Positions 1 to 64,000 of a stretch of DNA of 64,000 bases are shown in pieces. The position numbers were made by a program, and so were the translations under genes. The DNA comes from an uncultured delta proteobacterium. Lineage in GTDB: Bacteria > Desulfobacterota > Binatia > UBA9968. Numbering within the stretch: position 1 is the first letter of the stretch; the number at the start of each line of letters is the position of its first letter. The notes beneath the pieces were generated by a model. The model did no database searches. It saw only the letters and a program-made list of their open reading frames with translations, and had not been told where the DNA came from. The DNA lies in the NCBI GenBank assembly GCA_963816145.1, contig CAWFJP010000004.1, positions 192,001 to 256,000 of the forward strand, read 5' to 3'.

Positions 1-888
1 GTCATCGTAGCGACGCGAAATAGACGCGCGGCCCTCGATCAGTTTCTCAATCATATCCGTCGGCTACCCTCCACGCCCGGTTGGGAGCTTATCATTGTCG
101 ATAATGGCAGCAGCGACGATACCTCGACACTACTCGCTTCGGCAGGCGATGCTTTGCCGCTTCTAGCGATTGAGGAGCCGCGCCAGGGAAAGAGCCGGGC
201 CTTGAACAAAGCCCTCAGTTACGCGCGCGGTGACTTAATATTGTTTGCCGATGACGATATCGTGCCGGATCAGTTGTGGCTTTCCGCGCTTTCCGCGGCT
301 GCTGTTGAATATCCCGATGCGAATGTGTTTGGCGGCCGGATCTTGGTGGATCGGCAGTCTATCCCACGTTGGATCGCTGATTCACAAAATTTGAAAACTA
401 TTTTGACAACTGAACAAGATCTCGGTGATGTCCCGCAATGTTTTGCGCCGGACCAATATCCGGTCGGACCTAATATCGCCATACGGCGAAGCATTCTCGA
501 TGGCGGTCGATACCAATGGCCTGTGAGTCTCGGTCCCGGGACACCGGTGCCGTTAGGCGATGAGCGGGTATTTCTCATGCAGCTCAGTGCGCCTCATTCG
601 CCTGATCGCCTCTACGTTCCCGGCAGTGTCGTGTGGCATCGTGTTGTCGGGAGAGATCTCCGGGTCGGCAGTGCGGCTGGCCGCTGCTTCCTAGGAGGTT
701 ACGCCGCGGGATTGATTGGCAAGCGGTATGGTGGCGCTGCGATAGCACGCAAGACCCGGATAACTAAACTTGCTTGGCAGCGCTACCGCCGCTCCGCCAG
801 TAACGCGGAATTGTTCTGTAACTGCGCCCGTGCCTTGGGTGTGGCGGTGGGCTCGATCAGCCCCTTTCCACGGATTGGCGAAGATTAG
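1..888 (+). CDS. Glycosyltransferase family 2 (5'-truncated at window edge)
   Basis: Frame is open from base 1 (VIVATRNR...ELIIVDNGSSDDT...GKSRALN...LFADDD), with GT-A fold and DxD motifs. Confidence 0.9.
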   Translation, partial: VIVATRNRRAALDQFLNHIRRLPSTPGWELIIVDNGSSDDTSTLLASAGDALPLLAIEEPRQGKSRALNKALSYARGDLILFADDDIVPDQLWLSALSAAAVEYPDANVFGGRILVDRQSIPRWIADSQNLKTILTTEQDLGDVPQCFAPDQYPVGPNIAIRRSILDGGRYQWPVSLGPGTPVPLGDERVFLMQLSAPHSPDRLYVPGSVVWHRVVGRDLRVGSAAGRCFLGGYAAGLIGKRYGGAAIARKTRITKLAWQRYRRSASNAELFCNCARALGVAVGSISPFPRIGED

Positions 889-891
889 TTT

Positions 892-2055
892 ATGCGCGTG
901 CTGTTTATTACCAAGCAGCAGTACATGGCGAAAGATCTTCTAGCGGATCGATTCGGCCGATTCTATGAAATCCCGCGGGTGCTGGGGCAATTGCGTCACG
1001 ACCTGCACGGCGTTTGTCTTCGTTATTGGCCTAGCAAAACCGGTGTCATGACTTCTGGGTCTCACGATTTTGTCAAATGGACGTCCTTTCCTTTGGGCAG
1101 AGACTTGCCGTTGGGATTTGTGCGACACTATGTTCGGTTGGTTAGAATCGCCCGGCGGATTAAACCTGATATCGTAGTTGGTGCTTCCGATTGCTTCCAC
1201 ATCATCATGGCCGCTCGTTTGGGGACCAAGTTGAGCATACCGTACGCTGTTGATCTGTATGACAACTTCGAAGCCTATCGCGCGACGCAGATCCCCGGGC
1301 TGAGACATTGGTATCGCTCCGCCGTCAGCAAAGCTGCTGCGGTGTCGGTCGTCTCCGAAACACTCTTGGCGAAAGTCGAGACCGAGTATCGTCCGACCGG
1401 CATCGTTCGGACGGTTACCAATGCGGTGGCGCCGGAGTTTTTTCATGCCGGTGACAAAGCTATGGCAAGACGCAACCTCGGACTTCCCGAATCCAGACTC
1501 TTAGTAGGTAGCGCGGGCTCATTGACGCGTAGCCGCGATATTGCAATTCTTTGTCGTGCCATTGAGCGCATTAAGAATATTAATCCACGGGTTTGTTTAG
1601 TACTTGCTGGTCCGACGGATATGAGCATGACGCCGCAAGCGTGTGGCAAGATGATTTATCTCGGTCAATTGCCCCAGAAACGAGTCGGGGATCTGTTTCG
1701 CGCTTTAGACGTTGGCATCGTTTGCAACAGGGACGACCAGTTCGGCCGCTACTGTTTCCCGCAAAAGCTCTTCGAGATGTTGGCGTGCAACCTGCCTGTC
1801 GTGGCGGCCGATGTCGGTGCCACGCACAACTTGTTGCGCGAATCTAAAACATGTCTCTACCACCCGACCAGCGAGGATTCCTTGGTTAACGCGATCCTGG
1901 CGCAATTTGGCGGGGGTTGTTTGCCCGCACTGCCGATACCGACATGGCAAGACCGTGGCCTTGAGTTTGGCGCGTTGTTGGAAGAGGCGATCCCGGCTTC
2001 AACAAAATTGTTGACCAGCTTCGAGGCAGACAAATTGGCGGCTCAGAGATTGTAA
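892..2055 (+). CDS. Glycosyltransferase family 4 (GT-B)
   Basis: MRVLFIT start, KPDIVV, and C-terminal FPQKLFEMLACNLPVVAADVG typical of GT4. Confidence 0.88.
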   Translation: MRVLFITKQQYMAKDLLADRFGRFYEIPRVLGQLRHDLHGVCLRYWPSKTGVMTSGSHDFVKWTSFPLGRDLPLGFVRHYVRLVRIARRIKPDIVVGASDCFHIIMAARLGTKLSIPYAVDLYDNFEAYRATQIPGLRHWYRSAVSKAAAVSVVSETLLAKVETEYRPTGIVRTVTNAVAPEFFHAGDKAMARRNLGLPESRLLVGSAGSLTRSRDIAILCRAIERIKNINPRVCLVLAGPTDMSMTPQACGKMIYLGQLPQKRVGDLFRALDVGIVCNRDDQFGRYCFPQKLFEMLACNLPVVAADVGATHNLLRESKTCLYHPTSEDSLVNAILAQFGGGCLPALPIPTWQDRGLEFGALLEEAIPASTKLLTSFEADKLAAQRL

Positions 2056-2111
2056 ATGTCCTCGAAATCGATTCGTGAATATTAGGCAATCAAGTATCGC
2101 GAGCGTAGATT

Positions 2112-2900
2112 ATGATGCTTCTCATTTCCGTGTTTATCCTCGGCACCATCGTCGGTAGTTTCCTAAACGTCTGCATTGGCCGGATTCCCAATGAAGAGTC
2201 GGTAGTGTTTCCGCCTTCTCATTGCCCCAAGTGCAAGGCTGCCATCACGTTTTACGACAACTTCCCGTTGCTCAGTTATTTGTGGTTACGTGGGAAGTGT
2301 CGGGCCTGCCACGAGGCCATTTCGCCGCGCTATTTCCTTGTCGAGTTGCTCACGGGATTGGTGGCATTGGCGCTCTATTCCCGCTTCGGACTGAGTTACA
2401 CTTTTGTCGTCAGTTTTGTTTTTGCCGCGGCCTTGATCGTTATTTCGTTTATCGATCTCGATGTTCGCATCGTACCGGACGTGATCAGCCTGCCGGGGAT
2501 CATCGTCGGTTTAGTGTTTTCGGTCATTGGCTATTTTGTCTTTACCGATGCCTTCGAAATTATCCCGACCCCGCTAAGCTCGCTCATCGGGATCCTTGTC
2601 GGTGGCGGGTTTTTGCTGGCGACGGCCTGGATATACGAGAAAGTTACCGGTGTGGATGGCATGGGCGGTGGCGACATTAAGCTGTTGGCGATGATCGGTG
2701 CGTTTCTCGGTTGGCCTTCGATTCCCGTTACGCTTTTCATTGCGTCGGTGTTGGGTTCGGTGATCGGTGTCGGCTTGATGGTGGCCACCGGTGCCGGGCG
2801 CAGGCTGGCTTTGCCTTTCGCCCCGTTTCTATGCGCTGGTGCGCTGATTTATCTTTTCTACGGTGGCATTTTGATTCAATATTATTTGCCTAACTCTTAG
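2112..2900 (+). CDS. pilD: Prepilin peptidase / N-methyltransferase
   Basis: GSFLNVCIGRIP, two CxxC pairs (CPKC, CRAC), catalytic FIDLD and GGGDIKLLAMIGA, PFAPFL. Confidence 0.95.
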   Translation: MMLLISVFILGTIVGSFLNVCIGRIPNEESVVFPPSHCPKCKAAITFYDNFPLLSYLWLRGKCRACHEAISPRYFLVELLTGLVALALYSRFGLSYTFVVSFVFAAALIVISFIDLDVRIVPDVISLPGIIVGLVFSVIGYFVFTDAFEIIPTPLSSLIGILVGGGFLLATAWIYEKVTGVDGMGGGDIKLLAMIGAFLGWPSIPVTLFIASVLGSVIGVGLMVATGAGRRLALPFAPFLCAGALIYLFYGGILIQYYLPNS

Positions 2901-3140
2901 TGCCGACTGTTTACTGGGGCCAAATCTCGTCATAAGTCCGATTTTTGGTAGGATATCGTGTCGCTCAATTTTCTAGGCTGGTCTAAATAGCTCCCCATTA
3001 ATCCCTCGATGTCACGGCTGCTCTCGATGTCAGCTCTTCGGGCCTTGGTATGCTTCTTGTTAGATAAAACTCGCAGCGGTTTATAAGTCTACAGGGGCTG
3101 AATTGGTGTCGATCTGGGGAGTGGAGACCGTTAGCTAGAC

Positions 3141-3623
3141 ATGAGACTAGAGCGCGCAGCGAAGAGGTTTTTCGTTCAATCCGGTTTTACACTATTGGAG
3201 CTGCTTGCCGGGTGCGCTCTATTCGGCATTCTTACAGCGATTGCGGTACCGAGCTTTACTGCGGTCCAACCCTCACTTCGTCTCAATGGTGCAGCGAGAC
3301 AGGCATATGGACGGTTGATGTGGGCACGGGCGCAAGCGGTTGATCAGAATAACCAGTTCATCGTTTCTTTGGCTGATAATCACACTTTATCCATTCTGGA
3401 TGATAACAATGGTAACGGCAGCGCAGATGTTGGGGAAACGGTGACCACAGTAGATATCCAACTTGCGTACCCAGATGTGACAATCACTAAAGGTTTGGCG
3501 GACCCTAACCCGACGTTCTTGGGAAGAGGCACGACTCTTGGGACTACGAGTTTCACCGTGTCTAACTCGGCTGGGTCGCGGACGATTACCGTCAATATTA
3601 CTGGCGTGATCAAAATTAACTAG
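3141..3623 (+). CDS. GspH/FimT-family minor pilin (cluster 1)
   Basis: Class III signal QSG|FTLLE with hydrophobic helix; LNGAARQ...ARAQAV; C-terminal ITVNITGVIK. Confidence 0.88.
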   Translation: MRLERAAKRFFVQSGFTLLELLAGCALFGILTAIAVPSFTAVQPSLRLNGAARQAYGRLMWARAQAVDQNNQFIVSLADNHTLSILDDNNGNGSADVGETVTTVDIQLAYPDVTITKGLADPNPTFLGRGTTLGTTSFTVSNSAGSRTITVNITGVIKIN

Positions 3624-3644
3624 CGGTTATAGATTTTATTAACG

Positions 3645-4016
3645 ATGAAGCGTTTGCGAGCGAATGTTGGATTTACCTTGATGGAGGTGTTGGTAGCCCT
3701 GCTGCTGCTAACGCTGGGGATGCTCGGCGTGGCGAATCTTACGATTGGAGTCATCAAGGGGAATTCCTATAGCAAGAATGTAACCACGGCGACTGTTGTG
3801 GCGCGGCAACAAATCGAGGAGGCTATTCGACTGGGATATTCCACTGCCGGTAATCTGGCCGGCACATCGACGATAGCGATGGGTGGCAAGAGCTTTACGC
3901 GAACGACCACCGTTGCCAACGCGACCCCCTCGGCAAATATGAAAACCGTTACCGTCGCAGTGGCGTGGAATCCGGGGAATTATTCTGTGAGTCTCAACAC
4001 TACGCTTTCGCAATAG
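3645..4016 (+). CDS. PilV-like minor pilin (cluster 1)
   Basis: NVG|FTLMEVLVALLLL; C-terminal KTVTVAVAW; second gene of the cluster. Confidence 0.85.
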   Translation: MKRLRANVGFTLMEVLVALLLLTLGMLGVANLTIGVIKGNSYSKNVTTATVVARQQIEEAIRLGYSTAGNLAGTSTIAMGGKSFTRTTTVANATPSANMKTVTVAVAWNPGNYSVSLNTTLSQ

Positions 4017-4018
4017 CA

Positions 4019-4648
4019 ATGGTTTACATGGGATTTAAAAACAACCAATTCCAGGACGGGTTCTCCTTGATGGAATTGGTTATCGCGATCGCCATTGGGA
4101 TGGTGATCATGGGGGCGGTCGCGGGCACATTTATGACGCAGACACGGTTCTATAACGCCCAAGAGCAAGTAAATGAAATGCAACAAAATGCTAGAGCCGC
4201 GATCGATCTGATTTCTCGTGAGATTAAGATGGCCGGCTATAAACCAACTGGCGATGCGATTACAGGTGTGAGCTACAGCACTACTGAGCTTAGAATCAGA
4301 TCGAATAATAACGGGTATCTTGCGGTCGCGAACGGCGGCGATACGACCATCAACGACAGCTCGGACGAACATTTGGTGTACACGTTTGATGCGGCGAACA
4401 ACCAAATCAAACGAGCGTATGGCGTGGTGGGTGCAACCCCTCAAGTCGTCGCAAGCAATATTACAGCCTTTACGTTTAGCTACTTGGATTCGAGCGGAGC
4501 TGCAACAACCACGGCAGCAAACATTCGACAAATAAGCCTCAGCATAACCGCTCGAACGGCAAAGCCGGATCCAAATTTAAGCACCAATAACGGCTACCGA
4601 ACCTACACCGTATCGACAGTTATCACACCGCCGAATCTAGGACTCTGA
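4019..4648 (+). CDS. PilW-like minor pilin (cluster 1)
   Basis: QDG|FSLMELVIAIAI and MQQNARAAIDLISREIKMAGY. Start placed at ATG 4019, just after the pilV stop. Confidence 0.88.
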   Translation: MVYMGFKNNQFQDGFSLMELVIAIAIGMVIMGAVAGTFMTQTRFYNAQEQVNEMQQNARAAIDLISREIKMAGYKPTGDAITGVSYSTTELRIRSNNNGYLAVANGGDTTINDSSDEHLVYTFDAANNQIKRAYGVVGATPQVVASNITAFTFSYLDSSGAATTTAANIRQISLSITARTAKPDPNLSTNNGYRTYTVSTVITPPNLGL

Positions 4649-4665
4649 ATAAGGAGAAACATTCT

Positions 4666-5969
4666 ATGAGAGCTATGCGGATTAGTCGCTTTTGTCCCTG
4701 TGCGCGAGTGTTGTCGAGCCAGGACGGATTCCTGTTGGTGGCGGCATTGGTGTTATTGGCGACGTTGACAATGCTTGGGACTACTGCCTATTTGCTCTCG
4801 TCGACGGACATAAAAGTCGGTGGAAGTTTCAAGACCTCGCAAGAAAGTTTAGCCGTAGCCCAGGCTGGTGCGGAGAGAGGTCGGGAAGTGTTGCGACAAA
4901 TCAATGGAAACCAAACCATCGCCGCCGACCCAACCACCTTTAATTCAGAACTTGTCTACTACCAAAATGTAGCCTTAACGAGTGGAACGATTGGCAGTTA
5001 TAGTTATACGGTCATGCTGAGTAATGATTTGCGGGATGCAGAGCCTACAGCCGATAGTAACAACAAAGTTTTGCTGACTTCCACGGCAACGGGACCGAAT
5101 AATACAAAGGCGATGGTGGAAATAGGCGTGTCTTTACCGCCACCACCGAGTGGATCACCGATAAACTTTCCGACCAACCCCGGCGCGATTACTTTGCTTG
5201 GGAACAGCGCCAGTTTTATCGGTGGTAACAGTAATGCGAAAACATTGAATGGCGACGATCAGTGTGGGGCGTCGCCACCTCTTCCGGTGGTCGCCGTCAG
5301 TGCGGCTGGCAGTTTGGCCGGTGTCAAAACTTCGATCACCGGTACCAAGCCGGCTACTTACCATACCAAAGTCAACGGCGTTAGTGTCGATGCGACTACG
5401 AATATCAACGATATCGCCAAATCCATAACGGCTGGGCAAATGACCAGTGCCGGTTACGATCTGAGCAGCGCGACTTCACAAACAGTCTGGTCGGCGCAAT
5501 CCAGGCCTTGCCTCAGGCTACGACCGTTGCGGGAGGTTCGTCGAGTTCCGGTATTGCCGGCGGTATTGGAACGGCGGCAAGTCAGAAGATTGTCGTTGTC
5601 GACGGCGACCTCACCTTGAGTGGAGGGGCAAGCGGATTTGGGATTTTGGTCGTCAAGGGTACGCTGACTTTTAGCGGCAATATCAACTACACCGGAATTA
5701 TCATGGTTGTCGGCGACGGTGTGATGGTACGGAATGGTGGTGGCAATGGTACGATTAGCGGCGCAGTCTGGGTCGCCAACACATCGGGGCCCGATGGTAA
5801 TCCCGGTACGGCCGACGATGCGATGGGCGCCGCGGTATTGAACACGTCGGGCGGCGGCGCTTCAAACATCCAGTATTGTTCGTCAGCGATTGCTAATGCA
5901 CTTTCCTTGACGGCGACACCACCAACATATGACCCGTTGCTTGTAAAATCATACCGGCAGGTCATGTAA
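4666..5969 (+). CDS. PilX-like minor pilin (cluster 1), split by a frameshift near 5480
   Basis: QDG|FLLVAAL, lacking E5 as PilX does. ORFs 4666..5619 and 5508..5969 join if one base is restored near 5480. The C-terminus has GFGILVVKGTLTFSGNINYTGIIMV, matching the intact paralogue at 12855. Confidence 0.8.
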
Positions 5970-6034
5970 TCGAAAATGGCGCCTCTCCTACGGTGATTGT
6001 CATCGGACAGTGGGGATTGTCCACGAGAGTGGGT

Positions 6035-6649
6035 TTAAGGATAGGCTGCTTTTAAATAGCGATCGATCGCTTTCCGGAGCGTCGTTAACGCAGCCAGCTC
6101 TTCCTTGTGGGCATCGGCCTGATTCAACTTCTGAACCTTACTTATGAAGGATTCTATATCAGCGTCTAGTGCGTGCACTTCATGTTTTGGCAAATCATTG
6201 AGGCTGCCAAAGCGTTTTTGTAACTCACCGTATTCGTTTAGTATCTCTTCATTTTTGGGCAGAGGCTCGCTGGTGGCAGATTCGGTTTTCTGGGAAACCG
6301 TTTGTCCTGCTTGTTTTTGATCTGTTAGAAGTTTCGACTCAACGGATGCGACACCGGTCGGTGTCTGCTGTCCGGCTGTCTTGGTCCTTTCAGCCTCGGT
6401 CGTATGAGTTGGCAGTGGCAGTATTCGATCGGATTGCTCGATCTTGTCCACGAACGATCTGTCAATGCCGAAAATCCCCCCGTAAGTATCGAACAAAATT
6501 TGGGCGCCCGCTTGCCAGTAACGATTTGTTATGTACTCGTTGCCATTTTTTAATTTAATCACATAAGCGGCGTTGGCGTTTCTTATAAAGCCCATGCAGG
6601 CCATCATTAGAAATCCGATAGCTGTTTTCTTCATCTTCATGGGTTCCAA
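6035..6649 (-). CDS. Hypothetical exported protein
   Basis: Signal-peptide-like MKKTAIGFLMMACMGFIRNANA, then YVIKLKNG and a helical C-terminus. True start may be 6640. Confidence 0.7.
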   Translation of the reverse strand: MEPMKMKKTAIGFLMMACMGFIRNANAAYVIKLKNGNEYITNRYWQAGAQILFDTYGGIFGIDRSFVDKIEQSDRILPLPTHTTEAERTKTAGQQTPTGVASVESKLLTDQKQAGQTVSQKTESATSEPLPKNEEILNEYGELQKRFGSLNDLPKHEVHALDADIESFISKVQKLNQADAHKEELAALTTLRKAIDRYLKAAYP

Positions 6650-6871
6650 CTGGATTGTTTTTGATTATACCATTTCTTGGCGTCGGCGGTATATTTTTTC
6701 GGCTTTGGTTGTCGTGGAAGGCACACCTAGGCCGCCTCGTTCCTGGACCCTGCATGACCATTACATAGCGTGGCGTTGCGGAACTTCCATCAAGTTAAAA
6801 AGCAAAAAAGAACAAGTGGTTAGCAAGACTCAGGCAGCTGATCAGGCAATATATAAGCGCTGCTGACAGAG

Positions 6872-6888
6872 GTTGACATCCGCGATAC
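6872..6888. repeat. Target-site duplication, left copy
   Basis: gTTGACATCCGCGATAC abuts the TGT end; 16 of 17 bp identical to 11269-11285. Confidence 0.85.
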
Positions 6889-7127
6889 TGTCGTAGCAAC
6901 ATCAATCTTCCATATTAACAGCAACGCGAATATGTCAGGGTCATGAGTTGGGGTGCCGGCGCGGTGTTGACGAAAGCATGTTGCGCAGCGACATGGGGAT
7001 GCAGGGAAGTTTGAGTTTGTAGGCAGTGTCAGCTTGATAAGAGCGAAGATGGATGAACAGACCGATCCTCTTGGCTCGGTCTGTTCCCGGCAATCAGATT
7101 TGCGTAGATCGAAGGCGAGTGTTGCGG

Positions 7128-8684
7128 CTAGAGTGTCAGTCGGAGTTTCAAGATAGCCGCAATTTCATTGAAGATAACTTGGAGTTGTGCTTGGACATCG
7201 CCATTAAGATCAACGGTATATAATTTTCCCTTCTGGTGATTCGAATTAAATGCGGGTTTCCCGGCGCCAGTGAGATCACTATGCGGATCCTGATCGGGAG
7301 TGGTATAAACGGCGTTACAACCCCCTGACTGCTGGTCAGTACTGACATCCTCGATCACATCTTGGTCGTTGGTAATCGCTGCCAAGAGGCATCGCGCGTT
7401 GGCGTCGAGCCTGGCAGTAGCGTCGGCATTAGTCCCTGGCCCTATTGCGATGGCAAAAATGATGGCGTTTCTTCCTCCTAGTTCTTTGATCTGACGCGCC
7501 TCTTCCCTGGCAGCATTGCGAGCCGCCTGCATCTGGTGCAGATAGAGTGAATTGGGAGTTCCCGAGCCTGACGTAGTCTTGCCGCATCCATCGCTATTAT
7601 CGATCGTTGACGCACCGAAGTGCTTTTCGCAATTCGTGTTTAGGTTAAAACGATCCAATCCGTCTGATACCGCCGCGCTTGTGGAGTTACCTCTTTTGAC
7701 AAAAAAACAACCGTTGCCATCGCTCCACGGGGGGTTGCCAAGCGGACTGCCGGTAAGAGGATCGGTTTGGCATGCCGCGATGCTGTCAAGTCGGAGAGCG
7801 GTGGGTTGCCCGTCTGTAACCAAAAGGACTACTTTGCGTGTTGCAGTTCGTGCAGGGTCATTGAAAGCATTGGCGATCTGCGTCTTTCCTGTCCGGAGAC
7901 CTTCCATCGTGTTGGTCGTACCGCTCAGTCCTAGGCCATTGACGGCGGCCACAATATTACTAATCGTGCTTCCCATGACCTTGTCAGGCACGCAGACATT
8001 GCCCGTGAATTCGTTTGAACCGCCCGTGCCACACCCTCGTTTACCAAAGGCAGTCATTCCGAGTCGATCGTCCGCGGTAAAGTTTTCACCTAAAAAACCG
8101 CTCCCGGTACATCCCTGGCCTGTCAGGGCGCATTTCAAAGCGTTTAACTTCGTTCTTCCCGCGCCATCGGTTTCACCCATAGAGCCGGATCGATCAAGCA
8201 CCAACATGAGGTCAACCGGCCGTTCAGGACCAGCCTCGGCGCGAGCGACGACATTGATAGTTGAATAGTCTCCCGGCACGATCCAGCCGAGAAAGCGTAA
8301 AAACGTGGTGGACACCGGCTCAGTCGCGGTCACTCTCACCCCCTTTACCGGCGGTCCGCCGGAGACGGGAAGATCGAAGAATTCGACCTCGGCAGTCATT
8401 GGCGCGCCATTGGTTGTCGTGCAAGCGTTGCCGCTCATGACCACAGGCGCGCCGTTCATCGTCATCGAATCACAGGCGGCGCGGACCGCGTCGTTTATCA
8501 ATGCCGCCTGGCCTTTGACGACCTTGGCAGCGGCGAGAGACGCGGCATCGACGAGCCGGTTAATCCGTGCTTTTTCCAGATAGGATCGACCAAAATCAAG
8601 GGCAAACCCGATAAAGGTACCGAGTAATGCGAAGGAAACCGTGAACCATACAATGAACGAACCCCTTTGATTTAACTTGCGCAT
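7128..8684 (-). CDS. TadG-like pseudopilin with von Willebrand A domain
   Basis: QRG|SFIVW..., FALDFGR, VDAASLAAA (Tad N-terminus); MIDAS LVLDRSGSM; LLVTDGQP; Cys-rich inserts. Confidence 0.88.
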   Translation of the reverse strand: MRKLNQRGSFIVWFTVSFALLGTFIGFALDFGRSYLEKARINRLVDAASLAAAKVVKGQAALINDAVRAACDSMTMNGAPVVMSGNACTTTNGAPMTAEVEFFDLPVSGGPPVKGVRVTATEPVSTTFLRFLGWIVPGDYSTINVVARAEAGPERPVDLMLVLDRSGSMGETDGAGRTKLNALKCALTGQGCTGSGFLGENFTADDRLGMTAFGKRGCGTGGSNEFTGNVCVPDKVMGSTISNIVAAVNGLGLSGTTNTMEGLRTGKTQIANAFNDPARTATRKVVLLVTDGQPTALRLDSIAACQTDPLTGSPLGNPPWSDGNGCFFVKRGNSTSAAVSDGLDRFNLNTNCEKHFGASTIDNSDGCGKTTSGSGTPNSLYLHQMQAARNAAREEARQIKELGGRNAIIFAIAIGPGTNADATARLDANARCLLAAITNDQDVIEDVSTDQQSGGCNAVYTTPDQDPHSDLTGAGKPAFNSNHQKGKLYTVDLNGDVQAQLQVIFNEIAAILKLRLTL

Positions 8685-8701
8685 TTTAGGGTCTCCCGCG
8701 T

Positions 8702-9307
8702 TTAATTCGCGCTAACATTCGTAAAGATCGTTCGATCATATAAGTCTGTATTTATACCTTTGCCGACGAAGGTGATTATATTCGGAGCATAGTTGTAAAA
8801 AACCTCCAATACATGGAAAGTTTGGCCATCTTTCACATTCTGGATGCCTGGCAGGATACTCTGAGATATCGGAGTTCCGTTGGGTGGATTGGGTAGACCC
8901 AGTTTGCTCTGTTTATTGAGGTTTCCCCTGGTAACTTGACCACCCGCCTTAGTGTCCACGATATAATTGCAAGGGTCGGGTGGGCATGGAATATTGTTTC
9001 GAACCACTTTGGTGTAAATAACTCTCCACTGCGCCTGATTGGCCGTAGTAAGCGTTGGCGCCGCGGCTTTGATGATGGCGTCGAGTATATCGTTGTCGGG
9101 GCCGGTCTTATCGATAGGAAGCTTTCCACCCCGGGAGGCGAGGTTGGCGCCTTCTCGGGTCGTGTGAGTTAGAGTCAAATAGGTACTAATTACCGATCCA
9201 ACTTCAACAGCGCCATAGGTCAACATTACCAACAAAGGCGCGATTAGCGCGATCTCGATAAGCGCCTGCCCTTTATTCGAGCCTAGGATTGTGCGTAACG
9301 ATCTCAC
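8702..9307 (-). CDS. TadE/TadG-family pseudopilin
   Basis: NKG|QALIEIALIAPLL...VEVG...TREGANLAS. Confidence 0.88.
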   Translation of the reverse strand: MRSLRTILGSNKGQALIEIALIAPLLVMLTYGAVEVGSVISTYLTLTHTTREGANLASRGGKLPIDKTGPDNDILDAIIKAAAPTLTTANQAQWRVIYTKVVRNNIPCPPDPCNYIVDTKAGGQVTRGNLNKQSKLGLPNPPNGTPISQSILPGIQNVKDGQTFHVLEVFYNYAPNIITFVGKGINTDLYDRTIFTNVSAN

Positions 9308-9318
9308 AATAAGAACTC

Positions 9319-9819
9319 CTAACTTGTCGGATAGGGTTCGTTTTTCCAGGTGGTGCTCAATTGCAACGGCACCCCACCCGAGGGGAAATATCGCGAAAAA
9401 AACGGCATGAGCGTCGGTTTTGATAACTTAACCGTGACCAGTACGGTTTGCTCCGATCCCCCGCCCGGCGCCGTACAAGTCCCATCAAGACAGGTAAACG
9501 TAAAATTGGGGCCGAGAGGGGGACACTGGACCCCGGCGGCGATCACATTGGCGCAGAATACGTCATGAATCACTTGATCACGGGGAAGCGGATCTCCTTG
9601 CTTGTTCATTTCGGTTCTACCCGTAATCATATATCGGCCCGCCGTGCGTAGCGCATGTTGCAAAGTGACCTTGGCATAGAGAAGATGAGAAAATTCCACG
9701 ATCGCCATGAAAAGAGCGAAAAATATCAAGAAGCTAAATGTGAATTCGACAAGCGCTTGGCCCGTTCGGCAATCCAGGGGTTTCATTAATCTGAATATCA
9801 GCGATCGAACTTCGGCCAT
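9319..9819 (-). CDS. TadE-family pseudopilin
   Basis: RTG|QALVEFTFSFLIFF...IVEFS...ALRTAGRY; GGAGG RBS before ATG 9819. Confidence 0.85.
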   Translation of the reverse strand: MAEVRSLIFRLMKPLDCRTGQALVEFTFSFLIFFALFMAIVEFSHLLYAKVTLQHALRTAGRYMITGRTEMNKQGDPLPRDQVIHDVFCANVIAAGVQCPPLGPNFTFTCLDGTCTAPGGGSEQTVLVTVKLSKPTLMPFFSRYFPSGGVPLQLSTTWKNEPYPTS

Positions 9820-9893
9820 CGATCCTCCACTAATTGGCATGCAAAAGGACATTGCGAAATCCAGAGTGTACAAAATCTAGACAATTTTTTATA

Positions 9894-9909
9894 TGCAATA
9901 TCCAAACCA
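9894..9909 (-). promoter_or_regulatory. Putative sigma54 promoter for the tad genes
   Basis: TGGTTTG-GATA-TTGCA with correct GG-N10-GC spacing. Confidence 0.55.
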
Positions 9910-10145
9910 TTATAATGGTCGCCTTAGGCGTCCATCAAGTCCTTAATTATTGAAAAAACCCGCGCAAGCCAACGACATTGATGACGAGACTGACAAGGGC
10001 ATGGGACAAATATGTCAGCGGAAGTTTTATCAATCCGGGTGCTCAGTGGGCATCGTTCTCAGGCATTTCGCCGGAAATATTCCGCTTCGGATTGTCTCGT
10101 AACAGAATTCTCCACGAATATACATTTTTATCCGCGTCTTTCTGA

Positions 10146-10161
10146 TGGCCCGTTCCTTGCT
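10146..10161 (+). promoter_or_regulatory. Putative sigma54 promoter
   Basis: TGGCCCG-TTCC-TTGCT upstream of ATG 10228. Confidence 0.55.
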
Positions 10162-10227
10162 CACACGATTAGACAAGCGGGGCCAAAACTAACGGAGCGA
10201 AAACTTTTGGAAAGAAACGGAAAACTC

Positions 10228-10452
10228 ATGAATGGGTCCTCTTGTTGCGCAAAGTGGATTCTCGTCTTATTAGTTGTCAACACAATGGCGTTTGTTGAAG
10301 GCTTTTGCCTTGCGTCTCTAGGCCGCGGCATAGTGACTGTGGGGCTCACAATAACAAGCGTGTTAGCCGTCGTTGCGATGAGTCGCTTGGGGCTCTTAAA
10401 TACAACTAGCGGCGGCAAAAACGCCCTCGCGGGTGAAGAACCTCAGCATTAA
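10228..10452 (+). CDS. Small two-helix membrane protein (74 aa)
   Basis: Two hydrophobic stretches; lies downstream of a sigma54-like promoter. Confidence 0.5.
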   Translation: MNGSSCCAKWILVLLVVNTMAFVEGFCLASLGRGIVTVGLTITSVLAVVAMSRLGLLNTTSGGKNALAGEEPQH

Positions 10453-10754
10453 CGGAAAATTTCCGATGATTTCAGCCCATGATCCGTCCGTCTCTGGGTT
10501 TATCGAAAGACGAGCGACATCGTTAGATCATCGTGTGCTCGGGAAATCACGATCTGAAATCGAATCTGTGTAATTCCCCCGTGTTACTGAGACCGGGGGG
10601 ATTACATTTAAAAGTCCGTGCGGGCCTAATTTTACCCACTCTGCATGATTAGAAGGAATATTTCGGCCAATAATCGGGCGGTGCAACTTTAAATATTACG
10701 TTTTTTCATTCACCGTCGATTTGCAGTGAGGGCTAAGTGCTCCTCCCAGTACCC

Positions 10755-11208
10755 CTATCTGGATATCCGCGGGAAGCCATCGACCTGGAGCATCATCCCC
10801 TCAGCGGTTCGTATTTCTCAGCGGCTTCGGTGTTTGATGCCGCGCTGCTTCTTGGGGGGGGATCTCGGCACGAAGAATACGGCGGACTTTCTCCAGACTG
10901 AGTGAGATCTGTTCTTGTTCTTTGAGCTGCTCGGTTAGATGGAGATCGTTGAAGCCTTGGTATTTACCTCGGGCTAATTCCAAGACCCGTTTAACCGTCC
11001 TTTTCTTGAGTTTTCGTTTACACGGTAGTCCGTGGTTACCGTGAACCACGCCCTTGGCTCCCGCCTTGTTCACCCGCGCTTTGATCCGGTAACACTCTCG
11101 TTCGCTTAGTCCCATCACCAGTGCGGCTTGTCCCACGGTCAGCTCACAGCGATAAACCCGTTGGATTACGTCTAGTCTTTTCTCCTCTTTCATCGTCAGG
11201 GTTGTCAT
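10755..11208 (-). pseudogene. ISNCY/IS1202-type DDE transposase, degraded and truncated
   Basis: N-terminal HTH MKEEKRLDVIQRV...GLSERECYRIK...GVVHGN. After a frameshift near the G run at ~10854-10861 and a TGA at 10818-10820, the frame reads EGMMLQVDG (first catalytic Asp), then stops. Confidence 0.85.
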
Positions 11209-11268
11209 CCTTCCACCCTGACATAATTACGTTGCATAAGACCCTGTCAGATTCACTTTGCTACAACA

Positions 11269-11285
11269 ATTGACATCCGCGATAC
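11269..11285. repeat. Target-site duplication, right copy
   Basis: aTTGACATCCGCGATAC immediately follows the ACA end. Confidence 0.85.
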
Positions 11286-11336
11286 TTGACAGCCTTTCTG
11301 GTTCGGCAGTATGGTGCGCCAGTCTTGGAGGGGGTC

Positions 11337-11786
11337 ATGATTTTTGGCAATCATGAGGAAGGCTTCTCTGCGATTGAGCTGGCCGTTGTGCTAGTTCTCA
11401 CCGGTCTACTCGCGGCCATCGCTTTGCCGCGTTGGCGAGGGCTGGTTCAAAGTTTCGAACTCAACAACTCGGCTCGGCAAATCCAATCCGAACTGCACAA
11501 TCTCAAGTCCCGCGCCGCTGCTGAGAACGTCAGCTTCCAAATGGCTTATAGCCAGGGGGCGACCGGTTATACGATTCAGCGCGATAACGTTGCGGTGGCC
11601 ACCAAACCATTGGCAGAGGGTACAACCATAACCAAGGCGGGCCGGATCACTTTCTGGCCTAGAGGCACTGCGGTGGCTAATCGGGTGCGCTTGCTCGATG
11701 CCCAAGGGGTTTGTCGGCAGATTGTCGTGAGCCCGACGGGTCGAGTGCGCTGGTGCACACCAAGCAATTGCGCAGGAGATTGCTGA
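11337..11786 (+). CDS. GspH/FimT-family minor pilin (cluster 2)
   Basis: EEG|FSAIELAVVL; C-terminal IVVSPTGRVR; GGAGG RBS before ATG 11337. Confidence 0.85.
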   Translation: MIFGNHEEGFSAIELAVVLVLTGLLAAIALPRWRGLVQSFELNNSARQIQSELHNLKSRAAAENVSFQMAYSQGATGYTIQRDNVAVATKPLAEGTTITKAGRITFWPRGTAVANRVRLLDAQGVCRQIVVSPTGRVRWCTPSNCAGDC

Positions 11787-11787
11787 G

Positions 11788-12201
11788 ATGCTCCGCTTAC
11801 GCAGTGGTCGCAAGTTTAATCAACGCGGTTACACCTTTAACGAACTCTTAGTCGCGATGGCTATTGGTGTGGCGTTCGTGATGAGTGCGGCGTTGAACAC
11901 GGCGTCGATGTTTCGCCAGCAGGCAGTAAATAGCAACGCGACGATCGCCTTGCAACTGGCTCAGGACAAACTTGAAGAGCTGCACGCGCGGCGTAAGCCC
12001 GCTGATGAGAACCGTTGCCCTGGTGGTGGTGATGTCGGGCTTTCTGCCAGTGGCGCTACGGGCGGTCGGTTCGACCGCTGTTGGCGGATCCAATCATCAC
12101 CCCTCGGCGCGAATCTCAAACAAGTCGACGTCACGGTGACTTGGCTCGATCTACAACCTAGTGAAGTGACGCTATCGGCGTTGATTTTCGTGGGGTCGTG
12201 A
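11788..12201 (+). CDS. PilV-like minor pilin (cluster 2)
   Basis: QRG|YTFNELLVAMAI; LAQDKLEEL; KQVDVTVTW. Confidence 0.85.
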   Translation: MLRLRSGRKFNQRGYTFNELLVAMAIGVAFVMSAALNTASMFRQQAVNSNATIALQLAQDKLEELHARRKPADENRCPGGGDVGLSASGATGGRFDRCWRIQSSPLGANLKQVDVTVTWLDLQPSEVTLSALIFVGS

Positions 12202-12845
12202 TGGCGAAATTGCTCGAAGCTCACGGCATGACCCTGATCGAACAGGTGATCGCCCTGGGATTGGGCGCGCTGATGATGACCGTACTGTTCGGCTACTTCC
12301 GTTCAGAAATTTTTCATTTGCGGTCGCTTGAAACTCGGACGACGACGATGGAAGACGCGCGTGGGGCGCTGGATATCATGATTCGTGATCTAAAGAACGC
12401 CGGCTCCTGGGGCACCGGGAGCGCGCCGGCGGAAACTGGTAGCATGGACGATCCTGACGGCGATGCCGATTCTCTTTGCAACCGGGTTTACTTGGCGACG
12501 GCAAACCGGCTTCATGTGCAAATGGACCTCAATGGAAATGGCAACTGCGCCGATCTCGATCCGAGAGAAAACATTCGCTACGAATTGACCGGTCCAACTG
12601 CCTCCTGCCCCGGCTCAACGATTATTCGGCGCAACGGTGATTGCCTGGTGGCAAACGTCGTCGCCGGGCCGGCGGTATTGTTTACTTATTACGACGGCGC
12701 GGGCAACGCTCTTGGCGCGACGCCGAACCTGTCCACTATTCGCCGCGTGCGCATCGCATTTTCCGTGCAGGTGAAAAATCCAGATTCTAGAGTCGGCGAT
12801 AACCTGACCACGTTGCTGTCGAGCAGTGTAGAATTTCGCAATTAG
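12198..12845 (+). CDS. PilW-like minor pilin (cluster 2)
   Basis: AHG|MTLIE; ARGALDIMIRDLKNAGS; IRRVRIAFSV. Confidence 0.85.
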   Translation: MMAKLLEAHGMTLIEQVIALGLGALMMTVLFGYFRSEIFHLRSLETRTTTMEDARGALDIMIRDLKNAGSWGTGSAPAETGSMDDPDGDADSLCNRVYLATANRLHVQMDLNGNGNCADLDPRENIRYELTGPTASCPGSTIIRRNGDCLVANVVAGPAVLFTYYDGAGNALGATPNLSTIRRVRIAFSVQVKNPDSRVGDNLTTLLSSSVEFRN

Positions 12846-12854
12846 CTAAGATCT

Positions 12855-14024
12855 ATGAAACGCTTGCGCAACCTGATTTTCGGCCAGAGCGGTATCGTGC
12901 TTGCTGGGTCTCTGATGATCCTCTGCGCGCTGGCCGTCGCCGGCTTGGCCGCACGGCTGATGCTGCAAAACGATCACCGTACCGCAGCAAATCTACGCCA
13001 TGGTTCGCAAGCGTTTTACCTGGCGGCTTCCGGCATCGAATGGGGTAAGAGCGAGTTACTATCTTTCACCGGGCTAACGCCGGCACCCGCTGACCGGTCT
13101 GTGAATTTCAGTAATGGAAGATTTTCGGTCTTCTTCGTATCGGCGTTGAGCGTTGGCCCGCTGTCAGCACAGTTTGTCGTGCGATCTTTGGGGGTCTTAA
13201 ACAGCGATTCGCATGTGCTCCAGTCGGGGTTAACCAAGAGTTACGATCTCAGCGATAGCGCACTCGGCCTGCGCGGCAATATCCAGGCGGTCAATTTTGG
13301 CGCCACGGTTGTTACCATTTCCGGGGTCGATCATGACCCTGTTAGCGGTCAGCCCACCGGTGTCACCACCGTACTTCCGGCAGTTTCGACGGATTCTCCG
13401 TCGATGTACGATCTGGTGCGTGCACAGACAGCGAGCTTGCCCGTGGGCAGTCTGCAAAGCGATTCGGGCGCTCCGGCGGTGGCGCCGAGCAGTCACCTTA
13501 CCTCGGCCACACTTAGTCAGCTCGCCGACCAACTTTGCGCCGCTCAGGGAGCCGTTACCCTTACCATACCAAGTTCTGGTACGCTCACTTTGGCAAGCCA
13601 GAGTTGGGGAACGCCGGCAACGCCGCAACTTCGCTGCATCGATGGACTGTCCGTTACGGGGGATGGCGTGACATTGTCCGGCGATTCCACCGGTGCCGGG
13701 ATCCTCATCGTCAGAAATGCAGATCTGCTCTTGAACGGGGTGTTTCGCTGGGAAGGTTTGATCATCGTCACTGGCAGTGATGTGGGTGTCAAAGCGGGAG
13801 CGTCGAGCAGTACGAATATATTCGGATCGATTATACTCAACGAGACCGGCAACCCGGCACTTGGAGCGGCTAACCTGGACCTTCAGGGCAGTTTTCGGTC
13901 AATCTTTAGTCGCTCGGCGCTAAACCGTGCCGCTGGCGTGATTCCTATCAGCGAGCTTGGTGCGGTTTACGCTAGCCTACCGGCTTCGATTAGGCAGGAT
14001 TATTGGCGATCGGTGAGTCCGTGA
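12855..14024 (+). CDS. PilX-like minor pilin (cluster 2)
   Basis: QSG|IVLAGSL (no E5); AFYLAASGIEWG; GAGILIV...WEGLIIV. Confidence 0.85.
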   Translation: MKRLRNLIFGQSGIVLAGSLMILCALAVAGLAARLMLQNDHRTAANLRHGSQAFYLAASGIEWGKSELLSFTGLTPAPADRSVNFSNGRFSVFFVSALSVGPLSAQFVVRSLGVLNSDSHVLQSGLTKSYDLSDSALGLRGNIQAVNFGATVVTISGVDHDPVSGQPTGVTTVLPAVSTDSPSMYDLVRAQTASLPVGSLQSDSGAPAVAPSSHLTSATLSQLADQLCAAQGAVTLTIPSSGTLTLASQSWGTPATPQLRCIDGLSVTGDGVTLSGDSTGAGILIVRNADLLLNGVFRWEGLIIVTGSDVGVKAGASSSTNIFGSIILNETGNPALGAANLDLQGSFRSIFSRSALNRAAGVIPISELGAVYASLPASIRQDYWRSVSP

Positions 14025-14213
14025 AAGTCGCAATGAGTTTAATTTACATTACCGGCGTAAGGTGCTAAATTACCGTTCTATAAGGGTTTGAGTGCGATTC
14101 ATGGGTCAATGGATGGGCGCGTCGACGGGCCCAAAGATTTTTCTGAAATCCTCAGCCCAATCGTGTAAAATAACCGAATCGATTCTACGGTGGCGGTGTA
14201 ACAGGGAGAGCGC

Positions 14214-14606
14214 ATGGATACCAAAAAGACCATAATGGTGGTTGACGATAATCCGGATATCATCACAATCGTCAAAACCATTTTGGAAGGCAGGGGGTTT
14301 ACCGTTTTCAACGCCTCGAGCGGCCTCGAGTTGCTGAACATGCTGCCGAATCAAAAGCCCGATCTGATCATTCTCGACATCATGATGCCGGAGATGGACG
14401 GGCTTGAGGTGCTAACTCGGCTTAAGGGCAAGACCGAGACCTCGACGATTCCGGTAATACTCCTGACCGCCAAGGTGCAATACGAAGACGTTCTCGGCGG
14501 GTACAAGTTGGGGGCGGACTACTACATCACCAAGCCATTTACCAGCACTCAACTGGTCAATGGCATTAATTTGCTCCTCGGCGAAGGTAAAGCCGTCGCC
14601 AGCTAA
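14214..14606 (+). CDS. Single-domain response regulator (CheY-like receiver)
   Basis: VVDD, PDLIILDIMMPEMDG, LLTAK, YITKPF. Confidence 0.92.
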   Translation: MDTKKTIMVVDDNPDIITIVKTILEGRGFTVFNASSGLELLNMLPNQKPDLIILDIMMPEMDGLEVLTRLKGKTETSTIPVILLTAKVQYEDVLGGYKLGADYYITKPFTSTQLVNGINLLLGEGKAVAS

Positions 14607-14638
14607 TTCATACTGCTAGTTATTTTTCGGTTCCCCGG

Positions 14639-14676
14639 CCCAGACAAGAGCGCGATTTGCATCTTGTCTGGGTTTT
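14639..14676 (+). terminator. Intrinsic terminator
   Basis: CCCAGACAAGA...TCTTGTCTGGG stem followed by TTTT. Confidence 0.65.
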
Positions 14677-14693
14677 CTTCATTCTCCTAATGC

Positions 14694-15335
14694 ATGGTTC
14701 GTTTTTTGACCATCGAAGGCGGTGACGGCACCGGTAAAACCACCCAGATTCGAGCCCTCGAGGCCTATCTGATTTCTCGGGGTAAGGCTTGTTTAGTTAC
14801 CCGGGAGCCTGGCGGCACCGAACTTGGGGTGATGCTTCGTCGTGTACTTCTGGAAACCAGCGGGGCATCGATAGCACCAGCGAGTGAATTGTTTCTCTAC
14901 TTGGCCGACCGGGCGCAGCATGTCAGCGAAGTGATTCTCCCCGCGGTGGCTGCCGGTAAGATCGTCTTGTGCGACCGTTTTACCGATTCCACTCTGGCGT
15001 ATCAGGGATATGGGCGCAGTATGGATCTGGCTTTGTTGCGCCAGTTCAACAGGGTTGCTGACGGCGGCATGCGCCCCGATTTAACCTTGCTACTCGATTG
15101 TCCGGTTGACGTTGGTTTGGGCCGCACTGCTAGCCGGCTGGCGCAGTCTCAAGTCGACGCTCCAAAGGAGGATCGCTTCGAGCGCGAAAAGTTGGAGTTT
15201 CATGAGAAGGTTCGCGCCGGGTTTCTCGCGCTCGCTATGCAAGAGCCGGAGCGGTTTCGGGTCATCGATGCGGCGCGGCCGGCGGCGGATGTTTCGATTG
15301 CGATTCGCACGATTGTCGACGAGGCGCTGAAATAA
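14694..15335 (+). CDS. tmk: Thymidylate kinase
   Basis: IEGGDGTGKTT, TREPGGT, LCDRFTDSTLAYQGYGR. Confidence 0.95.
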   Translation: MVRFLTIEGGDGTGKTTQIRALEAYLISRGKACLVTREPGGTELGVMLRRVLLETSGASIAPASELFLYLADRAQHVSEVILPAVAAGKIVLCDRFTDSTLAYQGYGRSMDLALLRQFNRVADGGMRPDLTLLLDCPVDVGLGRTASRLAQSQVDAPKEDRFEREKLEFHEKVRAGFLALAMQEPERFRVIDAARPAADVSIAIRTIVDEALK

Positions 15336-16324
15336 TGGCATTGGGCGAAATCATCGGCCATCGCCGGCAACTGGAGATATTGCGCCTCGCTTTGAAGAGC
15401 GGGCGGCTGCACCATGCTTATCTGTTTGTCGGTCCGGAAGGGATCGGTAAGCGCACTCTGGCGATCGCGCTGGCGAAAGCCGTGCATTGCAGCGATAGTT
15501 CGGATGATTTTTGCGGCAGCTGCGTCAATTGCCGGCGCATCGCCGATGGCAACCATCCGGATGTGCGGATTATCGAACTGCTTGCCGGCAAGAAAGAAAT
15601 CTCGATCCAGCAGGTGCGCGAGTTTGAGCGCGAGCTCAATTATCGTTCATTCACGGGCAAGCGTAAAATTATGATCGTCGATCCGGCGACGTTGATGAAC
15701 TTGGCGTCGCAGAACGCGCTGCTCAAGACCCTCGAAGAGCCGCCGCAGGATTCGCTGATAATTCTCATCGCGCCGAGCGCCGGCGGGTTGCTACCGACGG
15801 TGCGCTCGCGTTGTCTGCGCATTTCCTTCGCCCCGTTGGCGCGCAGTGATGTGGTCCAATATCTGCGCACACAACAGGGGATGAGCGGCGACGAAGTCGA
15901 GTTTCTCGCGGCCTTGAGCATGGGCAGTATCGGCGCAGCCATGGGGCTCGTAAAAGATGTGTTGATCGAGAAGCGGCGAGTTTGGGCTGGCATCCTCGGG
16001 GCGTTGAAAGCCGGCGATTATCAAGCGGCGGTGGTTGCGGCGGAGGCATTGGCTGGCAACCGCGACGAAGCGCTCAAGTTTCTCGCTTGGGCGCAAAGCT
16101 GGTTCCGCGATCTGTTGCTGTATGGGGTCACCGGCGACAGCGGGGAACTGGTCAACTTGGATCTGCTTGAGCAAATCGCCGGACAAGCGGCGCCGGCAAA
16201 GAGTGAGCAGCGCATCGCGGCGCTGACCGCGAGCCAGCGAGCGGCGGCGGCGATCCAGCGTAATCTCAATCGCCGCCTGGTTTTGGAGAAATACTTGCTT
16301 GGGGTCGTAAAGGGACTGTCATGA
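15335..16324 (+). CDS. holB: DNA polymerase III delta' subunit
   Basis: HAYLFVGPEGIGK, zinc-binding Cys cluster, NALLKTLEEPP, TVRSRC; follows tmk. Confidence 0.93.
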   Translation: MALGEIIGHRRQLEILRLALKSGRLHHAYLFVGPEGIGKRTLAIALAKAVHCSDSSDDFCGSCVNCRRIADGNHPDVRIIELLAGKKEISIQQVREFERELNYRSFTGKRKIMIVDPATLMNLASQNALLKTLEEPPQDSLIILIAPSAGGLLPTVRSRCLRISFAPLARSDVVQYLRTQQGMSGDEVEFLAALSMGSIGAAMGLVKDVLIEKRRVWAGILGALKAGDYQAAVVAAEALAGNRDEALKFLAWAQSWFRDLLLYGVTGDSGELVNLDLLEQIAGQAAPAKSEQRIAALTASQRAAAAIQRNLNRRLVLEKYLLGVVKGLS

Positions 16325-17853
16325 GCTCGGTTTATATCACAACACCATTGTTCTATGTGAATGCGGAACCTCATTTGGGCAGTACCTATACGATGGTGAT
16401 CACGGACACGTTGGCGCGGTACTACCGGGCTAAGGGCCATGAGACGTTTTATCTGACCGGTACCGACGAGCATGGTGACAAGATCGCTCAGGTCGCCGGG
16501 GAAGCCAAGGTCTCGGAAAAAGAGTTTACCGACCGGGTCAGCGCGGCGTTTCGCCGCATCTGGGACGATTGCGGCATTACCTACGATTACTTCATCCGCA
16601 CCACCGACGCCCATCATGTGCGCTTTGTGCAGGAAGTCTTGCAGCGGGTCTACGATGCCGGCGATATTTATTTCGACAAGTATGGCGGGCTTTATTGCGT
16701 CGGTTGTGAGCGCTTCTACACCGAAAAAGAGCTGCGCGACGGCAAATGTCCGGACCATCTGACCGAACCCACGCTGATCGAGGAAGAGAATTATTTCTTC
16801 CGCATGAGCAAATATCAGGACCGGTTGCGCGAACATCTCGTAACCCATCCGGATTTCATCCGCCCCGAGGGCTACCGCAACGAAGTGCTCGGCATGCTGC
16901 GCGAGCCCATCGGCGATCTGTGCATCTCGCGGCCCAAGAGCCGGCTCGACTGGGGCATTGGCATTCCGTTCGACGAGCGCTACGTCACTTACGTGTGGTT
17001 CGACGCGTTACTGAATTATGTCAGCGCTCTCAAGTGCCATGGCGAAGAGACTTTTCAAAAGTTCTGGCCGGCGGCCGAGCACTTCATCGGCAAAGACATC
17101 GTCAAACCGCACGGCGTATTCTGGCCGACCATGCTGATGGCGGCGGGAATTCCGCTCTACAAGCACCTCAACGTTCATGGATTTTGGACCGTCGAAGGTC
17201 AAAAGATGTCGAAGAGCTTGGGCAATACGGTGGCGCCGTTGGAAGTGAAAGCCGAGATCGGCATGGACGCCTTTCGCTATTTTCTTTTGCGCGAAAGCGT
17301 GTTCGGCCAGGACCCGGACTTCCGCCACGAGAGTTTGATCACGCGGTACAACACCGATCTCGCCAACAACCTCGGCAACTTCGTCAGCCGAGCGCTGGCC
17401 ATGCAGCAAAAATATTTTGCCGGCGTTGTTCAGCCGCTCGGTGAAGATTGGCCGACGGAGGATCGCGAGCTGCGCGATAAGTTCGCTCAAACCGAAAAGG
17501 ACATTGACGTCTACATGCGCGACTTGTTGTTCCATCGCGCCTTGGAGTCGGTGATGGCCGCCCTCGACCATGCCAACCGCTACATCGTGCAGATGGCGCC
17601 GTTTACCATGATCAAGGACCCCGCCAAGCAAGCGCGCGTCGGCGCAGTGCTGCATCATTTGCTCGAAGTGGTGCGCACGCTAGCGCGGCTGTTGGCGCCG
17701 TTCCTGCCGGACACGGCGCGCGAGCTGCGCGCGCTACTGGCGCTCGATGAGGCGGCTGTGAAGGCGCCTTGGGGGCAGGGATTTGCCGCGGGCCATAAAG
17801 TCAACGCGCCGAAAGTTTTGTTTCCGCGCATCGATACCGACGCCAAGAAATAG
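16321..17853 (+). CDS. metG: Methionyl-tRNA synthetase (short form)
   Basis: YITTPLFYVNAEPHLG, TGTDEHG, YVWFDAL, GKDI, KMSKS, LFPRI. Confidence 0.96.
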   Translation: MSSVYITTPLFYVNAEPHLGSTYTMVITDTLARYYRAKGHETFYLTGTDEHGDKIAQVAGEAKVSEKEFTDRVSAAFRRIWDDCGITYDYFIRTTDAHHVRFVQEVLQRVYDAGDIYFDKYGGLYCVGCERFYTEKELRDGKCPDHLTEPTLIEEENYFFRMSKYQDRLREHLVTHPDFIRPEGYRNEVLGMLREPIGDLCISRPKSRLDWGIGIPFDERYVTYVWFDALLNYVSALKCHGEETFQKFWPAAEHFIGKDIVKPHGVFWPTMLMAAGIPLYKHLNVHGFWTVEGQKMSKSLGNTVAPLEVKAEIGMDAFRYFLLRESVFGQDPDFRHESLITRYNTDLANNLGNFVSRALAMQQKYFAGVVQPLGEDWPTEDRELRDKFAQTEKDIDVYMRDLLFHRALESVMAALDHANRYIVQMAPFTMIKDPAKQARVGAVLHHLLEVVRTLARLLAPFLPDTARELRALLALDEAAVKAPWGQGFAAGHKVNAPKVLFPRIDTDAKK

Positions 17854-17867
17854 CGGCTTTTCCAACC

Positions 17868-18639
17868 ATGTTGATCGACAGCCACGCCCATATCCAGGGG
17901 AAAGAATACGCCGGGGAAGCCGAGGCGGTGATCGCCCGTGCGCATGAGGCTGGCGTCGAGGTGATCGTCGCGGTGGGCGGCGCCGGCGATATGTCGAGCA
18001 ACTCGGGCGCGGTACGTTTGGCGAATTCCTTTCCTAACGTATATGCCACCGTCGGCATGCATCCGCATGACGCTAAAGATGTCGGCGTTGATGAGTTGGC
18101 AGTGCTAAAAAACTTGGCAGCGGATTCCAAAGTCGTTGCCATCGGCGAGACCGGTTTGGATTACTATTACAGTCATTCGCCCCATGACGTGCAGCGGCGC
18201 GTGTTCGGCCAATTCATCCACATGGCGCGCCAGACCCAGTTGCCAATCGTCGTCCACGAGCGCGACGCGGCACAGGATGCGGCCGAAATGTTGCGCGGCG
18301 AAGGGGCCGGCGAGCTGCGTGGTGTGATTCACTGTTTCACGGGGAATTACCAAGCCGCGTGCGCTTACCTTGATCTAGGTTTCTATCTCTCCTTCACCGG
18401 CATCATCACCTTCAAGAACGCTGACGCCCTGCGCGAGGTTGTCCGGGAAGTTCCGCTGGACCGCGTATTGGTTGAAACGGATTCTCCCTATCTCACCCCG
18501 GTGCCCCATCGCGGCAAACGCAACGAGCCCGCATATCGTTCGCTTCGTCGCCGAAACCATCGCCAAGGTTAAGGACATTGCGTTCAACGAGGTTGCTCAG
18601 CTCACGACTGCTAACGTTAAACAGCTGTTCCGCATTTGA
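17868..18639 (+). CDS. tatD: TatD-family nuclease; frameshift near 18535
   Basis: IDSHAH, GMHPH, IGETGLDY, IHCFT, ETDSPYL, RNEP. The C-terminus (VRFVAETIA...NVKQLF) is in another frame. Confidence 0.9.
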
Positions 18640-18713
18640 CCCCCGGATTAGGCAGTCGTATGCTGCGCTTGCGGGCGGATCGCCACTACTAATGTTTCTT
18701 GAGGAGGACTAGT

Positions 18714-19191
18714 ATGAAAGGGAACGCAGAAGTCATTAAGGCGTTGAATGAAGTTTTGCGGAAAGAATTGACGGGAATCAATCAGTACTTCATTCATTCT
18801 AAGATGTGCAAGAATTGGGGCTATGCGGTGTTGGCCGGAGTGGCATGGAAAGAGTCTATCGAAGAAATGAAACATGCTGATCAGATTATCGAGAGAATTC
18901 TTTTTCTCGACGGCATTCCCAATCTTTCCGCTTACGATAAGATCAGCGTTGGTTCTACCGTGAAGCAGCAGTTGGAGAACGACCTGGGGCTGGAAGAGGG
19001 GGCCCTGGTGGTTTTAAAAGCCGGCATTAAAGACCTGCTTTGAGGCCAATGAGCACGCCAGCCGGGAACTGTTGGAGCATATTCTCGTCGATGAAGAAGA
19101 GCATGTCGACTGGATCGAATCGCAGCTGCATCAGATCAAAGAAGTGGGTTACGAGAATTATCTGGCGCAGCAGATGTTCAAAAAAAGCTAA
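18714..19191 (+). CDS. bfr: Bacterioferritin; frameshift near 19030
   Basis: MKGNAEVIKALN...ELTGINQYFIH...EEMKHA. Removing one A in ATTAAAGACC gives TCFEANEHASRELLEHILVDEEEHVDWIE...YLAQQ. Confidence 0.9.
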
Positions 19192-19448
19192 TCGGACGAC
19201 AAAGACTTTTCTCCTTTGTCGGTGATGTGCCACAGTCGTGAAGCATGACTCGACGGGCAGGTTGGCTGGAGCGCGCAGTGTTGGCAGGGCTGGGTACAGC
19301 CGAGCACCGTGCGCTCGAGGTAGCCAAGCTGTTCCAACTGCTGGATCATCTGGCGTACACCATCGATGCTCACGCCGAGATCGCGCGCTAGAGCGGCGTT
19401 GTCGATCGTTGAGCGGTCGCGCGTAAGCCGTAAGAGTTTCCTAAGCAT
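19188..19448 (-). CDS. feoC: FeoC-like winged-helix, Cys-rich protein
   Basis: ALARDLGVS...LEQLGYL helix-turn-helix plus CxxxCxxC...C; follows feoB. Confidence 0.75.
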   Translation of the reverse strand: MLRKLLRLTRDRSTIDNAALARDLGVSIDGVRQMIQQLEQLGYLERTVLGCTQPCQHCALQPTCPSSHASRLWHITDKGEKSLSSD

Positions 19449-21465
19449 GAATTACGTCTAAGCCAAAACCGCGGCCTGTCTGATAGGCGATTCCGGCGGC
19501 GAACAGTGCCACGAAAAGCATCAGACCTACGCTAACCAGGACCCAACGCCATTGGCCGGTTTCCTGGCGCATGACGGCGAGCGTCGCGGCACAGGGAACA
19601 AACAACATCGTTGCGGTCAGGAATGCGAGTCCCGCGGCCGGTGTCACATGCGTCGAAAGAATTTCCGCAAGTCCATCGCCCGCTACGCTGCTACCGTAGA
19701 GGATGCCGAGCGTGGCAAGCGCATTCTCCTTGGCGATGAAACTGCTGAGCAGCGCCACCAGCATGCGCCAGTCCATGCCGAGTAGTGCGCCCACGGGGCC
19801 AAGCAAATAGCCAAAACGGCCCAGGTAACTGCTCTCCAGGTCCGGCCCAGGGAAGTATCCCAGCGCCCAGATCAGCATCGACATCAATAAGATTATAGTT
19901 CCGGCTTTGCTCAGAAATGCCCGCGTGTTGTGCCACAAGTAATGCGCTACGCTGCGGGCAGTCGGAGCATGATAGAGCGGCAACTCCATGATGAACGGTA
20001 TTTGCCGGCCTTTGAAGACGGTGTAATTCAAAACTACGCCGATGACGGCCAATACGACTAAGTTCAGCGTCGCAAGTCCGAGGGCGACCGCGAGCGCCCA
20101 AGGGCCGAAGAACGGTGGCGCCAAAAATGCGATCACAGCGAGCCGGGCGCTGCACGGCACGAACGGCGCGAGCAGGATAGTCAGCAGGCGCGCCGCCGGC
20201 GCTTCGATCACGCGCGCCCCGATGACTGCGGGCACGTTGCAGCCGAAGCCGAGAAATAGCGGTAGAAAACTCTTGCCGTGCAAACCCATGACGTGCATGA
20301 AACGGTCCATGACGTACGCCGCGCGGGCAAGGTAGCCGGTGTCCTCGAACAATGCCAGAACCGTGAAAAACACCATGAGGACCGGTAAGAACGTCAAAAC
20401 CGTTCCTGCGCCGCCCGCGACTCCGTCGGCCAAGAAAGCTGCAAGCCACCGTGGAACCATCGGCAGTCCGGTGCGAATCCACGCGCGTACCGCCGAGACC
20501 AGGCGTTCATCCAGCCACTCCTGAATCGGCGTAGCGAGTTGAAAAGTCAGACCGAAAATCACCGTGAATACAGCCAGAAGTATTGCCATGCCCCAAATGG
20601 GATGCACGGCGTAGCGATCGAGCCGATCGGTGATGCTAACCTGACCGAGGCGCGGCTGCTTGACTGCGGCCCGAACCATGCGGCCGATCCATTCGTAGCG
20701 CCCGCTGGCGATATCCAAGCCGGCATCTTCATGGGCGTGGAGCAGCACGCTGATCTGCCGCCAAGCAGTGTCCGAAATCCACGAGCGGGCGAGCTCGGTG
20801 ATTTCCTGATCGCCTTCGAGAACCTTCAGCGCTACCCACTCGACGGGATAGGGTCGTGGTACGGCGGTTCCCAATAACGCGCGCAAATTCGCGAGCACAT
20901 CACGATGGGTTGCGCCGATCTCTGGTCGGGTCGGCCTGAAGCCCGCCGGGTTTAAGGCCAAGCGCACGGCTGCAGTCATGAGCGCCGGCACTCCTTCCGT
21001 GCGGCTCGCCACCATCGGCACGACCGGCAAACCAAGAGCGGCTGACAAGACATGGGCTTCGATCTCAATGCCCTCGGCAGCGGCGACATCCATCATGTTG
21101 ATTCCCAGGACAATCGGCGCTGGAAGGCATAGGAGTTCGGCAAGCAGATAAAGATTGCGTTCTATGGCCGCCGCGTCCGCGATCATCACGATGACATCTG
21201 GACGTTCTTGGAGAATAAAGTCCCGGGCAATCTTTTCTTCGAGCGAATTGGCGGTGAGACTGTAGGTTCCGGGTAAATCGACCAGACGGAGTGTAATGCC
21301 TTCCTGAACGCAGGTCCCTTCGCGACGCTCGACCGTCTTGCCCGGCCAATTGCCGACATGCTGGCTCAGGCCCGTAAGCAAGTTAAAGACGGTGGATTTG
21401 CCGACATTGGGCTGGCCGGCCAAACCGACCATCAGCCCTACAGGCCTGCTTCGATCGGAATTCAT
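19441..21465 (-). CDS. feoB: Ferrous iron transporter B
   Basis: GQPNVGKS, VGNWPGKTVE, DLPGTYSL, GFGCNVPA, FIMELPLY. Confidence 0.96.
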   Translation of the reverse strand: MNSDRSRPVGLMVGLAGQPNVGKSTVFNLLTGLSQHVGNWPGKTVERREGTCVQEGITLRLVDLPGTYSLTANSLEEKIARDFILQERPDVIVMIADAAAIERNLYLLAELLCLPAPIVLGINMMDVAAAEGIEIEAHVLSAALGLPVVPMVASRTEGVPALMTAAVRLALNPAGFRPTRPEIGATHRDVLANLRALLGTAVPRPYPVEWVALKVLEGDQEITELARSWISDTAWRQISVLLHAHEDAGLDIASGRYEWIGRMVRAAVKQPRLGQVSITDRLDRYAVHPIWGMAILLAVFTVIFGLTFQLATPIQEWLDERLVSAVRAWIRTGLPMVPRWLAAFLADGVAGGAGTVLTFLPVLMVFFTVLALFEDTGYLARAAYVMDRFMHVMGLHGKSFLPLFLGFGCNVPAVIGARVIEAPAARLLTILLAPFVPCSARLAVIAFLAPPFFGPWALAVALGLATLNLVVLAVIGVVLNYTVFKGRQIPFIMELPLYHAPTARSVAHYLWHNTRAFLSKAGTIILLMSMLIWALGYFPGPDLESSYLGRFGYLLGPVGALLGMDWRMLVALLSSFIAKENALATLGILYGSSVAGDGLAEILSTHVTPAAGLAFLTATMLFVPCAATLAVMRQETGQWRWVLVSVGLMLFVALFAAGIAYQTGRGFGLDVIHA

Positions 21466-21713
21466 TGGTCGATTTCCTCGACCAGGACTTTCATCGCTTC
21501 ATCGTGACCTAGAGCCACTCGGGTGTTGTGCACGCGCACCAACACAGGGCCGCGACCTGAGTTCTGCAACACCTCGAGCTGGGCTCCGTCGAGGAGCCCT
21601 AAAGCAGCGAGACGGCTTGACAGAGTGCGACCTGCGTTCACGCCGCGAAAAAACACGCGCGCGCCTGTGTCCATTTCGGCTAGAACTAGGCGGCGTGGGT
21701 TTTTGCTAGTCAT
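21462..21713 (-). CDS. feoA: Ferrous iron transport protein A
   Basis: RLAALGLLDG...GPVLVRV...RVALG; overlaps the feoB start. Confidence 0.9.
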   Translation of the reverse strand: MTSKNPRRLVLAEMDTGARVFFRGVNAGRTLSSRLAALGLLDGAQLEVLQNSGRGPVLVRVHNTRVALGHDEAMKVLVEEIDQ

Positions 21714-21987
21714 GAAGTGAGACCATCAATTATAAGAAGTTTGCCTCGATGATGGTAGACAGTCGGTCTTCATACAACTCCGGGTCGAAGTGGAGCTAGC
21801 GCTCCGGTCGTGCGAAGTACCGACGGAGTTCACCATCACCGCCGCCGTCATCGTCAGTGAGACACCAGCACACGCCAAGGTTAAGACCGGACACTCGCTG
21901 CAACGCCGCCCGCAGCAAGCCCTACTTCCGATAGTCGTTAACGTCACCGAAGTGTTGGTTCTTAATCGCCGGTTGTCTCAACCAGCG

Positions 21988-22049
21988 GCCTAACCGACAA
22001 GGTTCAGCGGCGGCGCAACGAGCGCCGGCCGCTGAACCCATTATTAGCT
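21988..22049. other. attC-like palindrome / katG terminator hairpin
   Basis: GCCTAAC...GGTTCAGCGGCGGCGC-AACGA-GCGCCG(G)CCGCTGAACC...ATTAGCT. Confidence 0.45.
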
Positions 22050-22077
22050 GACGGCTTTTTCGCCGTTTCTGCTACGA

Positions 22078-24285
<2,208 letters not shown>

Positions 24286-24419
24286 TTACTGCGTTGCTTT
24301 AGTTACTTATCTTGCGTTGGTTCCTTTTTTTTCTCTGCCATAAACGATTCCTCCTCCTATTTGAGTGTACGTCAAAACAATATTTTAAAAAATTAAAAGT
24401 GCTAGCCGTGATTGCAACG

Positions 24420-24914
24420 CTACTTCTTGATCATTAGTTCGAGATCTTCGGAGAGCGACTGAAGATCCTCCTCGTGCGCGACTTCGTCTTGGAGGATCTG
24501 CAGGACGATGTTGTACGTGACCGGGTCCTTGCCCTGAGTCGCTTCCAGAACTTTCTTGTAAAAGCCAATGGCGCAGCGCTCGCCCTTGATGTTTTGGTTG
24601 AGAATCGTCTCGACGAACGGGTCATCGGGCGCGTCGTAGCCGCAACTAGTTACCTCGTACCACTTTTTCGGTTCGGTCACCGGTGTGCCACCGAGCTGAA
24701 TGATGCGGCCCGCGATCATACCGGCGTGGCGCAGCTCGTCGGTGGCATGTTGCAAGAGCTCAGCGATCACCGCTTCCTTCATCGGACCCTTCACGACCTT
24801 GGAGCCAAGCCAGTACTGGTAATAGGCGAGCCACTCATCGGCGAAAGCCATGTTAAGCAGCTTCAACAGTTGGTCGACATCCATGCCGACGATTTCTCTT
24901 CCTTTTGTGCCCAT
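24420..24914 (-). CDS. Ferritin-like (DPS-like/bacterioferritin-related) protein
   Basis: AFADEWLAYYQYW, DELRHA, RIIQLGG, GERCAI, DEVAHEEDL di-iron ligands. Confidence 0.9.
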   Translation of the reverse strand: MGTKGREIVGMDVDQLLKLLNMAFADEWLAYYQYWLGSKVVKGPMKEAVIAELLQHATDELRHAGMIAGRIIQLGGTPVTEPKKWYEVTSCGYDAPDDPFVETILNQNIKGERCAIGFYKKVLEATQGKDPVTYNIVLQILQDEVAHEEDLQSLSEDLELMIKK

Positions 24915-25001
24915 ATTTTCTCCTCCTCTAAACTTAAATTTTCAGATGCACGATCGCCATTTAATTCCCTTGAGCGCTGGCGACTCATCGCCATAAGCGA
25001 C

Positions 25002-25065
25002 AAGAGCCCGCGCTTCGCCGCAAAAGCGAAACGACGGGCTCTGGGTTCGTGACCGCTGGCCTCTT
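25002..25065 (-). ncRNA. Conserved leader/attenuator motif, copy A (candidate cis-regulatory RNA)
   Basis: AAGAGGCCAGCGGTCACGAACCCAGAGCCCG-loop-CGGGCTCTT upstream of the ferritin-like gene and katG; weak U tract. Confidence 0.7.
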
Positions 25066-25080
25066 GATTCTGGGTGATAA

Positions 25081-25096
25081 AGCACTTCGCGTGCCA
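25081..25096 (-). promoter_or_regulatory. Putative sigma54 promoter
   Basis: TGGCACG-CGAA-GTGCT; predicted start falls just before motif copy A. Confidence 0.55.
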
Positions 25097-25444
25097 CGGT
25101 CAATGACGTGGATTTTCGACGCCGCACCGGAGTCAAATTGTCACTTTTGAAAAATTGCGCAGCGAAACAATCCAATTATGAGAAGTGGCGGTGTCGTTAG
25201 ATTGCTGAGAGTCGGGGCGATCGTTATCTTTGTTCTTTGCCTGAGCGCATGTTTGGATGAACGCTCGGAAGTTAAAAAAGTCGGTTACGAGAACTACCTG
25301 ACGCGGCAGATATTTAACAAAAGCTGAACTTTGGCAACAAGCGACAGACGGTTAGAAGGTTTCAGCACCGCGTGTTCGCACATGCCGTTTGGCCAATGTC
25401 CCGGACGCTTCGATCATCGCTTTTTGTCGTTTTGAACCAGTCGA

Positions 25445-26122
25445 TCATTTTGACTGCCAAGTTATCCCTTCGGCTTGCTCGAAAGAGAGCGACGAGATAT
25501 GGCGGGTTCGGTTGAATTTTTCTTCGCCGCTGCCGCCTGCTTTGTCGTCGAAGTGAGTCACCTCCAGCACATACCGACCTGCCCAGGGCATCGGCAAAGT
25601 AACCCGGCCCTGTTCGTTTGTGGTGAGAGGTTTTTCCCATTTCGATGGGCCGATAATCGTGAGTTCGGCTTTCGGAAGCGGCGATCCGAGAAAAATCAGC
25701 ACAAAGGTACTGCCGTTGGCTTCTGCGGGCACTAACTCCAAGTCGAGGTTCGCACTAGTTTCCGAACGCCCATGCTTGGCGTGATAGATTGTCTTGGTTG
25801 TGCCGCCTTTTTCGTTGTCCTCGCGCGGCGGCACGCTGCTGTCCACAAAGCGCACGTCGCCAATACCCTGGGTGGCAAATTCGAGGTTGTTGTCATTGCG
25901 TTTAACCTGAAGCGGTTGGTTATTCGCGCCGACAGTTACGCGCGGCGCTTTGAATCGATCGAGCAGGCCGCCGGTTTTTTCGCGGATATCGTCGATCCAT
26001 TCGCCGAAATAGGCGCGGGTAGCGCCGTCGCCTTGGCGTTCGAGCCAGAGGAAATGAGCATGAGCGGAAGGAATTAGCGCCAGCGTCGCAAACATCGTGA
26101 AGAGGGAGATCAACTTGGCCAT
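25445..26122 (-). CDS. DUF4198-like periplasmic protein
   Basis: Signal peptide ending AHA|HFLWLE, YFGE, LELVP, TNEQGRVTL, GRYVL; GGAG RBS before ATG 26122. Confidence 0.75.
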   Translation of the reverse strand: MAKLISLFTMFATLALIPSAHAHFLWLERQGDGATRAYFGEWIDDIREKTGGLLDRFKAPRVTVGANNQPLQVKRNDNNLEFATQGIGDVRFVDSSVPPREDNEKGGTTKTIYHAKHGRSETSANLDLELVPAEANGSTFVLIFLGSPLPKAELTIIGPSKWEKPLTTNEQGRVTLPMPWAGRYVLEVTHFDDKAGGSGEEKFNRTRHISSLSFEQAEGITWQSK

Positions 26123-27965
26123 GAGGGTTCTCCTTTGGTTTCTGCCGAGAGAGCCGTTCGTTGATCTTTTTCGAACTGCGCTAGAACGCCGTCGAACCAA
26201 CGCTTGGCCGGTTCGTCGTAATCGACATCGCAATCGACGCGGGGATAGATACGCGCGGCGCCATGCCGTTCCAGGGCGGCGTCGAAATCGCGGCCGCACT
26301 TGCAGAAGTGGTCGTAGGTCGTGTTGCCGAGCGCGAGCACGGAAAATTTGATGCCGCTCAGGTCGAGGCCGTTGCCGTGCACCAATGCTTGCCAGAAAGG
26401 CGTGGCGTCGTCGGGTGGTTCGCCGTCGCCATAGGTGCTGACCACCATCAGCACGCAGTTTGCCTGCTTCAGTAGGTTTGTCTCACAGCGCGCCATGTCG
26501 CACATTTGTGCCGTGATATTGGCGCGCCGAAGCGCTGTTGCGAGCTTTTTCGCGAGCATTTCGGCGTTGCCGGTGACGGTACCGTAAAGAATGAGCACCG
26601 AATCGTTATTGCCCGGTGCCCCGGTCAGTTCGGCGCTGGCATGGTCGTGACCGTTGTGGGAATGGCCATTGTTGCTGAAATTAGAGTTCGTTTCTTCCAT
26701 CGGGATACTCGCGAGCTCCTCTGCTATTTTATTGTTTTGCGGCAGGGTTTGTATGACTGTTGGAGCGGCTTCCACCGGCGCGATTTGATATTCCACGGTG
26801 CTGGCAACTTCGGCATCGCGTTTACGATAGCGGAAGCGCCGCCAGGCCATGGCGAAGCCGGTCCAAACCAGAAAGCAGCCGCCGAGCGAAGCCAGGCCGG
26901 CGACGGTTTGGCCGGCAAAACCGAGAGCTTCACCGGTGTGGAGGCCGCGCACCCAGGTTCTCAGCTTTCGTCCCGGGCTCGCGGCGCCGTAGGGTTCCCA
27001 TTTGACGACTGCGGCGCTGGCGCGATTGAGCACCAGTTGCGATCGCGCGAAGATATGCGGCGCGGTGGGTTCCTGGATCAAAAGTGTGACCGGGCCATCG
27101 CCGCGCGGCGGCAGGCGCATCGTCATCATGATCCAGCCAGGCGCCTGTTGCTCGGCGCGCGCCAGAAAGGCGTCGAAGCTCGCCAGCGGCTTGCGCGAGC
27201 GCGGCTCTGCGCCGGCGCCGCGCCGCTGCTGGGTTTGCGCCATCGGACCGGAGGGCTGGGCTCGCGGCGGCGGCTCGCTGCCGGTCAAGGTAAAAAGCAG
27301 ATCGTTGGCCCATGGGTACGACATCACCGCGGCGGTGAGCGTAAGCACCACCAGCACACTGGACGACCAGAAACCGATGACGTTATGCCAGTTCCAATCG
27401 CGGGCTTTACCGCGCAGGTGAAGATTGAAAAGGAGGCTGGACTTCAATCCCCGCCAGTGCCAGCTGCGCGGCCACCAGAGATAGACTCCGGTGACGGCAA
27501 GCCAGAAAAAGGCCAGATTGCAGGCGCCGGTGATGGCTCGGGCGGTGGCTCGGCCTTCGCCTTCCGTGCCGAGCCAGCGGTGCCACTCGATGACCTCGTG
27601 AAACCAGTCGTGCAGTTTTGATTCCTCGCCGAGAACCGCACCGGTATAAGGGTTGACATAATTCGCGCCTTCGCGGCCGAAGTCGACGGCCACGGCGGCG
27701 GTCGGTTCGTTGCGCAAGACAATCGCCGGTGACTTGGGCCTTGGGGTTTTGTTCGCGCACGTTGGCTTATCAGTTCATCCAGACTCAGATCGTTGCGCGC
27801 CGGCGCCCGGCGCGCGACCTGTCGCACGTCGCGTTCGGCGTATTCGACCAGCTGGCGCTCGTACATCACCACAAAGCCGGTGGCGGACATGATGAAAATG
27901 ACCACGCCGCCGATGGTGCCGGCGAGCAAATGGGACCAGAAAATAATTTTGTGCATTAACTTCAT
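26110..27965 (-). CDS. PepSY-associated TM protein fused to flavodoxin; frameshifted near 27720-27820
   Basis: N-terminal IFWSHLLAG in one frame; YVNPYTG, WHRWL, WHNVIG, LHTGE in another; then LYGTVTGNAE...STYGDGEPP...LGNTTYDHFC flavodoxin. Confidence 0.85.
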
Positions 27966-27980
27966 GGGTCTTCTCACGTC

Positions 27981-28529
27981 CTAGTTTGTGTTGCCGATCT
28001 TGAGAGACGCAAACTCGGCACGCAGCCAGTCACGCAAGAGATCTTTCTCGTAACGCAGGTAGTCATCGGGGGGATAGACGACGCGCATCTGATAATCGAT
28101 ATCGGTAAGGTCGCGTTTGCCTTCCGCGACCGCCTGCCCGGCCGCATCGACAGCGCGAAACTCGAGCGCGATGCGCGGCGGATAGATGCCTTTGATCACC
28201 CGCACTTGATCGCGCACCGGGCCGCGAAAGAGCTCGAAGTCTCCGGCCAAGTCGACATCGGTGATCCTGATTTCAAGCCGCAGCGGTTCCGGCAGCGCGT
28301 CTGCGCCGGTCTCGACGATGTAGCGTTGCAGCTGCAGCAGTATCGCCGGCGAGTAGCGTTCCGCTTGCGAATAGCGCATGTCGGTAAATTTCTCCGGATC
28401 GACGAAAACAACGGAGACGCGCGCGGTCGCATCGGCGGCAGCAGAGTTCGGAACCTGGGCAGGCAAGCTGCCGAGGAGAATCGTTGCCGCCAAGACGTGG
28501 GTAGAAAATGGGATCTTCATCGTTCTCAC
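27981..28529 (-). CDS. DUF3016-like exported protein
   Basis: [34 protein letters not shown]. Confidence 0.75.
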
Positions 28530-29206
28530 ACCTCGGCGAAACGGCGCAGCAAGTTGTGATAGCAGTTGGTCAACTCCACCACCGCGCCGTGGTTCGGCAA
28601 CGCCTGGTTCACTTTGTTGATCGCCATGTCGAGATCGAAAAGCAGGGTTCGAGCGGCCTCGTCGCGCACCATGCTCTGGACCCAGAAAAACGACGCGAGG
28701 CGCACGCCGCGGGTCACCGGGTTGACATGGTGCAGGCTGCTCGCCGGGTAGACCACCATGTCGCCGGCGTTGAGTTTTACCGCATGGGCGCCGTAGACGT
28801 CTTCGATGACCAGCTCGCCGCCGTCGTAGTCTTCGGGCGCGCTGAGAAAAAGCGTTGCCGATATGTCGGTGCGAATGCGATAGGGCGTGCCGGGGATTTG
28901 CCGAATCGAATTATCGAGATGAGCGCCGAAGCTTTCGCCGCCTTCGTAGCGGTTGAACAGCGGCGGGAAGACCCGCAGCGGCAACGCCGCGGTGATAAAC
29001 AGCGGGCTGCGCTCCAGCGCCGCCACGACCAGATCGCCAAGCTCCCGCGCCTCCGGACTATTTTCCGGCAATTGACGGTTGTCTTTTACCACGGCTGACT
29101 GATGTCCCGCAGTCACCCGGCCGTCGATCCAGGTCGCGCGATTCATCGATTCGCGGCAGCGCGCGATCTGTTCGGGGTTCAGGACATTGGGAACTTGGAC
29201 GATCAT
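28526..29206 (-). CDS. piuC: PKHD-type Fe(II)/2-oxoglutarate dioxygenase (PiuC/YbiX-like)
   Basis: [40 protein letters not shown]. Confidence 0.9.
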
Positions 29207-29221
29207 TCTTATGCCGACTCC

Positions 29222-31381
29222 TTAGAACTTGAAATTGGCGCTGCCGAGGAACGTCCGTCCGGCAGCCGGGATCGCTTTCGAACCGGAGATGCTATCGAAA
29301 TAAAGCTGGTTGGACAGATTGAGCGCGTTAACCCGGAACTGAATGTTCTTGGTGATCTGGTACGCGACGGTCGAATCCCATCGAATGTAACCCGGGATGC
29401 GATTGGTGTTGGCGTTATTGGAGTATCGGCTGTCGACATAGGAGGGGCCACCGCCGATCTGCCATTTTTCCAGAAAGTCGTAGGTGATCCAAACGTTGGC
29501 GCTGTTCTTCGGCGCGTTTTGGATTTCGTTACCAACAATACTCGGAATGGTATTATCTTTAAGTATCTCGGTATCGAGAAAGGTGTAACCGCTGAAAATG
29601 TTCAAGCCCGGAAGCAGGCGGCCGGTCACCCCGATCTCGAAGCCCTGTGAACGCTGTTTACCGGTCACGACGTTGGGCAGAAGGGGATCGATCGGATTCG
29701 GCGTGCGCGCGTTCTTTTTGTCGATGCGAAAGATTGCGCCCTGGACACTCAAGGCGCCGCCGAAGAAATTCAGTTTGGCGCCGACTTCGAAGATCTCGTT
29801 TTGTTCCGGCGGAGTATTGTTGGTGGCTGGGCTGAGGGCGACGCCTTCGGCGGATGGATTGAACGAGGTGCCGTAAGAAAAATAATAACTTTGCCAATCC
29901 GTCGGGTGAAATACCAAGCCGCCGCGATAACTCCACTCTCTGTCGATTTGTTTTCGCTTGTCGTTAAGGAAATAGTCCTTGACTTGGCTGTCGAAGTAGT
30001 CCCAACGGACACCGCCGACGAGATCGAAATACTCGTTTAGCTTGATTTGATCAGCCGCGTAAATGCCAAAGCTGAACGCGTTGGTATCGGATTCCGCAGC
30101 GCGGGTTCTCGGGTTCGGAGGCTGGTTGTTGTTGGGATTGTTGATGGTTGTGTTGGGACCGGCGCTGGCCCAGCGTATCAAGTCGAAAGTCTCGCGCGCC
30201 AGTTCAATCCCGGTGGTGACCGTGTGTTTGAAACTGTAGGTATAAAACTTCGCCGTGAGGTCCGATTGGTTGCTCAAGATGCTTTCCTGGGTGTCGCGCT
30301 GCGGGCGGCTTCGGTTCAGTGTATTCGGTCTAGGTATTACTGGTATGATGGGATTGGTAACTGCTGATTCTCGGTCAACGTAGCTGTAGCGCAGCGTATT
30401 GCGCAAGTTGAATATGTCGTTGAAGGTGTGATCGAGTTTCAGTGTGCCGATATTCACCGTCGTTTCTTCACGATCATCGTGAGTTAAGCCATACCAGTTG
30501 CTGCGGTCGGTGCGTAACGGCTTGCCGTCCTTGTATGGGAATCCGTAATCAGGAATATTGTCTTCATGTTGCAGCAGGTAGCTCAACGTCACCTGCGTCG
30601 GTGTGCCCAGGCCGAAGGCAATCGACGGCGCTAGACCCAGCCGCTTGACTTCGATCTTGTCCCGCTCCACGACGTCGTCCCTATGTGCCATGAGGTTGAT
30701 ACGGAAGGCGGCGTTGGGAAGCAGTTGAGGGATCGGTTGATTGACATCGATGGTGCCGCGCAGATACATGTTGCCGCCGGCGGTAAAAATGCCGTCGTAG
30801 CTCGGGTCGAGGCGGGGAGTCTTGCTGACCTGATTGATCACACCGCCGGTGGAGCCGCGCCCGAAATAGGTCGAAGACGGTCCCTTCAACACCTCGACGG
30901 AGTCGAAATTGAATGAATCGCGAAAATAAGAGCCGGCGTCGCGCACGCCATCGATATACATATCGTTGCGCGCATTGAACCCGCGTAGCGTAAAAACATC
31001 GCCCTGGGCGCCGCCGCCTTCGCCGGCTGTGGCGGTGATGCCAGGCACGTTGCGCAGGGCATCGCGCAATGTCGTACCGGCCTGTTCCTCGAGGAGTTTT
31101 TCCGGCACGATGGTAATCGATTGCGGGATGTCGATCAGCGGCTCGGGAAACTTCGAGAGCGAGGACTGCGGCACAATGTAGGGACTGCTTTGGTCTTGCA
31201 CCACCACCGGTGGCATGGCGATCGGTTCGTCTGGTTTGGGCTCGGCGGCCGCCGCATGGCTCGCCAGCGCAAAGCTGAAGGCCACTGCCTTGCCCACGCC
31301 TTCGCCGGCGGCGAGACAGATTTTTTGAAATGCCGTCTTATTGGATTTTCTTTCGATCGCGCGTTTTTGTTGTCGAGTCAT
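29222..31381 (-). CDS. TonB-dependent siderophore receptor (Fiu/PiuA-like)
   Basis: DIPQSITIV, LRNVPGIT, EVLKGPSS...GRGSTGGVINQVSK plug; C-terminal Phe; adjacent to piuC. Confidence 0.93.
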   Translation of the reverse strand: MTRQQKRAIERKSNKTAFQKICLAAGEGVGKAVAFSFALASHAAAAEPKPDEPIAMPPVVVQDQSSPYIVPQSSLSKFPEPLIDIPQSITIVPEKLLEEQAGTTLRDALRNVPGITATAGEGGGAQGDVFTLRGFNARNDMYIDGVRDAGSYFRDSFNFDSVEVLKGPSSTYFGRGSTGGVINQVSKTPRLDPSYDGIFTAGGNMYLRGTIDVNQPIPQLLPNAAFRINLMAHRDDVVERDKIEVKRLGLAPSIAFGLGTPTQVTLSYLLQHEDNIPDYGFPYKDGKPLRTDRSNWYGLTHDDREETTVNIGTLKLDHTFNDIFNLRNTLRYSYVDRESAVTNPIIPVIPRPNTLNRSRPQRDTQESILSNQSDLTAKFYTYSFKHTVTTGIELARETFDLIRWASAGPNTTINNPNNNQPPNPRTRAAESDTNAFSFGIYAADQIKLNEYFDLVGGVRWDYFDSQVKDYFLNDKRKQIDREWSYRGGLVFHPTDWQSYYFSYGTSFNPSAEGVALSPATNNTPPEQNEIFEVGAKLNFFGGALSVQGAIFRIDKKNARTPNPIDPLLPNVVTGKQRSQGFEIGVTGRLLPGLNIFSGYTFLDTEILKDNTIPSIVGNEIQNAPKNSANVWITYDFLEKWQIGGGPSYVDSRYSNNANTNRIPGYIRWDSTVAYQITKNIQFRVNALNLSNQLYFDSISGSKAIPAAGRTFLGSANFKF

Positions 31382-31412
31382 CCTATCCTCCGTGAGTTCA
31401 GATTGCTTGATC

Positions 31413-31456
31413 GGCTGGCTTTCCCTGTCCGGAGAACTGGATGGATGGCTGGCTGG
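31413..31456 (-). promoter_or_regulatory. HemP/HmuP-responsive-element-like CCAG repeats
   Basis: CCAGCCAGCCATCCATCCAG...AGCCAGCC between the hemP stop and the receptor RBS. Confidence 0.55.
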
Positions 31457-31465
31457 ATCGTAAGG

Positions 31466-31657
31466 TTACTTGGTCAATATTAGCTTGCCGTTTTTGGTGA
31501 TGCGCAGGTTGTACTCCTCCTTTTGATGCACGATGACGATCTCGTTGTTGCCTTGAAATAGGTGGGCGCTTTCAACGCGCGGTTTTTTCGCTGCCGGAGC
31601 GAGGATCGACGGCTCGGCTGTCGGTTTGGCGGCGCAATGGACAAGTATTTCTGCCAC
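31466..31657 (-). CDS. hemP: Hemin uptake regulator HemP/HmuP
   Basis: SAHLFQG..EIVIVH..EEYNLRITKNGKLILTK signature. Confidence 0.92.
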   Translation of the reverse strand: MAEILVHCAAKPTAEPSILAPAAKKPRVESAHLFQGNNEIVIVHQKEEYNLRITKNGKLILTK

Positions 31658-31665
31658 GGCGTTTC

Positions 31666-32496
31666 CTAGTGCAACTCAAATTTGACCGGTAATAAGACCC
31701 ATACCGAAACCGCTTCTTTGCCCCGGCGTGCCGGTTCGAAGAGCCATTTTTTGACCGCGTCCATAGCGGCGATATCGAGATCGCGAAAACCAGCGGATTG
31801 CTCGACCAAAACTTCGCTCACGCGGCCGGTTTCCAGCACCCGAACCTTTAAAGTCGTCACGCCTTGAGCGCCGGCTCTTTTGGCGGAGTCGGGATAACGC
31901 GGCTTAACTTGGTAGCCGCCGAGGGGTCTGGCCAGACCGGAGAGCGCTTCTCCTGAGCCTGTGCCGCCGCCGGTGCCGTCGCCCTTGGCGCCCCGGCCGA
32001 GCCCCGACGCTCCGGTACCGCCACCGCCGCCGGCGACTCCGCTGCCGGCGACCACGCCGGCATCGCCCTTGGCGAAGAGATTGCCGGCGCCGGCGGCGCT
32101 GCCCTCCGCTTGAGTGGCTTGCGTGCCGGTGTTCCAGCCGGCTTTGGCCGCGCCGGCGTTATCCGGCAATGCCGCCAGCTGCTGCGGCTCTGCGACCGGT
32201 TTTTCTTTGCTGTCTTCTTTGGTGTTGCCGGTCGGCGGCAATGGACTGGTTTCAAAAACCGGCTTGGAAAGCAATTTGGGCGCGGTGAGATTTTGCGGTT
32301 TGGGTTTCGGCACCGGTGGCGGCGGTGCGACCTCAACTTTTTGCGGCTGCTCGACCCGCGGCAGCTCGATCAATTCCACCGGCATATTGACGGGCTTGAG
32401 CGGTTTGGCGTGCATCACCAGCGCAGCCACGGGAATCAGGCTCAAATGAATTAACGACGAGGCGGTAAACGACGAGATCAGCCCGTGCTCATTCAT
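31666..32496 (-). CDS. tonB: Energy transducer TonB
   Basis: SSLIH anchor, Pro- and Gly-rich linker, KPRYP...QG...WLFEPA C-terminal domain. Confidence 0.92.
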   Translation of the reverse strand: MNEHGLISSFTASSLIHLSLIPVAALVMHAKPLKPVNMPVELIELPRVEQPQKVEVAPPPPVPKPKPQNLTAPKLLSKPVFETSPLPPTGNTKEDSKEKPVAEPQQLAALPDNAGAAKAGWNTGTQATQAEGSAAGAGNLFAKGDAGVVAGSGVAGGGGGTGASGLGRGAKGDGTGGGTGSGEALSGLARPLGGYQVKPRYPDSAKRAGAQGVTTLKVRVLETGRVSEVLVEQSAGFRDLDIAAMDAVKKWLFEPARRGKEAVSVWVLLPVKFELH

Positions 32497-32906
32497 TTTC
32501 TTTGCTCCTTCGGTTTGACCGCGATCGCCATCTTGGCGACGTTGGCGCCGCGGGCGATATCCATGACTTCGACGACGCGGCCATGCTCGACGCCGTCGTC
32601 GGCGTTGATGACAACCAACATCTCGGAGTTTTTCACCAGCTGCTGGCGCAGCGCATCGCCCAGAGCGGTCTTGTCGATCGCCTTTTGGTTAAGAAACAAC
32701 CGGCCGTCTTTGTCGATGGTTACCGCCGCGCTCTCGGCCGGCGCCTGCTGACCGGCAGCGGCTTTCGGCAGATTGACCGGCATGCCTTTGAACTGGGTCA
32801 TCGACAACGTCGAGATCATAAAAAAGACCAGGAGAAAGAAAATCGTGTCGATCATCGGGATGATCTCGATGCGCGCCTTTTTAATGCTGCGGCGTTGTAT
32901 GCGCAT
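32493..32906 (-). CDS. exbD: Biopolymer transporter ExbD
   Basis: IEIIPMIDTIFFLLVFFM, VNLPKA, VINAD. Confidence 0.92.
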   Translation of the reverse strand: MRIQRRSIKKARIEIIPMIDTIFFLLVFFMISTLSMTQFKGMPVNLPKAAAGQQAPAESAAVTIDKDGRLFLNQKAIDKTALGDALRQQLVKNSEMLVVINADDGVEHGRVVEVMDIARGANVAKMAIAVKPKEQRK

Positions 32907-33514
32907 CAGTGTTTCCCCATGCGCTCATGAAGCAGCAATTCGAGCGAGGAACTGAAGTGCTCCATTCGGTCCATTTCGCGCTCGACCTTCGCCGTGAAGT
33001 AGTTGTAGGAAACCAAGGTGAGAATCGCGATCAGCAAACCGGTGGCGGTGGCGATCAGCGCTTCGGCAACGCCGCCGGTGACCGCATGGGGCTGGCCCAT
33101 GCCGACCTCGGACATGACATCAAAGGAACCGATCATGCCGACCACCGTGCCGAGCAGTCCGAGCAATGGGGCGAGGGTGACGATCGTGTCGAGAACCCCC
33201 AGGCGGCTTTTGAGAATCGGAATTTCGGCCTGCGCCGCCGCTTCCATTGCTTTGGCCGGGGCCGGATTGCGGTGCGCGATGCCGGCAGCGAGGACCCGTG
33301 CAATGGGCTGGATCGACGTCTTGCCTAACTGCAACGCCTGGTCGAATTCGCCCTTGTCGACAAAAGCTAGGATTTGATGCAACGCATCCTTCGATTTTAG
33401 TTTGGTCCAATACAATAAGCGTTCGATTGTCAGGGCGACAGAGATTAGCGAACAAGCGAGGAGCGGAATCATGACGATCCCGCCTTTAACGATGATCGAA
33501 ACAAATGCCGACAT
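32906..33514 (-). CDS. exbB: MotA/TolQ/ExbB proton channel
   Basis: GGIVMIPL, APLLGLLGTVVGMI, GVAEALIATATGL; start taken at ATG 33514. Confidence 0.92.
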   Translation of the reverse strand: MSAFVSIIVKGGIVMIPLLACSLISVALTIERLLYWTKLKSKDALHQILAFVDKGEFDQALQLGKTSIQPIARVLAAGIAHRNPAPAKAMEAAAQAEIPILKSRLGVLDTIVTLAPLLGLLGTVVGMIGSFDVMSEVGMGQPHAVTGGVAEALIATATGLLIAILTLVSYNYFTAKVEREMDRMEHFSSSLELLLHERMGKH

Positions 33515-33516
33515 GA

Positions 33517-33729
33517 CTATTGGACCAATCCTTTCTTGACTTGCTGATGATTGTTCTGCTCGCTGATCTCGGCGTCCTCCGCCACGCTTTGCATGGCGAG
33601 CCCGAGGTCGCGCAGATCGCCTCTCGAGATATGCAGAACGATGTTGCCGTAATGAAAGTGGGCGGTGTCTTGACTGCAATCGCAAAGCGAGACCGACCAC
33701 CCTCCTCCTCGGGATTTGATGCCGTACAT
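33517..33729 (-). CDS. Small hypothetical protein (70 aa) with CDC and HFH motifs, first gene of the tonB operon
   Basis: GGAGG RBS then ATG 33729; MYGIKSRGGGWSVSLCDCSQDTAHFHYGNIVLHI...; stop lies 2 nt before exbB. Confidence 0.7.
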   Translation of the reverse strand: MYGIKSRGGGWSVSLCDCSQDTAHFHYGNIVLHISRGDLRDLGLAMQSVAEDAEISEQNNHQQVKKGLVQ

Positions 33730-33741
33730 TTTGACCTCCGC

Positions 33742-33817
33742 AAAAATCAAAAAGCCCGACGCTCTGCAACATTCGCTGCGAAGCGCCGGGCTCTGGATTC
33801 AAGATCTCTGGCCGCTG
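33742..33817 (-). ncRNA. Conserved leader/attenuator motif, copy B
   Basis: CAGCGGCCAGAGATCTTGAATCCAGAGCCCGG-stem-TCGGGCTTTTTGATTTTT directly before an RBS. Confidence 0.75.
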
Positions 33818-33840
33818 AGTGTGTTTGTATATTCAAAGCA

Positions 33841-33883
33841 TAAGTATTTGTCAATACTTATAGCCGATATTTGTATAGACTAA
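33841..33883 (-). promoter_or_regulatory. Promoter/operator region of the tonB operon
   Basis: Minus-strand TTGACA (33849-33854) inside the palindrome TAAGTATT-TGTC-AATACTTA. TTTGTATAGACTAA (33870-33883) resembles the box upstream of the DtxR-family gene. Confidence 0.5.
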
Positions 33884-33963
33884 TATTAATTTATAACCTG
33901 CTAAAACTTTGTGTAAATTAACGATGTCTGTGTTCTCAATATCTCTCTTTGTTGTGCCATTAA

Positions 33964-34134
33964 TCACCGAGGATTTTGGTTATGCCGGTGCTCAGGTGAA
34001 ATAGGAATAATGATCTTTCGTTTACACCGGCGACACTTGATTTCGACCCCACCCGGCACTAGACGGGCCAGCAAATTGCCACAGTGACAGCGTAAGAGTT
34101 TAACCTCTGTGCCGTCGACGACTTTATCTTTCAT
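33964..34134 (-). CDS. Com-like zinc-ribbon microprotein 2 (56 aa, not in the ORF track)
   Basis: Translated by hand: MKDKVVDGTEVKLLRCHCGNLLARLVPGGVEIKCRRCKRKIIIPISPEHRHNQNPR; paralogue of 36216..36407. Confidence 0.8.
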   Translation of the reverse strand: MKDKVVDGTEVKLLRCHCGNLLARLVPGGVEIKCRRCKRKIIIPISPEHRHNQNPR

Positions 34135-34196
34135 TGGCGGTTTGACTCAGTTGACAGATAGCGCTTCGACAAGACATGGCATTTATTTTCTTCTCC

Positions 34197-34262
34197 AAAA
34201 AAAGAGCCCGGAATCGCATGTAACGCGATGCCGGGCTCTGGGTTCTCGACCTCTGGCCGCTC
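34197..34262 (-). ncRNA. Conserved leader/attenuator motif, copy C
   Basis: GAGCGGCCAGAGGTCGAGAACCCAGAGCCCGG-stem-CCGGGCTCTTTTTTT then a GGAG RBS. Confidence 0.75.
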
Positions 34263-34386
34263 GTCCGTTTACCGTTATGAAACTGTTAGTGTTGGTCGAC
34301 TCTAACTGTTCTCTAAAAAATTCGGGCCACAAAACTCCACTGCTCCAATTCGATTTGGCTATCGCGAGCCGAGATCGACATGGCCA

Positions 34387-35238
34387 TTACCAAAACCAGC
34401 TCGATTCTGACGAGGGACCGAACAGCGCGCAAACGAAATTCTCAAGCTCTAGATTGAACTTGATGATGACCGGATCCGAGCCGTGGGTCAGACCGAAACC
34501 GGCGCCAATATTGTACTCGATACCATGCGGCAGCTCGCCCCGGATGACCGGAAAGATGTAATGTTGCTGCTCCGCTCTTGGGTCGGTGTCGTTGATGTTG
34601 CCGATACCGCCGAAAAACTCGACACCCGGCGAAATCGACCGCATCCAGCGATAATAAATTCCCGAGGCGTAGCCGAATTCGAATCCTTTGTTCTTGTCTG
34701 GGCCGACCAATACTTTTTCAAAGATGGGATTAACCATCAAGGAAAGGCTGCCGAAGTCTTTTTGAATAATCGGGCGCAATTCCAGTTCTAGTTTCTGATC
34801 GTCGAATTGCGGTACACGGTTGTATCCCAATTCAATGTACCAACCGAGATCGATGGGCAGCTGCCCTTGATCGAACAGGCTGCCGCGCACTCTGAACTTT
34901 GAGCCGGCATATTGCAGGTCACGACCGTTGGGCTTGGCGATATTCACGTACGCCGCCGCTTCGATGCGATCGGAAAGCCCGTAGGTTGCCTCCAAAGCGG
35001 TGCGCCACATCGATTGGCTGGGTAAGGTGCCGCCTGAAGTTCCCTTGTCGCCCTGGGTGAAGCCATTGGCGACAACGCTATTTAGCCACTCAAGTTCAAG
35101 AACACCGCGCCCGAGCGTGCGGTACGGATAAACTTCAAATTCCCAGGGATCGACCTGCGCGGCGCCACAACCGGGGCGTAACAAATCTGCCAGGACGATG
35201 AGGCACGCTAAGGTTATCGATCGTAAATAAGTGTTCAT
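34387..35238 (-). CDS. Putative outer-membrane beta-barrel protein
   Basis: Signal peptide, then alternating beta-strand patterns (EFEVY, LEATYG, LELRPIIQKDF, EYNIGAGFGLT). Confidence 0.65.
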   Translation of the reverse strand: MNTYLRSITLACLIVLADLLRPGCGAAQVDPWEFEVYPYRTLGRGVLELEWLNSVVANGFTQGDKGTSGGTLPSQSMWRTALEATYGLSDRIEAAAYVNIAKPNGRDLQYAGSKFRVRGSLFDQGQLPIDLGWYIELGYNRVPQFDDQKLELELRPIIQKDFGSLSLMVNPIFEKVLVGPDKNKGFEFGYASGIYYRWMRSISPGVEFFGGIGNINDTDPRAEQQHYIFPVIRGELPHGIEYNIGAGFGLTHGSDPVIIKFNLELENFVCALFGPSSESSWFW

Positions 35239-35744
35239 TGTGAATGCTCCTTAGTTGTATTGGAACTTTGTTGGGATCGTTGGCTTGCTAACTCCGATTC
35301 GATCCACTGTAGTAACAGCAGCAGATCTGTTTGGTTTAGCGCTGCTTGAGGGTGCAGTATGCGGTAACTCCACGGCGGCATGTTTTCTTGACGCAAGGTG
35401 CGATCGATCCACTGAAGTTTGCGTAACTTTGTCGTCAGGTAATAGGAACCCCATTCGGAGAAGTTCAGCTGTTTGCGCCCCAACCCGACGTCCCGTTCCA
35501 ACCACCAAGAGAATGGCGCGACGTAGCCGTACCATGGCCAGCGGGTTTCATTGGAGTGGCAGTCGTAACAGGAGCGTATGAGAATAGCCGCAATTTTCGG
35601 TGGCGCTGCAGCGTCGTCACGTGTAGGAGGATCTTCATGGCGAATCCCGCGCGATAGTCCGACCATGGTAAGTCCGGCGACTGCGAGGAGCGCCGCGACG
35701 TGCTGCTTGTTTATTTTCACCGGCCGTCGATCTCCTATACCCAT
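35235..35744 (-). CDS. Haem-binding domain (c-type) protein
   Basis: SCYDCHSNETRWPWY...LNFSEW...MPP..Y...HP. Confidence 0.85.
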   Translation of the reverse strand: MGIGDRRPVKINKQHVAALLAVAGLTMVGLSRGIRHEDPPTRDDAAAPPKIAAILIRSCYDCHSNETRWPWYGYVAPFSWWLERDVGLGRKQLNFSEWGSYYLTTKLRKLQWIDRTLRQENMPPWSYRILHPQAALNQTDLLLLLQWIESELASQRSQQSSNTTKEHSQ

Positions 35745-35750
35745 GAGTTT

Positions 35751-36089
35751 TTATTTGGCCGTGATCGTTCCTTCGGGAACATCCTGGTGAAAATCGTCGT
35801 AAATGTCATAACTGCCGGGCCGCAAAGCCGGTACGAGTACGATCACCGACTCACCGGGGCCAACGACCTTCTCACGGTTGAGCTTGAAGCTTTCGAATTC
35901 GATGGCTTCTTTGCTGCTGTTGGTGATTTTAATCTTAAACGGTTGATTCGCCGGGACGGTGATCGTTTGCGGAATAAAGCGGCGATTCTCGAAGCGCAAC
36001 TCGACCACCGCGTCGTCGGCTTGGGCGCGCCTTGCTAACGCGATGGCAAAGAGGAAAAGCAGGGTAATTGTAATCCTCGAATGCTTCAT
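35751..36089 (-). CDS. Cupredoxin-domain periplasmic protein (EfeO/FtrB-like)
   Basis: Signal peptide; FIPQTITVPAN, EFES..LNREKVV.PG, GSYDIYDDFH. Confidence 0.85.
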   Translation of the reverse strand: MKHSRITITLLFLFAIALARRAQADDAVVELRFENRRFIPQTITVPANQPFKIKITNSSKEAIEFESFKLNREKVVGPGESVIVLVPALRPGSYDIYDDFHQDVPEGTITAK

Positions 36090-36110
36090 CTAGTTCTCTC
36101 CTTGGCTATT

Positions 36111-36185
36111 AAAAAGCAAAAAGCCCGGTTACCGCCGTTGTCTGTGCGGAACGCCGGGCTCTGGGTTCAAGACCTCTGGCCGCTG
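36111..36185 (-). ncRNA. Conserved leader/attenuator motif, copy D
   Basis: CAGCGGCCAGAGGTCTTGAACCCAGAGCCCGG-stem-CCGGGCTTTTTGCTTTTT, 30 nt after the Com-like gene 1 stop. Confidence 0.75.
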
Positions 36186-36215
36186 AATTAGATTTATCAA
36201 CGTTCTCAATGATGG

Positions 36216-36407
36216 TTACATATCGATCCTGACAGTGCCCTTGGTGGCGAAAGGTACGACCACTTGGCGCTTACAGCGGCGGCATTTGAGTTCGACGCCG
36301 TCGGCGACCACCCGGGCTAACAAGCTGCCACAGCTGCATCGCAGCGAGTTGTCTGGCTTTGTTGCCGCCGCTATCTCGCGGTTCTTTTGTTGTAGTCGTG
36401 AATCCAA
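36216..36407 (-). CDS. Com-like zinc-ribbon microprotein 1 (63 aa)
   Basis: LRCSCGSLLARVVADGVELKCRRCKRQVVVP; probable TTG start 1 nt after the FTR1 stop. Confidence 0.8.
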   Translation of the reverse strand: MDSRLQQKNREIAAATKPDNSLRCSCGSLLARVVADGVELKCRRCKRQVVVPFATKGTVRIDM

Positions 36408-36408
36408 T

Positions 36409-38391
36409 TTACTTCGCTTTCTTGCGCTGACGGGCCAGCCAAAAGGACGTAGCGACGAAGGCAAAAAGCATCAATCCTTGAGCCGCCAGGGTTTCAACGG
36501 TCGGATGGATGCCGAGCAAGGGGATCGCGTGCGGCACGCTCGTCGGTGTGGTGGAGATCCACTGGGCGGCTTGTAATTCTTTGACGCCGTTGCCGGCGAA
36601 GATAAACGCCATGATATAGAGCAGCGTTCCAGTGGCGCTCAAGAAATATTTGATCGGAAGTTTGAGCCCGAGCTTTAAAATCGCAAAGGTCGCGACCCCC
36701 AATAACCCGAGCCCGAGCGCCAGGCCCCAAATAATCGAGCCGTGACTATCCTCATTTTGCATCCACAGCGCTTGATAAAACAGCACCAGTTCGAAGGCCT
36801 CGCGATAGACGGCGAAAAACGAGATGCCGATAAGTCCGAAGATGCGCTGGGTCGATATTCCCGATTTTACTTTCTGTTCGATGAACTCATGCCAGCGTTT
36901 GACTTCCGAGCGGGTGTGCAGCCAGTAGCCGACATAGAAAAGCGCCACGGCCGCGAAGACGGATATGAATCCTTCCATGCTTTCGCGGTGGCGACCGCTG
37001 AGCGTGAGCACGGTTTGCGTCGCTACCCAGGTCAATCCGCCGCAGAAGAGCGCGAGAATCCAACCGAGATGAATGTAGCGGATCGCTTCGGTTGCGCCCA
37101 TGACGCGCAACATGCCGATGATGCTGGCCAGGATCAGTGCCGCTTCGAGTCCTTCGCGAAAGATGATCAAGGCTGAATTCGCGAAGGCATAATAGCCCGA
37201 GTAGCCGTCGTCGCGCGCCATTGCCTGGGTGGCGCGATCGAGTTGCACTTCGATTTCTACATGCTGTTTTTGAATTTCTTCCGCCGGCGCGCCTTGCTTG
37301 ATGCTGTTGCGCAGCTGGGTAAATTGCGCTTCCAGACCGCGTCCCAAGCTCGCATCTTTGGCGACTAGTGTTGGTTCGGCAAGTTCATAGCCGTCAAGAT
37401 ACGCTTCAACGGCTTTTTGATAGGCCTGATCTTTTTCCCCTTTGGCATAAAGCGCGACGGCTTCGCGCAGAAGTCCCTTGGCAACTGAAAGGGGATCGGA
37501 CAGCGAGGCTTCCAACATGCCGCGGCGCAGGTAGGCAAGCGCTGCCAGCGCCTGAGACTCGTCTTTGGTCTGTTGTTGGAGCCGGTCCAACAGCACTTCG
37601 TCGGCGCTGGTCGCCAGGGTTGCAACCGTTTGCAATTCGCCGGGCAAGCCTTTCGCCTTGACCATCTGCGCGCCGGTTTTGGCCGCTTCGTCGGTGAATC
37701 GCAGAGAAAATACGTAGAATGCGACCTGCCAGCGTTGCTCTTCGCTAAGGGCGGCAAACGATGCCATGGCCGTGCCCTCGATGCCGAAGCTCGCGGTGTT
37801 AAATACTTTGAACGGCGACAGGCCGCCGATGCGCTCGGGATCGGTGAAGTTGGCCGGCAGCGGCGTTTTGGGTTTCATGCTTTCGCGGCCTGGGCCGTCG
37901 CCTTTGCCGGTGGCGCCATGGCATTGCGCGCAATTGTCGTCGTAGATTTTCTTGCCGCTCGCCATGGACGGCAAGCGGCGCGGGTAGGGGACGATATTGT
38001 AGGCCGCCAGCAGTTTTTCTTTGGTTGCCTTGGCAGTTTCGGCGACCGCTTTGGGATCGGCTTTGTCCGTCACCTGCTGCGCCAGGGATTTTACCAAGGC
38101 TTCGACGCCGGCTTTATCGCCTTTGTCAGCGGCTTTGAGCTGGGCGAATAATTCCAAACCGCGCTTGGCGAATTCTTGCATTTCGCCGTACTCGTCCGGG
38201 TTCAAGACTTTGCCGTCTTTGACGGCATTTTTGTAATCGCTGCCCAGGTAGTCGAGCAGCGCGACCAGCTTCTTGGCCTGTTCTTGCGCCAATACCGGAG
38301 CCGCGGCGAAGAGTAGTAGCCATATCGCTAAGAATGAGGCGGTGATCTTGCTACTCGTGAAAGCGCGTCGTTGGGAAATCCCGTTGGTCAT
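36409..38391 (-). CDS. Cytochrome c / FTR1-family iron permease
   Basis: LLDYLGSDY, CAQCH haem motif, two RExxE motifs (REGLE, REAFE), TM C-terminus. Confidence 0.92.
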   Translation of the reverse strand: MTNGISQRRAFTSSKITASFLAIWLLLFAAAPVLAQEQAKKLVALLDYLGSDYKNAVKDGKVLNPDEYGEMQEFAKRGLELFAQLKAADKGDKAGVEALVKSLAQQVTDKADPKAVAETAKATKEKLLAAYNIVPYPRRLPSMASGKKIYDDNCAQCHGATGKGDGPGRESMKPKTPLPANFTDPERIGGLSPFKVFNTASFGIEGTAMASFAALSEEQRWQVAFYVFSLRFTDEAAKTGAQMVKAKGLPGELQTVATLATSADEVLLDRLQQQTKDESQALAALAYLRRGMLEASLSDPLSVAKGLLREAVALYAKGEKDQAYQKAVEAYLDGYELAEPTLVAKDASLGRGLEAQFTQLRNSIKQGAPAEEIQKQHVEIEVQLDRATQAMARDDGYSGYYAFANSALIIFREGLEAALILASIIGMLRVMGATEAIRYIHLGWILALFCGGLTWVATQTVLTLSGRHRESMEGFISVFAAVALFYVGYWLHTRSEVKRWHEFIEQKVKSGISTQRIFGLIGISFFAVYREAFELVLFYQALWMQNEDSHGSIIWGLALGLGLLGVATFAILKLGLKLPIKYFLSATGTLLYIMAFIFAGNGVKELQAAQWISTTPTSVPHAIPLLGIHPTVETLAAQGLMLFAFVATSFWLARQRKKAK

Positions 38392-38394
38392 TGG

Positions 38395-39162
38395 CTAGCT
38401 TCCTTGAGTCGATAGTAGAAAACGTTTTCTCAGCCAGGCGCTGATGCCGTCCATCATCAAGACGATCACCAGAACTAGTAGCAGCACGGTGGCTAGCCGA
38501 CGATAATCGAGATTCTGCAGATAGATTTGAATCACCAAACCGAGACCGCCGGCGCCGACAAATCCGAGAACCGACGAGGCGCGGATGTTGTATTCGAGCA
38601 TGAACAGCACCTGGGCGAGGATCGCATTGGCGGTTTCCGGGATAATCACAAAGCGCACCAGTTGCAGCTTCGATGCACCGGTGCTCTGCACCGCTTCGAT
38701 GATTTCCGGATCGGTGCCTTCGAACAGGTCGGCGTAGATTTTCGCCAGGTAGCCGACCGTATAGGCGGCAATACCGAAGGTGCCGGCCAGCGGTCCGAGG
38801 CCGACCAGAATGACGAAGACGATCGCCCACAGCAGCACCGGAATGGTGCGTATGCCAGCGGCGATGAATCTGGCCAAGCTCGAGAGCCAATCTGAAAAAA
38901 GTCGGCGCGTGCCGAGCACGCTCAAAGGCAGCGAAGCGATGAAACCCAAGAGCGTTCCGGCAAAGGACATTTCGACGGTTTCCCATAGCGCGGCGCCGGC
39001 GGTGGGCAGGATACTCATGTCGGGCGGCACCATTTCGCCGCCGAGAATCCTCAGGTTGCGAAAGCCGCGCGCTAAACGCTCGCCATCGAAGAGCCCTAAA
39101 TGGGCCAGGGTCGCAAGCAGGAACAAACCGACGGTGAGCGGCAAAAAGAATTTCGGCATCAC
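38395..39162 (-). CDS. phnE: Phosphonate/phosphite-type ABC permease
   Basis: RTIPVLLWA, GLGPLAG, LEYNIRASSVLGFVGAGGLG. Confidence 0.85.
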   Translation of the reverse strand: MMPKFFLPLTVGLFLLATLAHLGLFDGERLARGFRNLRILGGEMVPPDMSILPTAGAALWETVEMSFAGTLLGFIASLPLSVLGTRRLFSDWLSSLARFIAAGIRTIPVLLWAIVFVILVGLGPLAGTFGIAAYTVGYLAKIYADLFEGTDPEIIEAVQSTGASKLQLVRFVIIPETANAILAQVLFMLEYNIRASSVLGFVGAGGLGLVIQIYLQNLDYRRLATVLLLVLVIVLMMDGISAWLRKRFLLSTQGS

Positions 39163-39890
39163 GCGGTTGCCTCAGCCGGCTCGGTTTCAAGATACTCGCT
39201 GCCGATGTAGCCCTTGCCGATCGCGCCGTCTTTCATGGCGAGCACTTCTTCGCCGAACTTCCGCGCCAGACCGAGGCGGTGCATGCTCATGATGAATGTG
39301 ATGTTTTCTGTCTCGGCAGCGGCGCGGATACGGCCGAGAATCTCGTAGGCCAAAGTGAGATCGAGATCCGAGGCGAACTCGTCGGCGATGACGATGCGCG
39401 GCCGCTGCAATAGCGTGCGCGCGATGGCGACCCGTTGACGCTCGCCGCCGCTCAGCTGGAATACCCGATTGTTGCTCTTGTGGTCGATACCCATCATGGC
39501 GAGCGCCGCATGGGCGGCGTCGATCTCCGCGCGCGGAAATATGCCGAATAGAGTTTGGGCATCGCCAAGCCGGCCGAGCGCGCCCATCAGCACGTTGTCG
39601 AGGGCGGAGAGATTGCGCACCAGACCCAATTGTTGCGGAATGTAACCAATCAGCGAGCTCAAATTTCGCCGGCTGCCGCCTTCCAGGGGTTGGCCGAACA
39701 CGGCAATTTTCCCGCGGCTTGGCGGCAATATTCCCGCCATGACACGCAGCAATGTGGTCTTGCCGGTTCCCGAAGGACCCATGATCACCGTGTGCTTGCC
39801 GGCGGGAATCGACAGCGAGACATTGCGCAGGACGGGCTCGTGGCGCGGATAGGAAAACCAAACCTGGTCTGCGTGCAATGCCGTAACCAT
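39159..39890 (-). CDS. phnC: Phosphonate-type ABC ATPase
   Basis: GPSGTGKTT, NVLMGALGR, LSGGERQRVAIAR, IADE. Confidence 0.82.
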   Translation of the reverse strand: MVTALHADQVWFSYPRHEPVLRNVSLSIPAGKHTVIMGPSGTGKTTLLRVMAGILPPSRGKIAVFGQPLEGGSRRNLSSLIGYIPQQLGLVRNLSALDNVLMGALGRLGDAQTLFGIFPRAEIDAAHAALAMMGIDHKSNNRVFQLSGGERQRVAIARTLLQRPRIVIADEFASDLDLTLAYEILGRIRAAAETENITFIMSMHRLGLARKFGEEVLAMKDGAIGKGYIGSEYLETEPAEATA

Positions 39891-39904
39891 ATATGCGCTG
39901 TCGC

Positions 39905-40849
39905 CTACAATCGCTCGGTGAACTTCAAGTTGGCGAGCTTTAAATATTTCGTTAGCCCGGCCAGATGCTCCTGCGCCGTGGTCGGCTTGAAACCGACGAA
40001 AATACTCGAAATAAACGTGCGCATGAGATCGCGATGTTCCGGTGCGCCGAGCTTGATCACGCTCTGGATCGTCCGGGAGCGCAGAGGTTCTTTGAACTCG
40101 CGGCTGAGCACGACGGCGTGGGAGGGGATCGGCCCTTGATCCTCGATGGAGCGTGTGCCGGCGAGGACTTCGTTATAGAGCTTCTCGGGCACGTCGCCGG
40201 CGATGATTGTGGTATCGACTTGGCCCTGTTTGAGCGCCTGCCAGCACTGGCCATAACCGCCGCCGAACAGCACTTCCTTAAAGAAGGATTTAGGGTCGGC
40301 TTCCTTGCCTTCGCCGGGTTGGAGCAGGTTCAGCTCAACCATCCGGCCCATGGGCGCGACGAATCCGGAAGTGGAAATTGGGCTGGGAAAGCACGCCGAC
40401 TTGCCTTTCAGCGATGCCAAATCTTTGTAAGGTGAGTCGGGATTGACCACCCAGTAGGAATAATAATACGGAGCGTCGACTTTTTCTTTGCCGTGGAGTA
40501 CTTGGCGCACCTCGGCCAACGCTACCTCGGCGCCGCCAAGGCGGACTGCCAACTGAGCCGGCCAGGCTGACATGAAGGCGACCTGCGCATGGCCAAAGCG
40601 CAGCGATTCCACCACCGCGGCGAAGCTGGTTGGCACATAGAGCTCCACTTTGGTTTTGCCGCCGAGGCTTTGTTCGAGAAATTTTTGCAGTGGCTTGGCT
40701 TTGTTGAGCATCTCATCGCTGGCCACTGTCGGTTGGATCGCGATGACGAGTTTTCCTTGAGCACGTGCCGGTTCGGAGAAAGCTATCAACAGCCAAAACA
40801 ATGCCGAAAATGTTCCCCGGATGATTCCTAGATTATTGGCGTTTAACAT
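39905..40849 (-). CDS. phnD: Phosphate/phosphite/phosphonate-type substrate-binding protein
   Basis: AVVESLRFG, YYSYWVV, STSGFVAP, GPIPSH; in an operon with phnC and phnE. Confidence 0.8.
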   Translation of the reverse strand: MLNANNLGIIRGTFSALFWLLIAFSEPARAQGKLVIAIQPTVASDEMLNKAKPLQKFLEQSLGGKTKVELYVPTSFAAVVESLRFGHAQVAFMSAWPAQLAVRLGGAEVALAEVRQVLHGKEKVDAPYYYSYWVVNPDSPYKDLASLKGKSACFPSPISTSGFVAPMGRMVELNLLQPGEGKEADPKSFFKEVLFGGGYGQCWQALKQGQVDTTIIAGDVPEKLYNEVLAGTRSIEDQGPIPSHAVVLSREFKEPLRSRTIQSVIKLGAPEHRDLMRTFISSIFVGFKPTTAQEHLAGLTKYLKLANLKFTERL

Positions 40850-40910
40850 CAATGAAGGCTCCCTTGATCTCTTGTCGCAACTTGATTATTAAGGTGGCAG
40901 GCAAGATTTA

Positions 40911-40973
40911 GTTTAGACGTAAAACAAATTCATGCTTCGCCATCCAAAATACTTATTCTTCGTATAGTCGAAG
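40911..40973. promoter_or_regulatory. Candidate DtxR-family operator boxes in the divergent promoter
   Basis: CTTCG-TATAGT-CGAAG palindrome (40958-40973) plus weaker CTTCG-CCATC-CAAAA and GTTT-AGACGTA-AAAC. Confidence 0.45.
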
Positions 40974-40993
40974 CTAGAAAGTTTGTCAAATCT

Positions 40994-41659
40994 ATGGAAG
41001 AAATTAAAGTCACCCATGCGTTAGAAGATTATCTCAAGGCTATTTATGTACTTATGGAAGACGGGCAGCCGGTTATAGCCGCCCGGATGGCTGCCGAGGC
41101 CGGGGTTTCGGCATCGACGATCTTCGCCACGGTTCGGCGGTTAGAAAAAGATGGCTACGTGACGATCAATCGGCGCAAAGAAATTCATTTGACCAGTGAG
41201 GGTAAGAAGATTGCGGAACGAACGATTCGGCGCCATTTCCTGACCGAGCGGTTTCTGACCGATCTGTTGGGACTGGATTGGGTCAAGGCGCATCAGGAAG
41301 CGCACCGTCTGGAACATGCGATTTCCCAAGAAGTTGAAGAGCGCTTGGCGAAATTGCTAAATAATCCGCTGACCTGTCCCCACGGCAATCGCATTCCCGG
41401 GGCTGCTACAGGCAACCTGAGCAAGACTACGCCACTCAATGACGCCAACGACGGCCAAACCGTCGAGCTCGATTTCATTACCGAAGGCGGCGAACGCGAC
41501 GTGCGCCTATTAAGTTACTTACAGGAGCATGGTCTGGTCCCGGGGGCGAAGGTGTTGGTCGTCGACGTCGCGCCGTCCCTCGGCATGATGACGCTCAAGG
41601 TCGGCGATGACCAGTTTTCTTTGGGCATCGAGGCGGCTAAAAAAATCCGCGTGCACTAA
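40994..41659 (+). CDS. DtxR/IdeR/MntR-family metal-dependent repressor with FeoA-like C-domain
   Basis: EDYLKAIY, RRHFLTERFL, EAHRLEHAIS, CPHGNRIP. Confidence 0.93.
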   Translation: MEEIKVTHALEDYLKAIYVLMEDGQPVIAARMAAEAGVSASTIFATVRRLEKDGYVTINRRKEIHLTSEGKKIAERTIRRHFLTERFLTDLLGLDWVKAHQEAHRLEHAISQEVEERLAKLLNNPLTCPHGNRIPGAATGNLSKTTPLNDANDGQTVELDFITEGGERDVRLLSYLQEHGLVPGAKVLVVDVAPSLGMMTLKVGDDQFSLGIEAAKKIRVH

Positions 41660-41676
41660 ATCTTTTCAGCGCGGGG

Positions 41677-41967
41677 CTAGTTCGAACTCGCCGGCTCTGA
41701 CGCTTCACTGGCCGGCGCGGCGGTTTGTGAATCTGCCTCGGCTTGCCGCCCGGCGAGCTCGTTGGCGAGAAACTCAATCTGGTCGATCAGCGGAATGTCC
41801 CGGTCGATGACGATCAATTCCCGTCCTTTGACCCGGCAACTCCCGCTGTGAGCGCGATAGCCGACTTCGCGCAAAAGCTTCTCCATGCGCACTTGAATAT
41901 TCAGCTGTTTGGCGCTGACGATCAGATCCTGAAGGCGGGCTTCCTGACGATTCTTCGGTCGCTGCAT
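41677..41967 (-). CDS. Conserved hypothetical protein
   Basis: VRMEKL...SGSCRVKG..LIVID...EFLA pattern; fills the intergenic space. Confidence 0.65.
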   Translation of the reverse strand: MQRPKNRQEARLQDLIVSAKQLNIQVRMEKLLREVGYRAHSGSCRVKGRELIVIDRDIPLIDQIEFLANELAGRQAEADSQTAAPASEASEPASSN

Positions 41968-42157
41968 TTATCCAACTTCTCTAGAGTAGGGCGGATTATC
42001 TCCTAAAGGCGCGCGGATGTAAACGGTCGGCGGCGATTCCGTTTGTAATTAGTCCCGGCCTTGTTATCGTGTCGATAGTGCCCCAGGCCTAGGGGAGAAA
42101 TAGCTGACGGCGATCGCCGGTTACGGTGACTGCACCGGCAATCTAACGGAGAGACCT

Positions 42158-42994
42158 ATGATCAAAAACATCTTGATTCCGCTCGACGGCTCCGAGCATT
42201 CCAAGGCGGCGCTCGATTACGCGATCTGGCTCGTGCGCGGCTTTGACGGCATGTTATTGGGCCAGCATGTGATCGATACGGTTTCCCTCGAAGGAACCTT
42301 CTTCCACGATGTCTCAGGCTCGCTCGGATTCGAACCCTATCTCGATTTTTCCACCAAGATGCGCGAGCTCCTCGATGACCGCGGCAAACTTATTCTCGAC
42401 TACTTCCGCGAGACCTGCGCGGCAAAAAATATTCGGGTGCAGACCTTTCTCGATACCGGGCTGATCGCCAATGAAATCTGCGAGCGGGCCAAGGTTGCCG
42501 ATCTGGTAGTGATCGGTCATCGCGGCGTCAACGAAGGCTTCACCGCTGGCATGCTCGGCTCGACCGCCGAAACGATCATTCGCAAATGTCCGCGGCCGAT
42601 CTTTGTATCGACCAAGCGCTTCGACAACATTGCAAACCCATTGCTAGCCTACGATGGCAGCCAGCGGGCGAGCTCGGCGATGGAATCGGCGGCGGAGTTT
42701 TGTACAGTGCTCAAGCTGCCTCTCACGGTGCTCTCTATCGCCCGGGAAGAAGCGGCGGCGCAGGCGATCTTGCAGCAGGCCAAGGCCTATCTCGGCTCCT
42801 ACGCCATCGACGTCAAGTACGAGACTGCGCGCGGTTACCCCGAGCAGAAAATCATCGAGTATCTGGTCAATCTCAAATACGACTTGCTGTTCATCGGCGC
42901 CCACGGCCACCGGCGAATTATTAAGATGGTGCTCGGCGGCACGACGGAATATGTATTGCGCAATGCGCCCTGTCCGGTTTTTCTGAACAGATAA
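42158..42994 (+). CDS. Tandem-domain universal stress protein
   Basis: NILIPLDGS, DLVVIGHRG, LGSTAE; second domain AYDGS, IGAHGH, LGGTTE. Confidence 0.92.
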   Translation: MIKNILIPLDGSEHSKAALDYAIWLVRGFDGMLLGQHVIDTVSLEGTFFHDVSGSLGFEPYLDFSTKMRELLDDRGKLILDYFRETCAAKNIRVQTFLDTGLIANEICERAKVADLVVIGHRGVNEGFTAGMLGSTAETIIRKCPRPIFVSTKRFDNIANPLLAYDGSQRASSAMESAAEFCTVLKLPLTVLSIAREEAAAQAILQQAKAYLGSYAIDVKYETARGYPEQKIIEYLVNLKYDLLFIGAHGHRRIIKMVLGGTTEYVLRNAPCPVFLNR

Positions 42995-43072
42995 CAGCCG
43001 TTCAAGGGTTCATCCCTCGATACGCGACCTTCGGCCCCTACTCGGGACAAACGGTTTAAGGGTTTCGAAAAT

Positions 43073-43876
43073 ATGAAGTTCATTGCCGCCGCGGTGCAGA
43101 TGTTGGCTTCGGATGACAAAGCGGCGAATCTCGCCGAAGCTGAGCGTTGGGTGCGCGAGGCGGCTGGCCTAGGTGCGCGTCTCGTGGTCCTACCGGAAGT
43201 TTTTATTTGGCGCGGTAACAAAAAATTAGAAAGAGAGTTTGCCGAAGCGATTCCCGGACCGACTGCGAACCGACTTGCCGGATTGGCGCGGGAGTTGAAG
43301 ATTTTCTTACTTGGCGGTTCGATTCTCGAAACGATTCCCGCCAGCGCGAAAGCCTACAACACGAGTCTGCTCTTTGGTCCGGCGGGCGAACTGCTAGCGG
43401 CCTACCGTAAGATTCATCTCTTCGATGTCGACCTGGCCAACGGCGTGTCGCTGCGCGAGTCGGAGACCCGCGCTCATGGCGGCGATGTCGTGGCGGTGCA
43501 GACCGAGCTTGGGACGATGGGTTTGTCGGTTTGCTACGATCTGCGTTTCCCCGAACTGTATCGCGGTTTAGCCGACCAGGGCGCGCATTTGATCTTCGTC
43601 CCGTCGGCGTTCACGGCCTTCACCGGCCAGGCGCATTGGGAAATTCTTCTCCGTGCCCGCGCCATCGAGAACCAAACCTACATCATCGCCGCCGATCAAT
43701 ATGGCAAAGGCGCCAAAAGCTTCGAATGCCACGGCCACTCGATGATCGTCGATCCCTGGGGTACTATACTCGCCGAGCTCCCTGACGGTCCCGGCGTCAT
43801 CACGGCGGAAATCGATCTCGACCATCTCACCAAAGTGCGCGCCGAGCTGCCGGCGCTGCAGCACCGCAGATTGTAG
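43073..43876 (+). CDS. Carbon-nitrogen hydrolase (Nit1-like)
   Basis: LPE, YRKIHLFD, VCYDLRFPE triad, ARAIEN, GHSMIVDPWG. Confidence 0.93.
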   Translation: MKFIAAAVQMLASDDKAANLAEAERWVREAAGLGARLVVLPEVFIWRGNKKLEREFAEAIPGPTANRLAGLARELKIFLLGGSILETIPASAKAYNTSLLFGPAGELLAAYRKIHLFDVDLANGVSLRESETRAHGGDVVAVQTELGTMGLSVCYDLRFPELYRGLADQGAHLIFVPSAFTAFTGQAHWEILLRARAIENQTYIIAADQYGKGAKSFECHGHSMIVDPWGTILAELPDGPGVITAEIDLDHLTKVRAELPALQHRRL

Positions 43877-44323
43877 GGCACGAATGCTTGCACCCTCGTG
43901 CCGGTTATCTGATAGGAACTCTACCACCTACGTTGAGTCCAGCCAGATCTACTGTTCGGGCACTGTGCGAATGGCGGATTCTAGGCGGTGTTGAGCATGG
44001 CTGTCATTGCCGGGATTGTCATTTTAGAATCGATGGTCGGCGCATAGAACACGCGGGTGAAACTCAGATTGTCTAGTTTCTGACGGCGCTGATGCCCGCA
44101 AAAATCGCTGGGGCTCCCGTGCGCAGCGCGATTACAGCTAGCGTTGTGGTCTCCGATTGCCGAATTTTTTGTCGGAAGGCTACTTCTCAGAATCGCTTAT
44201 GCTGTGTCTAACGGTATCTCATCGCGAATTTGGACATTCAGGTAATCGAACCGCGTTGCACCAGACAAGACATAACATGCATCCGCGTTGACATCATGAA
44301 TTGCCCGGCTTAAGACTGACTCG

Positions 44324-44689
44324 ATGCTGTCTTTTTCGCCGTGCAGGGCGGCCGTTCAACTCTGCGCGATAACGCTGCATACCTTTCTTCTCGGCATCGT
44401 TATCCTCGCTTCGGTTCCGCAGGTCTCGAATCGAGCGGGGGATTATCGACCGGTACGAGAGAGTCGGTTGGCTGCGCTGCACGATCCGGTCGACGGCACG
44501 GCACTCAACCGAGGGGTAAAACGCTATGACGACCAGAACCCAGCCGGTTTCTTGGCGTTGGCTCGTTTCCGTCAGGCCCAGATCCAACAAACGACGCGGC
44601 TCAGTTTCGATATAAATGATGGTTTTTATCGCCAGCCTACTCTGGGGTTTCTGCCGATCCGTTCTCCGCCTTTCCATCTTCCTTTGTAA
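44324..44689 (+). CDS. Hypothetical protein with N-terminal hydrophobic segment and C-terminal RSPP
   Basis: TTGACA-17nt-TAAGAC just upstream; ends FLPIRSPPFHLPL. Confidence 0.5.
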   Translation: MLSFSPCRAAVQLCAITLHTFLLGIVILASVPQVSNRAGDYRPVRESRLAALHDPVDGTALNRGVKRYDDQNPAGFLALARFRQAQIQQTTRLSFDINDGFYRQPTLGFLPIRSPPFHLPL

Positions 44690-44876
44690 CTTTCGGGCAG
44701 TTAAATAGCGAACAATTCGTTCTGTGATCGCCGTTGCCGGTGAGCCTGGGGCGATTCGTCGTTCGTCGTGACTTGATCGAGCATCGCCGCGGTCAGCGCG
44801 CGCCATTCCAGTTGCGCAGAGACCTTGCGCTTCGAGTACGAAATGCCGCTGCTTCGCCGGCGATAAAGGAGTCGAA

Positions 44877-44966
44877 ATGATAGAGGGATTCTCTACGGAT
44901 ACTATTATCGTACTAGGTTTTTTAGTTGCCGCAGTGCTTTTCATCGCCTGGGTGAGAAGACAATAG
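44877..44966 (+). CDS. 29-aa single-TM microprotein (not in the ORF track)
   Basis: AAGGAG RBS then MIEGFSTDTIIVLGFLVAAVLFIAWVRRQ. Confidence 0.55.
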   Translation: MIEGFSTDTIIVLGFLVAAVLFIAWVRRQ

Positions 44967-45184
44967 TTTCCCAGATGCAATCTTTCGTTCACTAGGCAAA
45001 CTAGTTCCCTCATGCTCACGCGTACGGGTGCTGCGCGTGGGCATGCCGCGCCATTTCGTGTTCGCGGCGATTTCCGCGTTTACCGGCTAAAGCCAACAGG
45101 AATCACTACTGCGTGCGCGTCATCGAAAACCGGGGCTTCGCTATCGTTGCCTCAATTAAACTGACAACTCACTCGATTTCATTC

Positions 45185-45221
45185 TGCCTAGGAATTAAGC
45201 GCACCGCTCAATTCCTAGGCA
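45185..45221. promoter_or_regulatory. Tandem NtrC-type enhancer sites
   Basis: TGCCTAGGAATTAAGCGCA and CGCTCAATTCCTAGGCA about 100 bp upstream of a sigma54 promoter; similar site at 56758. Confidence 0.5.
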
Positions 45222-45316
45222 CCTACGGCTTCTTCAATCTCGACGTTTTTAGTCGATGATTCGCCGAATAGTTTAATCATTTCGCTGAGTATCGCTGCGC
45301 TCGCGGCGAAAAATGA

Positions 45317-47541
<2,225 letters not shown>

Positions 47542-47637
47542 TTATAGTATGGTTATGGGGGCAGCGGTGATCAGCACCGCTGCTCCCTGCGCTTCTGCGC
47601 GAGTAACAACATAAACCTAGAAACGAGGAGCAAATAG

Positions 47638-49053
47638 ATGTCCGTAAAAGACGTCCTAGAGATGGCGAAGAAGAACAAGGTGGAGATCGTCGATTTCAAG
47701 TTTATCGACGTGCCCGGGCTGTGGCAGCATTTTTCGATCCCGGCCACCGATCTCGACGCCGATAAGTTTGAATCGGGTTTGGGTTTCGACGGATCGAGTA
47801 TCCGTGGCTTCCAGTCGATCAACGAATCCGACATGATCCTTTTGCCCGACCCTGACACCGCCATGATGGATCCGTTCACCGAACACCCCACTCTTAGCTT
47901 TGTCTGTAACGTGCTCGATGCGATCACCCGCCAGCCCTACTCCCGGGACCCGCGCTATATTACGCAGAAAGCCGAGAAGTACCTAAAGTCCACCGGTCTG
48001 GCCGACATCAGCTATTGGGGGCCCGAGATCGAGTTTTTTATCTTTGATAGTATCCGCTTCGATCAGAACCATCACGAAGGTTATTATCATATCGACTCCA
48101 GTGAAGGGTTCTGGAACTCCGGCAACGGCGACGGTGCCAATCTGGGCAACAAGATCAGATACAAAGAAGGCTACTTCCCGGTCCCGCCGATGGACCAGTA
48201 CCAAGACCTCAGGTCAGAAATGGTCATGAACCTGGAGAAATGCGGCATCAAGATCGAAGTGCATCATCACGAAGTCGCCACCGGCGGTCAGACCGAGATC
48301 GACATGCGCTTTGACACCATGACCAAGATGGCCGACAAGGTGTTGCTCTATAAGTATGTCGTCAAGAACACCGCCCGCAAACGCGGCAAAGTAGTGACCT
48401 GCATGCCCAAACCGCTGTTCCAAGACAATGGCTCCGGCATGCACTGCCACCAGAGTCTGTGGAAAGCCGGCAAGAATATCTTTTACGACAAGAAGGGCTA
48501 CGGGCTGATCAGCGATACTGCGAGATACTACATCGGCGGGCTGATCAAACATGCCCATGCGCTGTGCGCCTTTATCGCGCCAACGACCAATTCCTATAGA
48601 AGACTTGTTCCCGGCTACGAAGCGCCGATCAATTTAGTCTACTCGGCGAGAAACCGCAGCGCTTGCGTCAGAATCCCTATGTACTCGACCAGCGAGAAGG
48701 CCAAGCGGTTGGAGTTCAGAACCCCTGATCCGAGTGCCAATCCGTACTTTGCCTTTCCGGCGATGATGATGGCCGGGTTGGACGGCATCCGCAATAAGAT
48801 CGAGCCGCCCAAACCGATCGACAAGAACTTGTATGAGCTGGAGCCTGAGGAAGCGGCCAAGGTTAAATCGATGCCGGGATCGTTAGATCAGGCCCTCGAT
48901 GCGTTGGAGAAGGATCATGACTTCCTGCTCAAGGGCGATGTGTTTACCAAGGACGTGATCGAGACCTGGCTCGAGTACAAGCGCAAGCATGAGGTCGATG
49001 CCATCCGGCTCCGTCCTCATCCTTGGGAGTTCGCTCTCTATTTCGATATCTAA
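47638..49053 (+). CDS. glnA: Glutamine synthetase type I
   Basis: [19 protein letters not shown]...[29 protein letters not shown]. Confidence 0.97.
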
Positions 49054-49062
49054 CCCATGACC

Positions 49063-49100
49063 ATTTGGACTGAGGGTTGAGTGCCCTCAGTCCAAATTTT
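49063..49100 (+). terminator. Intrinsic terminator after glnA
   Basis: ATTTGGACTGAGGG / CCCTCAGTCCAAAT perfect stem plus T run. Confidence 0.7.
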
Positions 49101-49126
49101 GCTGGCGCAGAATTTACGGGGGACCC

Positions 49127-49873
49127 ATGGGTGAGGTCGTCGTTTTCCAGCATGACCCATTCGAAGATCTGGGTTTCTTCGCCGAAGTCTTGGCAAAGCA
49201 GGGTGCTGCCTATCGAGTGGTCCGTCTGTTCCACGACGAAATGCCAGAGGAGAACTGGGACCAAGTCAAAGCTCTGATCATTCTCGGCGGGCCGATGAAT
49301 GTCGACGACGAGGCCGATTTTCCATTCTTGCGCTGGGAAAAGCGCATTATTCGGGCGGCCATTGACGAAGCGGTGCCGATTTTGGGCATTTGTCTCGGGG
49401 CGCAGTTGATTGCCGCTACGCTCGGCGCTGCGGTTTTTCACGGTTCGGTCAAAGAGATCGGCTGGAGCCCGATTTCGATCACGCCGCACGGCCAGGTCGA
49501 TTCTCTGCTGGGATATTTGCCGGAAAATGCCACGGTGTTTCAGTGGCATGGCGACGGTTTCGAATTGCCGACGGGCGCCATCCTGCTGGCTTCGTCGCAG
49601 CATTTTCGCACCCAGGCGTTTCGCGTCGGCAAAACCATTTACGGCCTGCAATTTCATCTCGAAGTGACGCCGCGCATGATCGAACGATGGATCGACGAGC
49701 GATCCAAAGACCTGGCGCTGGCGCCCTATGTGCAGCCGGACAAGATTATGGCCGATACACATAATTACGCGCCGGCATTGAAATACTACGGCGAGCGGTT
49801 TCTTTCGGAGTTTGTGCGGCGCGTCGCTCGATCAAAAAGTCGCAAAGCCGACGGCGGACAGGTTTTGGTATGA
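49127..49873 (+). CDS. Class I glutamine amidotransferase-like protein
   Basis: LGGPMNV, LGICLGAQL, FQWHGD, LQFHLE triad. Confidence 0.9.
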   Translation: MGEVVVFQHDPFEDLGFFAEVLAKQGAAYRVVRLFHDEMPEENWDQVKALIILGGPMNVDDEADFPFLRWEKRIIRAAIDEAVPILGICLGAQLIAATLGAAVFHGSVKEIGWSPISITPHGQVDSLLGYLPENATVFQWHGDGFELPTGAILLASSQHFRTQAFRVGKTIYGLQFHLEVTPRMIERWIDERSKDLALAPYVQPDKIMADTHNYAPALKYYGERFLSEFVRRVARSKSRKADGGQVLV

Positions 49874-50457
49874 AAAAAGTCCTCGTCATCGACGATCACG
49901 AATTATCGCGTAATCAACTGGTCGAAAGTTTGCGCAACTGCGGTTATCAAATCGCTGCCGAGGGAGCGAGCGGCAGGGTGGCCTCGGCGCTAGCGCACGC
50001 TTCGGCTGCTGAAGTCATCGTTATGGCAGTGGGGCTGGCGGATCTCGACGGCATCGAAGCCGCGCGCGAGATCATGCAAACCCGTCCCCTGCCGATTGTG
50101 TTGATTACGAGTCATGCCGATCCTTCGACGGTCGCCCGCGCGACCCAAGCGGGCGTGATGAGTTATCTGGTCAAACCGCTGCGGGTGGAGGAACTCGCGC
50201 CCGCCATCGAGCTCGCGGTCAGCCGTTTCCGTGAATTTGTTTCCTTGCGCGATGAAGTCTCCACCCTCAAGCTCAATCTTGAAGAACGCAAATTGATCGA
50301 ACGCGCCAAAGGGTTGCTGATGGAACAACGCCATCTCTCCGAAGAACGCGCCTATGCGCTGATGAAAAAAGCCAGCATGAACATGCGCAAGCCGATGGCG
50401 GATATCGCCCAGGCGATACTACTCGCTGGTGGACTGCTGACCGAATCTAATCCGTAA
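49870..50457 (+). CDS. Receiver-ANTAR antiterminator (NasT/AmiR-like)
   Basis: Pseudo-receiver with VIVMAV in place of the phospho-Asp, then ERKLIERAKGLLM...AYALMKKASMN. Confidence 0.92.
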   Translation: MKKVLVIDDHELSRNQLVESLRNCGYQIAAEGASGRVASALAHASAAEVIVMAVGLADLDGIEAAREIMQTRPLPIVLITSHADPSTVARATQAGVMSYLVKPLRVEELAPAIELAVSRFREFVSLRDEVSTLKLNLEERKLIERAKGLLMEQRHLSEERAYALMKKASMNMRKPMADIAQAILLAGGLLTESNP

Positions 50458-50531
50458 ATCTACCGCTTATCGATTAATGTCCCGTTGCGGCGATGTTTGA
50501 AATCCCTCGCCTTCAAGCGAAGAGAAGATTT

Positions 50532-50678
50532 GTAATTCCGGTGGAGGCCGGCATCCATACTTCGCTTGTGTTGCAAGTCTAAAAAAAATACTGGATTCCG
50601 GCCTGCGCCGGAATGGCGAAAGAAAGAGTCGTCTTCGAGTCGAAAAATTCAGAACCCCTCGGCCTAAAGCCGAAGGTC
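50532..50678 (-). repeat. Composite palindromic repeat (MITE/REP-like), inverted copy of 56524-56670
   Basis: Reverse complement reads CCTTCGGCTTTAGGCCGAGGGGTTCTGAATTTTTCGAC...CATTCCGGCGCAGGCCGGAATCCAG. Confidence 0.75.
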
Positions 50679-50894
50679 ATTCAGTGCGTCGCGGAAACGC
50701 AAAGTTTTTGAGCGTTGTCGTATTTTGACTGCGCCGCGGTCTTGGCCCCCTCTCTACTGAAATATCTTCTAGTTGCAAGAGATTCGCTTCTAGCTGCATG
50801 TTGTTTAGGCATGCTCGTGACCATTGAACAGGCGATTATTATTAACGGAATATTAAAACGTCATGATATCGCGATGTTTGTGATTGCTGATGAG

Positions 50895-50910
50895 TGGCAC
50901 GGCGGTTGCG
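50895..50910 (+). promoter_or_regulatory. Sigma54 promoter
   Basis: TGGCACG-GCGG-TTGCG. Confidence 0.75.
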
Positions 50911-50924
50911 TTATCAGTTAAGCG

Positions 50925-50990
50925 AGGGCGATGTTGCCCTGGGTTGAGCAAAGGCGCTCACCGTGGTCCGGTGCAGCGCCTTAATTTTTT
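50925..50990 (+). promoter_or_regulatory. ANTAR dual-hairpin leader overlapping a terminator
   Basis: AGGGC-GATGTT-GCCCT and TGAGC-AAAGGC-GCTCA; competing terminator AAGGCGCT...AGCGCCTT-AATTTTTT. Confidence 0.85.
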
Positions 50991-51002
50991 CTGGAGGTAA
51001 AA

Positions 51003-51200
51003 ATGATAAAAACAGGCAAAACCGCAACCGAGAGAATTTTTGAAAATATCATTTTCTTGGCCGACGTGTTCGGTGAACAGCTGGAGAAAGATATTCCGGT
51101 GTGGCCGGTGTTGGAGATGGCACGTTGTTTTGAACTCGCACAGCCGGACATCGCTCATGCCAATAGACTGCGCCGGAAAGACTGGCAGCTATGGAACTAA
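51003..51200 (+). CDS. Small hypothetical protein (65 aa)
   Basis: GGAGG RBS right after the ANTAR leader; overlaps the next gene. Confidence 0.65.
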   Translation: MIKTGKTATERIFENIIFLADVFGEQLEKDIPVWPVLEMARCFELAQPDIAHANRLRRKDWQLWN

Positions 51201-51568
51201 CGCCGGTGAATTACCGGATCACGGAAGTTGCCGGCTGGGTTGTCGTCACGCCGTCCGGCAAAGCCGAAAACAATGAGCCGTTGCGGGTGCGCCATCTGTT
51301 TCGCCGCTGGCTGACGCGCCAGGGCATCCGCGTGATCGTTAATCTCAAGCAACTGGAGCAGTTTGGAATTTGGGAGGTGGGGGTGCTGACATCGTTCAAG
51401 CGTCAAGTCGATCAACGGGTCGGCGTATTGCGGCTGTGCAATTTAGATCCATCCTTACAGGGTTATTTTTATAACGACCGATTTTCCGAATGTTTCGAAA
51501 TCTACAACGATCTCGAAGCGGCTATGGGAGGAGTTCATCGAAGTGGAAAGCACGAATGCGGTCACTGA
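51191..51568 (+). CDS. STAS-domain (anti-sigma-antagonist-like) protein
   Basis: VVVTPSG, VIVNLKQL, LRLCNL, FEIYNDLEAA; the usual DSSG is replaced by GIWE. Confidence 0.7.
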   Translation: MELTPVNYRITEVAGWVVVTPSGKAENNEPLRVRHLFRRWLTRQGIRVIVNLKQLEQFGIWEVGVLTSFKRQVDQRVGVLRLCNLDPSLQGYFYNDRFSECFEIYNDLEAAMGGVHRSGKHECGH

Positions 51569-52310
51569 GCTAAATCCGAGAATTTTTCAGATACGCGGAA
51601 TTGGCGGTAGTAGCCATTGTTACGTCATCCAAGGCGACTATATGAACGTCATGATCGATTCCGGTTCGGACCAGAATTTCCCGGTGCTCGAGCGCGGGCT
51701 GCGCCATATCGGCATGAAGGTGCGCGATATTAATTTGGTGATTAATTCGCACGAGCATTGCGACCATATCGGCGCCAATCGCTACTTTCAGGAGTCGGCG
51801 ATGATTGCCGCCTACCGATTGGCTGCGTCGAAAATGACCACGGGCGATTACTACGTGACCATGTACAAGGGCAACGATCTCAACGAACTGCCGATGCGGG
51901 TGCATCTGTGGCTGGAAAATATGACGCGCATCGATCTGGGCAACTATACTCTGAGGGTGTTTCACACGCCCGGCCACACTTCGGGCTGCATTTCGATCAT
52001 CGAGACATCAAGCGGATTGCTCTTCTCCGCCGATAGCGTCTTTGCCGGCGGCACACTTTCCTACATCGCCGAGAGCGGCAGCATCGGCGACTATCTCGAC
52101 TCGCTGGCGCGGCTGCGTAGTTTCAGTTTGAAGGCGCTCTACCCTGGTCATGGACGAGTGTCAGTGACGCCGATCGAAGACATCGATCGAGCGATCGGCA
52201 ATGCGCAGATGCTGTTGGAAACAAAGAACCATGAGAAGGTCGACATTTTTTATCAGAATGCTCACGAGAATTCCGACGCTAATGGAAGGGATGCTGCTGT
52301 AAGCAACTAA
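51543..52310 (+). CDS. Metallo-beta-lactamase-fold hydrolase
   Basis: SHEHCDHIG, HTPGHT, FSADS, YPGHG. Confidence 0.9.
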   Translation: MESTNAVTELNPRIFQIRGIGGSSHCYVIQGDYMNVMIDSGSDQNFPVLERGLRHIGMKVRDINLVINSHEHCDHIGANRYFQESAMIAAYRLAASKMTTGDYYVTMYKGNDLNELPMRVHLWLENMTRIDLGNYTLRVFHTPGHTSGCISIIETSSGLLFSADSVFAGGTLSYIAESGSIGDYLDSLARLRSFSLKALYPGHGRVSVTPIEDIDRAIGNAQMLLETKNHEKVDIFYQNAHENSDANGRDAAVSN

Positions 52311-52376
52311 GCAACAATTCGCAAACACCTATCGCTTGCGGCGCTAACGCGCTGCAAGCGCGAAAAGATCGGTCCA

Positions 52377-52450
52377 GGGATTCGATGCTGAAGCCCGCGA
52401 CCATGGCAATGGCGCCAGATTCCTCCAACGGGATCGAGCGCCATTTTTAT
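52377..52450 (+). promoter_or_regulatory. Second ANTAR dual-hairpin leader with terminator
   Basis: GGGATTC-GATGCT-GAAGCCC and TGGC-AATGGC-GCCA; terminator AATGGCGC...GCGCCATT-TTTATT. Confidence 0.75.
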
Positions 52451-52479
52451 TGGCAACGAGCGATGAGAGAGGCGAGGCC

Positions 52480-53346
52480 ATGAACGAACATATGAGTTTC
52501 AGTCAAATTCCTATTCCACGTAGCGCGACCAAGGATCACCAAGCCGAAATGACGAGCACGCGCAAGTCTTGGCGGCGCAGGTGGGTCAGCTGGGCCGGCG
52601 CGGCCATGGTGCTTGGCGCAACCGGCGCGACAGCGCAGTCTTCGCGCGACTCCTGGTATTTTTCCGCCGCCGATATCGGCGCTGCCTATCAGTATCAAGA
52701 AGCCTATGGCGGCCGGATGCGCAACCCCTTGCCAGCTTTCAGCTGCATGACCGGCAATACTGATTTTGCCGCAACCTACCGCGGCGTCCCCGTCCAGGTG
52801 GCTTGCCGGTTTATCAACGAAGTGATGCGTCATCTGAAGGGTATGCTCGACATCGGCGCGGCGCGTTACCTGTTTCCACTCGACGCCGATCATGCCCACT
52901 TGGCGGTGCCGGCCGATGTCTGGGCGGAGAAGTACGACAAGCTTTCGCCAGCGCAGTTGATGGTCGCGCTACTGCGTGAGCCCAAGCTCGTGGCGCTCTA
53001 CCACACTGCGGAGCATCTTGAGCCAGGCGCTAAGATAAATGGCACGGACGATGCCGGCGTGAGGCGCTGGCGCGAGCAGCGCAACGTTCTGGGCTACTTC
53101 AATGGCCGGCCGCTGCAAGTTTTGCCACCGCATCCCGACGGCTTCGGTGTCGGCTTGCCCGATGGATTGGTTTCCTACGGTGGTTTCAATTTTCTCGCGA
53201 GCCCGCGCGGCGAATTGATGATTCTTCAGGGAGAGCGAGCAATCGCGTTCGACGTGAGCTTGGAAATGGAAGAGCCGGCGCCGAATGTGTTCGGTCGCTC
53301 GCTGGCGCGCACTGCCCCGGCGCTGCGGGGATCTGTTGGACGTTGA
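52480..53346 (+). CDS. Hypothetical exported protein
   Basis: GAGG RBS; RRRW plus hydrophobic signal-like segment; DADHAHL and YHTAEHL His motifs. Confidence 0.7.
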   Translation: MNEHMSFSQIPIPRSATKDHQAEMTSTRKSWRRRWVSWAGAAMVLGATGATAQSSRDSWYFSAADIGAAYQYQEAYGGRMRNPLPAFSCMTGNTDFAATYRGVPVQVACRFINEVMRHLKGMLDIGAARYLFPLDADHAHLAVPADVWAEKYDKLSPAQLMVALLREPKLVALYHTAEHLEPGAKINGTDDAGVRRWREQRNVLGYFNGRPLQVLPPHPDGFGVGLPDGLVSYGGFNFLASPRGELMILQGERAIAFDVSLEMEEPAPNVFGRSLARTAPALRGSVGR

Positions 53347-53400
53347 ACCGGAAAGGGAACGGCTAGTGTGCCGGCCCAAAAGTCCGCTACATAATTCATC

Positions 53401-53488
53401 CGTCATTCCGGGCAAGCTGGCGATAGCTAGCGCGACCCGGAATCCAGGAAAATCGCGAACCTGGATGCCGGCTTTCTCCGCCATGACG
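53401..53488. repeat. REP-like palindromic element
   Basis: CGTCATTCCGG...CCGGAATCCAGG...CCTGGATGCCGG...ATGACG, same family as 56586-56670. Confidence 0.7.
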
Positions 53489-53665
53489 ATATGAGGCCGT
53501 CCGACTTATTTTGCGAACTTCTGGGCCGGGACGCTCGTTCCGATGGGGAAAATGATTTTGCGCACGAAGTTCTCATGCATAGCGCTGGCGGGGTCGTGCT
53601 TATCCTCCGTTAGCGCTACTGCCAATAACTAACGACCCAAGATTAACAAGCGCGAAAGGACTGCA

Positions 53666-54661
53666 ATGAAAGTGAAAATTGTTCCGATACTCGCATTGAC
53701 GCTATCGCTGGCCGTCGTGCAGGGAAGTGGCGCCCAGGAAAAATTGGAGAAACTTTATGTCGGTGTCGCCGGTTTAAGCGGCGCGCTGGCCCATGCGTTC
53801 ATACCCAAGGACGCGGGGTTGTACGAAAAATATGGCCTAGATGTGGACTTGGTATTCTTTCAGGGTGGCACCCAGGGGGTGCAGTCGTTGATCGCCGGCG
53901 GCGTGCAATTCATCGTTTCTTCCGGATCGGAAACTATTGCGGCGCGAGTGGCCGGCGCTGATATCACGATGATCGCCGGCTACATGAATACGGTGCCCTA
54001 TAGCATTGTCGCCGATAAAGGCATCCGCCGTTTTGCCGATCTGAAGGGGGCCAAGGCGGCGGTGAGCCGGTTCGGCACGACCTCCGACCTCGCCGTGCGT
54101 TATGCCTTCGAACAAAACGGTCTGATTGCAGGCAAGGACATCACTTTGGTGCAGCTAGGCGATCAGGGTTCGCGCTTCGCGGCGCTGACCGGCGGCACGG
54201 TGCAAGCAACGGTCATTTCACCGCCGTTCGATCTGACGGCAAAAAAGCTCGGCTATCGCATACTAGCCGACATGGCCGATCTCGGTTTGAACTATCAGCA
54301 TGAGGCGATAGCGACGACTGAGCGGTTGCTCGCCGAACGACCCGAAACCGCGCGCCGTTTTCTCAAGGCATTCATCGCCGGAATACATCTCTGGATGACA
54401 GACGAGAAGAGGACCAAAGACATCTTGGCCAAACGGTTGAGGATCAAGGATAGCGAGGTTCTCGGTGAGACATATTCGGCCTACAAGAAACTGACGGAAA
54501 AGAAACCTTATCCCACGCTCAAGGGTCTCGAATTTCAGATCGCTGATCTGGCGCTGCGCAACGCCAAGGCCAAAGGCGCCAGGGCGGAGACCTTCGTCAA
54601 TCTCGGCTTGTTGAAGGAGATCGACAAGAGCGGCTTTATCGACGGTCTGTATAAAAGATAG
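53666..54661 (+). CDS. Orphan ABC substrate-binding protein (NMT1/SsuA-like)
   Basis: Signal peptide; GLYEKYGLDVDL, DLKG, RFAAL..G.V.A, RRFLKA. Confidence 0.88.
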   Translation: MKVKIVPILALTLSLAVVQGSGAQEKLEKLYVGVAGLSGALAHAFIPKDAGLYEKYGLDVDLVFFQGGTQGVQSLIAGGVQFIVSSGSETIAARVAGADITMIAGYMNTVPYSIVADKGIRRFADLKGAKAAVSRFGTTSDLAVRYAFEQNGLIAGKDITLVQLGDQGSRFAALTGGTVQATVISPPFDLTAKKLGYRILADMADLGLNYQHEAIATTERLLAERPETARRFLKAFIAGIHLWMTDEKRTKDILAKRLRIKDSEVLGETYSAYKKLTEKKPYPTLKGLEFQIADLALRNAKAKGARAETFVNLGLLKEIDKSGFIDGLYKR

Positions 54662-54717
54662 TGACGCCGTGAATTGAAGTCAGCGTCTTAACCCAAGTCT
54701 TGGTCAAGGAGATGAAA

Positions 54718-55290
54718 ATGCAGAAGATGAGAAAGATTCTCGTACCGATTGATTTTACCCTGGAGTCCGGCAGGGCTCTGCGCGACGCTGTCGCACTCGG
54801 GAAGGAAACCGGATCCCAAGTCGTCGCGCTCCATGTGATCGATGAAAAAGCCGAACGCGACGTGTTGTTGTCGGCCATTGCACCGGTCGATGTTTTGCCG
54901 TTTTTCTTGGACAGCTACGCAACCGTGCCAGTCGACGTCCTGCGGCGTGAGCGAACTCTCGATCTGTGGAACTTTGTCGCGCAATACGCCGGGCGGATGC
55001 AGCAAGAGCGCGTTAGGAAAGTGATCAGAATGGGCAAACTAACCCGAGAAATCACCACCTTTATGCAAGATGAGGCAGTCGATCTGCTGGTTCTCAAACA
55101 ACGCCAACGGCGGCTGTTTCCCGATCTTACGATGCTAAAACTGGTCACCCTAGCCGGACGCCTTTCTTGTCCGGTTTTATTGGATCCGCCAGCGCCGCGT
55201 GAGCGTCCCAAGCCGCGCAACGGTTTGCTCGCTTTTGATCTGCTGGAACAGGCAAGACTGTTATGGAACCTCCGTACCAGCGAGCATTAG
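54718..55290 (+). CDS. Universal stress protein (single domain)
   Basis: KILVPIDF, ALHVID, VDLLVL, CPVL; start uncertain (54712 or 54718). Confidence 0.8.
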   Translation: MQKMRKILVPIDFTLESGRALRDAVALGKETGSQVVALHVIDEKAERDVLLSAIAPVDVLPFFLDSYATVPVDVLRRERTLDLWNFVAQYAGRMQQERVRKVIRMGKLTREITTFMQDEAVDLLVLKQRQRRLFPDLTMLKLVTLAGRLSCPVLLDPPAPRERPKPRNGLLAFDLLEQARLLWNLRTSEH

Positions 55291-55429
55291 CCGATCAATC
55301 CCAAGGAGTTTTATGACGATCGATTCGCAAATGAATCGGCCGAAGAGAAATTTTCCAACAAACTTCGCGGCAAATCTCGGCGCAACTGAGCGGCACGCTA
55401 TATTGAGAGATTAGAAAGGACAAGCAACT

Positions 55430-56458
55430 ATGTGGCTTAGACTATGGATCGCTATCGGTTGTCTACTGAGCAGCACGGTGATACATGCCCAGGCGCCATT
55501 TTATCAGGGCAAGTTAGTGACGATTGTGGTGGCGACCAAAGCGGGCGATGTCTACGATCTCTATCCCCGGCTGCTCGCGGAATACCTGCCAAAATACATT
55601 CCGGGCAATCCTAACATCATTATCCAGAACGTCGCAGGCGCCGCGGGGCTGATTGCGACCAATCAAGTTTACAACCTGGCCAAACCGGACGGTCTTACGC
55701 TCGGGGCGATTTATCCAGCGCTTTACTTCGAGCAGCTCGCCAAGCGGCCGGAAGTGAAATTCGATTGGAACAAATTTCATTGGATCGGCAGCATGGCCTC
55801 GTCGAACACGTTGATGTACATCCGCAACGACGCCGGCATCAAGACCATCGACGATGTGCGTAGCGCTGCCGCTCCGCCCAAGTGCGGTGCCACCGGCGTG
55901 ACCTCGGCGGCATACTACATGCCCAAGCTCATCGAGGACGCGATCGGCGCTAAATTCAGTGTCGTCTCCGGCTACGTTGCCGGCTCGGACATCGATCTGG
56001 CCGTGGAACGCGGCGAGGTGCAGTGCCGGGCGTTTACCATTTCCACCTACTTTGCCCGTGAGCCCTTCATCACCTGGCGCAAGAAAAACTTTGTCCGCGT
56101 GCTTTATCAAACCGGCAGCAAGCGCGACGGGCGATTGAAGGAGGTCCCGACGTTCACTGAATTGATGGACAAATACAAAACCGCGGAAGGTGTGCGCCAG
56201 TTGGTCAAAGCCGTCGTCGCGTCCGACGAATTCGGCCGTCCCTTGGTGGTTCCACCGGGTGTGGCGCCGGACAAAATCAAGATCCTGCGCGATGCCTTTA
56301 ACAAAGCGGTCAGCGATCCGGCGCTGTTGGCCGAAGCCGAGAAACGTCGTCTCGACATGGATCCATCCAGCGGCGAAGAGTTGGACTCATTGGCCAAAGA
56401 AGTGATGGCCACACCGCCAGCGGTGGTGGAAAAAGTAAAAGCCTTGATCGGCCGGTGA
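55430..56458 (+). CDS. Orphan tripartite tricarboxylate transporter binding protein (TctC/Bug)
   Basis: FYQGKLVTIVV, IPGNPNIIIQN..GA.G, KPDGLT, LAVERGEV. Confidence 0.88.
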   Translation: MWLRLWIAIGCLLSSTVIHAQAPFYQGKLVTIVVATKAGDVYDLYPRLLAEYLPKYIPGNPNIIIQNVAGAAGLIATNQVYNLAKPDGLTLGAIYPALYFEQLAKRPEVKFDWNKFHWIGSMASSNTLMYIRNDAGIKTIDDVRSAAAPPKCGATGVTSAAYYMPKLIEDAIGAKFSVVSGYVAGSDIDLAVERGEVQCRAFTISTYFAREPFITWRKKNFVRVLYQTGSKRDGRLKEVPTFTELMDKYKTAEGVRQLVKAVVASDEFGRPLVVPPGVAPDKIKILRDAFNKAVSDPALLAEAEKRRLDMDPSSGEELDSLAKEVMATPPAVVEKVKALIGR

Positions 56459-56523
56459 GGGGGGGGGGAAGTGAACCCATCGCGTAGTGTGGATTTGTTT
56501 GCGCCATCTTCCTCGCACTAAAC

Positions 56524-56670
56524 AACCCTCGGCTTTAAGCCGAGGGGGTTCTAAATTTGTCGACCGGAAGTCGACTCTTCGGGGTCGTCATTCCGGCGTA
56601 GGCCGGAATCCAGGTTTCGTTTGGCCTTGCCGCGCGCGCGAAGATGGATGCCGGCCTGCGCCGGCATGAC
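56524..56670 (+). repeat. Composite palindromic repeat (MITE/REP-like)
   Basis: CCCTCGGCTTTAAGCCGAGGG hairpin followed by GTCATTCCGGCGTAGGCCGGAATCCA...TGGATGCCGGCCTGCGCCGGCATGAC. Confidence 0.75.
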
Positions 56671-56757
56671 AAATCTTCTCTTTGCCTGAAGTCTGCCCTG
56701 AGCAAGATCGAATGGGCGAGGGATTTCAACCATCCCCGAGAGCGCCATTAAAGCCGC

Positions 56758-56873
56758 TGCCCAGTTTCTAGGCATCCGCCGTATAAGGCGTAAGCAGTCG
56801 CACCGAGTTCCAACTCACACGACACTGAATTAATTCGAGTTTCTCGCAAAATAATCGTGGCACAGGCGTTGCT
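56758..56873 (+). promoter_or_regulatory. NtrC-type site plus sigma54 promoter of the nitrate operon
   Basis: TGCCCAGTTTCTAGGCA (56758-56774) and TGGCACA-GGCG-TTGCT (56858-56873). Confidence 0.7.
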
Positions 56874-56891
56874 CATCACGCTTCGTGAACG

Positions 56892-58745
56892 ATGAATAAA
56901 ATCGAAGAATATAAGAAGGAGAAAGCCGGCCTCGATATTCTCGATGATGTTCCGCGCTACGCCGCTGCGGGTTGGGAAAAGATCACTGACGGCGACAAGG
57001 AGCGGCTCAAGTGGGCGGGAATATTCTTTCGCCGCCAAACGCCGGGCCGCTTCATGATGCGCCTGCGATTCGCCAATGGCTTGTTGAACGCGCCACAGTT
57101 GCGCGCCATCGGCGAAATCAGCCGTGACTTCGGCAAAGGCTTCGCCGATATCACCACGCGCCAGCAGATGCAGCTGCGCGAATTCACAATCAATGACGTG
57201 CCGGAGATCTGGCGCAGACTGCGCGCCGTCGATTTGATCTCGCTGCAAACGGGGATGGATAACATCCGTGGGGTCATCGGCTGTCCGGTTGCCGGCTTGA
57301 CGCCCAACGAGTTGTTCGATGCTTCGCGTGTCGCCCGTCAGTTTACCGATTTGTTTATCGGCAACCGGGCATTCACCGATCTGCCGCGCAAATTCAACGT
57401 GACGATTACCGGCTGCAAAGAAGCTTGCACCCATGCCGAAGCGCAGGATTTGGCCTTGACGCCGGCGTTAAAGGAAATTGACGGCGCCCAGGTGAAAGGC
57501 TTCAACATCGCGGTCGGCGGCAAGCTCGGCTCGGGCGGCTTTCGGATCGCGTCGCCGTTGGATTTGTTCGTATCTCCCGACGAAGCGGCGGCGCTCTGCT
57601 CCCATATCGTCATGATCTTTCGCGACCACGGCGCGCGCGAGCTGCGCACCAAGGCGCGCTTGGCATTTCTCATCGAAGAATGGGGTGCGGCCAAATTTCG
57701 CAACGAGCTTGAACGGCGCGTTGATCGCCCGCTTGCCTCCGCTGGGCAAGATCAACGCACGCCGAAACACACCGATCATGTCGGCGTGTTTCGCCAGCGG
57801 CAGGCGGGCCTCAACTATGTTGGGCTCGCCGTGCCGGTTGGGCGCATGACTTCGGGACAGATGCTGCAAGTCGCTGACTTGGCCGAACGCTACGGCAGCG
57901 GCGAGCTGCGTTTGACGGTCGGGCAGAATCTCATCATTGCCAACGTGCCCGACAGTAGGATCGGCGAGCTCACCGAAGAACCGGTCCTGCGGGAGTTACG
58001 TTACGATCCTTCCGAGGTCATGCGCGGCCTGGTGAGCTGCACCGGCATGGATTTTTGCCACTTCGCTTTGATCGACACCAAGGGCTGGGCGCTGAAAACC
58101 GCGCTCACGCTGGAAGCCAAATTGGGCAAAACGCAGCCACTGCGCATGCATTGGTCCGGCTGTCCGGCGAGTTGCGGTAATCACACGGTGGCCGACATCG
58201 GCCTGCTCGGGAAAAATATCAAGCTCAACGGTGAAGTCGTCGAAGCGGTCGATGTTTTCGCCGGCGGCGCGGCCGGCTGTGAAGCCAATTTCCCGGTAAA
58301 GATCATGGAAGATGTGCCCTGCGAAGATTTGTCGGAGGTGGTTGCCGGCTTGGTCAAACACGGCGCGTTCAAGGCGATGCGCCAGCAGCTGCGAAAAATT
58401 CCTCAAGCGCCGGCACTGGGCAATCAAGCGGAAAAAAAACCAGAACCGCTCAAACCGCTGATTCGCAGTGCTGACATTGCCGAGGGCGCGGCGAAACTGG
58501 TGCGAGTGAATAACCACGAAATCGCCGTGTTCAAGCACGAGGGCAATCTTTGCGCGCTGCAAAACATTTGTCCCCATGAAGGCGGTCAATTGTCGGCCGG
58601 CTGGATCGAAGACGGCGCGGCGGTGTGCCCGCTGCACGGTTACAAGTTCGACTTGATCAGCGGTGCCTGCGCCAACGACGCCAAGCTTAAAGCAAAAGTT
58701 TTCAACCTCGCTGCTGACGGCGAAAATTATACCGTGGAGGAGTGA
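56892..58745 (+). CDS. nirA: Ferredoxin-nitrite reductase with C-terminal Rieske domain
   Basis: MNKIE..K, DITTRQQMQLR, GMDNIR, LPRKFN, SCTG..FC, SGCPASC; then CPH...CPLH Rieske motif. Confidence 0.92.
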   Translation: MNKIEEYKKEKAGLDILDDVPRYAAAGWEKITDGDKERLKWAGIFFRRQTPGRFMMRLRFANGLLNAPQLRAIGEISRDFGKGFADITTRQQMQLREFTINDVPEIWRRLRAVDLISLQTGMDNIRGVIGCPVAGLTPNELFDASRVARQFTDLFIGNRAFTDLPRKFNVTITGCKEACTHAEAQDLALTPALKEIDGAQVKGFNIAVGGKLGSGGFRIASPLDLFVSPDEAAALCSHIVMIFRDHGARELRTKARLAFLIEEWGAAKFRNELERRVDRPLASAGQDQRTPKHTDHVGVFRQRQAGLNYVGLAVPVGRMTSGQMLQVADLAERYGSGELRLTVGQNLIIANVPDSRIGELTEEPVLRELRYDPSEVMRGLVSCTGMDFCHFALIDTKGWALKTALTLEAKLGKTQPLRMHWSGCPASCGNHTVADIGLLGKNIKLNGEVVEAVDVFAGGAAGCEANFPVKIMEDVPCEDLSEVVAGLVKHGAFKAMRQQLRKIPQAPALGNQAEKKPEPLKPLIRSADIAEGAAKLVRVNNHEIAVFKHEGNLCALQNICPHEGGQLSAGWIEDGAAVCPLHGYKFDLISGACANDAKLKAKVFNLAADGENYTVEE

Positions 58746-60010
58746 TTGAGATGAAGAAAGTGAAGAAACCAAGCCGGCGCGAATTTCTTAAAGTGGCCGG
58801 TGCCAGCTCATTTGGATTGCTGCTGAGCCATCTGCCGACGCGCTGGGTGGGCGGCGTCTATGCGGCGGATGCGCCGGAAACGACCAAGATTCGTTTCGGC
58901 ATTATCGCCCTGACCGATTGCGCGTCGATCGTGATGGCGCATGAACTTGGGCTTTTCAAAAAATACGGTATCGAGGCGACCATCTCCAAGGAAGCTTCCT
59001 GGGCGGCGATCCGCGACAAGCTTTCCATCGGCGAGAACCAGGCGACCCATATGCTCTACGGTATGCCGTACGCATCGAGCATGGGGCTCTTAGGCTCGCC
59101 CAAAAAGCCGATGATCATTCCCTTTGCGATCAACCACAACGGACAGGGGATCACTCTGCATACCAAGTATCTCAAACAGGGGATTAAAAAACCGGAACAA
59201 CTCAAACCGGTTGTCGACGAAGCGAAGAAAAAGGGCCAGCCCATGACTTTCGCCATGACCTTCCCGCCGGGAACCCATGCGATGTGGATGCGTTATTGGC
59301 TTGGCGCTGGTGGCATCAATCCTGACAAAGATGTGACCCTGATTACGATCCCGCCGCCACAAATGGTTGCCAATCTGAAAGTGGACAAGATGGACGGCTT
59401 GTGCGTCGGTGAGCCGTGGAACGCCCGGGCGATTTTCGACAATATCGGCTACACCGTGACCACCAGCCAGCAGATGTGGAAAGACCACCCGGAAAAGGTC
59501 TTGGCTTTCACCGAAGAGTTTGCCGACAAGAATCCCAGGACCGTCAAAGCAATTCTCAAAGCGATGATCGAGTCGAGCCGCTATATCGACAAGATGGAAA
59601 ACCGTGCGCAGGTCGTCGACGTGATTTCTCGGCCGCAGTATATCAACACGCCTAAAGATATCATTCTTGGTCGCATGCTTGGCGACTACGACTATGGTGA
59701 CGGCAAAAAAGAGAAAGACCCCAACTACATGGTTTTTGCCGACCGCGACACCAACTTCCCGTGGAAGTCCCACGGTATCTGGTGGCTGACGCAGTTTCGT
59801 CGCTGGGGCATGGTCAAAGCACCGCTGGACTACAAGGGGATTGTCGAAAAAGTGCACCGACCCGATATCTATCGGGAGGTGGCCAAAGAGATGAGCATTA
59901 ACCCACCGAAGGAAGACACAAAAAGGGAGACTCTCTTCGACAAGATCGAGTTTGATCCCAGTAAGCCGGAAGAGTACGTCAAAAAGTTTGCCGTCAGCAA
60001 CATCGTTTAG
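58742..60010 (+). CDS. nrtA: Nitrate/nitrite ABC substrate-binding protein (NrtA/CmpA family)
   Basis: Tat signal SRREFLK; IALTDCA, AMTFPPGTH, PPPQMV, CVGEPWN, HPEK. Confidence 0.9.
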   Translation: MIEMKKVKKPSRREFLKVAGASSFGLLLSHLPTRWVGGVYAADAPETTKIRFGIIALTDCASIVMAHELGLFKKYGIEATISKEASWAAIRDKLSIGENQATHMLYGMPYASSMGLLGSPKKPMIIPFAINHNGQGITLHTKYLKQGIKKPEQLKPVVDEAKKKGQPMTFAMTFPPGTHAMWMRYWLGAGGINPDKDVTLITIPPPQMVANLKVDKMDGLCVGEPWNARAIFDNIGYTVTTSQQMWKDHPEKVLAFTEEFADKNPRTVKAILKAMIESSRYIDKMENRAQVVDVISRPQYINTPKDIILGRMLGDYDYGDGKKEKDPNYMVFADRDTNFPWKSHGIWWLTQFRRWGMVKAPLDYKGIVEKVHRPDIYREVAKEMSINPPKEDTKRETLFDKIEFDPSKPEEYVKKFAVSNIV

Positions 60011-60012
60011 AG

Positions 60013-60798
60013 GTGGCTAGGACTATGGAAAAGCGCGTTGACGCAGCGGCGTTCGTATTGCCGTTGTTCGGTTTAGGGTTGGTTTTGATGATATGGACTA
60101 CGATCAGTCTAAAAGTCGCCCCCGATTTGCCATCACCGCTTAAGACCTGGCAGGAAAGCCAGCAGTATATTCTCAATCCGTTTTTTAAAGACGGAGAGAT
60201 GAATCAAGGCATTCTCCGATTTGCTTTGCTCAGCTTGATTCGTGTCGCCAAGGGTTTTCTCTTGGCAATCGCTTTTGGCACACCTTTGGGATTTCTCTTG
60301 GGACTGTCGCCGAAATTCAATCAAGCGTTCGATCCGGTAATCCAAATTTTGCGGCCGATCTCGCCACTTGCCTGGCTACCGCTGGGTTTGGTGATGTTCA
60401 AGCAATCGGAGCCGGCGGCGTTGTTTACCATCGCACTTTGCGCCATGTGGCCGACGGTCGTTAATACTGCGATGGGCGTGCGCAGCATCGGCACGGAGTA
60501 TTTAAACGTCGGCCGGGTGCTCAAATTGTCGCCGATGAAGACGCTGAGAAAAATCATGATCCCGGCGACACTGCCTTATATGTTCACCGGCTTTCGTCTC
60601 AGTCTCGGCATGGCTTGGCTGGTGATCGTCGCGGCGGAGATGTTGACCGGTTCTCCTGGCTTGGGCGGATTCCTTTGGCAGGAATACAACAGCTTGGTTT
60701 ACTCACATATTCTTTTATCGGTGTTGGCCATCGGTTTAATTGGGTTTGCTCTGGATCGCATGATGGGAGTGATTGAGCGCCGATTTAAGACCGCGTGA
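60013..60798 (+). CDS. nrtB: Nitrate ABC permease
   Basis: LRPISPLAWLP, WPTVVNTAMGV, AWLVIVAAEML. Confidence 0.9.
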   Translation: MARTMEKRVDAAAFVLPLFGLGLVLMIWTTISLKVAPDLPSPLKTWQESQQYILNPFFKDGEMNQGILRFALLSLIRVAKGFLLAIAFGTPLGFLLGLSPKFNQAFDPVIQILRPISPLAWLPLGLVMFKQSEPAALFTIALCAMWPTVVNTAMGVRSIGTEYLNVGRVLKLSPMKTLRKIMIPATLPYMFTGFRLSLGMAWLVIVAAEMLTGSPGLGGFLWQEYNSLVYSHILLSVLAIGLIGFALDRMMGVIERRFKTA

Positions 60799-60806
60799 TG
60801 GACTAA

Positions 60807-61661
60807 GTGATGGCAATTCTTGAACTGCATGGTGTAAGCAAGAGTTTTTCTCGCAATGGGCGAGGGAAGTCACAGGCCGCTAAGGTCGAGGTCCTGCGCG
60901 ATATCAATTTGTCGATTCGCGAGAACGAGTTTGTCTGCATCGTCGGCCGGTCGGGCTCGGGAAAGACGACGTTGATTTCGCTGATCGCCGGTCTCATCGA
61001 AGCGGACACAGGTGCGATCTTGCTCGAAGGCAAACCGATCGCTGGCCCAGGACCGGACCGCGGCGTGATCTTTCAGAACTATTCGCTGCTGCCATGGATG
61101 AACGTCTTCGATAACGTTTACCTAGCGGTGGACGCGGTCGCGCCGAATCTGGCAGATCAGGAAAAACGCCGGCGCACCGAGTATTACCTCGACCTAGTCA
61201 ATCTCGGCGCTGCATTGAAAAAAGTTCCGCGCGAACTTTCAGGCGGCATGCGCCAGCGGGTTGCGGTGGCGCGCGGCCTGGCCATGGACCCGAAGGTTTT
61301 GCTCTTGGACGAACCCTTTAGCGCCCTCGATGCGCTGACCCGCGGCACGCTGCAAGACGAGCTGGCGCGCATCTGGATGGAAAGCCGCAAGACCGTGGTG
61401 ATGATCACCAACGATATCGATGAGGCGATATTGCTCGCCGATACCATTTACACGTTGACCGGCGGGCCAGGCGCGACGCTTAGCCCGGCGGTCTCGGTCG
61501 ATACGCTTCATCCGCGCTCGCGGGTGCAGTTGAGCGGCCAAGCGGGCTATCACAAGGCCCGGCGCGACACGCTCAAGACACTTACCGGAGGCACGGTTGC
61601 TTCGGCGACCTCGGCGCCGATCGCCGGGCGGCACATTTACTTCACTGAAGGGAACGGTTGA
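60807..61661 (+). CDS. Nitrate ABC ATPase 1
   Basis: GRSGSGKT, FQNYSLLPW, LSGGMRQR, LLDEPF; the H-loop reads ITND. Confidence 0.9.
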   Translation: MMAILELHGVSKSFSRNGRGKSQAAKVEVLRDINLSIRENEFVCIVGRSGSGKTTLISLIAGLIEADTGAILLEGKPIAGPGPDRGVIFQNYSLLPWMNVFDNVYLAVDAVAPNLADQEKRRRTEYYLDLVNLGAALKKVPRELSGGMRQRVAVARGLAMDPKVLLLDEPFSALDALTRGTLQDELARIWMESRKTVVMITNDIDEAILLADTIYTLTGGPGATLSPAVSVDTLHPRSRVQLSGQAGYHKARRDTLKTLTGGTVASATSAPIAGRHIYFTEGNG

Positions 61662-61665
61662 TTCC

Positions 61666-62631
61666 ATGATACCGGCGCTAGAACTCACACAACTGGGCAA
61701 GAGTTACGATACCGATCAAGGGCGGTCGATCATCGTCAAGGATTTCAACCTGCGTGTCAGCGAAGGTGAATTTGTCTGCATCATCGGTCACTCGGGGTGC
61801 GGCAAGTCGACGGTCTTGTCGATCGCCATGGGACTCAACGATGCCAGCGAAGGCGGCGTGATCATCGCCGGGCGCGAAGTAGTCGGGCCGGGATTGGACC
61901 GCGGCGTGGTGTTTCAATCCTCGGCGTTGTTGCCCTGGCTCACAGCGCGGGAAAATGTCCTGCTCGCCGTCGATCAGCGCGAGGAGCGCCATTCGCAGCG
62001 CATCCGGCGCGGCCTCGCGGATAAATATCTTTTTGCTGTCGGACTCGATGGTAATGCCGATTCCTACCCTGATGAGCTTTCCGCCGGCATGCGCCAGCGC
62101 GTCGGCATTGCGCGTGCCTTGGCCTTGGAGCCGAAGGTGCTGCTACTCGACGAGCCGTTCAGTTTGCTCGACGTGGTCACCCGCATGGAGCTGCAAGACC
62201 AAGTGATTCGTTTGTGCGCTCAGGAGACGAAGACCGTGCTGATGGTGACCCATGATGTCGACGAAGCACTGTTGCTTGCCGACCGCATCGTCATGATGAC
62301 CAATGGCCCGGCGGCGACGGTGGGGGAAATTCTCGGCGTTCCTTTCGAGCGGCCGCGCGACCGGCTGACTCTCAGCGAGGAACCGATGTATCACCGATTG
62401 CGCAGTCAAATGCTGCGCTTTCTCGAAGAACGCGCGCCGGAGCGCACGGCAACACCTGCGCAGCAGAAGGACGAGCCCTTCAAACAGCTGGCGCAGTTGA
62501 GCGCGGAGGAAGTCTTCATCATCGAGAAATACACCGGCTTTAACCGGTTTCGCGGCAAGTATCGTAATTATGACGCGACGGCGAATGTCAGCGACAACGC
62601 GGCAGCCACGCAGGCCAAGGCCTTGGCCTAG
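61666..62631 (+). CDS. Nitrate ABC ATPase 2
   Basis: GHSGCGKS, LSAGMRQR, LLDEPF, VTHD, MMTNGPAA. Confidence 0.9.
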   Translation: MIPALELTQLGKSYDTDQGRSIIVKDFNLRVSEGEFVCIIGHSGCGKSTVLSIAMGLNDASEGGVIIAGREVVGPGLDRGVVFQSSALLPWLTARENVLLAVDQREERHSQRIRRGLADKYLFAVGLDGNADSYPDELSAGMRQRVGIARALALEPKVLLLDEPFSLLDVVTRMELQDQVIRLCAQETKTVLMVTHDVDEALLLADRIVMMTNGPAATVGEILGVPFERPRDRLTLSEEPMYHRLRSQMLRFLEERAPERTATPAQQKDEPFKQLAQLSAEEVFIIEKYTGFNRFRGKYRNYDATANVSDNAAATQAKALA

Positions 62632-62660
62632 TCCCGGCCAGCGCGCTTGAGCAAGAGATC

Positions 62661-64000
62661 GTGCAGACAGCCGAAGCCAAATCCGCTCAGAACGAAATCC
62701 GGCGCTGGGCAAAAACCTACTGCCCGTACTGCGGTGTCGGTTGCGGCCTGCTTGCCGGTGTGGGCAAGGGCATGGTGGCGAAAATCAAAGGGGACAAGGA
62801 TCACCCTTCGAGCCTGGGTGATCTCTGTCTCAAGGCGGTCTACTTGCCCGAGACGCTACGAACTGCCGATCGCCTGCTCTATCCGCAGATTCGCGCTTGT
62901 TCGGATGGTCCGTTCAGGCGCGTGTCATGGGATCAAAGCATGGGCTACTTGGCGCAGCGGTTCCGCGCGATTATCGACGAGCATGGGCCCGACGCTGTGG
63001 CTTTCTATGGTTCCGGACAGCTCACCACCGAGGAGTATTACATCGCCAACAAACTCGCCAAGGGTTACATCGGCACGAATAATTTCGACACCAATTCACG
63101 CCTGTGCATGTCCTCGGCGGTGGCGGGCTATAAATCTTCGTTCGGTTCGGATGGGCCGCCGGTGTCCTATGCCGATCTAGACGAGGCCAACTGTTTTTTC
63201 CTCATCGGCACCAACACCGCGGACTGCCATCCGGTGATCTTTAAACGCATCAAGCAGCGCAAGCTCAGCGCGCCGGATGATGTGATGATGATTTGCGTCG
63301 ATCCGCGGCGCACGGAAACCGCCGACTTCGCCGACCTGCATTTGCCGATTCGGCCGGGCAGCGACATAGCTCTGCTCAATAGCATGCTGTATGTGCTCCT
63401 CGATGAGAATCTGATCGATCGCGAGTTTGTCGCGCAACGCACCAATGGCTTTGGCGCGCTCATCAATGCTGTCAAAGATTATGCCCCACGCGTGGCCCAG
63501 GAGATTTGCGGCATCGCCGAATGTCTGATTGTCGAGGCTGCTTTGATCTTCGGTAAAGCCGAGCGCGCCATGTCGCTGTGGAGCATGGGCGTCAATCAAA
63601 GCACGGTGGGAGTGCATAAGAACAACGCGATTCATAATCTTCATCTGGCGACGGGAAAGATCGGCAAACCGGGTTGCGGTCCGTTCTCGCTCACCGGCCA
63701 GCCCAATGCGATGGGCGGCCGAGAAGTTGGCGGCCTGTCCCATATGCTCCCCGGCTATCGCAGTGTGGAGAATCCGCAGCACCGCGACGAAGTCGAACGT
63801 CATTGGGGTGTGCCGTTCGGCAGCATCGCGCCCGAACCCGGTTTGGCGGCATTGGAGCAATTCGAAGCGCTGGCTGAGGGCAAGGTCAAAGCGATCTGGA
63901 TCCTTTGCACCAATCCCGCGGCGTCGGCGCCGGATACCGATGTGATCGAAAAGGCATTGCGCCAAGCGGAGCTGGTGGTTGTGCAAGATGCCTATTATAC
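62661..64000 (+). CDS. Assimilatory nitrate reductase catalytic subunit (NasA/NarB-like), truncated at window edge
   Basis: Frame open from GTG 62661: TYCPYCGVGCG, GDLC.K, YGSGQL.TE.YY, NNFDTNSRLCMSSA, SLTGQPNAMGGRE. Absent from the ORF track because it has no stop in the window. Confidence 0.93.
   Translation, partial: MQTAEAKSAQNEIRRWAKTYCPYCGVGCGLLAGVGKGMVAKIKGDKDHPSSLGDLCLKAVYLPETLRTADRLLYPQIRACSDGPFRRVSWDQSMGYLAQRFRAIIDEHGPDAVAFYGSGQLTTEEYYIANKLAKGYIGTNNFDTNSRLCMSSAVAGYKSSFGSDGPPVSYADLDEANCFFLIGTNTADCHPVIFKRIKQRKLSAPDDVMMICVDPRRTETADFADLHLPIRPGSDIALLNSMLYVLLDENLIDREFVAQRTNGFGALINAVKDYAPRVAQEICGIAECLIVEAALIFGKAERAMSLWSMGVNQSTVGVHKNNAIHNLHLATGKIGKPGCGPFSLTGQPNAMGGREVGGLSHMLPGYRSVENPQHRDEVERHWGVPFGSIAPEPGLAALEQFEALAEGKVKAIWILCTNPAASAPDTDVIEKALRQAELVVVQDAYY

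Follow-up and report, generated by a model that had tools for sequence, protein, structure and literature searches.

Four intergenic regions of an iron-gene cluster, within the 64,000-nt stretch of DNA analysed here (the window), share a small conserved RNA motif and appear to be instances of one cis-acting leader RNA, for which we propose the name "Com box". Our preferred reading, at a probability of roughly 0.6, is that a Com-like zinc ribbon protein induced by iron starvation binds the hairpin formed by this motif (P1) and so lifts a block, by termination or at translation, from operons for iron acquisition. Bacterial iron regulation has been described mainly via Fur/DtxR repressors and trans-acting small RNAs; if the reading is true, soil lineages that are large and for the most part uncultured would have one more layer, a protein-operated leader switch dedicated to operons for iron uptake.

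Four leader copies in an iron-gene cluster

The pattern GGCCAGMGRTCNNGAAYCCAGAGCCCG matches the minus strand of the window at four sites (25035-25061, 33787-33813, 34232-34258 and 36155-36181), each with 0 mismatches, and any match at all is found in 0 of 100 shuffled sequences, that is, four real copies against an expectation of 0. A first-pass annotation of this DNA had reported four minus-strand copies of a shared motif, each continuing into an unrelated stem-loop closed by CGGGCT, with a U tract and a ribosome-binding site (RBS) in three of them; all of this is recovered here (Table 1). The hairpins that follow the motif have unrelated inner sequences, a 5' arm (A)GAGCCCG and a 3' arm CGGGCU(C) in all four copies. 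Copies 36185, 34262 and 33817 possess an intrinsic terminator (a GC-rich hairpin plus U tract) followed by a Shine-Dalgarno sequence; in the 34262 copy, an 11-codon upstream ORF lies between the latter and com2. The hairpin of the 25065 copy is not followed by a U tract (GGGCUCUUGUCGCUUA), so that termination control is doubtful there.

Table 1 Features of the Com box cluster (window positions)
Feature	Position	Strand	Description
Leader copy 36185	36111..36185	-	3' of com1, 5' of cupredoxin gene
36185 copy, parts		-	P1 36181-36157; terminator hairpin 36162-36120; U tract ~36119-36108; AAGGAG; ATG 36089
Leader copy 34262	34197..34262	-	5' of com2
34262 copy, parts		-	P1 34258-34234; terminator 34239-34203; U tract 34202-34196
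Leader copy 33817	33742..33817	-	5' end of TonB-system operon
33817 copy, parts		-	P1 33813-33789 (GAU/AUC variant); terminator 33794-33751; U tract 33750-33742; GGAGGU; ATG 33729
Leader copy 25065	25002..25065	-	5' of ferritin-like (Dps)/katG genes
25065 copy, parts		-	P1 25061-25037; hairpin 25042-25003, without U tract
com1	36216..36407	-	Com-like zinc ribbon, RCSCG...CRRCKR; last gene of ABC/FTR1-cytochrome c operon; TTG start uncertain
com2	33964..34134	-	Com-like zinc ribbon, 56 aa, RCHCG...CRRCKR; phage Mu Com homologue
Upstream operon	36409..40852	-	Phosphonate-type binding protein, ABC ATPase, permease, FTR1-cytochrome c fusion
Upstream-operon promoter	40989-40961	-	TTGACA-17-TATACG
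DtxR/IdeR-family iron-dependent repressor gene	40994..41659	+	Divergent, adjoins upstream operon
Target module 1	34387..36089	-	Cupredoxin, haem-binding protein, 283-aa protein
Target module 2	25445..33729	-	70-aa ORF, ExbB, ExbD, TonB, TonB-dependent receptor, then PKHD hydroxylase, DUF3016, PepSY_TM, PepSY-flavodoxin, DUF4198
Target module 3	22078..24914	-	Ferritin-like (Dps) protein, catalase-peroxidase
Sigma-70-like promoter	33854-33826	-	TTGACA-17-TATACA
Sigma-54-like -24/-12 element	25096-25081	-	TGGCAC-N5-GTGCT

The earlier gene assignments stand in general, except that what directly follows the 33817 leader is not exbB but a conserved ORF of 70 aa. The promoter-like sequences previously noted ahead of two copies were also found, both conserved in relatives. 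The sigma-70-like promoter, shared with the relatives' exbB-type leaders, overlaps the palindrome ATAAGTATT-N4-AATACTTAT, and from its position the 33817 transcript has the motif at its 5' end; the element located ~15 nt before the 25065 motif, which we take to follow the sigma-54 -24/-12 consensus, is conserved in loci L038, L043 and L045. None of these sites, including the 33854-33826 promoter, was listed by a simple promoter/terminator scan.

Units made up of promoter, motif and terminator could also work in trans, as ~70-nt small RNAs or RNAs derived from 3' UTRs, either in the manner of the iron-sparing RyhB and PrrF or as sponges for the Com-like protein. The 33817 copy, with a promoter immediately 5' and a strong terminator, has this architecture, and the multiple paralogous copies combine a conserved 5' part with variable terminators. 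However, in most copies a Shine-Dalgarno sequence and a co-oriented ORF come ~10-25 nt further on, and other lineages pair the motif with the downstream gene's own RBS, which is sensible only in cis; we consider action in trans very improbable.

A search of the whole genome (7,820,696 bases), by regular expression with up to 3 mismatches and by covariance model, returned the four window copies as the sole matches, with the next-best covariance-model matches at E 0.39 and 0.56; other genomes contain 1-4 matches each. An Rfam comparison had been suggested as a check of novelty, and no family in Rfam 15 has a match at the gathering score anywhere in the window; at E up to 10, the interval 24800-36400 yields two unrelated weak matches, neither on the motif. 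The Com box offers Rfam a candidate for a new RNA family, one whose genomic marker is clear.

A covarying helix that shares a strand with the terminator

The conserved core of 25 nt folds as GGC-[CNGM]-GRU-loop-AYC-[CAGA]-GCC, that is, into two 3-bp helices flanking a symmetric CNGM/CAGA internal loop, together designated P1. The first-pass annotation had put forward a GGC-[CAGA]-GGT-loop fold with a compensatory change of GGT/ACC to GAT/ATC; the change is located in the 33817-33742 copy, and covariation of the inner helix in other genomes agrees with the fold. In 31 copies, comprising those of the window and of 20 relatives' loci, the middle inner pair is G-C (14), A-U (9) or G-U (8), and never A-C, and the alternative GGCC/GGUC hairpin is disrupted in 9. 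We further collected 52 distinct strings from other genomes, picked by position alone (up to 600 nt downstream of a Com-like gene) with anchors independent of the pairing. All three inner pairs are formed in 46 of them, with pair counts of GC29/AU11/GU7/CG1/other4 and UA34/CG11/UG3/GC1/other3; the paired fraction amounts to 96% in the P1 register vs 13-55% in slid controls. The covariation score was reached by 0 of 500 shuffles, a statistic that is inflated by kinship among the sequences. The signal is confined to the three inner pairs, given that the outer helix, GGC/GCC, is invariant and hence yields none.

The G-U pairs make the structure strand-specific, which identifies the element as RNA. 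A DNA-level element, be it a transcription-factor operator or a REP/MITE-like repeat carrying a terminator, would be compatible with the CCAGAG direct repeat and with the two copies near promoters. However, toleration of G-U with avoidance of A-C is an RNA signature, the 15-nt repeat spacing is not a helical repeat, and many copies lie within operons, distant from promoters. A genome-wide repeat in random orientation, as contemplated in the first-pass annotation, is ruled out: there are four copies in 7.82 Mb, in one cluster and all oriented as the genes are, and a dispersed repeat of the REP/MITE type was rejected on this ground. Copy number, orientation and G-U covariation already largely refute the DNA-level explanation, which we regard as exceedingly improbable.

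P1 and the 5' arm of the downstream hairpin have GAGCC in common. When P1 is forced in folding computations, 5-6 bp beside the U tract are lost in all four copies, in agreement with the earlier proposal that antiterminator and terminator are mutually exclusive; each computationally testable part of that terminator/antiterminator reading held. The energy of P1 alone is -3.5 to -5.5 kcal/mol, and that of the minimum free energy structure with the terminator is -26 to -39 kcal/mol.

Among the 98 distinct motif instances from all loci, 60 are joined to a terminator (defined by at least 5 U in 8) and 4 to a hairpin with a weak U tract; 12 were classed as carrying the Shine-Dalgarno sequence in the 3' arm, a class with clear cases (L069, L097, L085 and L158) and at least two misassigned ones (L112 and L051). 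In other lineages, the motif is joined to an RBS-hiding helix in place of a terminator.

Com-like genes and their linkage to the motif

The proteins encoded by com1 and com2 belong to a family that sequence comparison identifies as homologous to Com of phage Mu; in the first-pass annotation, the Com-like proteins had been named merely as one possible effector. A 29-member Com-like profile aligns with Mu Com at an hhalign probability of 94.7% (E 5.8e-8, 45% identity, 38 columns), and com2 alone shows 41% identity to it (BLASTP, E 3e-6). Matches to phrog_13819 ("gpCom control of modification"; best E 3.8e-5) were obtained for 26 of the 29 members, and relatives are annotated by JGI as "phage FluMu protein Com"; Pfam PF10122 (Zn_ribbon_Com) is matched by 3 of the 29, every one under the curated cut-off, and a tblastn search with com2 against 50,697 phage records gave no match. 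Four cysteines, invariant in 29 of 29 sequences, form a predicted zinc-binding site with two knuckles. That this Cys4 site senses iron or redox state directly, making the Com-like protein itself the iron sensor, seems rather improbable to us.

A Com-like ORF is located directly upstream of the motif in 17 of the 20 relatives' loci; two of the other three are truncated by contig ends and one is without com. At the class level, com lies within 1.5 kb of the motif in 22 of 27 loci. When 80 loci were chosen by Com protein similarity alone, 49 had a covariance-model match on the com strand and 54 had the anchor pattern up to 600 nt downstream of com; the 26 Com-like loci without the motif include all Sorangium chromosomes. 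In a class sample of 151 genomes, the motif is present in 31 and com in 56: 30 of the 31 motif-positive genomes carry com, a single motif, degenerate, occurs among the 95 com-negative genomes, and 26 of the 56 com-positive genomes have no covariance-model match. The Com-like loci that lack the motif indicate that Com-like proteins have other or diverged targets. Species-representative genomes yielded no fewer than 350 loci, with Binatia, Myxococcota, Acidobacteriota and Nitrospirae among their labels. On these comparative data, the Com-like proteins are the prime candidate for the effector of P1.

Arguably, P1 could instead be a small sensor of the riboswitch type, with a metal ion or small ligand as its direct binding partner and com a mere co-regulated neighbour: like those of riboswitches, the expression platforms are modular, being either a terminator or a helix that sequesters the Shine-Dalgarno sequence, G/A-rich internal loops are often metal-ion binders, and the contexts are those of iron genes. 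However, the conserved core has just ~25 nt and 6 Watson-Crick pairs and resembles known Com recognition elements, and a switch that responds only to a ligand needs neither the near-absence of the motif from com-less genomes nor the adjacency of com and motif across several lineages. We consider direct ligand sensing quite improbable.

Iron-acquisition genes follow the motif in many genomes, as had been anticipated when a covariance model and genome search were suggested. Cupredoxin_1 and DUF6662 (7 each), ExbB (6) and Ferritin (3) recur among the 76 ORFs downstream of the motif, with one each of IucA/IucC, TonB, ExbD, Plug and multicopper oxidase; 3 of the 76 are acyl-CoA dehydrogenases, and at least 41 have no Pfam match at 1e-5. 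The logic by which an iron-starvation factor would switch on an iron-storage/catalase operon is not obvious. Of the Fur-box-like matches in the 80 com-anchored loci, 20 of 35 sit 50-420 nt upstream of com, and in the window the DtxR/IdeR-family repressor is likely the transcriptional iron sensor of the cluster.

Comparison with phage Mu com/mom and other RNA-based switches

To our knowledge, Com has so far been known solely as the translational activator of mom. The closest mechanistic relative of the arrangement described here is this com/mom system, in which, likewise, the regulator gene directly precedes its target and the RNA site lies at the junction of the two, CC-N-GAG-type elements surround a short stem, and the 3' element belongs to the inhibitory helix; as in mom, that helix masks the start codon or Shine-Dalgarno sequence in some lineages. 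SELEX with a Com zinc finger selected two GAG(N)2CC cores beside a 3-4 bp stem, for which the authors proposed CC(N)2-3GAG; Com binding melts the helix concealing the mom start, and no structure of a Com-RNA complex exists, according to the excerpted text of PMC6483171. The box analysed here reads CC-A-GMG / 3-bp stem-loop / CC-CA-GAG-CC, a loose fit of the half-sites to the published motifs: they are spaced differently, and 17 of 31 copies have GCG in place of the first GAG.

Unlike in phage Mu, the Com-like genes are chromosomal and serve operons for iron acquisition, not a gene for DNA modification. Genomes have several sites, some of them distant from com; the alignment with Mu Com shows CxC vs CxxC for the first zinc knuckle; and the half-sites flank the stem and do not lie in a six-base loop. 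Furthermore, the inhibitory helix here and in most genomes is an intrinsic terminator, so that the output would be antitermination, which is not reported for Com in the excerpts of PMC6483171 considered.

The opposite sign of regulation is unlikely but has to be weighed: a Com-like protein or other factor might bind the CC-N-GAG elements and promote termination, mRNA decay or com autoregulation. P1 would then be an antiterminator that forms kinetically by default and is undone by the factor. P1 is indeed transcribed ahead of the terminator, the motif comes right after com in most loci, as an autoregulatory 3' element would, and lowering ferritin-like/katG expression in low iron, at the copy without a terminator, would be sensible. 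However, the folding energies make unaided read-through unlikely, a copy that has its own promoter is not the 3' end of com, repression of uptake genes in starvation would be incoherent with com placed behind Fur-box-like sites, and in phage Mu, Com activates by opening an inhibitory helix (PMC6483171).

The first-pass annotation had likened the switch to the BglG/SacY elements, and the logic stands: as in the BglG/SacY/LicT RAT systems, a weak hairpin overlaps a few bases of the terminator 5' arm and would require a bound protein. However, the partner is a 56-63 aa zinc ribbon in place of a CAT-PRD protein, the hairpins are unrelated in sequence, and the switch presumably responds to the iron-controlled abundance of its regulator instead of to PTS phosphorylation. 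Given that the motif-associated protein is a zinc ribbon, the likeness is one of functional analogy only. Fur/DtxR regulons with RyhB/PrrF small RNAs similarly have an RNA-level second tier beneath an iron-responsive repressor, but that tier works by base-pairing in trans to spare iron, whereas a protein-bound leader would act in cis and activate uptake.

Proposed mechanism

From the computed motif, fold, mutual exclusivity, com linkage, Mu Com homology and gene contexts, we infer P1 binding by the Com-like protein, the direction of its effect and its dependence on iron. The 3' strand of P1, CAGAGCC, also serves the inhibitory helix further downstream as its 5' arm; unaided, this far stronger helix should prevail and, in the three copies where it is an intrinsic terminator, halt transcription ahead of the iron genes. 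The zinc ribbon proteins encoded by com1 and com2 would bind P1 and keep the shared strand, leaving the terminator incomplete and allowing RNA polymerase to continue into the cupredoxin/haem-binding, com2 and TonB/receptor modules. Transcription of com is itself probably iron-responsive, through the DtxR-type repressor beside the operon here and the Fur-box-like sites upstream of com elsewhere; the RNA switch would then add to the iron-starvation response a second tier that acts with a delay. Where other lineages combine the box with an RBS-hiding helix, the output would be translation, as in Mu com/mom.

On balance, and with odds only a little better than even, we propose that cellular homologues of Mu Com are widespread, undescribed RNA-binding regulators that act through cognate 25-nt Com box leaders. 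Like a riboswitch aptamer, such a leader would be connected to interchangeable platforms, an intrinsic terminator or an RBS sequestrator, and regulator and leader together would add to the iron-starvation response, below Fur/DtxR, a tier that works after initiation. If so, the phage Com zinc finger gains a cellular role and a second mechanism, in the first case of Com-type antitermination. The small, sharply defined modular RNA and its ~60-residue protein are an attractive pair for structural work, and possibly a compact orthogonal regulator. As a further extension, the terminator-less ferritin-like/katG copy might give the opposite output, for instance through the opening of a protective 5' hairpin.

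Genomic context of the leader motif

Four minus-strand copies of the conserved leader motif had been proposed in the first-pass annotation, and all four were found precisely where they had been placed; GGCCAGMGRTCNNGAAYCCAGAGCCCG matches the window four times with 0 mismatches (0 of 100 dinucleotide-preserving shuffles gave any match). Across the whole source assembly (7.82 Mb, 31 contigs, 56% G+C; the window is contig 4, 192001-256000), the same four copies only were returned both by a regular expression with up to three mismatches and by R1, a covariance model built from these copies, the next R1 matches having E-values of 0.39 and 0.56. Therefore, the element is not a dispersed repeat, which disposes of the REP/MITE origin that the first-pass annotation had weighed against its own proposal. 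Rfam 15 produced no match in the window at gathering thresholds and, at E up to 10, nothing on the motif, in agreement with the suspicion that it belongs to no known family.

Features of the iron gene cluster and its surroundings
Feature	Position	Strand	Remarks
480-aa ORF	46099-47541		ammonium transporter
DtxR/IdeR-family iron-dependent repressor	40994-41659	+	divergent; domains Fe_dep_repress, Fe_dep_repr_C, FeoA
Promoter of the ABC/FTR1-cytochrome c/com1 operon	40989-40961	-	TTGACA-17-TATACG
ABC transporter and FTR1-cytochrome c fusion	40852-36409	-	
com1	36407-36216	-	
Motif copy after com1	36185-36111	-	
Cupredoxin, haem-binding protein, 283-aa protein	36089-34387	-	
Motif copy before com2	34262-34197	-	
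Shine-Dalgarno sequence and 11-codon ORF	~34150-34195	-	GGAGAAG; MPCLVEALSVN
com2	34134-33964	-	
Promoter of the exbB-type leader	33854-33826	-	TTGACA-17-TATACA
Motif copy of the TonB-system operon	33817-33742	-	
70-aa ORF, ExbB, ExbD, TonB, TonB-dependent receptor, PKHD hydroxylase, DUF3016, PepSY proteins, DUF4198	33729-25445	-	70-aa ORF at 33517-33729
Sigma-54-like element	25096-25081	-	TGGCAC-N5-GTGCT
Motif copy before ferritin-like/katG genes	25065-25002	-	
Ferritin-like (Dps) protein, catalase-peroxidase	24914-22078	-	

The TonB-system operon does follow its leader as first described; its first gene is a 70-aa ORF, not exbB. The coding status of this conserved ORF (MYGIKS...SLCDCSQDTAHFHYG..., with a CxC...HxH pattern) is supported by third-codon variation among relatives; its stop lies 2 nt ahead of the ExbB ATG in the window and in two relatives' loci (L039 and L043), and in a third (L038) it is fused in frame to ExbB. 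Pfam gave no match for com2, the 283-aa protein or the 70-aa ORF. The 11-codon ORF lies between the U tract of the preceding leader and com2, which has no obvious Shine-Dalgarno sequence of its own, so translational coupling between the two is possible. The sigma-54-type -24/-12 element before the ferritin-like/katG leader is conserved in L038, L043 and L045, so an enhancer-binding activator is to be expected; no candidate emerged, the 480-aa ORF encoding an ammonium transporter. A simple promoter/terminator scan, whose rules demand an uninterrupted stem, a loop of 3-8 nt and T at position 6 of the -10 element, listed none of the four terminators and likewise missed the promoters; RNAfold was used instead.

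A conserved hairpin incompatible with the terminator

RNAfold predicts a strong hairpin after each of the four copies, with the 5' arm (A)GAGCCCG, and the U tract and Shine-Dalgarno sequence previously noted after it are present in three. The copy before the ferritin-like gene is without a U tract; it has the proposed short hairpin P1, the sigma-54-like promoter and the strong hairpin, a combination for which the proposed switch does not account.

P1 consists of two helices, GGC/GCC and GRU/AYC, separated by a CNGM/CAGA internal loop, in which the bases C10, G12, C25, G27 and A28 are invariant. In a search of 61 related genomes, R1 produced a match at E <= 0.1 in 33, the strong matches coming from three genera of the same family (this tally and the alignment A2 include an unpublished genome, G005, on which no claim rests). 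Loci of up to 20 kb were fetched from 20 relatives, and 31 copies were realigned (alignment A4); at the central position of the inner helix, 14 of these have G-C, 9 have A-U and 8 have G-U, and none has A-C. The 5' hairpin preferred by RNAfold itself, GGCC-AGA-GGUC, was rejected because a C-A mismatch breaks its pairing in 9 of the 31 copies.

A less biased sample comprised the best 80 of 350 loci with Com-like genes (relatives of com1 and com2, the two small zinc-ribbon genes of the window), retrieved by protein similarity alone; strings were collected by the outer anchors, whether or not they could pair, up to 600 nt downstream of the Com-like gene. The anchor string is present in 54 of these 80 loci, and all three inner pairs are formed in 46 of the 52 distinct strings downstream of the gene, compared to 9 of the 72 distinct strings that match the anchors in other parts of these loci. 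In the alignment of the 52 strings (A9), the first variable pair is GC in 29, AU in 11, GU in 7, CG in 1 and other in 4, and the second is UA in 34, CG in 11, UG in 3, GC in 1 and other in 3. The covariation and percentage paired in A9 were reached by 0 of 500 shuffles, and shifting the pairing partner one to three columns along reduced pairing from 96% to 6-55%. Covariation of the inner helix in both alignments supports the P1 fold put forward at first pass; the outer GGC/GCC helix, which does not vary, carries no such information. Tolerance of G-U pairs indicates a strand-specific structure at the RNA level, and a DNA-level element is barely credible.

The predicted energy of P1 alone is -3.5 to -5.5 kcal/mol, and that of the full leaders with the terminator formed, -26 to -39 kcal/mol. 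When P1 is enforced, only the upper terminator is kept and the 5-6 bp adjoining the U tract are lost in all four copies; because these lower base pairs are removed, P1 and the terminator are mutually exclusive, which bears out the earlier prediction. P1 is unable to win unaided, as is classically the case for antiterminators that depend on a protein.

Linkage of the motif to Com-like genes

Gene order is shared by 17 of the 20 relatives' loci: FTR1-cytochrome c is followed by the Com-like gene, the motif and then the target genes (ExbB-type operon, cupredoxin, DUF4198 or DUF6662-like gene). Of the other three, two end at contig edges and the third (genome G008) lacks the Com-like gene and has a degenerate motif. 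A second model built from A4 (R2) detected the motif in 31 genomes, from several families, in a 151-genome sample of the class; of the 27 loci returned, 22 have a Com-like ORF within 1.5 kb, usually on the motif's strand and 30-150 nt ahead of it. The Com-like gene is found in 56 of the 151 genomes, including 30 of the 31 motif-positive ones, and a motif match in only 1 of the 95 without the gene; coming from genomes related to each other, these counts do not constitute a formal test. Among the protein-anchored loci (best 80 of 350 confirmed), whose labels include Candidatus Binatia, 'delta proteobacterium', Myxococcota families, Acidobacteriota and Nitrospirae, 49 carry an R2 match just downstream on the strand of the gene. 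The motif is missing from 26 of the same 80, all Sorangium chromosomes among them, and inspection of Com-like loci of this kind (Sorangium and others) revealed no convincing variant box. With this pattern of linkage in view, a ligand-sensing RNA for which com is a passenger appears quite improbable.

Two Com-like copies are decayed, with an in-frame stop in L044:602-700 (-) and a frameshift in L051:11436-11556 (-), and the G008 motif (L055) has one stem base deleted and a C-to-U change in the loop; together with the missing gene in G008, this would fit protein and RNA decaying together. Same-genus assemblies among the protein-anchored loci (L083-L162) bear conflicting public labels (Candidatus Binatia, 'delta proteobacterium', Verrucomicrobiia, Chloroflexota, Acidiferrales), and the Enterobacteriaceae or Spirochaetales labels on some of these contigs look implausible.

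Relationship to phage Mu Com

The com1 and com2 products are 56-63 residues long, with an invariant RC-x-CG...C-R-x-C-x-R pattern. One source names their relatives in a large protein collection 'phage FluMu protein Com', and PHROG 13819 ('gpCom control of modification') is matched by 26 of 29 members. The profile of these 29 aligns with Mu Com from the annotated Mu record at an hhalign probability of 94.7% (E 5.8e-8), and com2 matches Mu Com in BLASTP (41% identity, E 3e-6). Pfam Zn_ribbon_Com is matched by just 3 of the 29, all below threshold, and tblastn of com2 against a phage collection gave no match. The first knuckle has CxC where Mu Com has CxxC. AlphaFold models com2 (mean pLDDT 75.5) as a three-stranded mini-domain; PDB searches with Foldseek (E <= 0.001) and with the Com-like profile (E <= 1) found no match, and therefore the structural assignment goes no further than the four invariant Cys suggest.

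In the Mu record, com lies directly upstream of mom, with the Com site in the junction. According to the published account (PMC6483171), Mu Com binds a short hairpin adjoining the translation-inhibition structure that contains the mom start, and the inhibitory helix is presumed to melt upon binding; SELEX with a Com zinc finger yielded two GAG(N)2CC cores flanking a 3-4 bp stem, and the motif proposed by the authors is CC(N)2-3GAG, with GA essential. The box described here reads CC-A-GMG, 3-bp stem-loop, CC-CA-GAG-CC and has its second half-site within the inhibitory helix; its spacing differs from that of the published motifs, and GCG stands in place of the first GAG in 17 of the 31 copies. 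The resemblance is inexact and can be considered suggestive.

Terminators and translational sequestrators

Automatic classification of 98 distinct instances by the helix beginning in GAGCC, which contains errors (L112 and L061, for example, are terminators), assigned 60 to terminators (at least 5 U in the 8 nt after the helix), 4 to a weak U tract of the ferritin-like type, 12 to a 3' arm containing a Shine-Dalgarno sequence, 14 to another hairpin and 8 to none. Sequestration is clear in several cases: in L069, the AGAGCCC/GGGUUCU pairing overlaps GGAGGG just before the AUG; in L097, the partner of CAGAGCC is GGAGCUCUG, immediately ahead of the AUG; and in L158, the AUG is covered by the 3' arm. 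L085 and L115 are similar. That a single recognition element is coupled to either of two types of inhibitory helix favours a leader acting in cis over trans-acting small RNAs, an explanation that we regard as highly improbable.

Iron link and proposed mechanism

Among 76 first downstream ORFs, Pfam at 1e-5 recognized Cupredoxin_1 (7), DUF6662 (7), ExbB (6), Ferritin (3), acyl-CoA dehydrogenase (3) and, once each, IucA/IucC, PLP decarboxylase, TonB, ExbD, Plug, multicopper oxidase, DUF4198 and a few others; more than half had no match. Stand-alone Com-like genes have TGAAAATNATTTTCA-like sequences upstream, with at most three mismatches from the Fur-box core. In the best 80 of 350 loci, 20 of the 35 Fur-box-like matches, in 16 loci, lie 50-420 nt upstream of the Com-like gene, and when full-length loci are considered, the 250-nt bin immediately ahead of the gene contains 11 and no other bin more than one. 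The promoters of the window's cluster contain no Fur-box-like site, and the iron sensor there is likely to be the adjacent DtxR-type repressor rather than Fur. The operon and exbB-leader promoters share TTGACA-17-TATAC(G/A) and the word ATAAGTATT, and relatives have AT-rich palindromes upstream; these may be candidate operators of the DtxR/IdeR-family repressor.

We infer, with a probability of about 0.6, that a Com-like protein, induced in low iron, acts on P1 to relieve the inhibitory helix at iron operons, binding, direction and iron dependence all being part of this proposal. At low iron, the repressor would release the upstream operon and the Com-like protein would accumulate, bind P1 of the emerging leader and hold the GAGCC strand, such that the terminator, or the ribosome-binding-site sequestrator, would fail to form. 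That the effect has the opposite sign, or that the arrangement is autoregulatory, is unlikely. Under relief by the Com-like protein, the response would be ordered and thresholded because the first box comes directly after com1: the protein would build up first, and only then would read-through reach the next module, followed by com2 and the TonB operon.

Protein-stabilised antiterminator hairpins and the opening of an inhibitory helix by Com are already known. Searches of openly accessible literature listings returned no account of this RNA or of a role for cellular Com-like proteins in iron regulation; by Rfam and this literature, the cellular Com-family regulator, the Com-box RNA with both terminator and translational platforms, and the dedication to iron acquisition are apparently new.

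Variants of the box

A Nitrospirae-labelled locus contains three variant boxes, each followed by a terminator (L131:2734-2814, 3729-3808 and 3916-3997, +), in which a much longer insert separates the half-sites (GAGGCYGGYGGU...N14-17...AAYCCAGARGCCC). Downstream of a Com-like gene in a Haliangium-labelled locus (L125:3149-3251, +), two tandem boxes with a GAC/GUC stem variant lie 78 nt apart. In L112:1269-1405 and L157:2784-2926 (both +), the terminator loop carries an insertion of ~70-80 nt.

What the first reader, a model, noticed from the sequence alone, without database searches (positions are those of the whole stretch)
33964..36407. Two paralogous Com-like CxC/CxxC zinc-ribbon microproteins interleaved with the motif: candidate cognate antiterminators
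Seen: 36216..36407 (RCSCGSLLARVVADGVELKCRRCKRQVVVP) and an unlisted 56-aa ORF at 33964..34134 (RCHCGNLLARLVPGGVEIKCRRCKRKIIIP) are clear paralogues. Gene 1 ends 30 nt before motif D. Gene 2 lies behind motif C and upstream of motif B. Established: RC..C..LLA...EIKC.RC is the pattern of phage Mu Com, a four-Cys zinc finger that binds mRNA and remodels an inhibitory hairpin. No prophage genes are nearby. Inference: a domesticated Com-like protein binds the GAG/CAGA-rich leader and permits read-through. Gene 1 would be at the end of the DtxR-divergent operon and gene 2 under its own motif, giving a cascade with positive feedback. A four-Cys site could also bind Fe, rubredoxin-style, and sense metal directly.
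Basis: partly seen in the sequence, partly recalled or inferred. Interest (0 to 1): 0.88.

Follow-up and report, generated by a model that had tools for sequence, protein, structure and literature searches.

The report
Cellular Com-like zinc-ribbon regulators with cognate RNA
Two small zinc-ribbon proteins related to phage Mu's Com sit next to a conserved RNA element that overlaps transcription terminators in front of iron-uptake genes, and the pair travels together in many soil bacteria, which points to an undescribed protein-controlled RNA switch.

Summary
Both ORFs lie on the minus strand: 33964..34134 (56 aa) and 36216..36407 (63 aa, TTG start). They are clear paralogues (64% identity over 33 aa, E 8e-17). 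Their Cys4 core is conserved in 29 database proteins.

Homology to Mu Com is remote. hhalign gives 91.6% probability, and the PHROG gpCom family matches at E about 3e-4. Pfam's Com model does not reach significance.

The RNA motif is GGCCAGNG, a 3-bp covarying hairpin, then CCAGAGCCC. It has four copies in the 7.8-Mb genome, all in this window, each running into a strong hairpin in front of an iron gene.

- In the genus, all 15 genomes with the protein have the motif 30-180 nt downstream on the same strand.
- 57 of 80 distant loci show the same arrangement.
- In a separate sample of 61 genomes around a Myxococcus genome, all 10 motif carriers are among the 15 protein carriers, and 0 of 46 genomes without the protein have the motif.

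The 3' box lies in the 5' arm of a terminator or of a helix that encloses the ribosome-binding site. This mirrors Mu com/mom (PMC6483171).

Best reading, about 0.6: a cellular Com-type RNA-binding activator or antiterminator. Binding is not shown, and iron sensing is untested.

The parts
36216..36407 (-). com-like gene B: 63 aa, TTG start one base after the FTR1-type gene's stop; the open frame extends to 36464.
   Evidence: ORF list and sequence. PHROG gpCom E 2.4e-4. A member of alignment A2, which has an invariant RCxCGxLLA...G.E.KCRxCK core.
36153..36187 (-). RNA motif D: GGCCAGAG, hairpin GGU-CUUGA-ACC, then CCAGAGCCC.
   Evidence: Covariance-model hit of 54.8 bits, E 2.3e-11. It begins about 30 nt after the stop of gene B.
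36112..36162 (-). Intrinsic terminator whose 5' arm is AGAGCCCGG of motif D, followed by a U-tract. The SD and start of the cupredoxin gene follow.
   Evidence: RNAfold -28.1 kcal/mol, z -2.5; sequence.
34230..34264 (-). RNA motif C, upstream of com-like gene A.
   Evidence: Covariance-model hit of 52.8 bits, E 8e-11.
34196..34239 (-). Intrinsic terminator overlapping the 3' box of motif C.
   Evidence: RNAfold -34.8 kcal/mol, z -4.85, 0 of 200 shuffles as stable.
33964..34134 (-). com-like gene A: 56 aa, ATG start.
   Evidence: ORF. PHROG gpCom E 4e-4. hhalign of its family against Mu Com gives 91.6% probability. A 90%-identical homologue has the same N-terminus. A 210-nt contig of an RNA library is identical over 33908..34117 (weak evidence).
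33826..33854 (-). Promoter-like site read by eye: TTGACA, 17 nt, TATACA, inside the palindrome TAAGTATTGACAAATACTTA. It would start transcription at the 5' edge of motif B.
   Evidence: Sequence. Not reported by the consensus scan, which requires T at the last position of the -10 hexamer. Similar TTGACA promoters precede the motif in other loci.
33785..33819 (-). RNA motif B, with hairpin GAU-CUUGA-AUC (a compensatory variant).
   Evidence: Covariance-model hit of 54.0 bits, E 3.7e-11.
33740..33794 (-). Intrinsic terminator overlapping the 3' box of motif B. GGAGG and the ATG of the 70-aa ORF follow directly.
   Evidence: RNAfold -34.5 kcal/mol, z -4.1, 0 of 200 shuffles as stable.
25033..25067 (-). 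RNA motif A, in the leader of the ferritin-like gene 24420..24914.
   Evidence: Covariance-model hit of 50.3 bits, E 3.6e-10. Pfam Ferritin E 3.1e-25 for the downstream gene.
25003..25042 (-). Strong hairpin overlapping the 3' box of motif A. Its U-tract is poor (CUUGUCGCUU).
   Evidence: RNAfold -35.2 kcal/mol, z -3.0.
32493..33729 (-). Genes behind motif B: a conserved 70-aa ORF (33517..33729), then ExbB and ExbD. TonB and a TonB-dependent receptor follow at 29222..32496.
   Evidence: Pfam MotA_ExbB, ExbD, TonB_C, Plug and TonB_dep_Rec. The 70-aa ORF has no family hit.
34387..36089 (-). Genes behind motif D: cupredoxin-like (35751..36089), haem-binding domain protein (35235..35744) and a 283-aa protein without a family (34387..35238).
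   Evidence: Pfam Cupredoxin_1 E 3.8e-27 and Haem_bd E 1.6e-36.
36409..41659 (.). Upstream frame. A DtxR-type repressor gene (40994..41659, +) lies divergent from a minus-strand operon: substrate-binding protein, ABC ATPase, permease, and an FTR1-cytochrome c fusion (36409..38391). The operon ends in com-like gene B.
   Evidence: Pfam Fe_dep_repr_C, FeoA, Phosphonate-bd, ABC_tran, BPD_transp_1, FTR1 and Cytochrom_C.

Best explanation
The two ORFs encode cellular, non-phage relatives of the phage Mu Com zinc-ribbon RNA-binding protein. Their likely target is the conserved about 35-nt RNA element: GGCC-A-G-N-G, a 3-bp covarying hairpin, then CC-A-G-A-G-CCC. It occurs four times in this iron-homeostasis cluster.

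The 3' box of the element is also the 5' arm of a strong intrinsic terminator. In other lineages it is the 5' arm of a helix that encloses the Shine-Dalgarno sequence and start codon. Without the protein the inhibitory helix forms, and transcription stops or translation is blocked. With the protein bound to the hairpin and its boxes, the 3' box is withheld from that helix and the downstream genes are expressed. In this window those genes encode a cupredoxin and haem-binding protein, com-like gene A itself, ExbB-ExbD-TonB with a receptor, and a ferritin-like protein.

Because the com-like gene usually lies less than 100 nt upstream of the element on the same transcript, the protein is made first. 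It opens the downstream genes only after it has accumulated, giving a delay or threshold layer on top of DtxR-type repression.

Shown here: paralogy, conservation, co-occurrence and adjacency, hairpin covariation, and the overlap with the inhibitory helices. Inferred: RNA binding, the direction of the effect (activation), and the cascade.
For: 1. Family. The Cys4 core is invariant in 31 sequences. hhalign against Mu Com gives 91.6% probability, E 8.3e-7, 44% identity over 32 columns. The PHROG 'gpCom control of modification' family matches at E 4e-4 and 2.4e-4. JGI names 11 of the 29 homologues 'phage FluMu protein Com'. The AlphaFold model has three strands; residues 21-40 have mean pLDDT 89.

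2. The ORF is a real gene. 352 genomic stretches in species-representative genomes encode relatives. Codon-position diversity is 0.18/0.11/0.57.

3. Co-occurrence.
- Own genome: 2 proteins and 4 motifs, all within 12 kb.
- Genus: motif in 16 of 24 genomes, protein in 15 of 24. All 15 carry the motif 30-180 nt downstream on the same strand. In the two other families of the order, 0 of 16 genomes have either.
- Distant loci: 52 of 80 have a same-strand motif hit at E <= 0.01, with none on the opposite strand at that level. A second model adds 5 more. Median distance from stop codon to motif is 56 nt in the 46 loci that could be measured.
- Sample of 61 genomes around a Myxococcus genome: protein in 15. 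Motif in 10, all among those 15, each next to the gene. 0 of 46 genomes without the protein have the motif.
- Two large genomes (11.5 and 6.9 Mb) each hold exactly one motif, beside the com-like gene.

4. The element acts as RNA. The hairpin covaries (GC/AU/GU and UA/CG/UG). It shows 25 double-sided changes against 7.6 expected, with 0 of 500 shuffles as high and 0 in every slid register.

5. Expression platform. Of 56 hits, 32 are followed by a canonical terminator whose 5' arm covers at least 5 of the 7 nt AGAGCCC. Another 13 are followed by a helix without a U-tract; in the Myxococcaceae-type and three other loci this helix takes in the SD or the first codons. The window's four hairpins fold at -28 to -35 kcal/mol.

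6. Precedent. [quoted passage not shown] Folding Mu's own sequence gives hairpin AUGC-CUGCGA-GCAU directly followed by the inhibitory helix. Here the loop is C-NN-GA in most copies, and the myxobacterial copies read CC-CUU-GAG.
Against: - No binding, termination or expression data exist.
- Neither window protein matches Pfam's Zn_ribbon_Com at E <= 1. Only 4 of 31 relatives match it weakly, best E 0.015. NCBIfam gives nothing.
- The first knuckle is CxC, not Com's CxxC.
- Foldseek gave no match at E <= 0.001 in either library.
- 23 of 80 protein loci have no detectable motif, including all 7 Sorangium loci. So do 5 of 15 carriers in the Myxococcus-centred sample.
- One class of motif copies has hairpin loops without the C..GA pattern, so the loop parallel with Com is not universal.
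- The proposed lower helix GGC/GCC never varies, so it has no covariation support.
- The motif alone is not unusually stable (z 0.12).
- For 11 of 56 hits no clear overlap with a downstream helix was predicted.
- Motif A has a poor U-tract.
- Related genomes are not independent, so the co-occurrence counts overstate statistical weight.
Confidence: 0.6

Rival explanations
1. The Com-like protein does bind the element but acts negatively. It would stabilise the terminator or RBS-sequestering helix, or block the ribosome, so that it shuts the downstream iron genes off rather than turning them on.
For: The same co-occurrence and adjacency data fit this reading. The 3' box is part of the inhibitory helix, so a protein that reads the box in duplex form would favour that helix. 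One published study, cited in PMC6483171 section 18, reported that Com prefers an RNA duplex.
Against: The hairpins are already very stable without help (-28 to -35 kcal/mol), so a stabiliser would add little. The only studied relative melts the neighbouring helix and activates (PMC6483171). A conserved hairpin just upstream of the helix is the usual anatomy of an antiterminator.
Confidence: 0.13
2. The element works without the Com-like protein. It would be a small riboswitch-like or otherwise sensed leader, or the target of another factor. The Com-like gene would then be just a frequent member of the same iron regulon, for example a small metal-binding protein.
For: Binding is not shown. In the window, motif C precedes com-like gene A, as it would for a regulated cargo gene. 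Two motif-like hits occur in genomes without the protein: G001, with 3 mismatches in a 65%-complete genome, and G102, at E 9.3e-4.
Against: In 44 of 46 measurable loci the motif lies within 300 nt downstream of the gene, not upstream. No solid motif was found in genomes lacking the protein: 0 of 46 and 0 of 16. The protein, by contrast, does occur without the motif. A 3-bp hairpin with two single-stranded boxes is very small for a ligand pocket, and the motif alone has no special stability. No Rfam family matches. The protein family's one studied member is an RNA-binding regulator.
Confidence: 0.1
3. The promoter-motif-terminator units are mainly small RNAs or 3' ends. They would act as decoys that titrate the Com-like protein, whose real targets lie elsewhere, or they would simply be the stabilising 3' end of the com-like mRNA.
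For: Motif B with its own promoter-like site and terminator would give a transcript of about 70 nt. In most loci the element directly follows the com-like gene and would end its mRNA.
Against: SD sequences and start codons follow within 10-25 nt of the U-tracts. In lineages without a U-tract the helix encloses the SD and start codon of the next gene. That makes sense for a leader and not for a decoy. Motif A lies far from any com-like gene, in front of a ferritin-like gene.
Confidence: 0.07

Closest known systems
Phage Mu Com and the mom translation-inhibition structure
   Same: A protein of about 60 aa with an N-terminal Cys4 zinc ribbon and a variable tail. It shares the core E-I-[KR]-C-x-R-C-K-R (hhalign 91.6%). 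The gene lies directly upstream of its RNA target on the same strand. The target is a short hairpin immediately followed by the 5' arm of an inhibitory helix. CC..GAG-type boxes and a C-N2-3-GA loop are present (PMC6483171).
   Different: The context is chromosomal iron uptake, with no phage or mom gene. The first knuckle is CxC, not CxxC. The proteins fall below Pfam's Com threshold, and tblastn finds nothing in 50,697 phage records. The inhibitory helix is mostly an intrinsic terminator rather than a start-codon hairpin. There are several targets per genome here (four). The boxes are CC-N-GNG with one spacer base.
com-like genes in front of lectin-like bacteriocin (llpA) and other genes in Pseudomonas
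   Same: Non-Mu, cellular or tailocin-linked com homologues placed directly upstream of a cargo gene. Their regulatory role is stated to be unexplored (PMC6240691, passages read).
   Different: Those proteins carry PF10122 and sit before bacteriocin, lysis or glycosyl hydrolase genes. The passages read describe no conserved RNA element, terminator overlap or iron context.
HmuP/HemP/ChuP small proteins and the HmuP-responsive element (HPRE) in 5' UTRs of haem and siderophore receptor genes
   Same: A small protein encoded at the head of an iron or haem uptake cluster. It is needed, beyond Fur derepression, for expression of TonB-dependent receptor genes. It probably acts through conserved 5'-UTR elements made of repeated GCCAGCC-like words (PMC9131926, passages read).
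   Different: The protein family is unrelated: no HemP family appeared among the Pfam hits of the Com-like proteins, and it has no Cys4 site. ChuP binds haem. The HPRE mechanism is unresolved, and no terminator overlap is described in the passages read. The resemblance of the sequence words may be chance.
Protein-dependent antitermination at RAT-type hairpins (BglG/SacY/LicT class; recalled from general knowledge, no call)
   Same: A conserved RNA hairpin with internal-loop or flanking bases overlaps the 5' arm of an intrinsic terminator. Protein binding stabilises it and allows read-through.
   Different: Those proteins have CAT and PRD domains controlled by the phosphotransferase system. Here the protein is a 56-63-aa zinc ribbon with no known signal input.

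Membership tests
Mu Com family (Pfam PF10122 Zn_ribbon_Com; PHROG 13819) | Significant match to the curated family model | tested here: inconclusive
   Pfam gives no hit at E <= 1 for either window protein. Only 4 of 31 relatives hit PF10122, best E 0.015, not a significant match. PHROG gpCom matches at E 4e-4 and 2.4e-4. hhalign of the family alignment against Mu Com gives 91.6% probability, E 8.3e-7.
Mu Com family (Pfam PF10122 Zn_ribbon_Com; PHROG 13819) | About 60 aa, four zinc-binding cysteines in two knuckles at the N-terminus, variable and disordered tail | tested here: met
   C16, C18, C34 and C37 are invariant in 31 sequences, and the tails vary in length and sequence. The AF2 model has three strands, with high confidence at residues 21-40 and low confidence at both ends. 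Zinc binding itself cannot be tested here.
Mu Com family (Pfam PF10122 Zn_ribbon_Com; PHROG 13819) | CxxC spacing in both knuckles, as in Mu Com | tested here: not met
   The first knuckle is CxC in all 31 sequences. The hhalign alignment needs a one-residue gap there.
Mu Com family (Pfam PF10122 Zn_ribbon_Com; PHROG 13819) | Gene directly upstream of an RNA target: a short hairpin with a C-N2-3-GA loop beside an inhibitory helix | tested here: met
   Median distance from stop codon to motif is 56 nt. The hairpin covaries. The loop is C-NN(N)-GA in most copies but not all. The 3' box lies in the inhibitory helix in 45 of 56 hits. Mu's own anatomy was confirmed by folding.
Mu Com family (Pfam PF10122 Zn_ribbon_Com; PHROG 13819) | Binds that RNA and activates expression of the downstream gene | not testable with these tools
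   Needs EMSA, termination and reporter assays.
Mu Com family (Pfam PF10122 Zn_ribbon_Com; PHROG 13819) | Phage or prophage context with a mom-type modification gene | tested here: not met
   The neighbours are iron-transport genes. tblastn against 50,697 phage records finds no match at E <= 1.
Protein-dependent transcription attenuation or antitermination leader | Conserved element overlapping the 5' arm of an intrinsic terminator upstream of the regulated gene | tested here: met
   32 of 56 hits have at least 5 of 7 nt overlap with a hairpin plus U-tract, and 2 more have 4 nt overlap. Three of the window's four copies have a clear U-tract.
Protein-dependent transcription attenuation or antitermination leader | Termination at the hairpin, relieved by the factor | not testable with these tools
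   Only contigs of one RNA library were available. They cannot show transcript ends.
Known riboswitch or cis-regulatory RNA family (Rfam 15) | Match to a curated covariance model | tested here: not met
   0 matches at gathering score in the whole window. With the E-value threshold on 33700..36300 there was only an unrelated PhotoRC-I hit, E 0.098, on the other strand.
HemP/HmuP family | [quoted passage not shown] | tested here: not met
   No such family appears among the Pfam hits of the two proteins or of the 31 relatives.

The most novel reading that the evidence does not exclude
The Com-like zinc ribbon is itself the sensor. Occupancy or redox state of its Cys4 site (Zn against Fe(II), or oxidation) would decide whether it binds the leader RNA. 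It would then be a one-component metalloregulator acting on RNA rather than DNA, controlling iron-uptake operons by antitermination in at least several hundred species of Myxococcota, Binatia, Acidobacteriota, Nitrospirota and others.
Probability: 0.12. Interest if true: 0.95.

Novelty: new variant of a known kind. Interest (0 to 1): 0.8.

Why it matters
Com has been treated as a phage curiosity with a single target. If this reading is right, Com-type zinc ribbons form a widespread cellular class of RNA-binding regulators, each with a recognisable cognate RNA element. The evidence for breadth is 352 genomic stretches in species-representative genomes, from several phyla.

The element couples to two kinds of expression platform, a terminator or an RBS-sequestering helix, much as riboswitches do. 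That would add a post-transcriptional layer to iron homeostasis in abundant soil and wetland bacteria, beyond DtxR/Fur-type repression.

It would also provide a very small, portable protein-RNA switch (56 aa and 35 nt) for synthetic biology. The module occurs in cultivable, non-pathogenic myxobacteria (Corallococcus, Myxococcus), so the hypothesis can be tested directly.

I found no description of the system in the searched library or in Rfam 15.

Tried and rejected
- Pfam and NCBIfam on the two proteins gave no usable hit.
- Profile search of solved structures returned only chance-level zinc-finger hits, E >= 0.77.
- Foldseek with the AF2 model gave no match at E <= 0.001 in the viral or PDB libraries. 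This is expected for a 30-residue zinc ribbon, and I drew no conclusion from it.
- tblastn against phages found no match.
- The simple promoter/terminator scan missed all four motif terminators, because its loop limit is 3-8 nt. It also missed the TTGACA/TATACA site, because it requires T at the last position of the -10 hexamer. I did not count this as evidence against them.
- RNAfold proposes an alternative local hairpin, GGCC-AGN-GGUC. On the alignment it shows no double-sided change and is broken in 11 sequences, exactly those where the A pairs with U in the covarying helix. I rejected it as the conserved structure.
- A DNA-operator reading of the motif was rejected. All significant hits are on the strand of the genes, G-U pairs are kept, and the element lies between promoter and start codon.
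- Sequencing runs: 19 DNA metagenome runs hold most of the stretch. One metatranscriptome run holds three short contigs, one of them covering com-like gene A. Two other RNA runs laid nothing. Contigs cannot show transcript ends or exclude DNA carry-over, so this is only a hint. Uncovered parts say nothing.
- Literature searches for an existing description found none. Subscription-only papers are not covered. These include Amarelle 2019, Hattman 1991 and Wulczyn & Kahmann 1991, which I know only through citations in the papers I read.
- Complex prediction and the search of protein representatives were not used. No protein-protein claim is made, and the search for related loci already gave the family's range.

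Unpublished genome: G005 was flagged as unpublished. It is 1 of the 16 motif-positive and 1 of the 15 protein-positive genus genomes. One seed row of alignment A3 and model R1 (L017) also comes from it. Without it the counts are 15 of 23 and 14 of 23, and the conclusions are unchanged.

Full report
**1. The observation**

Both ORFs are on the minus strand. 33964..34134 encodes 56 aa. 36216..36407 encodes 63 aa, from a TTG placed one base after the stop codon of the FTR1-type gene; the open frame continues to 36464.

The two proteins share 21 of 33 residues across the Cys4 core (E 8e-17). They are the only significant copies in the 7.82-Mb, 31-contig assembly.

The repeated element is real. A four-member direct-repeat family was found at 25025-25066, 33777-33818, 34222-34263 and 36145-36186. 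A 27-base degenerate pattern finds exactly these four places in the whole genome, all on the reverse strand, with 0 matches for the reversed control. Read on the minus strand, the element is AGCGGCCAG[A/C]G-G[G/A]UC-NN-GAA[C/U]C-CCAGAGCCCGG, followed by a GC-rich hairpin and, in three copies, a U-tract.

**2. Surroundings**

Pfam places the region in an iron-homeostasis cluster. A DtxR-type repressor gene (40994..41659, +) is divergent from a minus-strand operon. The gene order on the minus strand is:
- a substrate-binding protein, ABC ATPase and permease;
- an FTR1-cytochrome c fusion;
- com-like gene B;
- motif D, then a cupredoxin-like gene, a haem-binding-domain gene and a 283-aa protein without a family;
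- motif C, then com-like gene A;
- a promoter-like site and motif B, then a 70-aa ORF, ExbB, ExbD, TonB and a TonB-dependent receptor;
- a PKHD hydroxylase, DUF3016, PepSY-TM/flavodoxin and DUF4198;
- motif A, then a ferritin-like gene and a catalase-peroxidase.

None of the 20 neighbours scanned is phage-like.

**3. Is the protein Com-like?**

The large protein database returns 29 homologues of 48-98 aa. JGI names 11 of them 'phage FluMu protein Com'. In the alignment R15, C16, C18, G19, L21, L22, A23, G29, E31, K33, C34, R35, C37 and K38 are invariant, and the N- and C-terminal tails are free to vary.

Curated models are less kind:
- Pfam and NCBIfam give nothing for the window proteins.
- Only 4 of 31 family members touch PF10122, best E 0.015.
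- PHROGs' 'gpCom control of modification' family matches at E 4e-4 and 2.4e-4.
- A profile-sequence comparison with the Com protein taken from the Mu genome record gives 91.6% probability, E 8.3e-7 and 44% identity over 32 columns. It needs a one-residue gap because the first knuckle here is CxC, not CxxC.

The AlphaFold model is a three-stranded ribbon; residues 21-40 have a mean pLDDT of 89. Fold searches were uninformative, as was a profile search of solved structures. tblastn finds no relative in 50,697 phage records.

I read this as a distinct, cellular branch remotely homologous to Com.

The ORFs are under coding selection. Across 64 distinct core sequences, diversity at codon positions 1/2/3 is 0.18/0.11/0.57, and synonymous codon differences outnumber non-synonymous ones 22,835 to 8,601. 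The regex used to collect these cores fixes 11 residues, which inflates the ratio.

**4.

*Genus and order sample.* Among 24 other genomes of the genus, the motif pattern (up to 3 mismatches) is in 16 and the protein in 15. Among 16 genomes of two other families of the order, both are in 0. The 15 protein carriers are a subset of the 16 motif carriers. In each of them one motif lies 30-180 nt downstream of the gene on the same strand (coordinates). The one exception, G001, is 65% complete. Its match has 3 mismatches and no terminator. One of these genomes (G005) is unpublished; the counts without it are 15 of 23 and 14 of 23.

*Distant loci.* A scan of one genome per species found 371 candidate stretches. 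Of these, 352 encode a relative, and the best 80 were kept. They come from Myxococcota (Sorangium, Corallococcus, Myxococcus), Binatia, Acidobacteriota, Nitrospirae, Verrucomicrobiia and others.

I built a covariance model from 31 motif copies. In these 80 loci it gave:
- 56 hits at E <= 0.01 in 52 loci;
- every one on the strand of the gene;
- nearly all between 3143 and 3351, where the gene match ends at about 3100-3170.

A second model built from the hits recovers 5 more loci among the remaining 28. The total is 57 of 80. The distance from stop codon to the GGCC box could be measured in 46 loci: median 56 nt, 37 loci at <= 100 nt, 7 at 101-300 nt and 2 beyond. The 23 loci without a motif include all 7 Sorangium loci.

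*Phylum sample.* In an even sample of 150 genomes of the window's own phylum, the protein is in 4 and the motif in 2. Looking at the four protein loci without filters:
- one has the motif 25 nt downstream;
- one has it 1.2 kb downstream on the same strand;
- one has a diverged copy 22 nt downstream (E 0.84);
- one has none.

A weak motif hit (E 9.3e-4) occurs in a genome without the protein.

*Independent lineage.* I sampled the order around the Myxococcus genome of locus L100, 61 genomes in all. The protein is in 15 and the motif in 10. All 10 are among the 15, each with the motif next to the gene, and 0 of the 46 genomes without the protein have a motif.

*Single-copy genomes.* In an 11.5-Mb Myxococcus genome and a 6.9-Mb Acidobacteriota genome the model finds exactly one motif, the one beside the gene.

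Relatedness inflates any formal statistic. Even so, the same pattern appears in separate lineages.

**5. The RNA**

The three-base-pair hairpin covaries: GC/AU/GU at one pair and UA/CG/UG at the next. All cells are paired, there are 25 double-sided changes against 7.6 in shuffles (0 of 500 as high), and none appear when the partner columns are slid (the same picture). These alignments were fitted to the model, which favours it.

The alternative hairpin that RNAfold prefers in single sequences (GGCC/GGUC) shows no compensatory change. It is broken in 11 sequences.

A possible lower helix GGC/GCC would enclose a symmetric CAGN/CAGA internal loop. It never varies, so it is neither supported nor contradicted.

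The most conserved parts are the two boxes, GGCC-N-G-N-G and CC-N-G-N-GCCC. No Rfam family matches.

**6. Expression platform**

I folded the 80 nt that start at the 3' box of each of the 56 hits:
- 32 give a hairpin plus U-tract whose 5' arm uses at least 5 of the 7 nt AGAGCCC;
- 2 more are terminators that overlap by 4 nt;
- 13 give a helix without a U-tract;
- 9 of the remaining 11 were unclear.

In the Myxococcaceae-type loci without a U-tract, GCGCCC pairs with the codons just after the AUG and encloses the GGAGGA Shine-Dalgarno sequence. In L062, L105 and L117 the 3' arm contains the Shine-Dalgarno sequence itself.

The window's four hairpins fold at -28.1 to -35.2 kcal/mol, with z-scores of -2.5 to -4.9. 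In copies B, C and D a U-tract follows the hairpin. In B and D a Shine-Dalgarno sequence and the start codon come within about 25 nt; behind C the start of com-like gene A is about 60 nt further on, with no clear Shine-Dalgarno sequence. Motif A has a poor U-tract.

So one conserved element is joined to two kinds of inhibitory helix, always through the same 3' box. This is the classic argument that occupying the element switches expression on.

**7. Comparison with Mu**

Nowacka et al. 2019 (PMC6483171; abstract and sections 3, 14, 15 and 18 read) report the following:
- Com recognises 5'-CC(N)2-3GAG-3' in the six-residue loop of a short hairpin next to the translation-inhibition structure.
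- The GA dinucleotide and the first loop C are affected by binding.
- SELEX gave a bipartite motif on both sides of a 3-4-nt variable stem with a C-G closing pair.
- Binding is thought to melt the neighbouring helix.

Folding Mu's own sequence gives AUGC-CUGCGA-GCAU followed, with no spacer, by the helix CCCACGG...UUGUGGG.

Here the hairpin loop is C-NN-GA with a U-A closing pair in the window's genus. In myxobacteria it is C-N3-GA with a C-G closing pair, so those copies literally read CC-CUU-GAG. The inhibitory helix begins two or three bases after the hairpin, and two CC-N-GAG-like boxes flank the stem.

A third class of copies has loops such as UUA or AAUA without C..GA. The flanking boxes, not the loop, may therefore be the main determinant.

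**8. Mechanism proposed**

Step shown: protein and element are a conserved, adjacent, co-oriented pair. The element is an RNA hairpin with two boxes, and the 3' box belongs to an inhibitory helix.

Step inferred from the family's one studied member: the protein binds the hairpin and boxes and keeps the 3' box out of the helix. This allows read-through or ribosome access.

Step inferred from gene order:
- DtxR-type derepression at low iron lets the upstream operon and com-like gene B be made.
- Transcripts at first end at the terminator behind the gene.
- Accumulated protein then opens motif D (cupredoxin and haem-binding genes), motif C (com-like gene A, a positive loop), motif B (ExbBD-TonB and the receptor; this unit seems to have its own TTGACA-17-TATACA promoter, read by eye, 33854..33826) and motif A (ferritin-like gene).

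Confidence in the functional pairing is high. Confidence in the full statement, including the sign of the effect, is about 0.6.

**9. Rivals**

The alternatives are given with their evidence in the Rival explanations section:
- a negative role of the same protein-RNA pair;
- a protein-independent leader, with the gene as cargo;
- a decoy or 3'-end role of the units.

Three points count most against the cargo reading. The gene lies upstream of the motif in 44 of 46 measurable loci. No solid motif occurs in genomes without the protein. The element is very small.

**10. Expression data**

One metatranscriptome run holds a 210-nt contig identical to 33908..34117, which covers com-like gene A. It also holds two other short pieces. 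This is compatible with transcription but cannot exclude DNA carry-over and shows no ends.

**11. Novelty**

Precedents:
- com-like genes outside Mu are known in Pseudomonas in front of bacteriocin genes, with the role described as unexplored (PMC6240691, passages).
- Small HmuP/ChuP proteins activate receptor genes through 5'-UTR elements (PMC9131926, passages).

I found no description of a Com-type protein paired with a conserved terminator-overlapping RNA element, or of one in iron regulons. The searches were made, over open-access PMC and bioRxiv only, together with Rfam 15.

I class it as a new variant of a known kind.

Noticed in passing
window 33517..33729 (-): A 70-aa ORF (MYGIKS...HFHYGN..LHI...) starts right after motif B's terminator and precedes ExbB. 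Related small ORFs are the first gene behind the motif in about 15 of the 56 motif hits from several phyla. It has no Pfam or NCBIfam family. The protein atlas places it in unnamed clusters, mostly Binatota and Acidobacteriota. It may be a further component of the system.
   Followed up: partly
window 33839..33858 (-) and 40950..40995 (-): A perfect 7-6-7 palindrome, TAAGTATTGACAAATACTTA, overlaps the -35 of the promoter-like site before motif B. A similar TTGACAAAC...TATACG promoter lies in the DtxR-divergent intergenic region, and TTGACAAA promoters precede the motif in other loci. This may be the operator of the DtxR-type repressor. A 16-base search found only this copy and one weak match at 46774.
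   Followed up: partly
L048, L079, L080, L083, L097, L111, L122 (Sorangium loci): All seven Sorangium com-like loci lack a detectable motif within 3 kb, and the So ce26 genome has none at all. This branch of the protein may use a different RNA target.
   Followed up: partly
L045, L053, L055, L058 and L058, L068, L076: Two further families of small proteins without Pfam or NCBIfam hits recur as the first gene behind the motif: a 93-aa one (MLDPWIERA...) and an 87-aa one (...RSLRWGPGIGWY).
   Followed up: no
HPRE sequences quoted in PMC9131926: The HmuP-responsive elements quoted for Chromobacterium are built of repeated GCCAGCC/CCAG words. That is superficially like the GGCCAG and CCAGAG boxes here, although the proteins are unrelated. 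It could be chance or convergence.
   Followed up: no
window 36409..38391 (-): A 660-aa fusion of an N-terminal cytochrome c domain with an FTR1-type iron permease. It is directly coupled to com-like gene B (stop, one base, then TTG). A homologous gene follows the com-like gene in locus L065.
   Followed up: no
window 26110..27977 (-): The PepSY_TM family is split over two overlapping ORFs. 27444..27977 matches profile positions 1-72, and 26110..27717 matches positions 88-295 plus a flavodoxin domain. This could be a frameshift, an assembly error or two genes.
   Followed up: no
L014 (G001) and G102:C16:8278-8302: Two motif-like hits occur in genomes where no com-like gene was found. One has 3 mismatches, no terminator and sits in a 65%-complete genome. 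The other is at E 9.3e-4. They are probably chance or due to incomplete assembly.
   Followed up: partly
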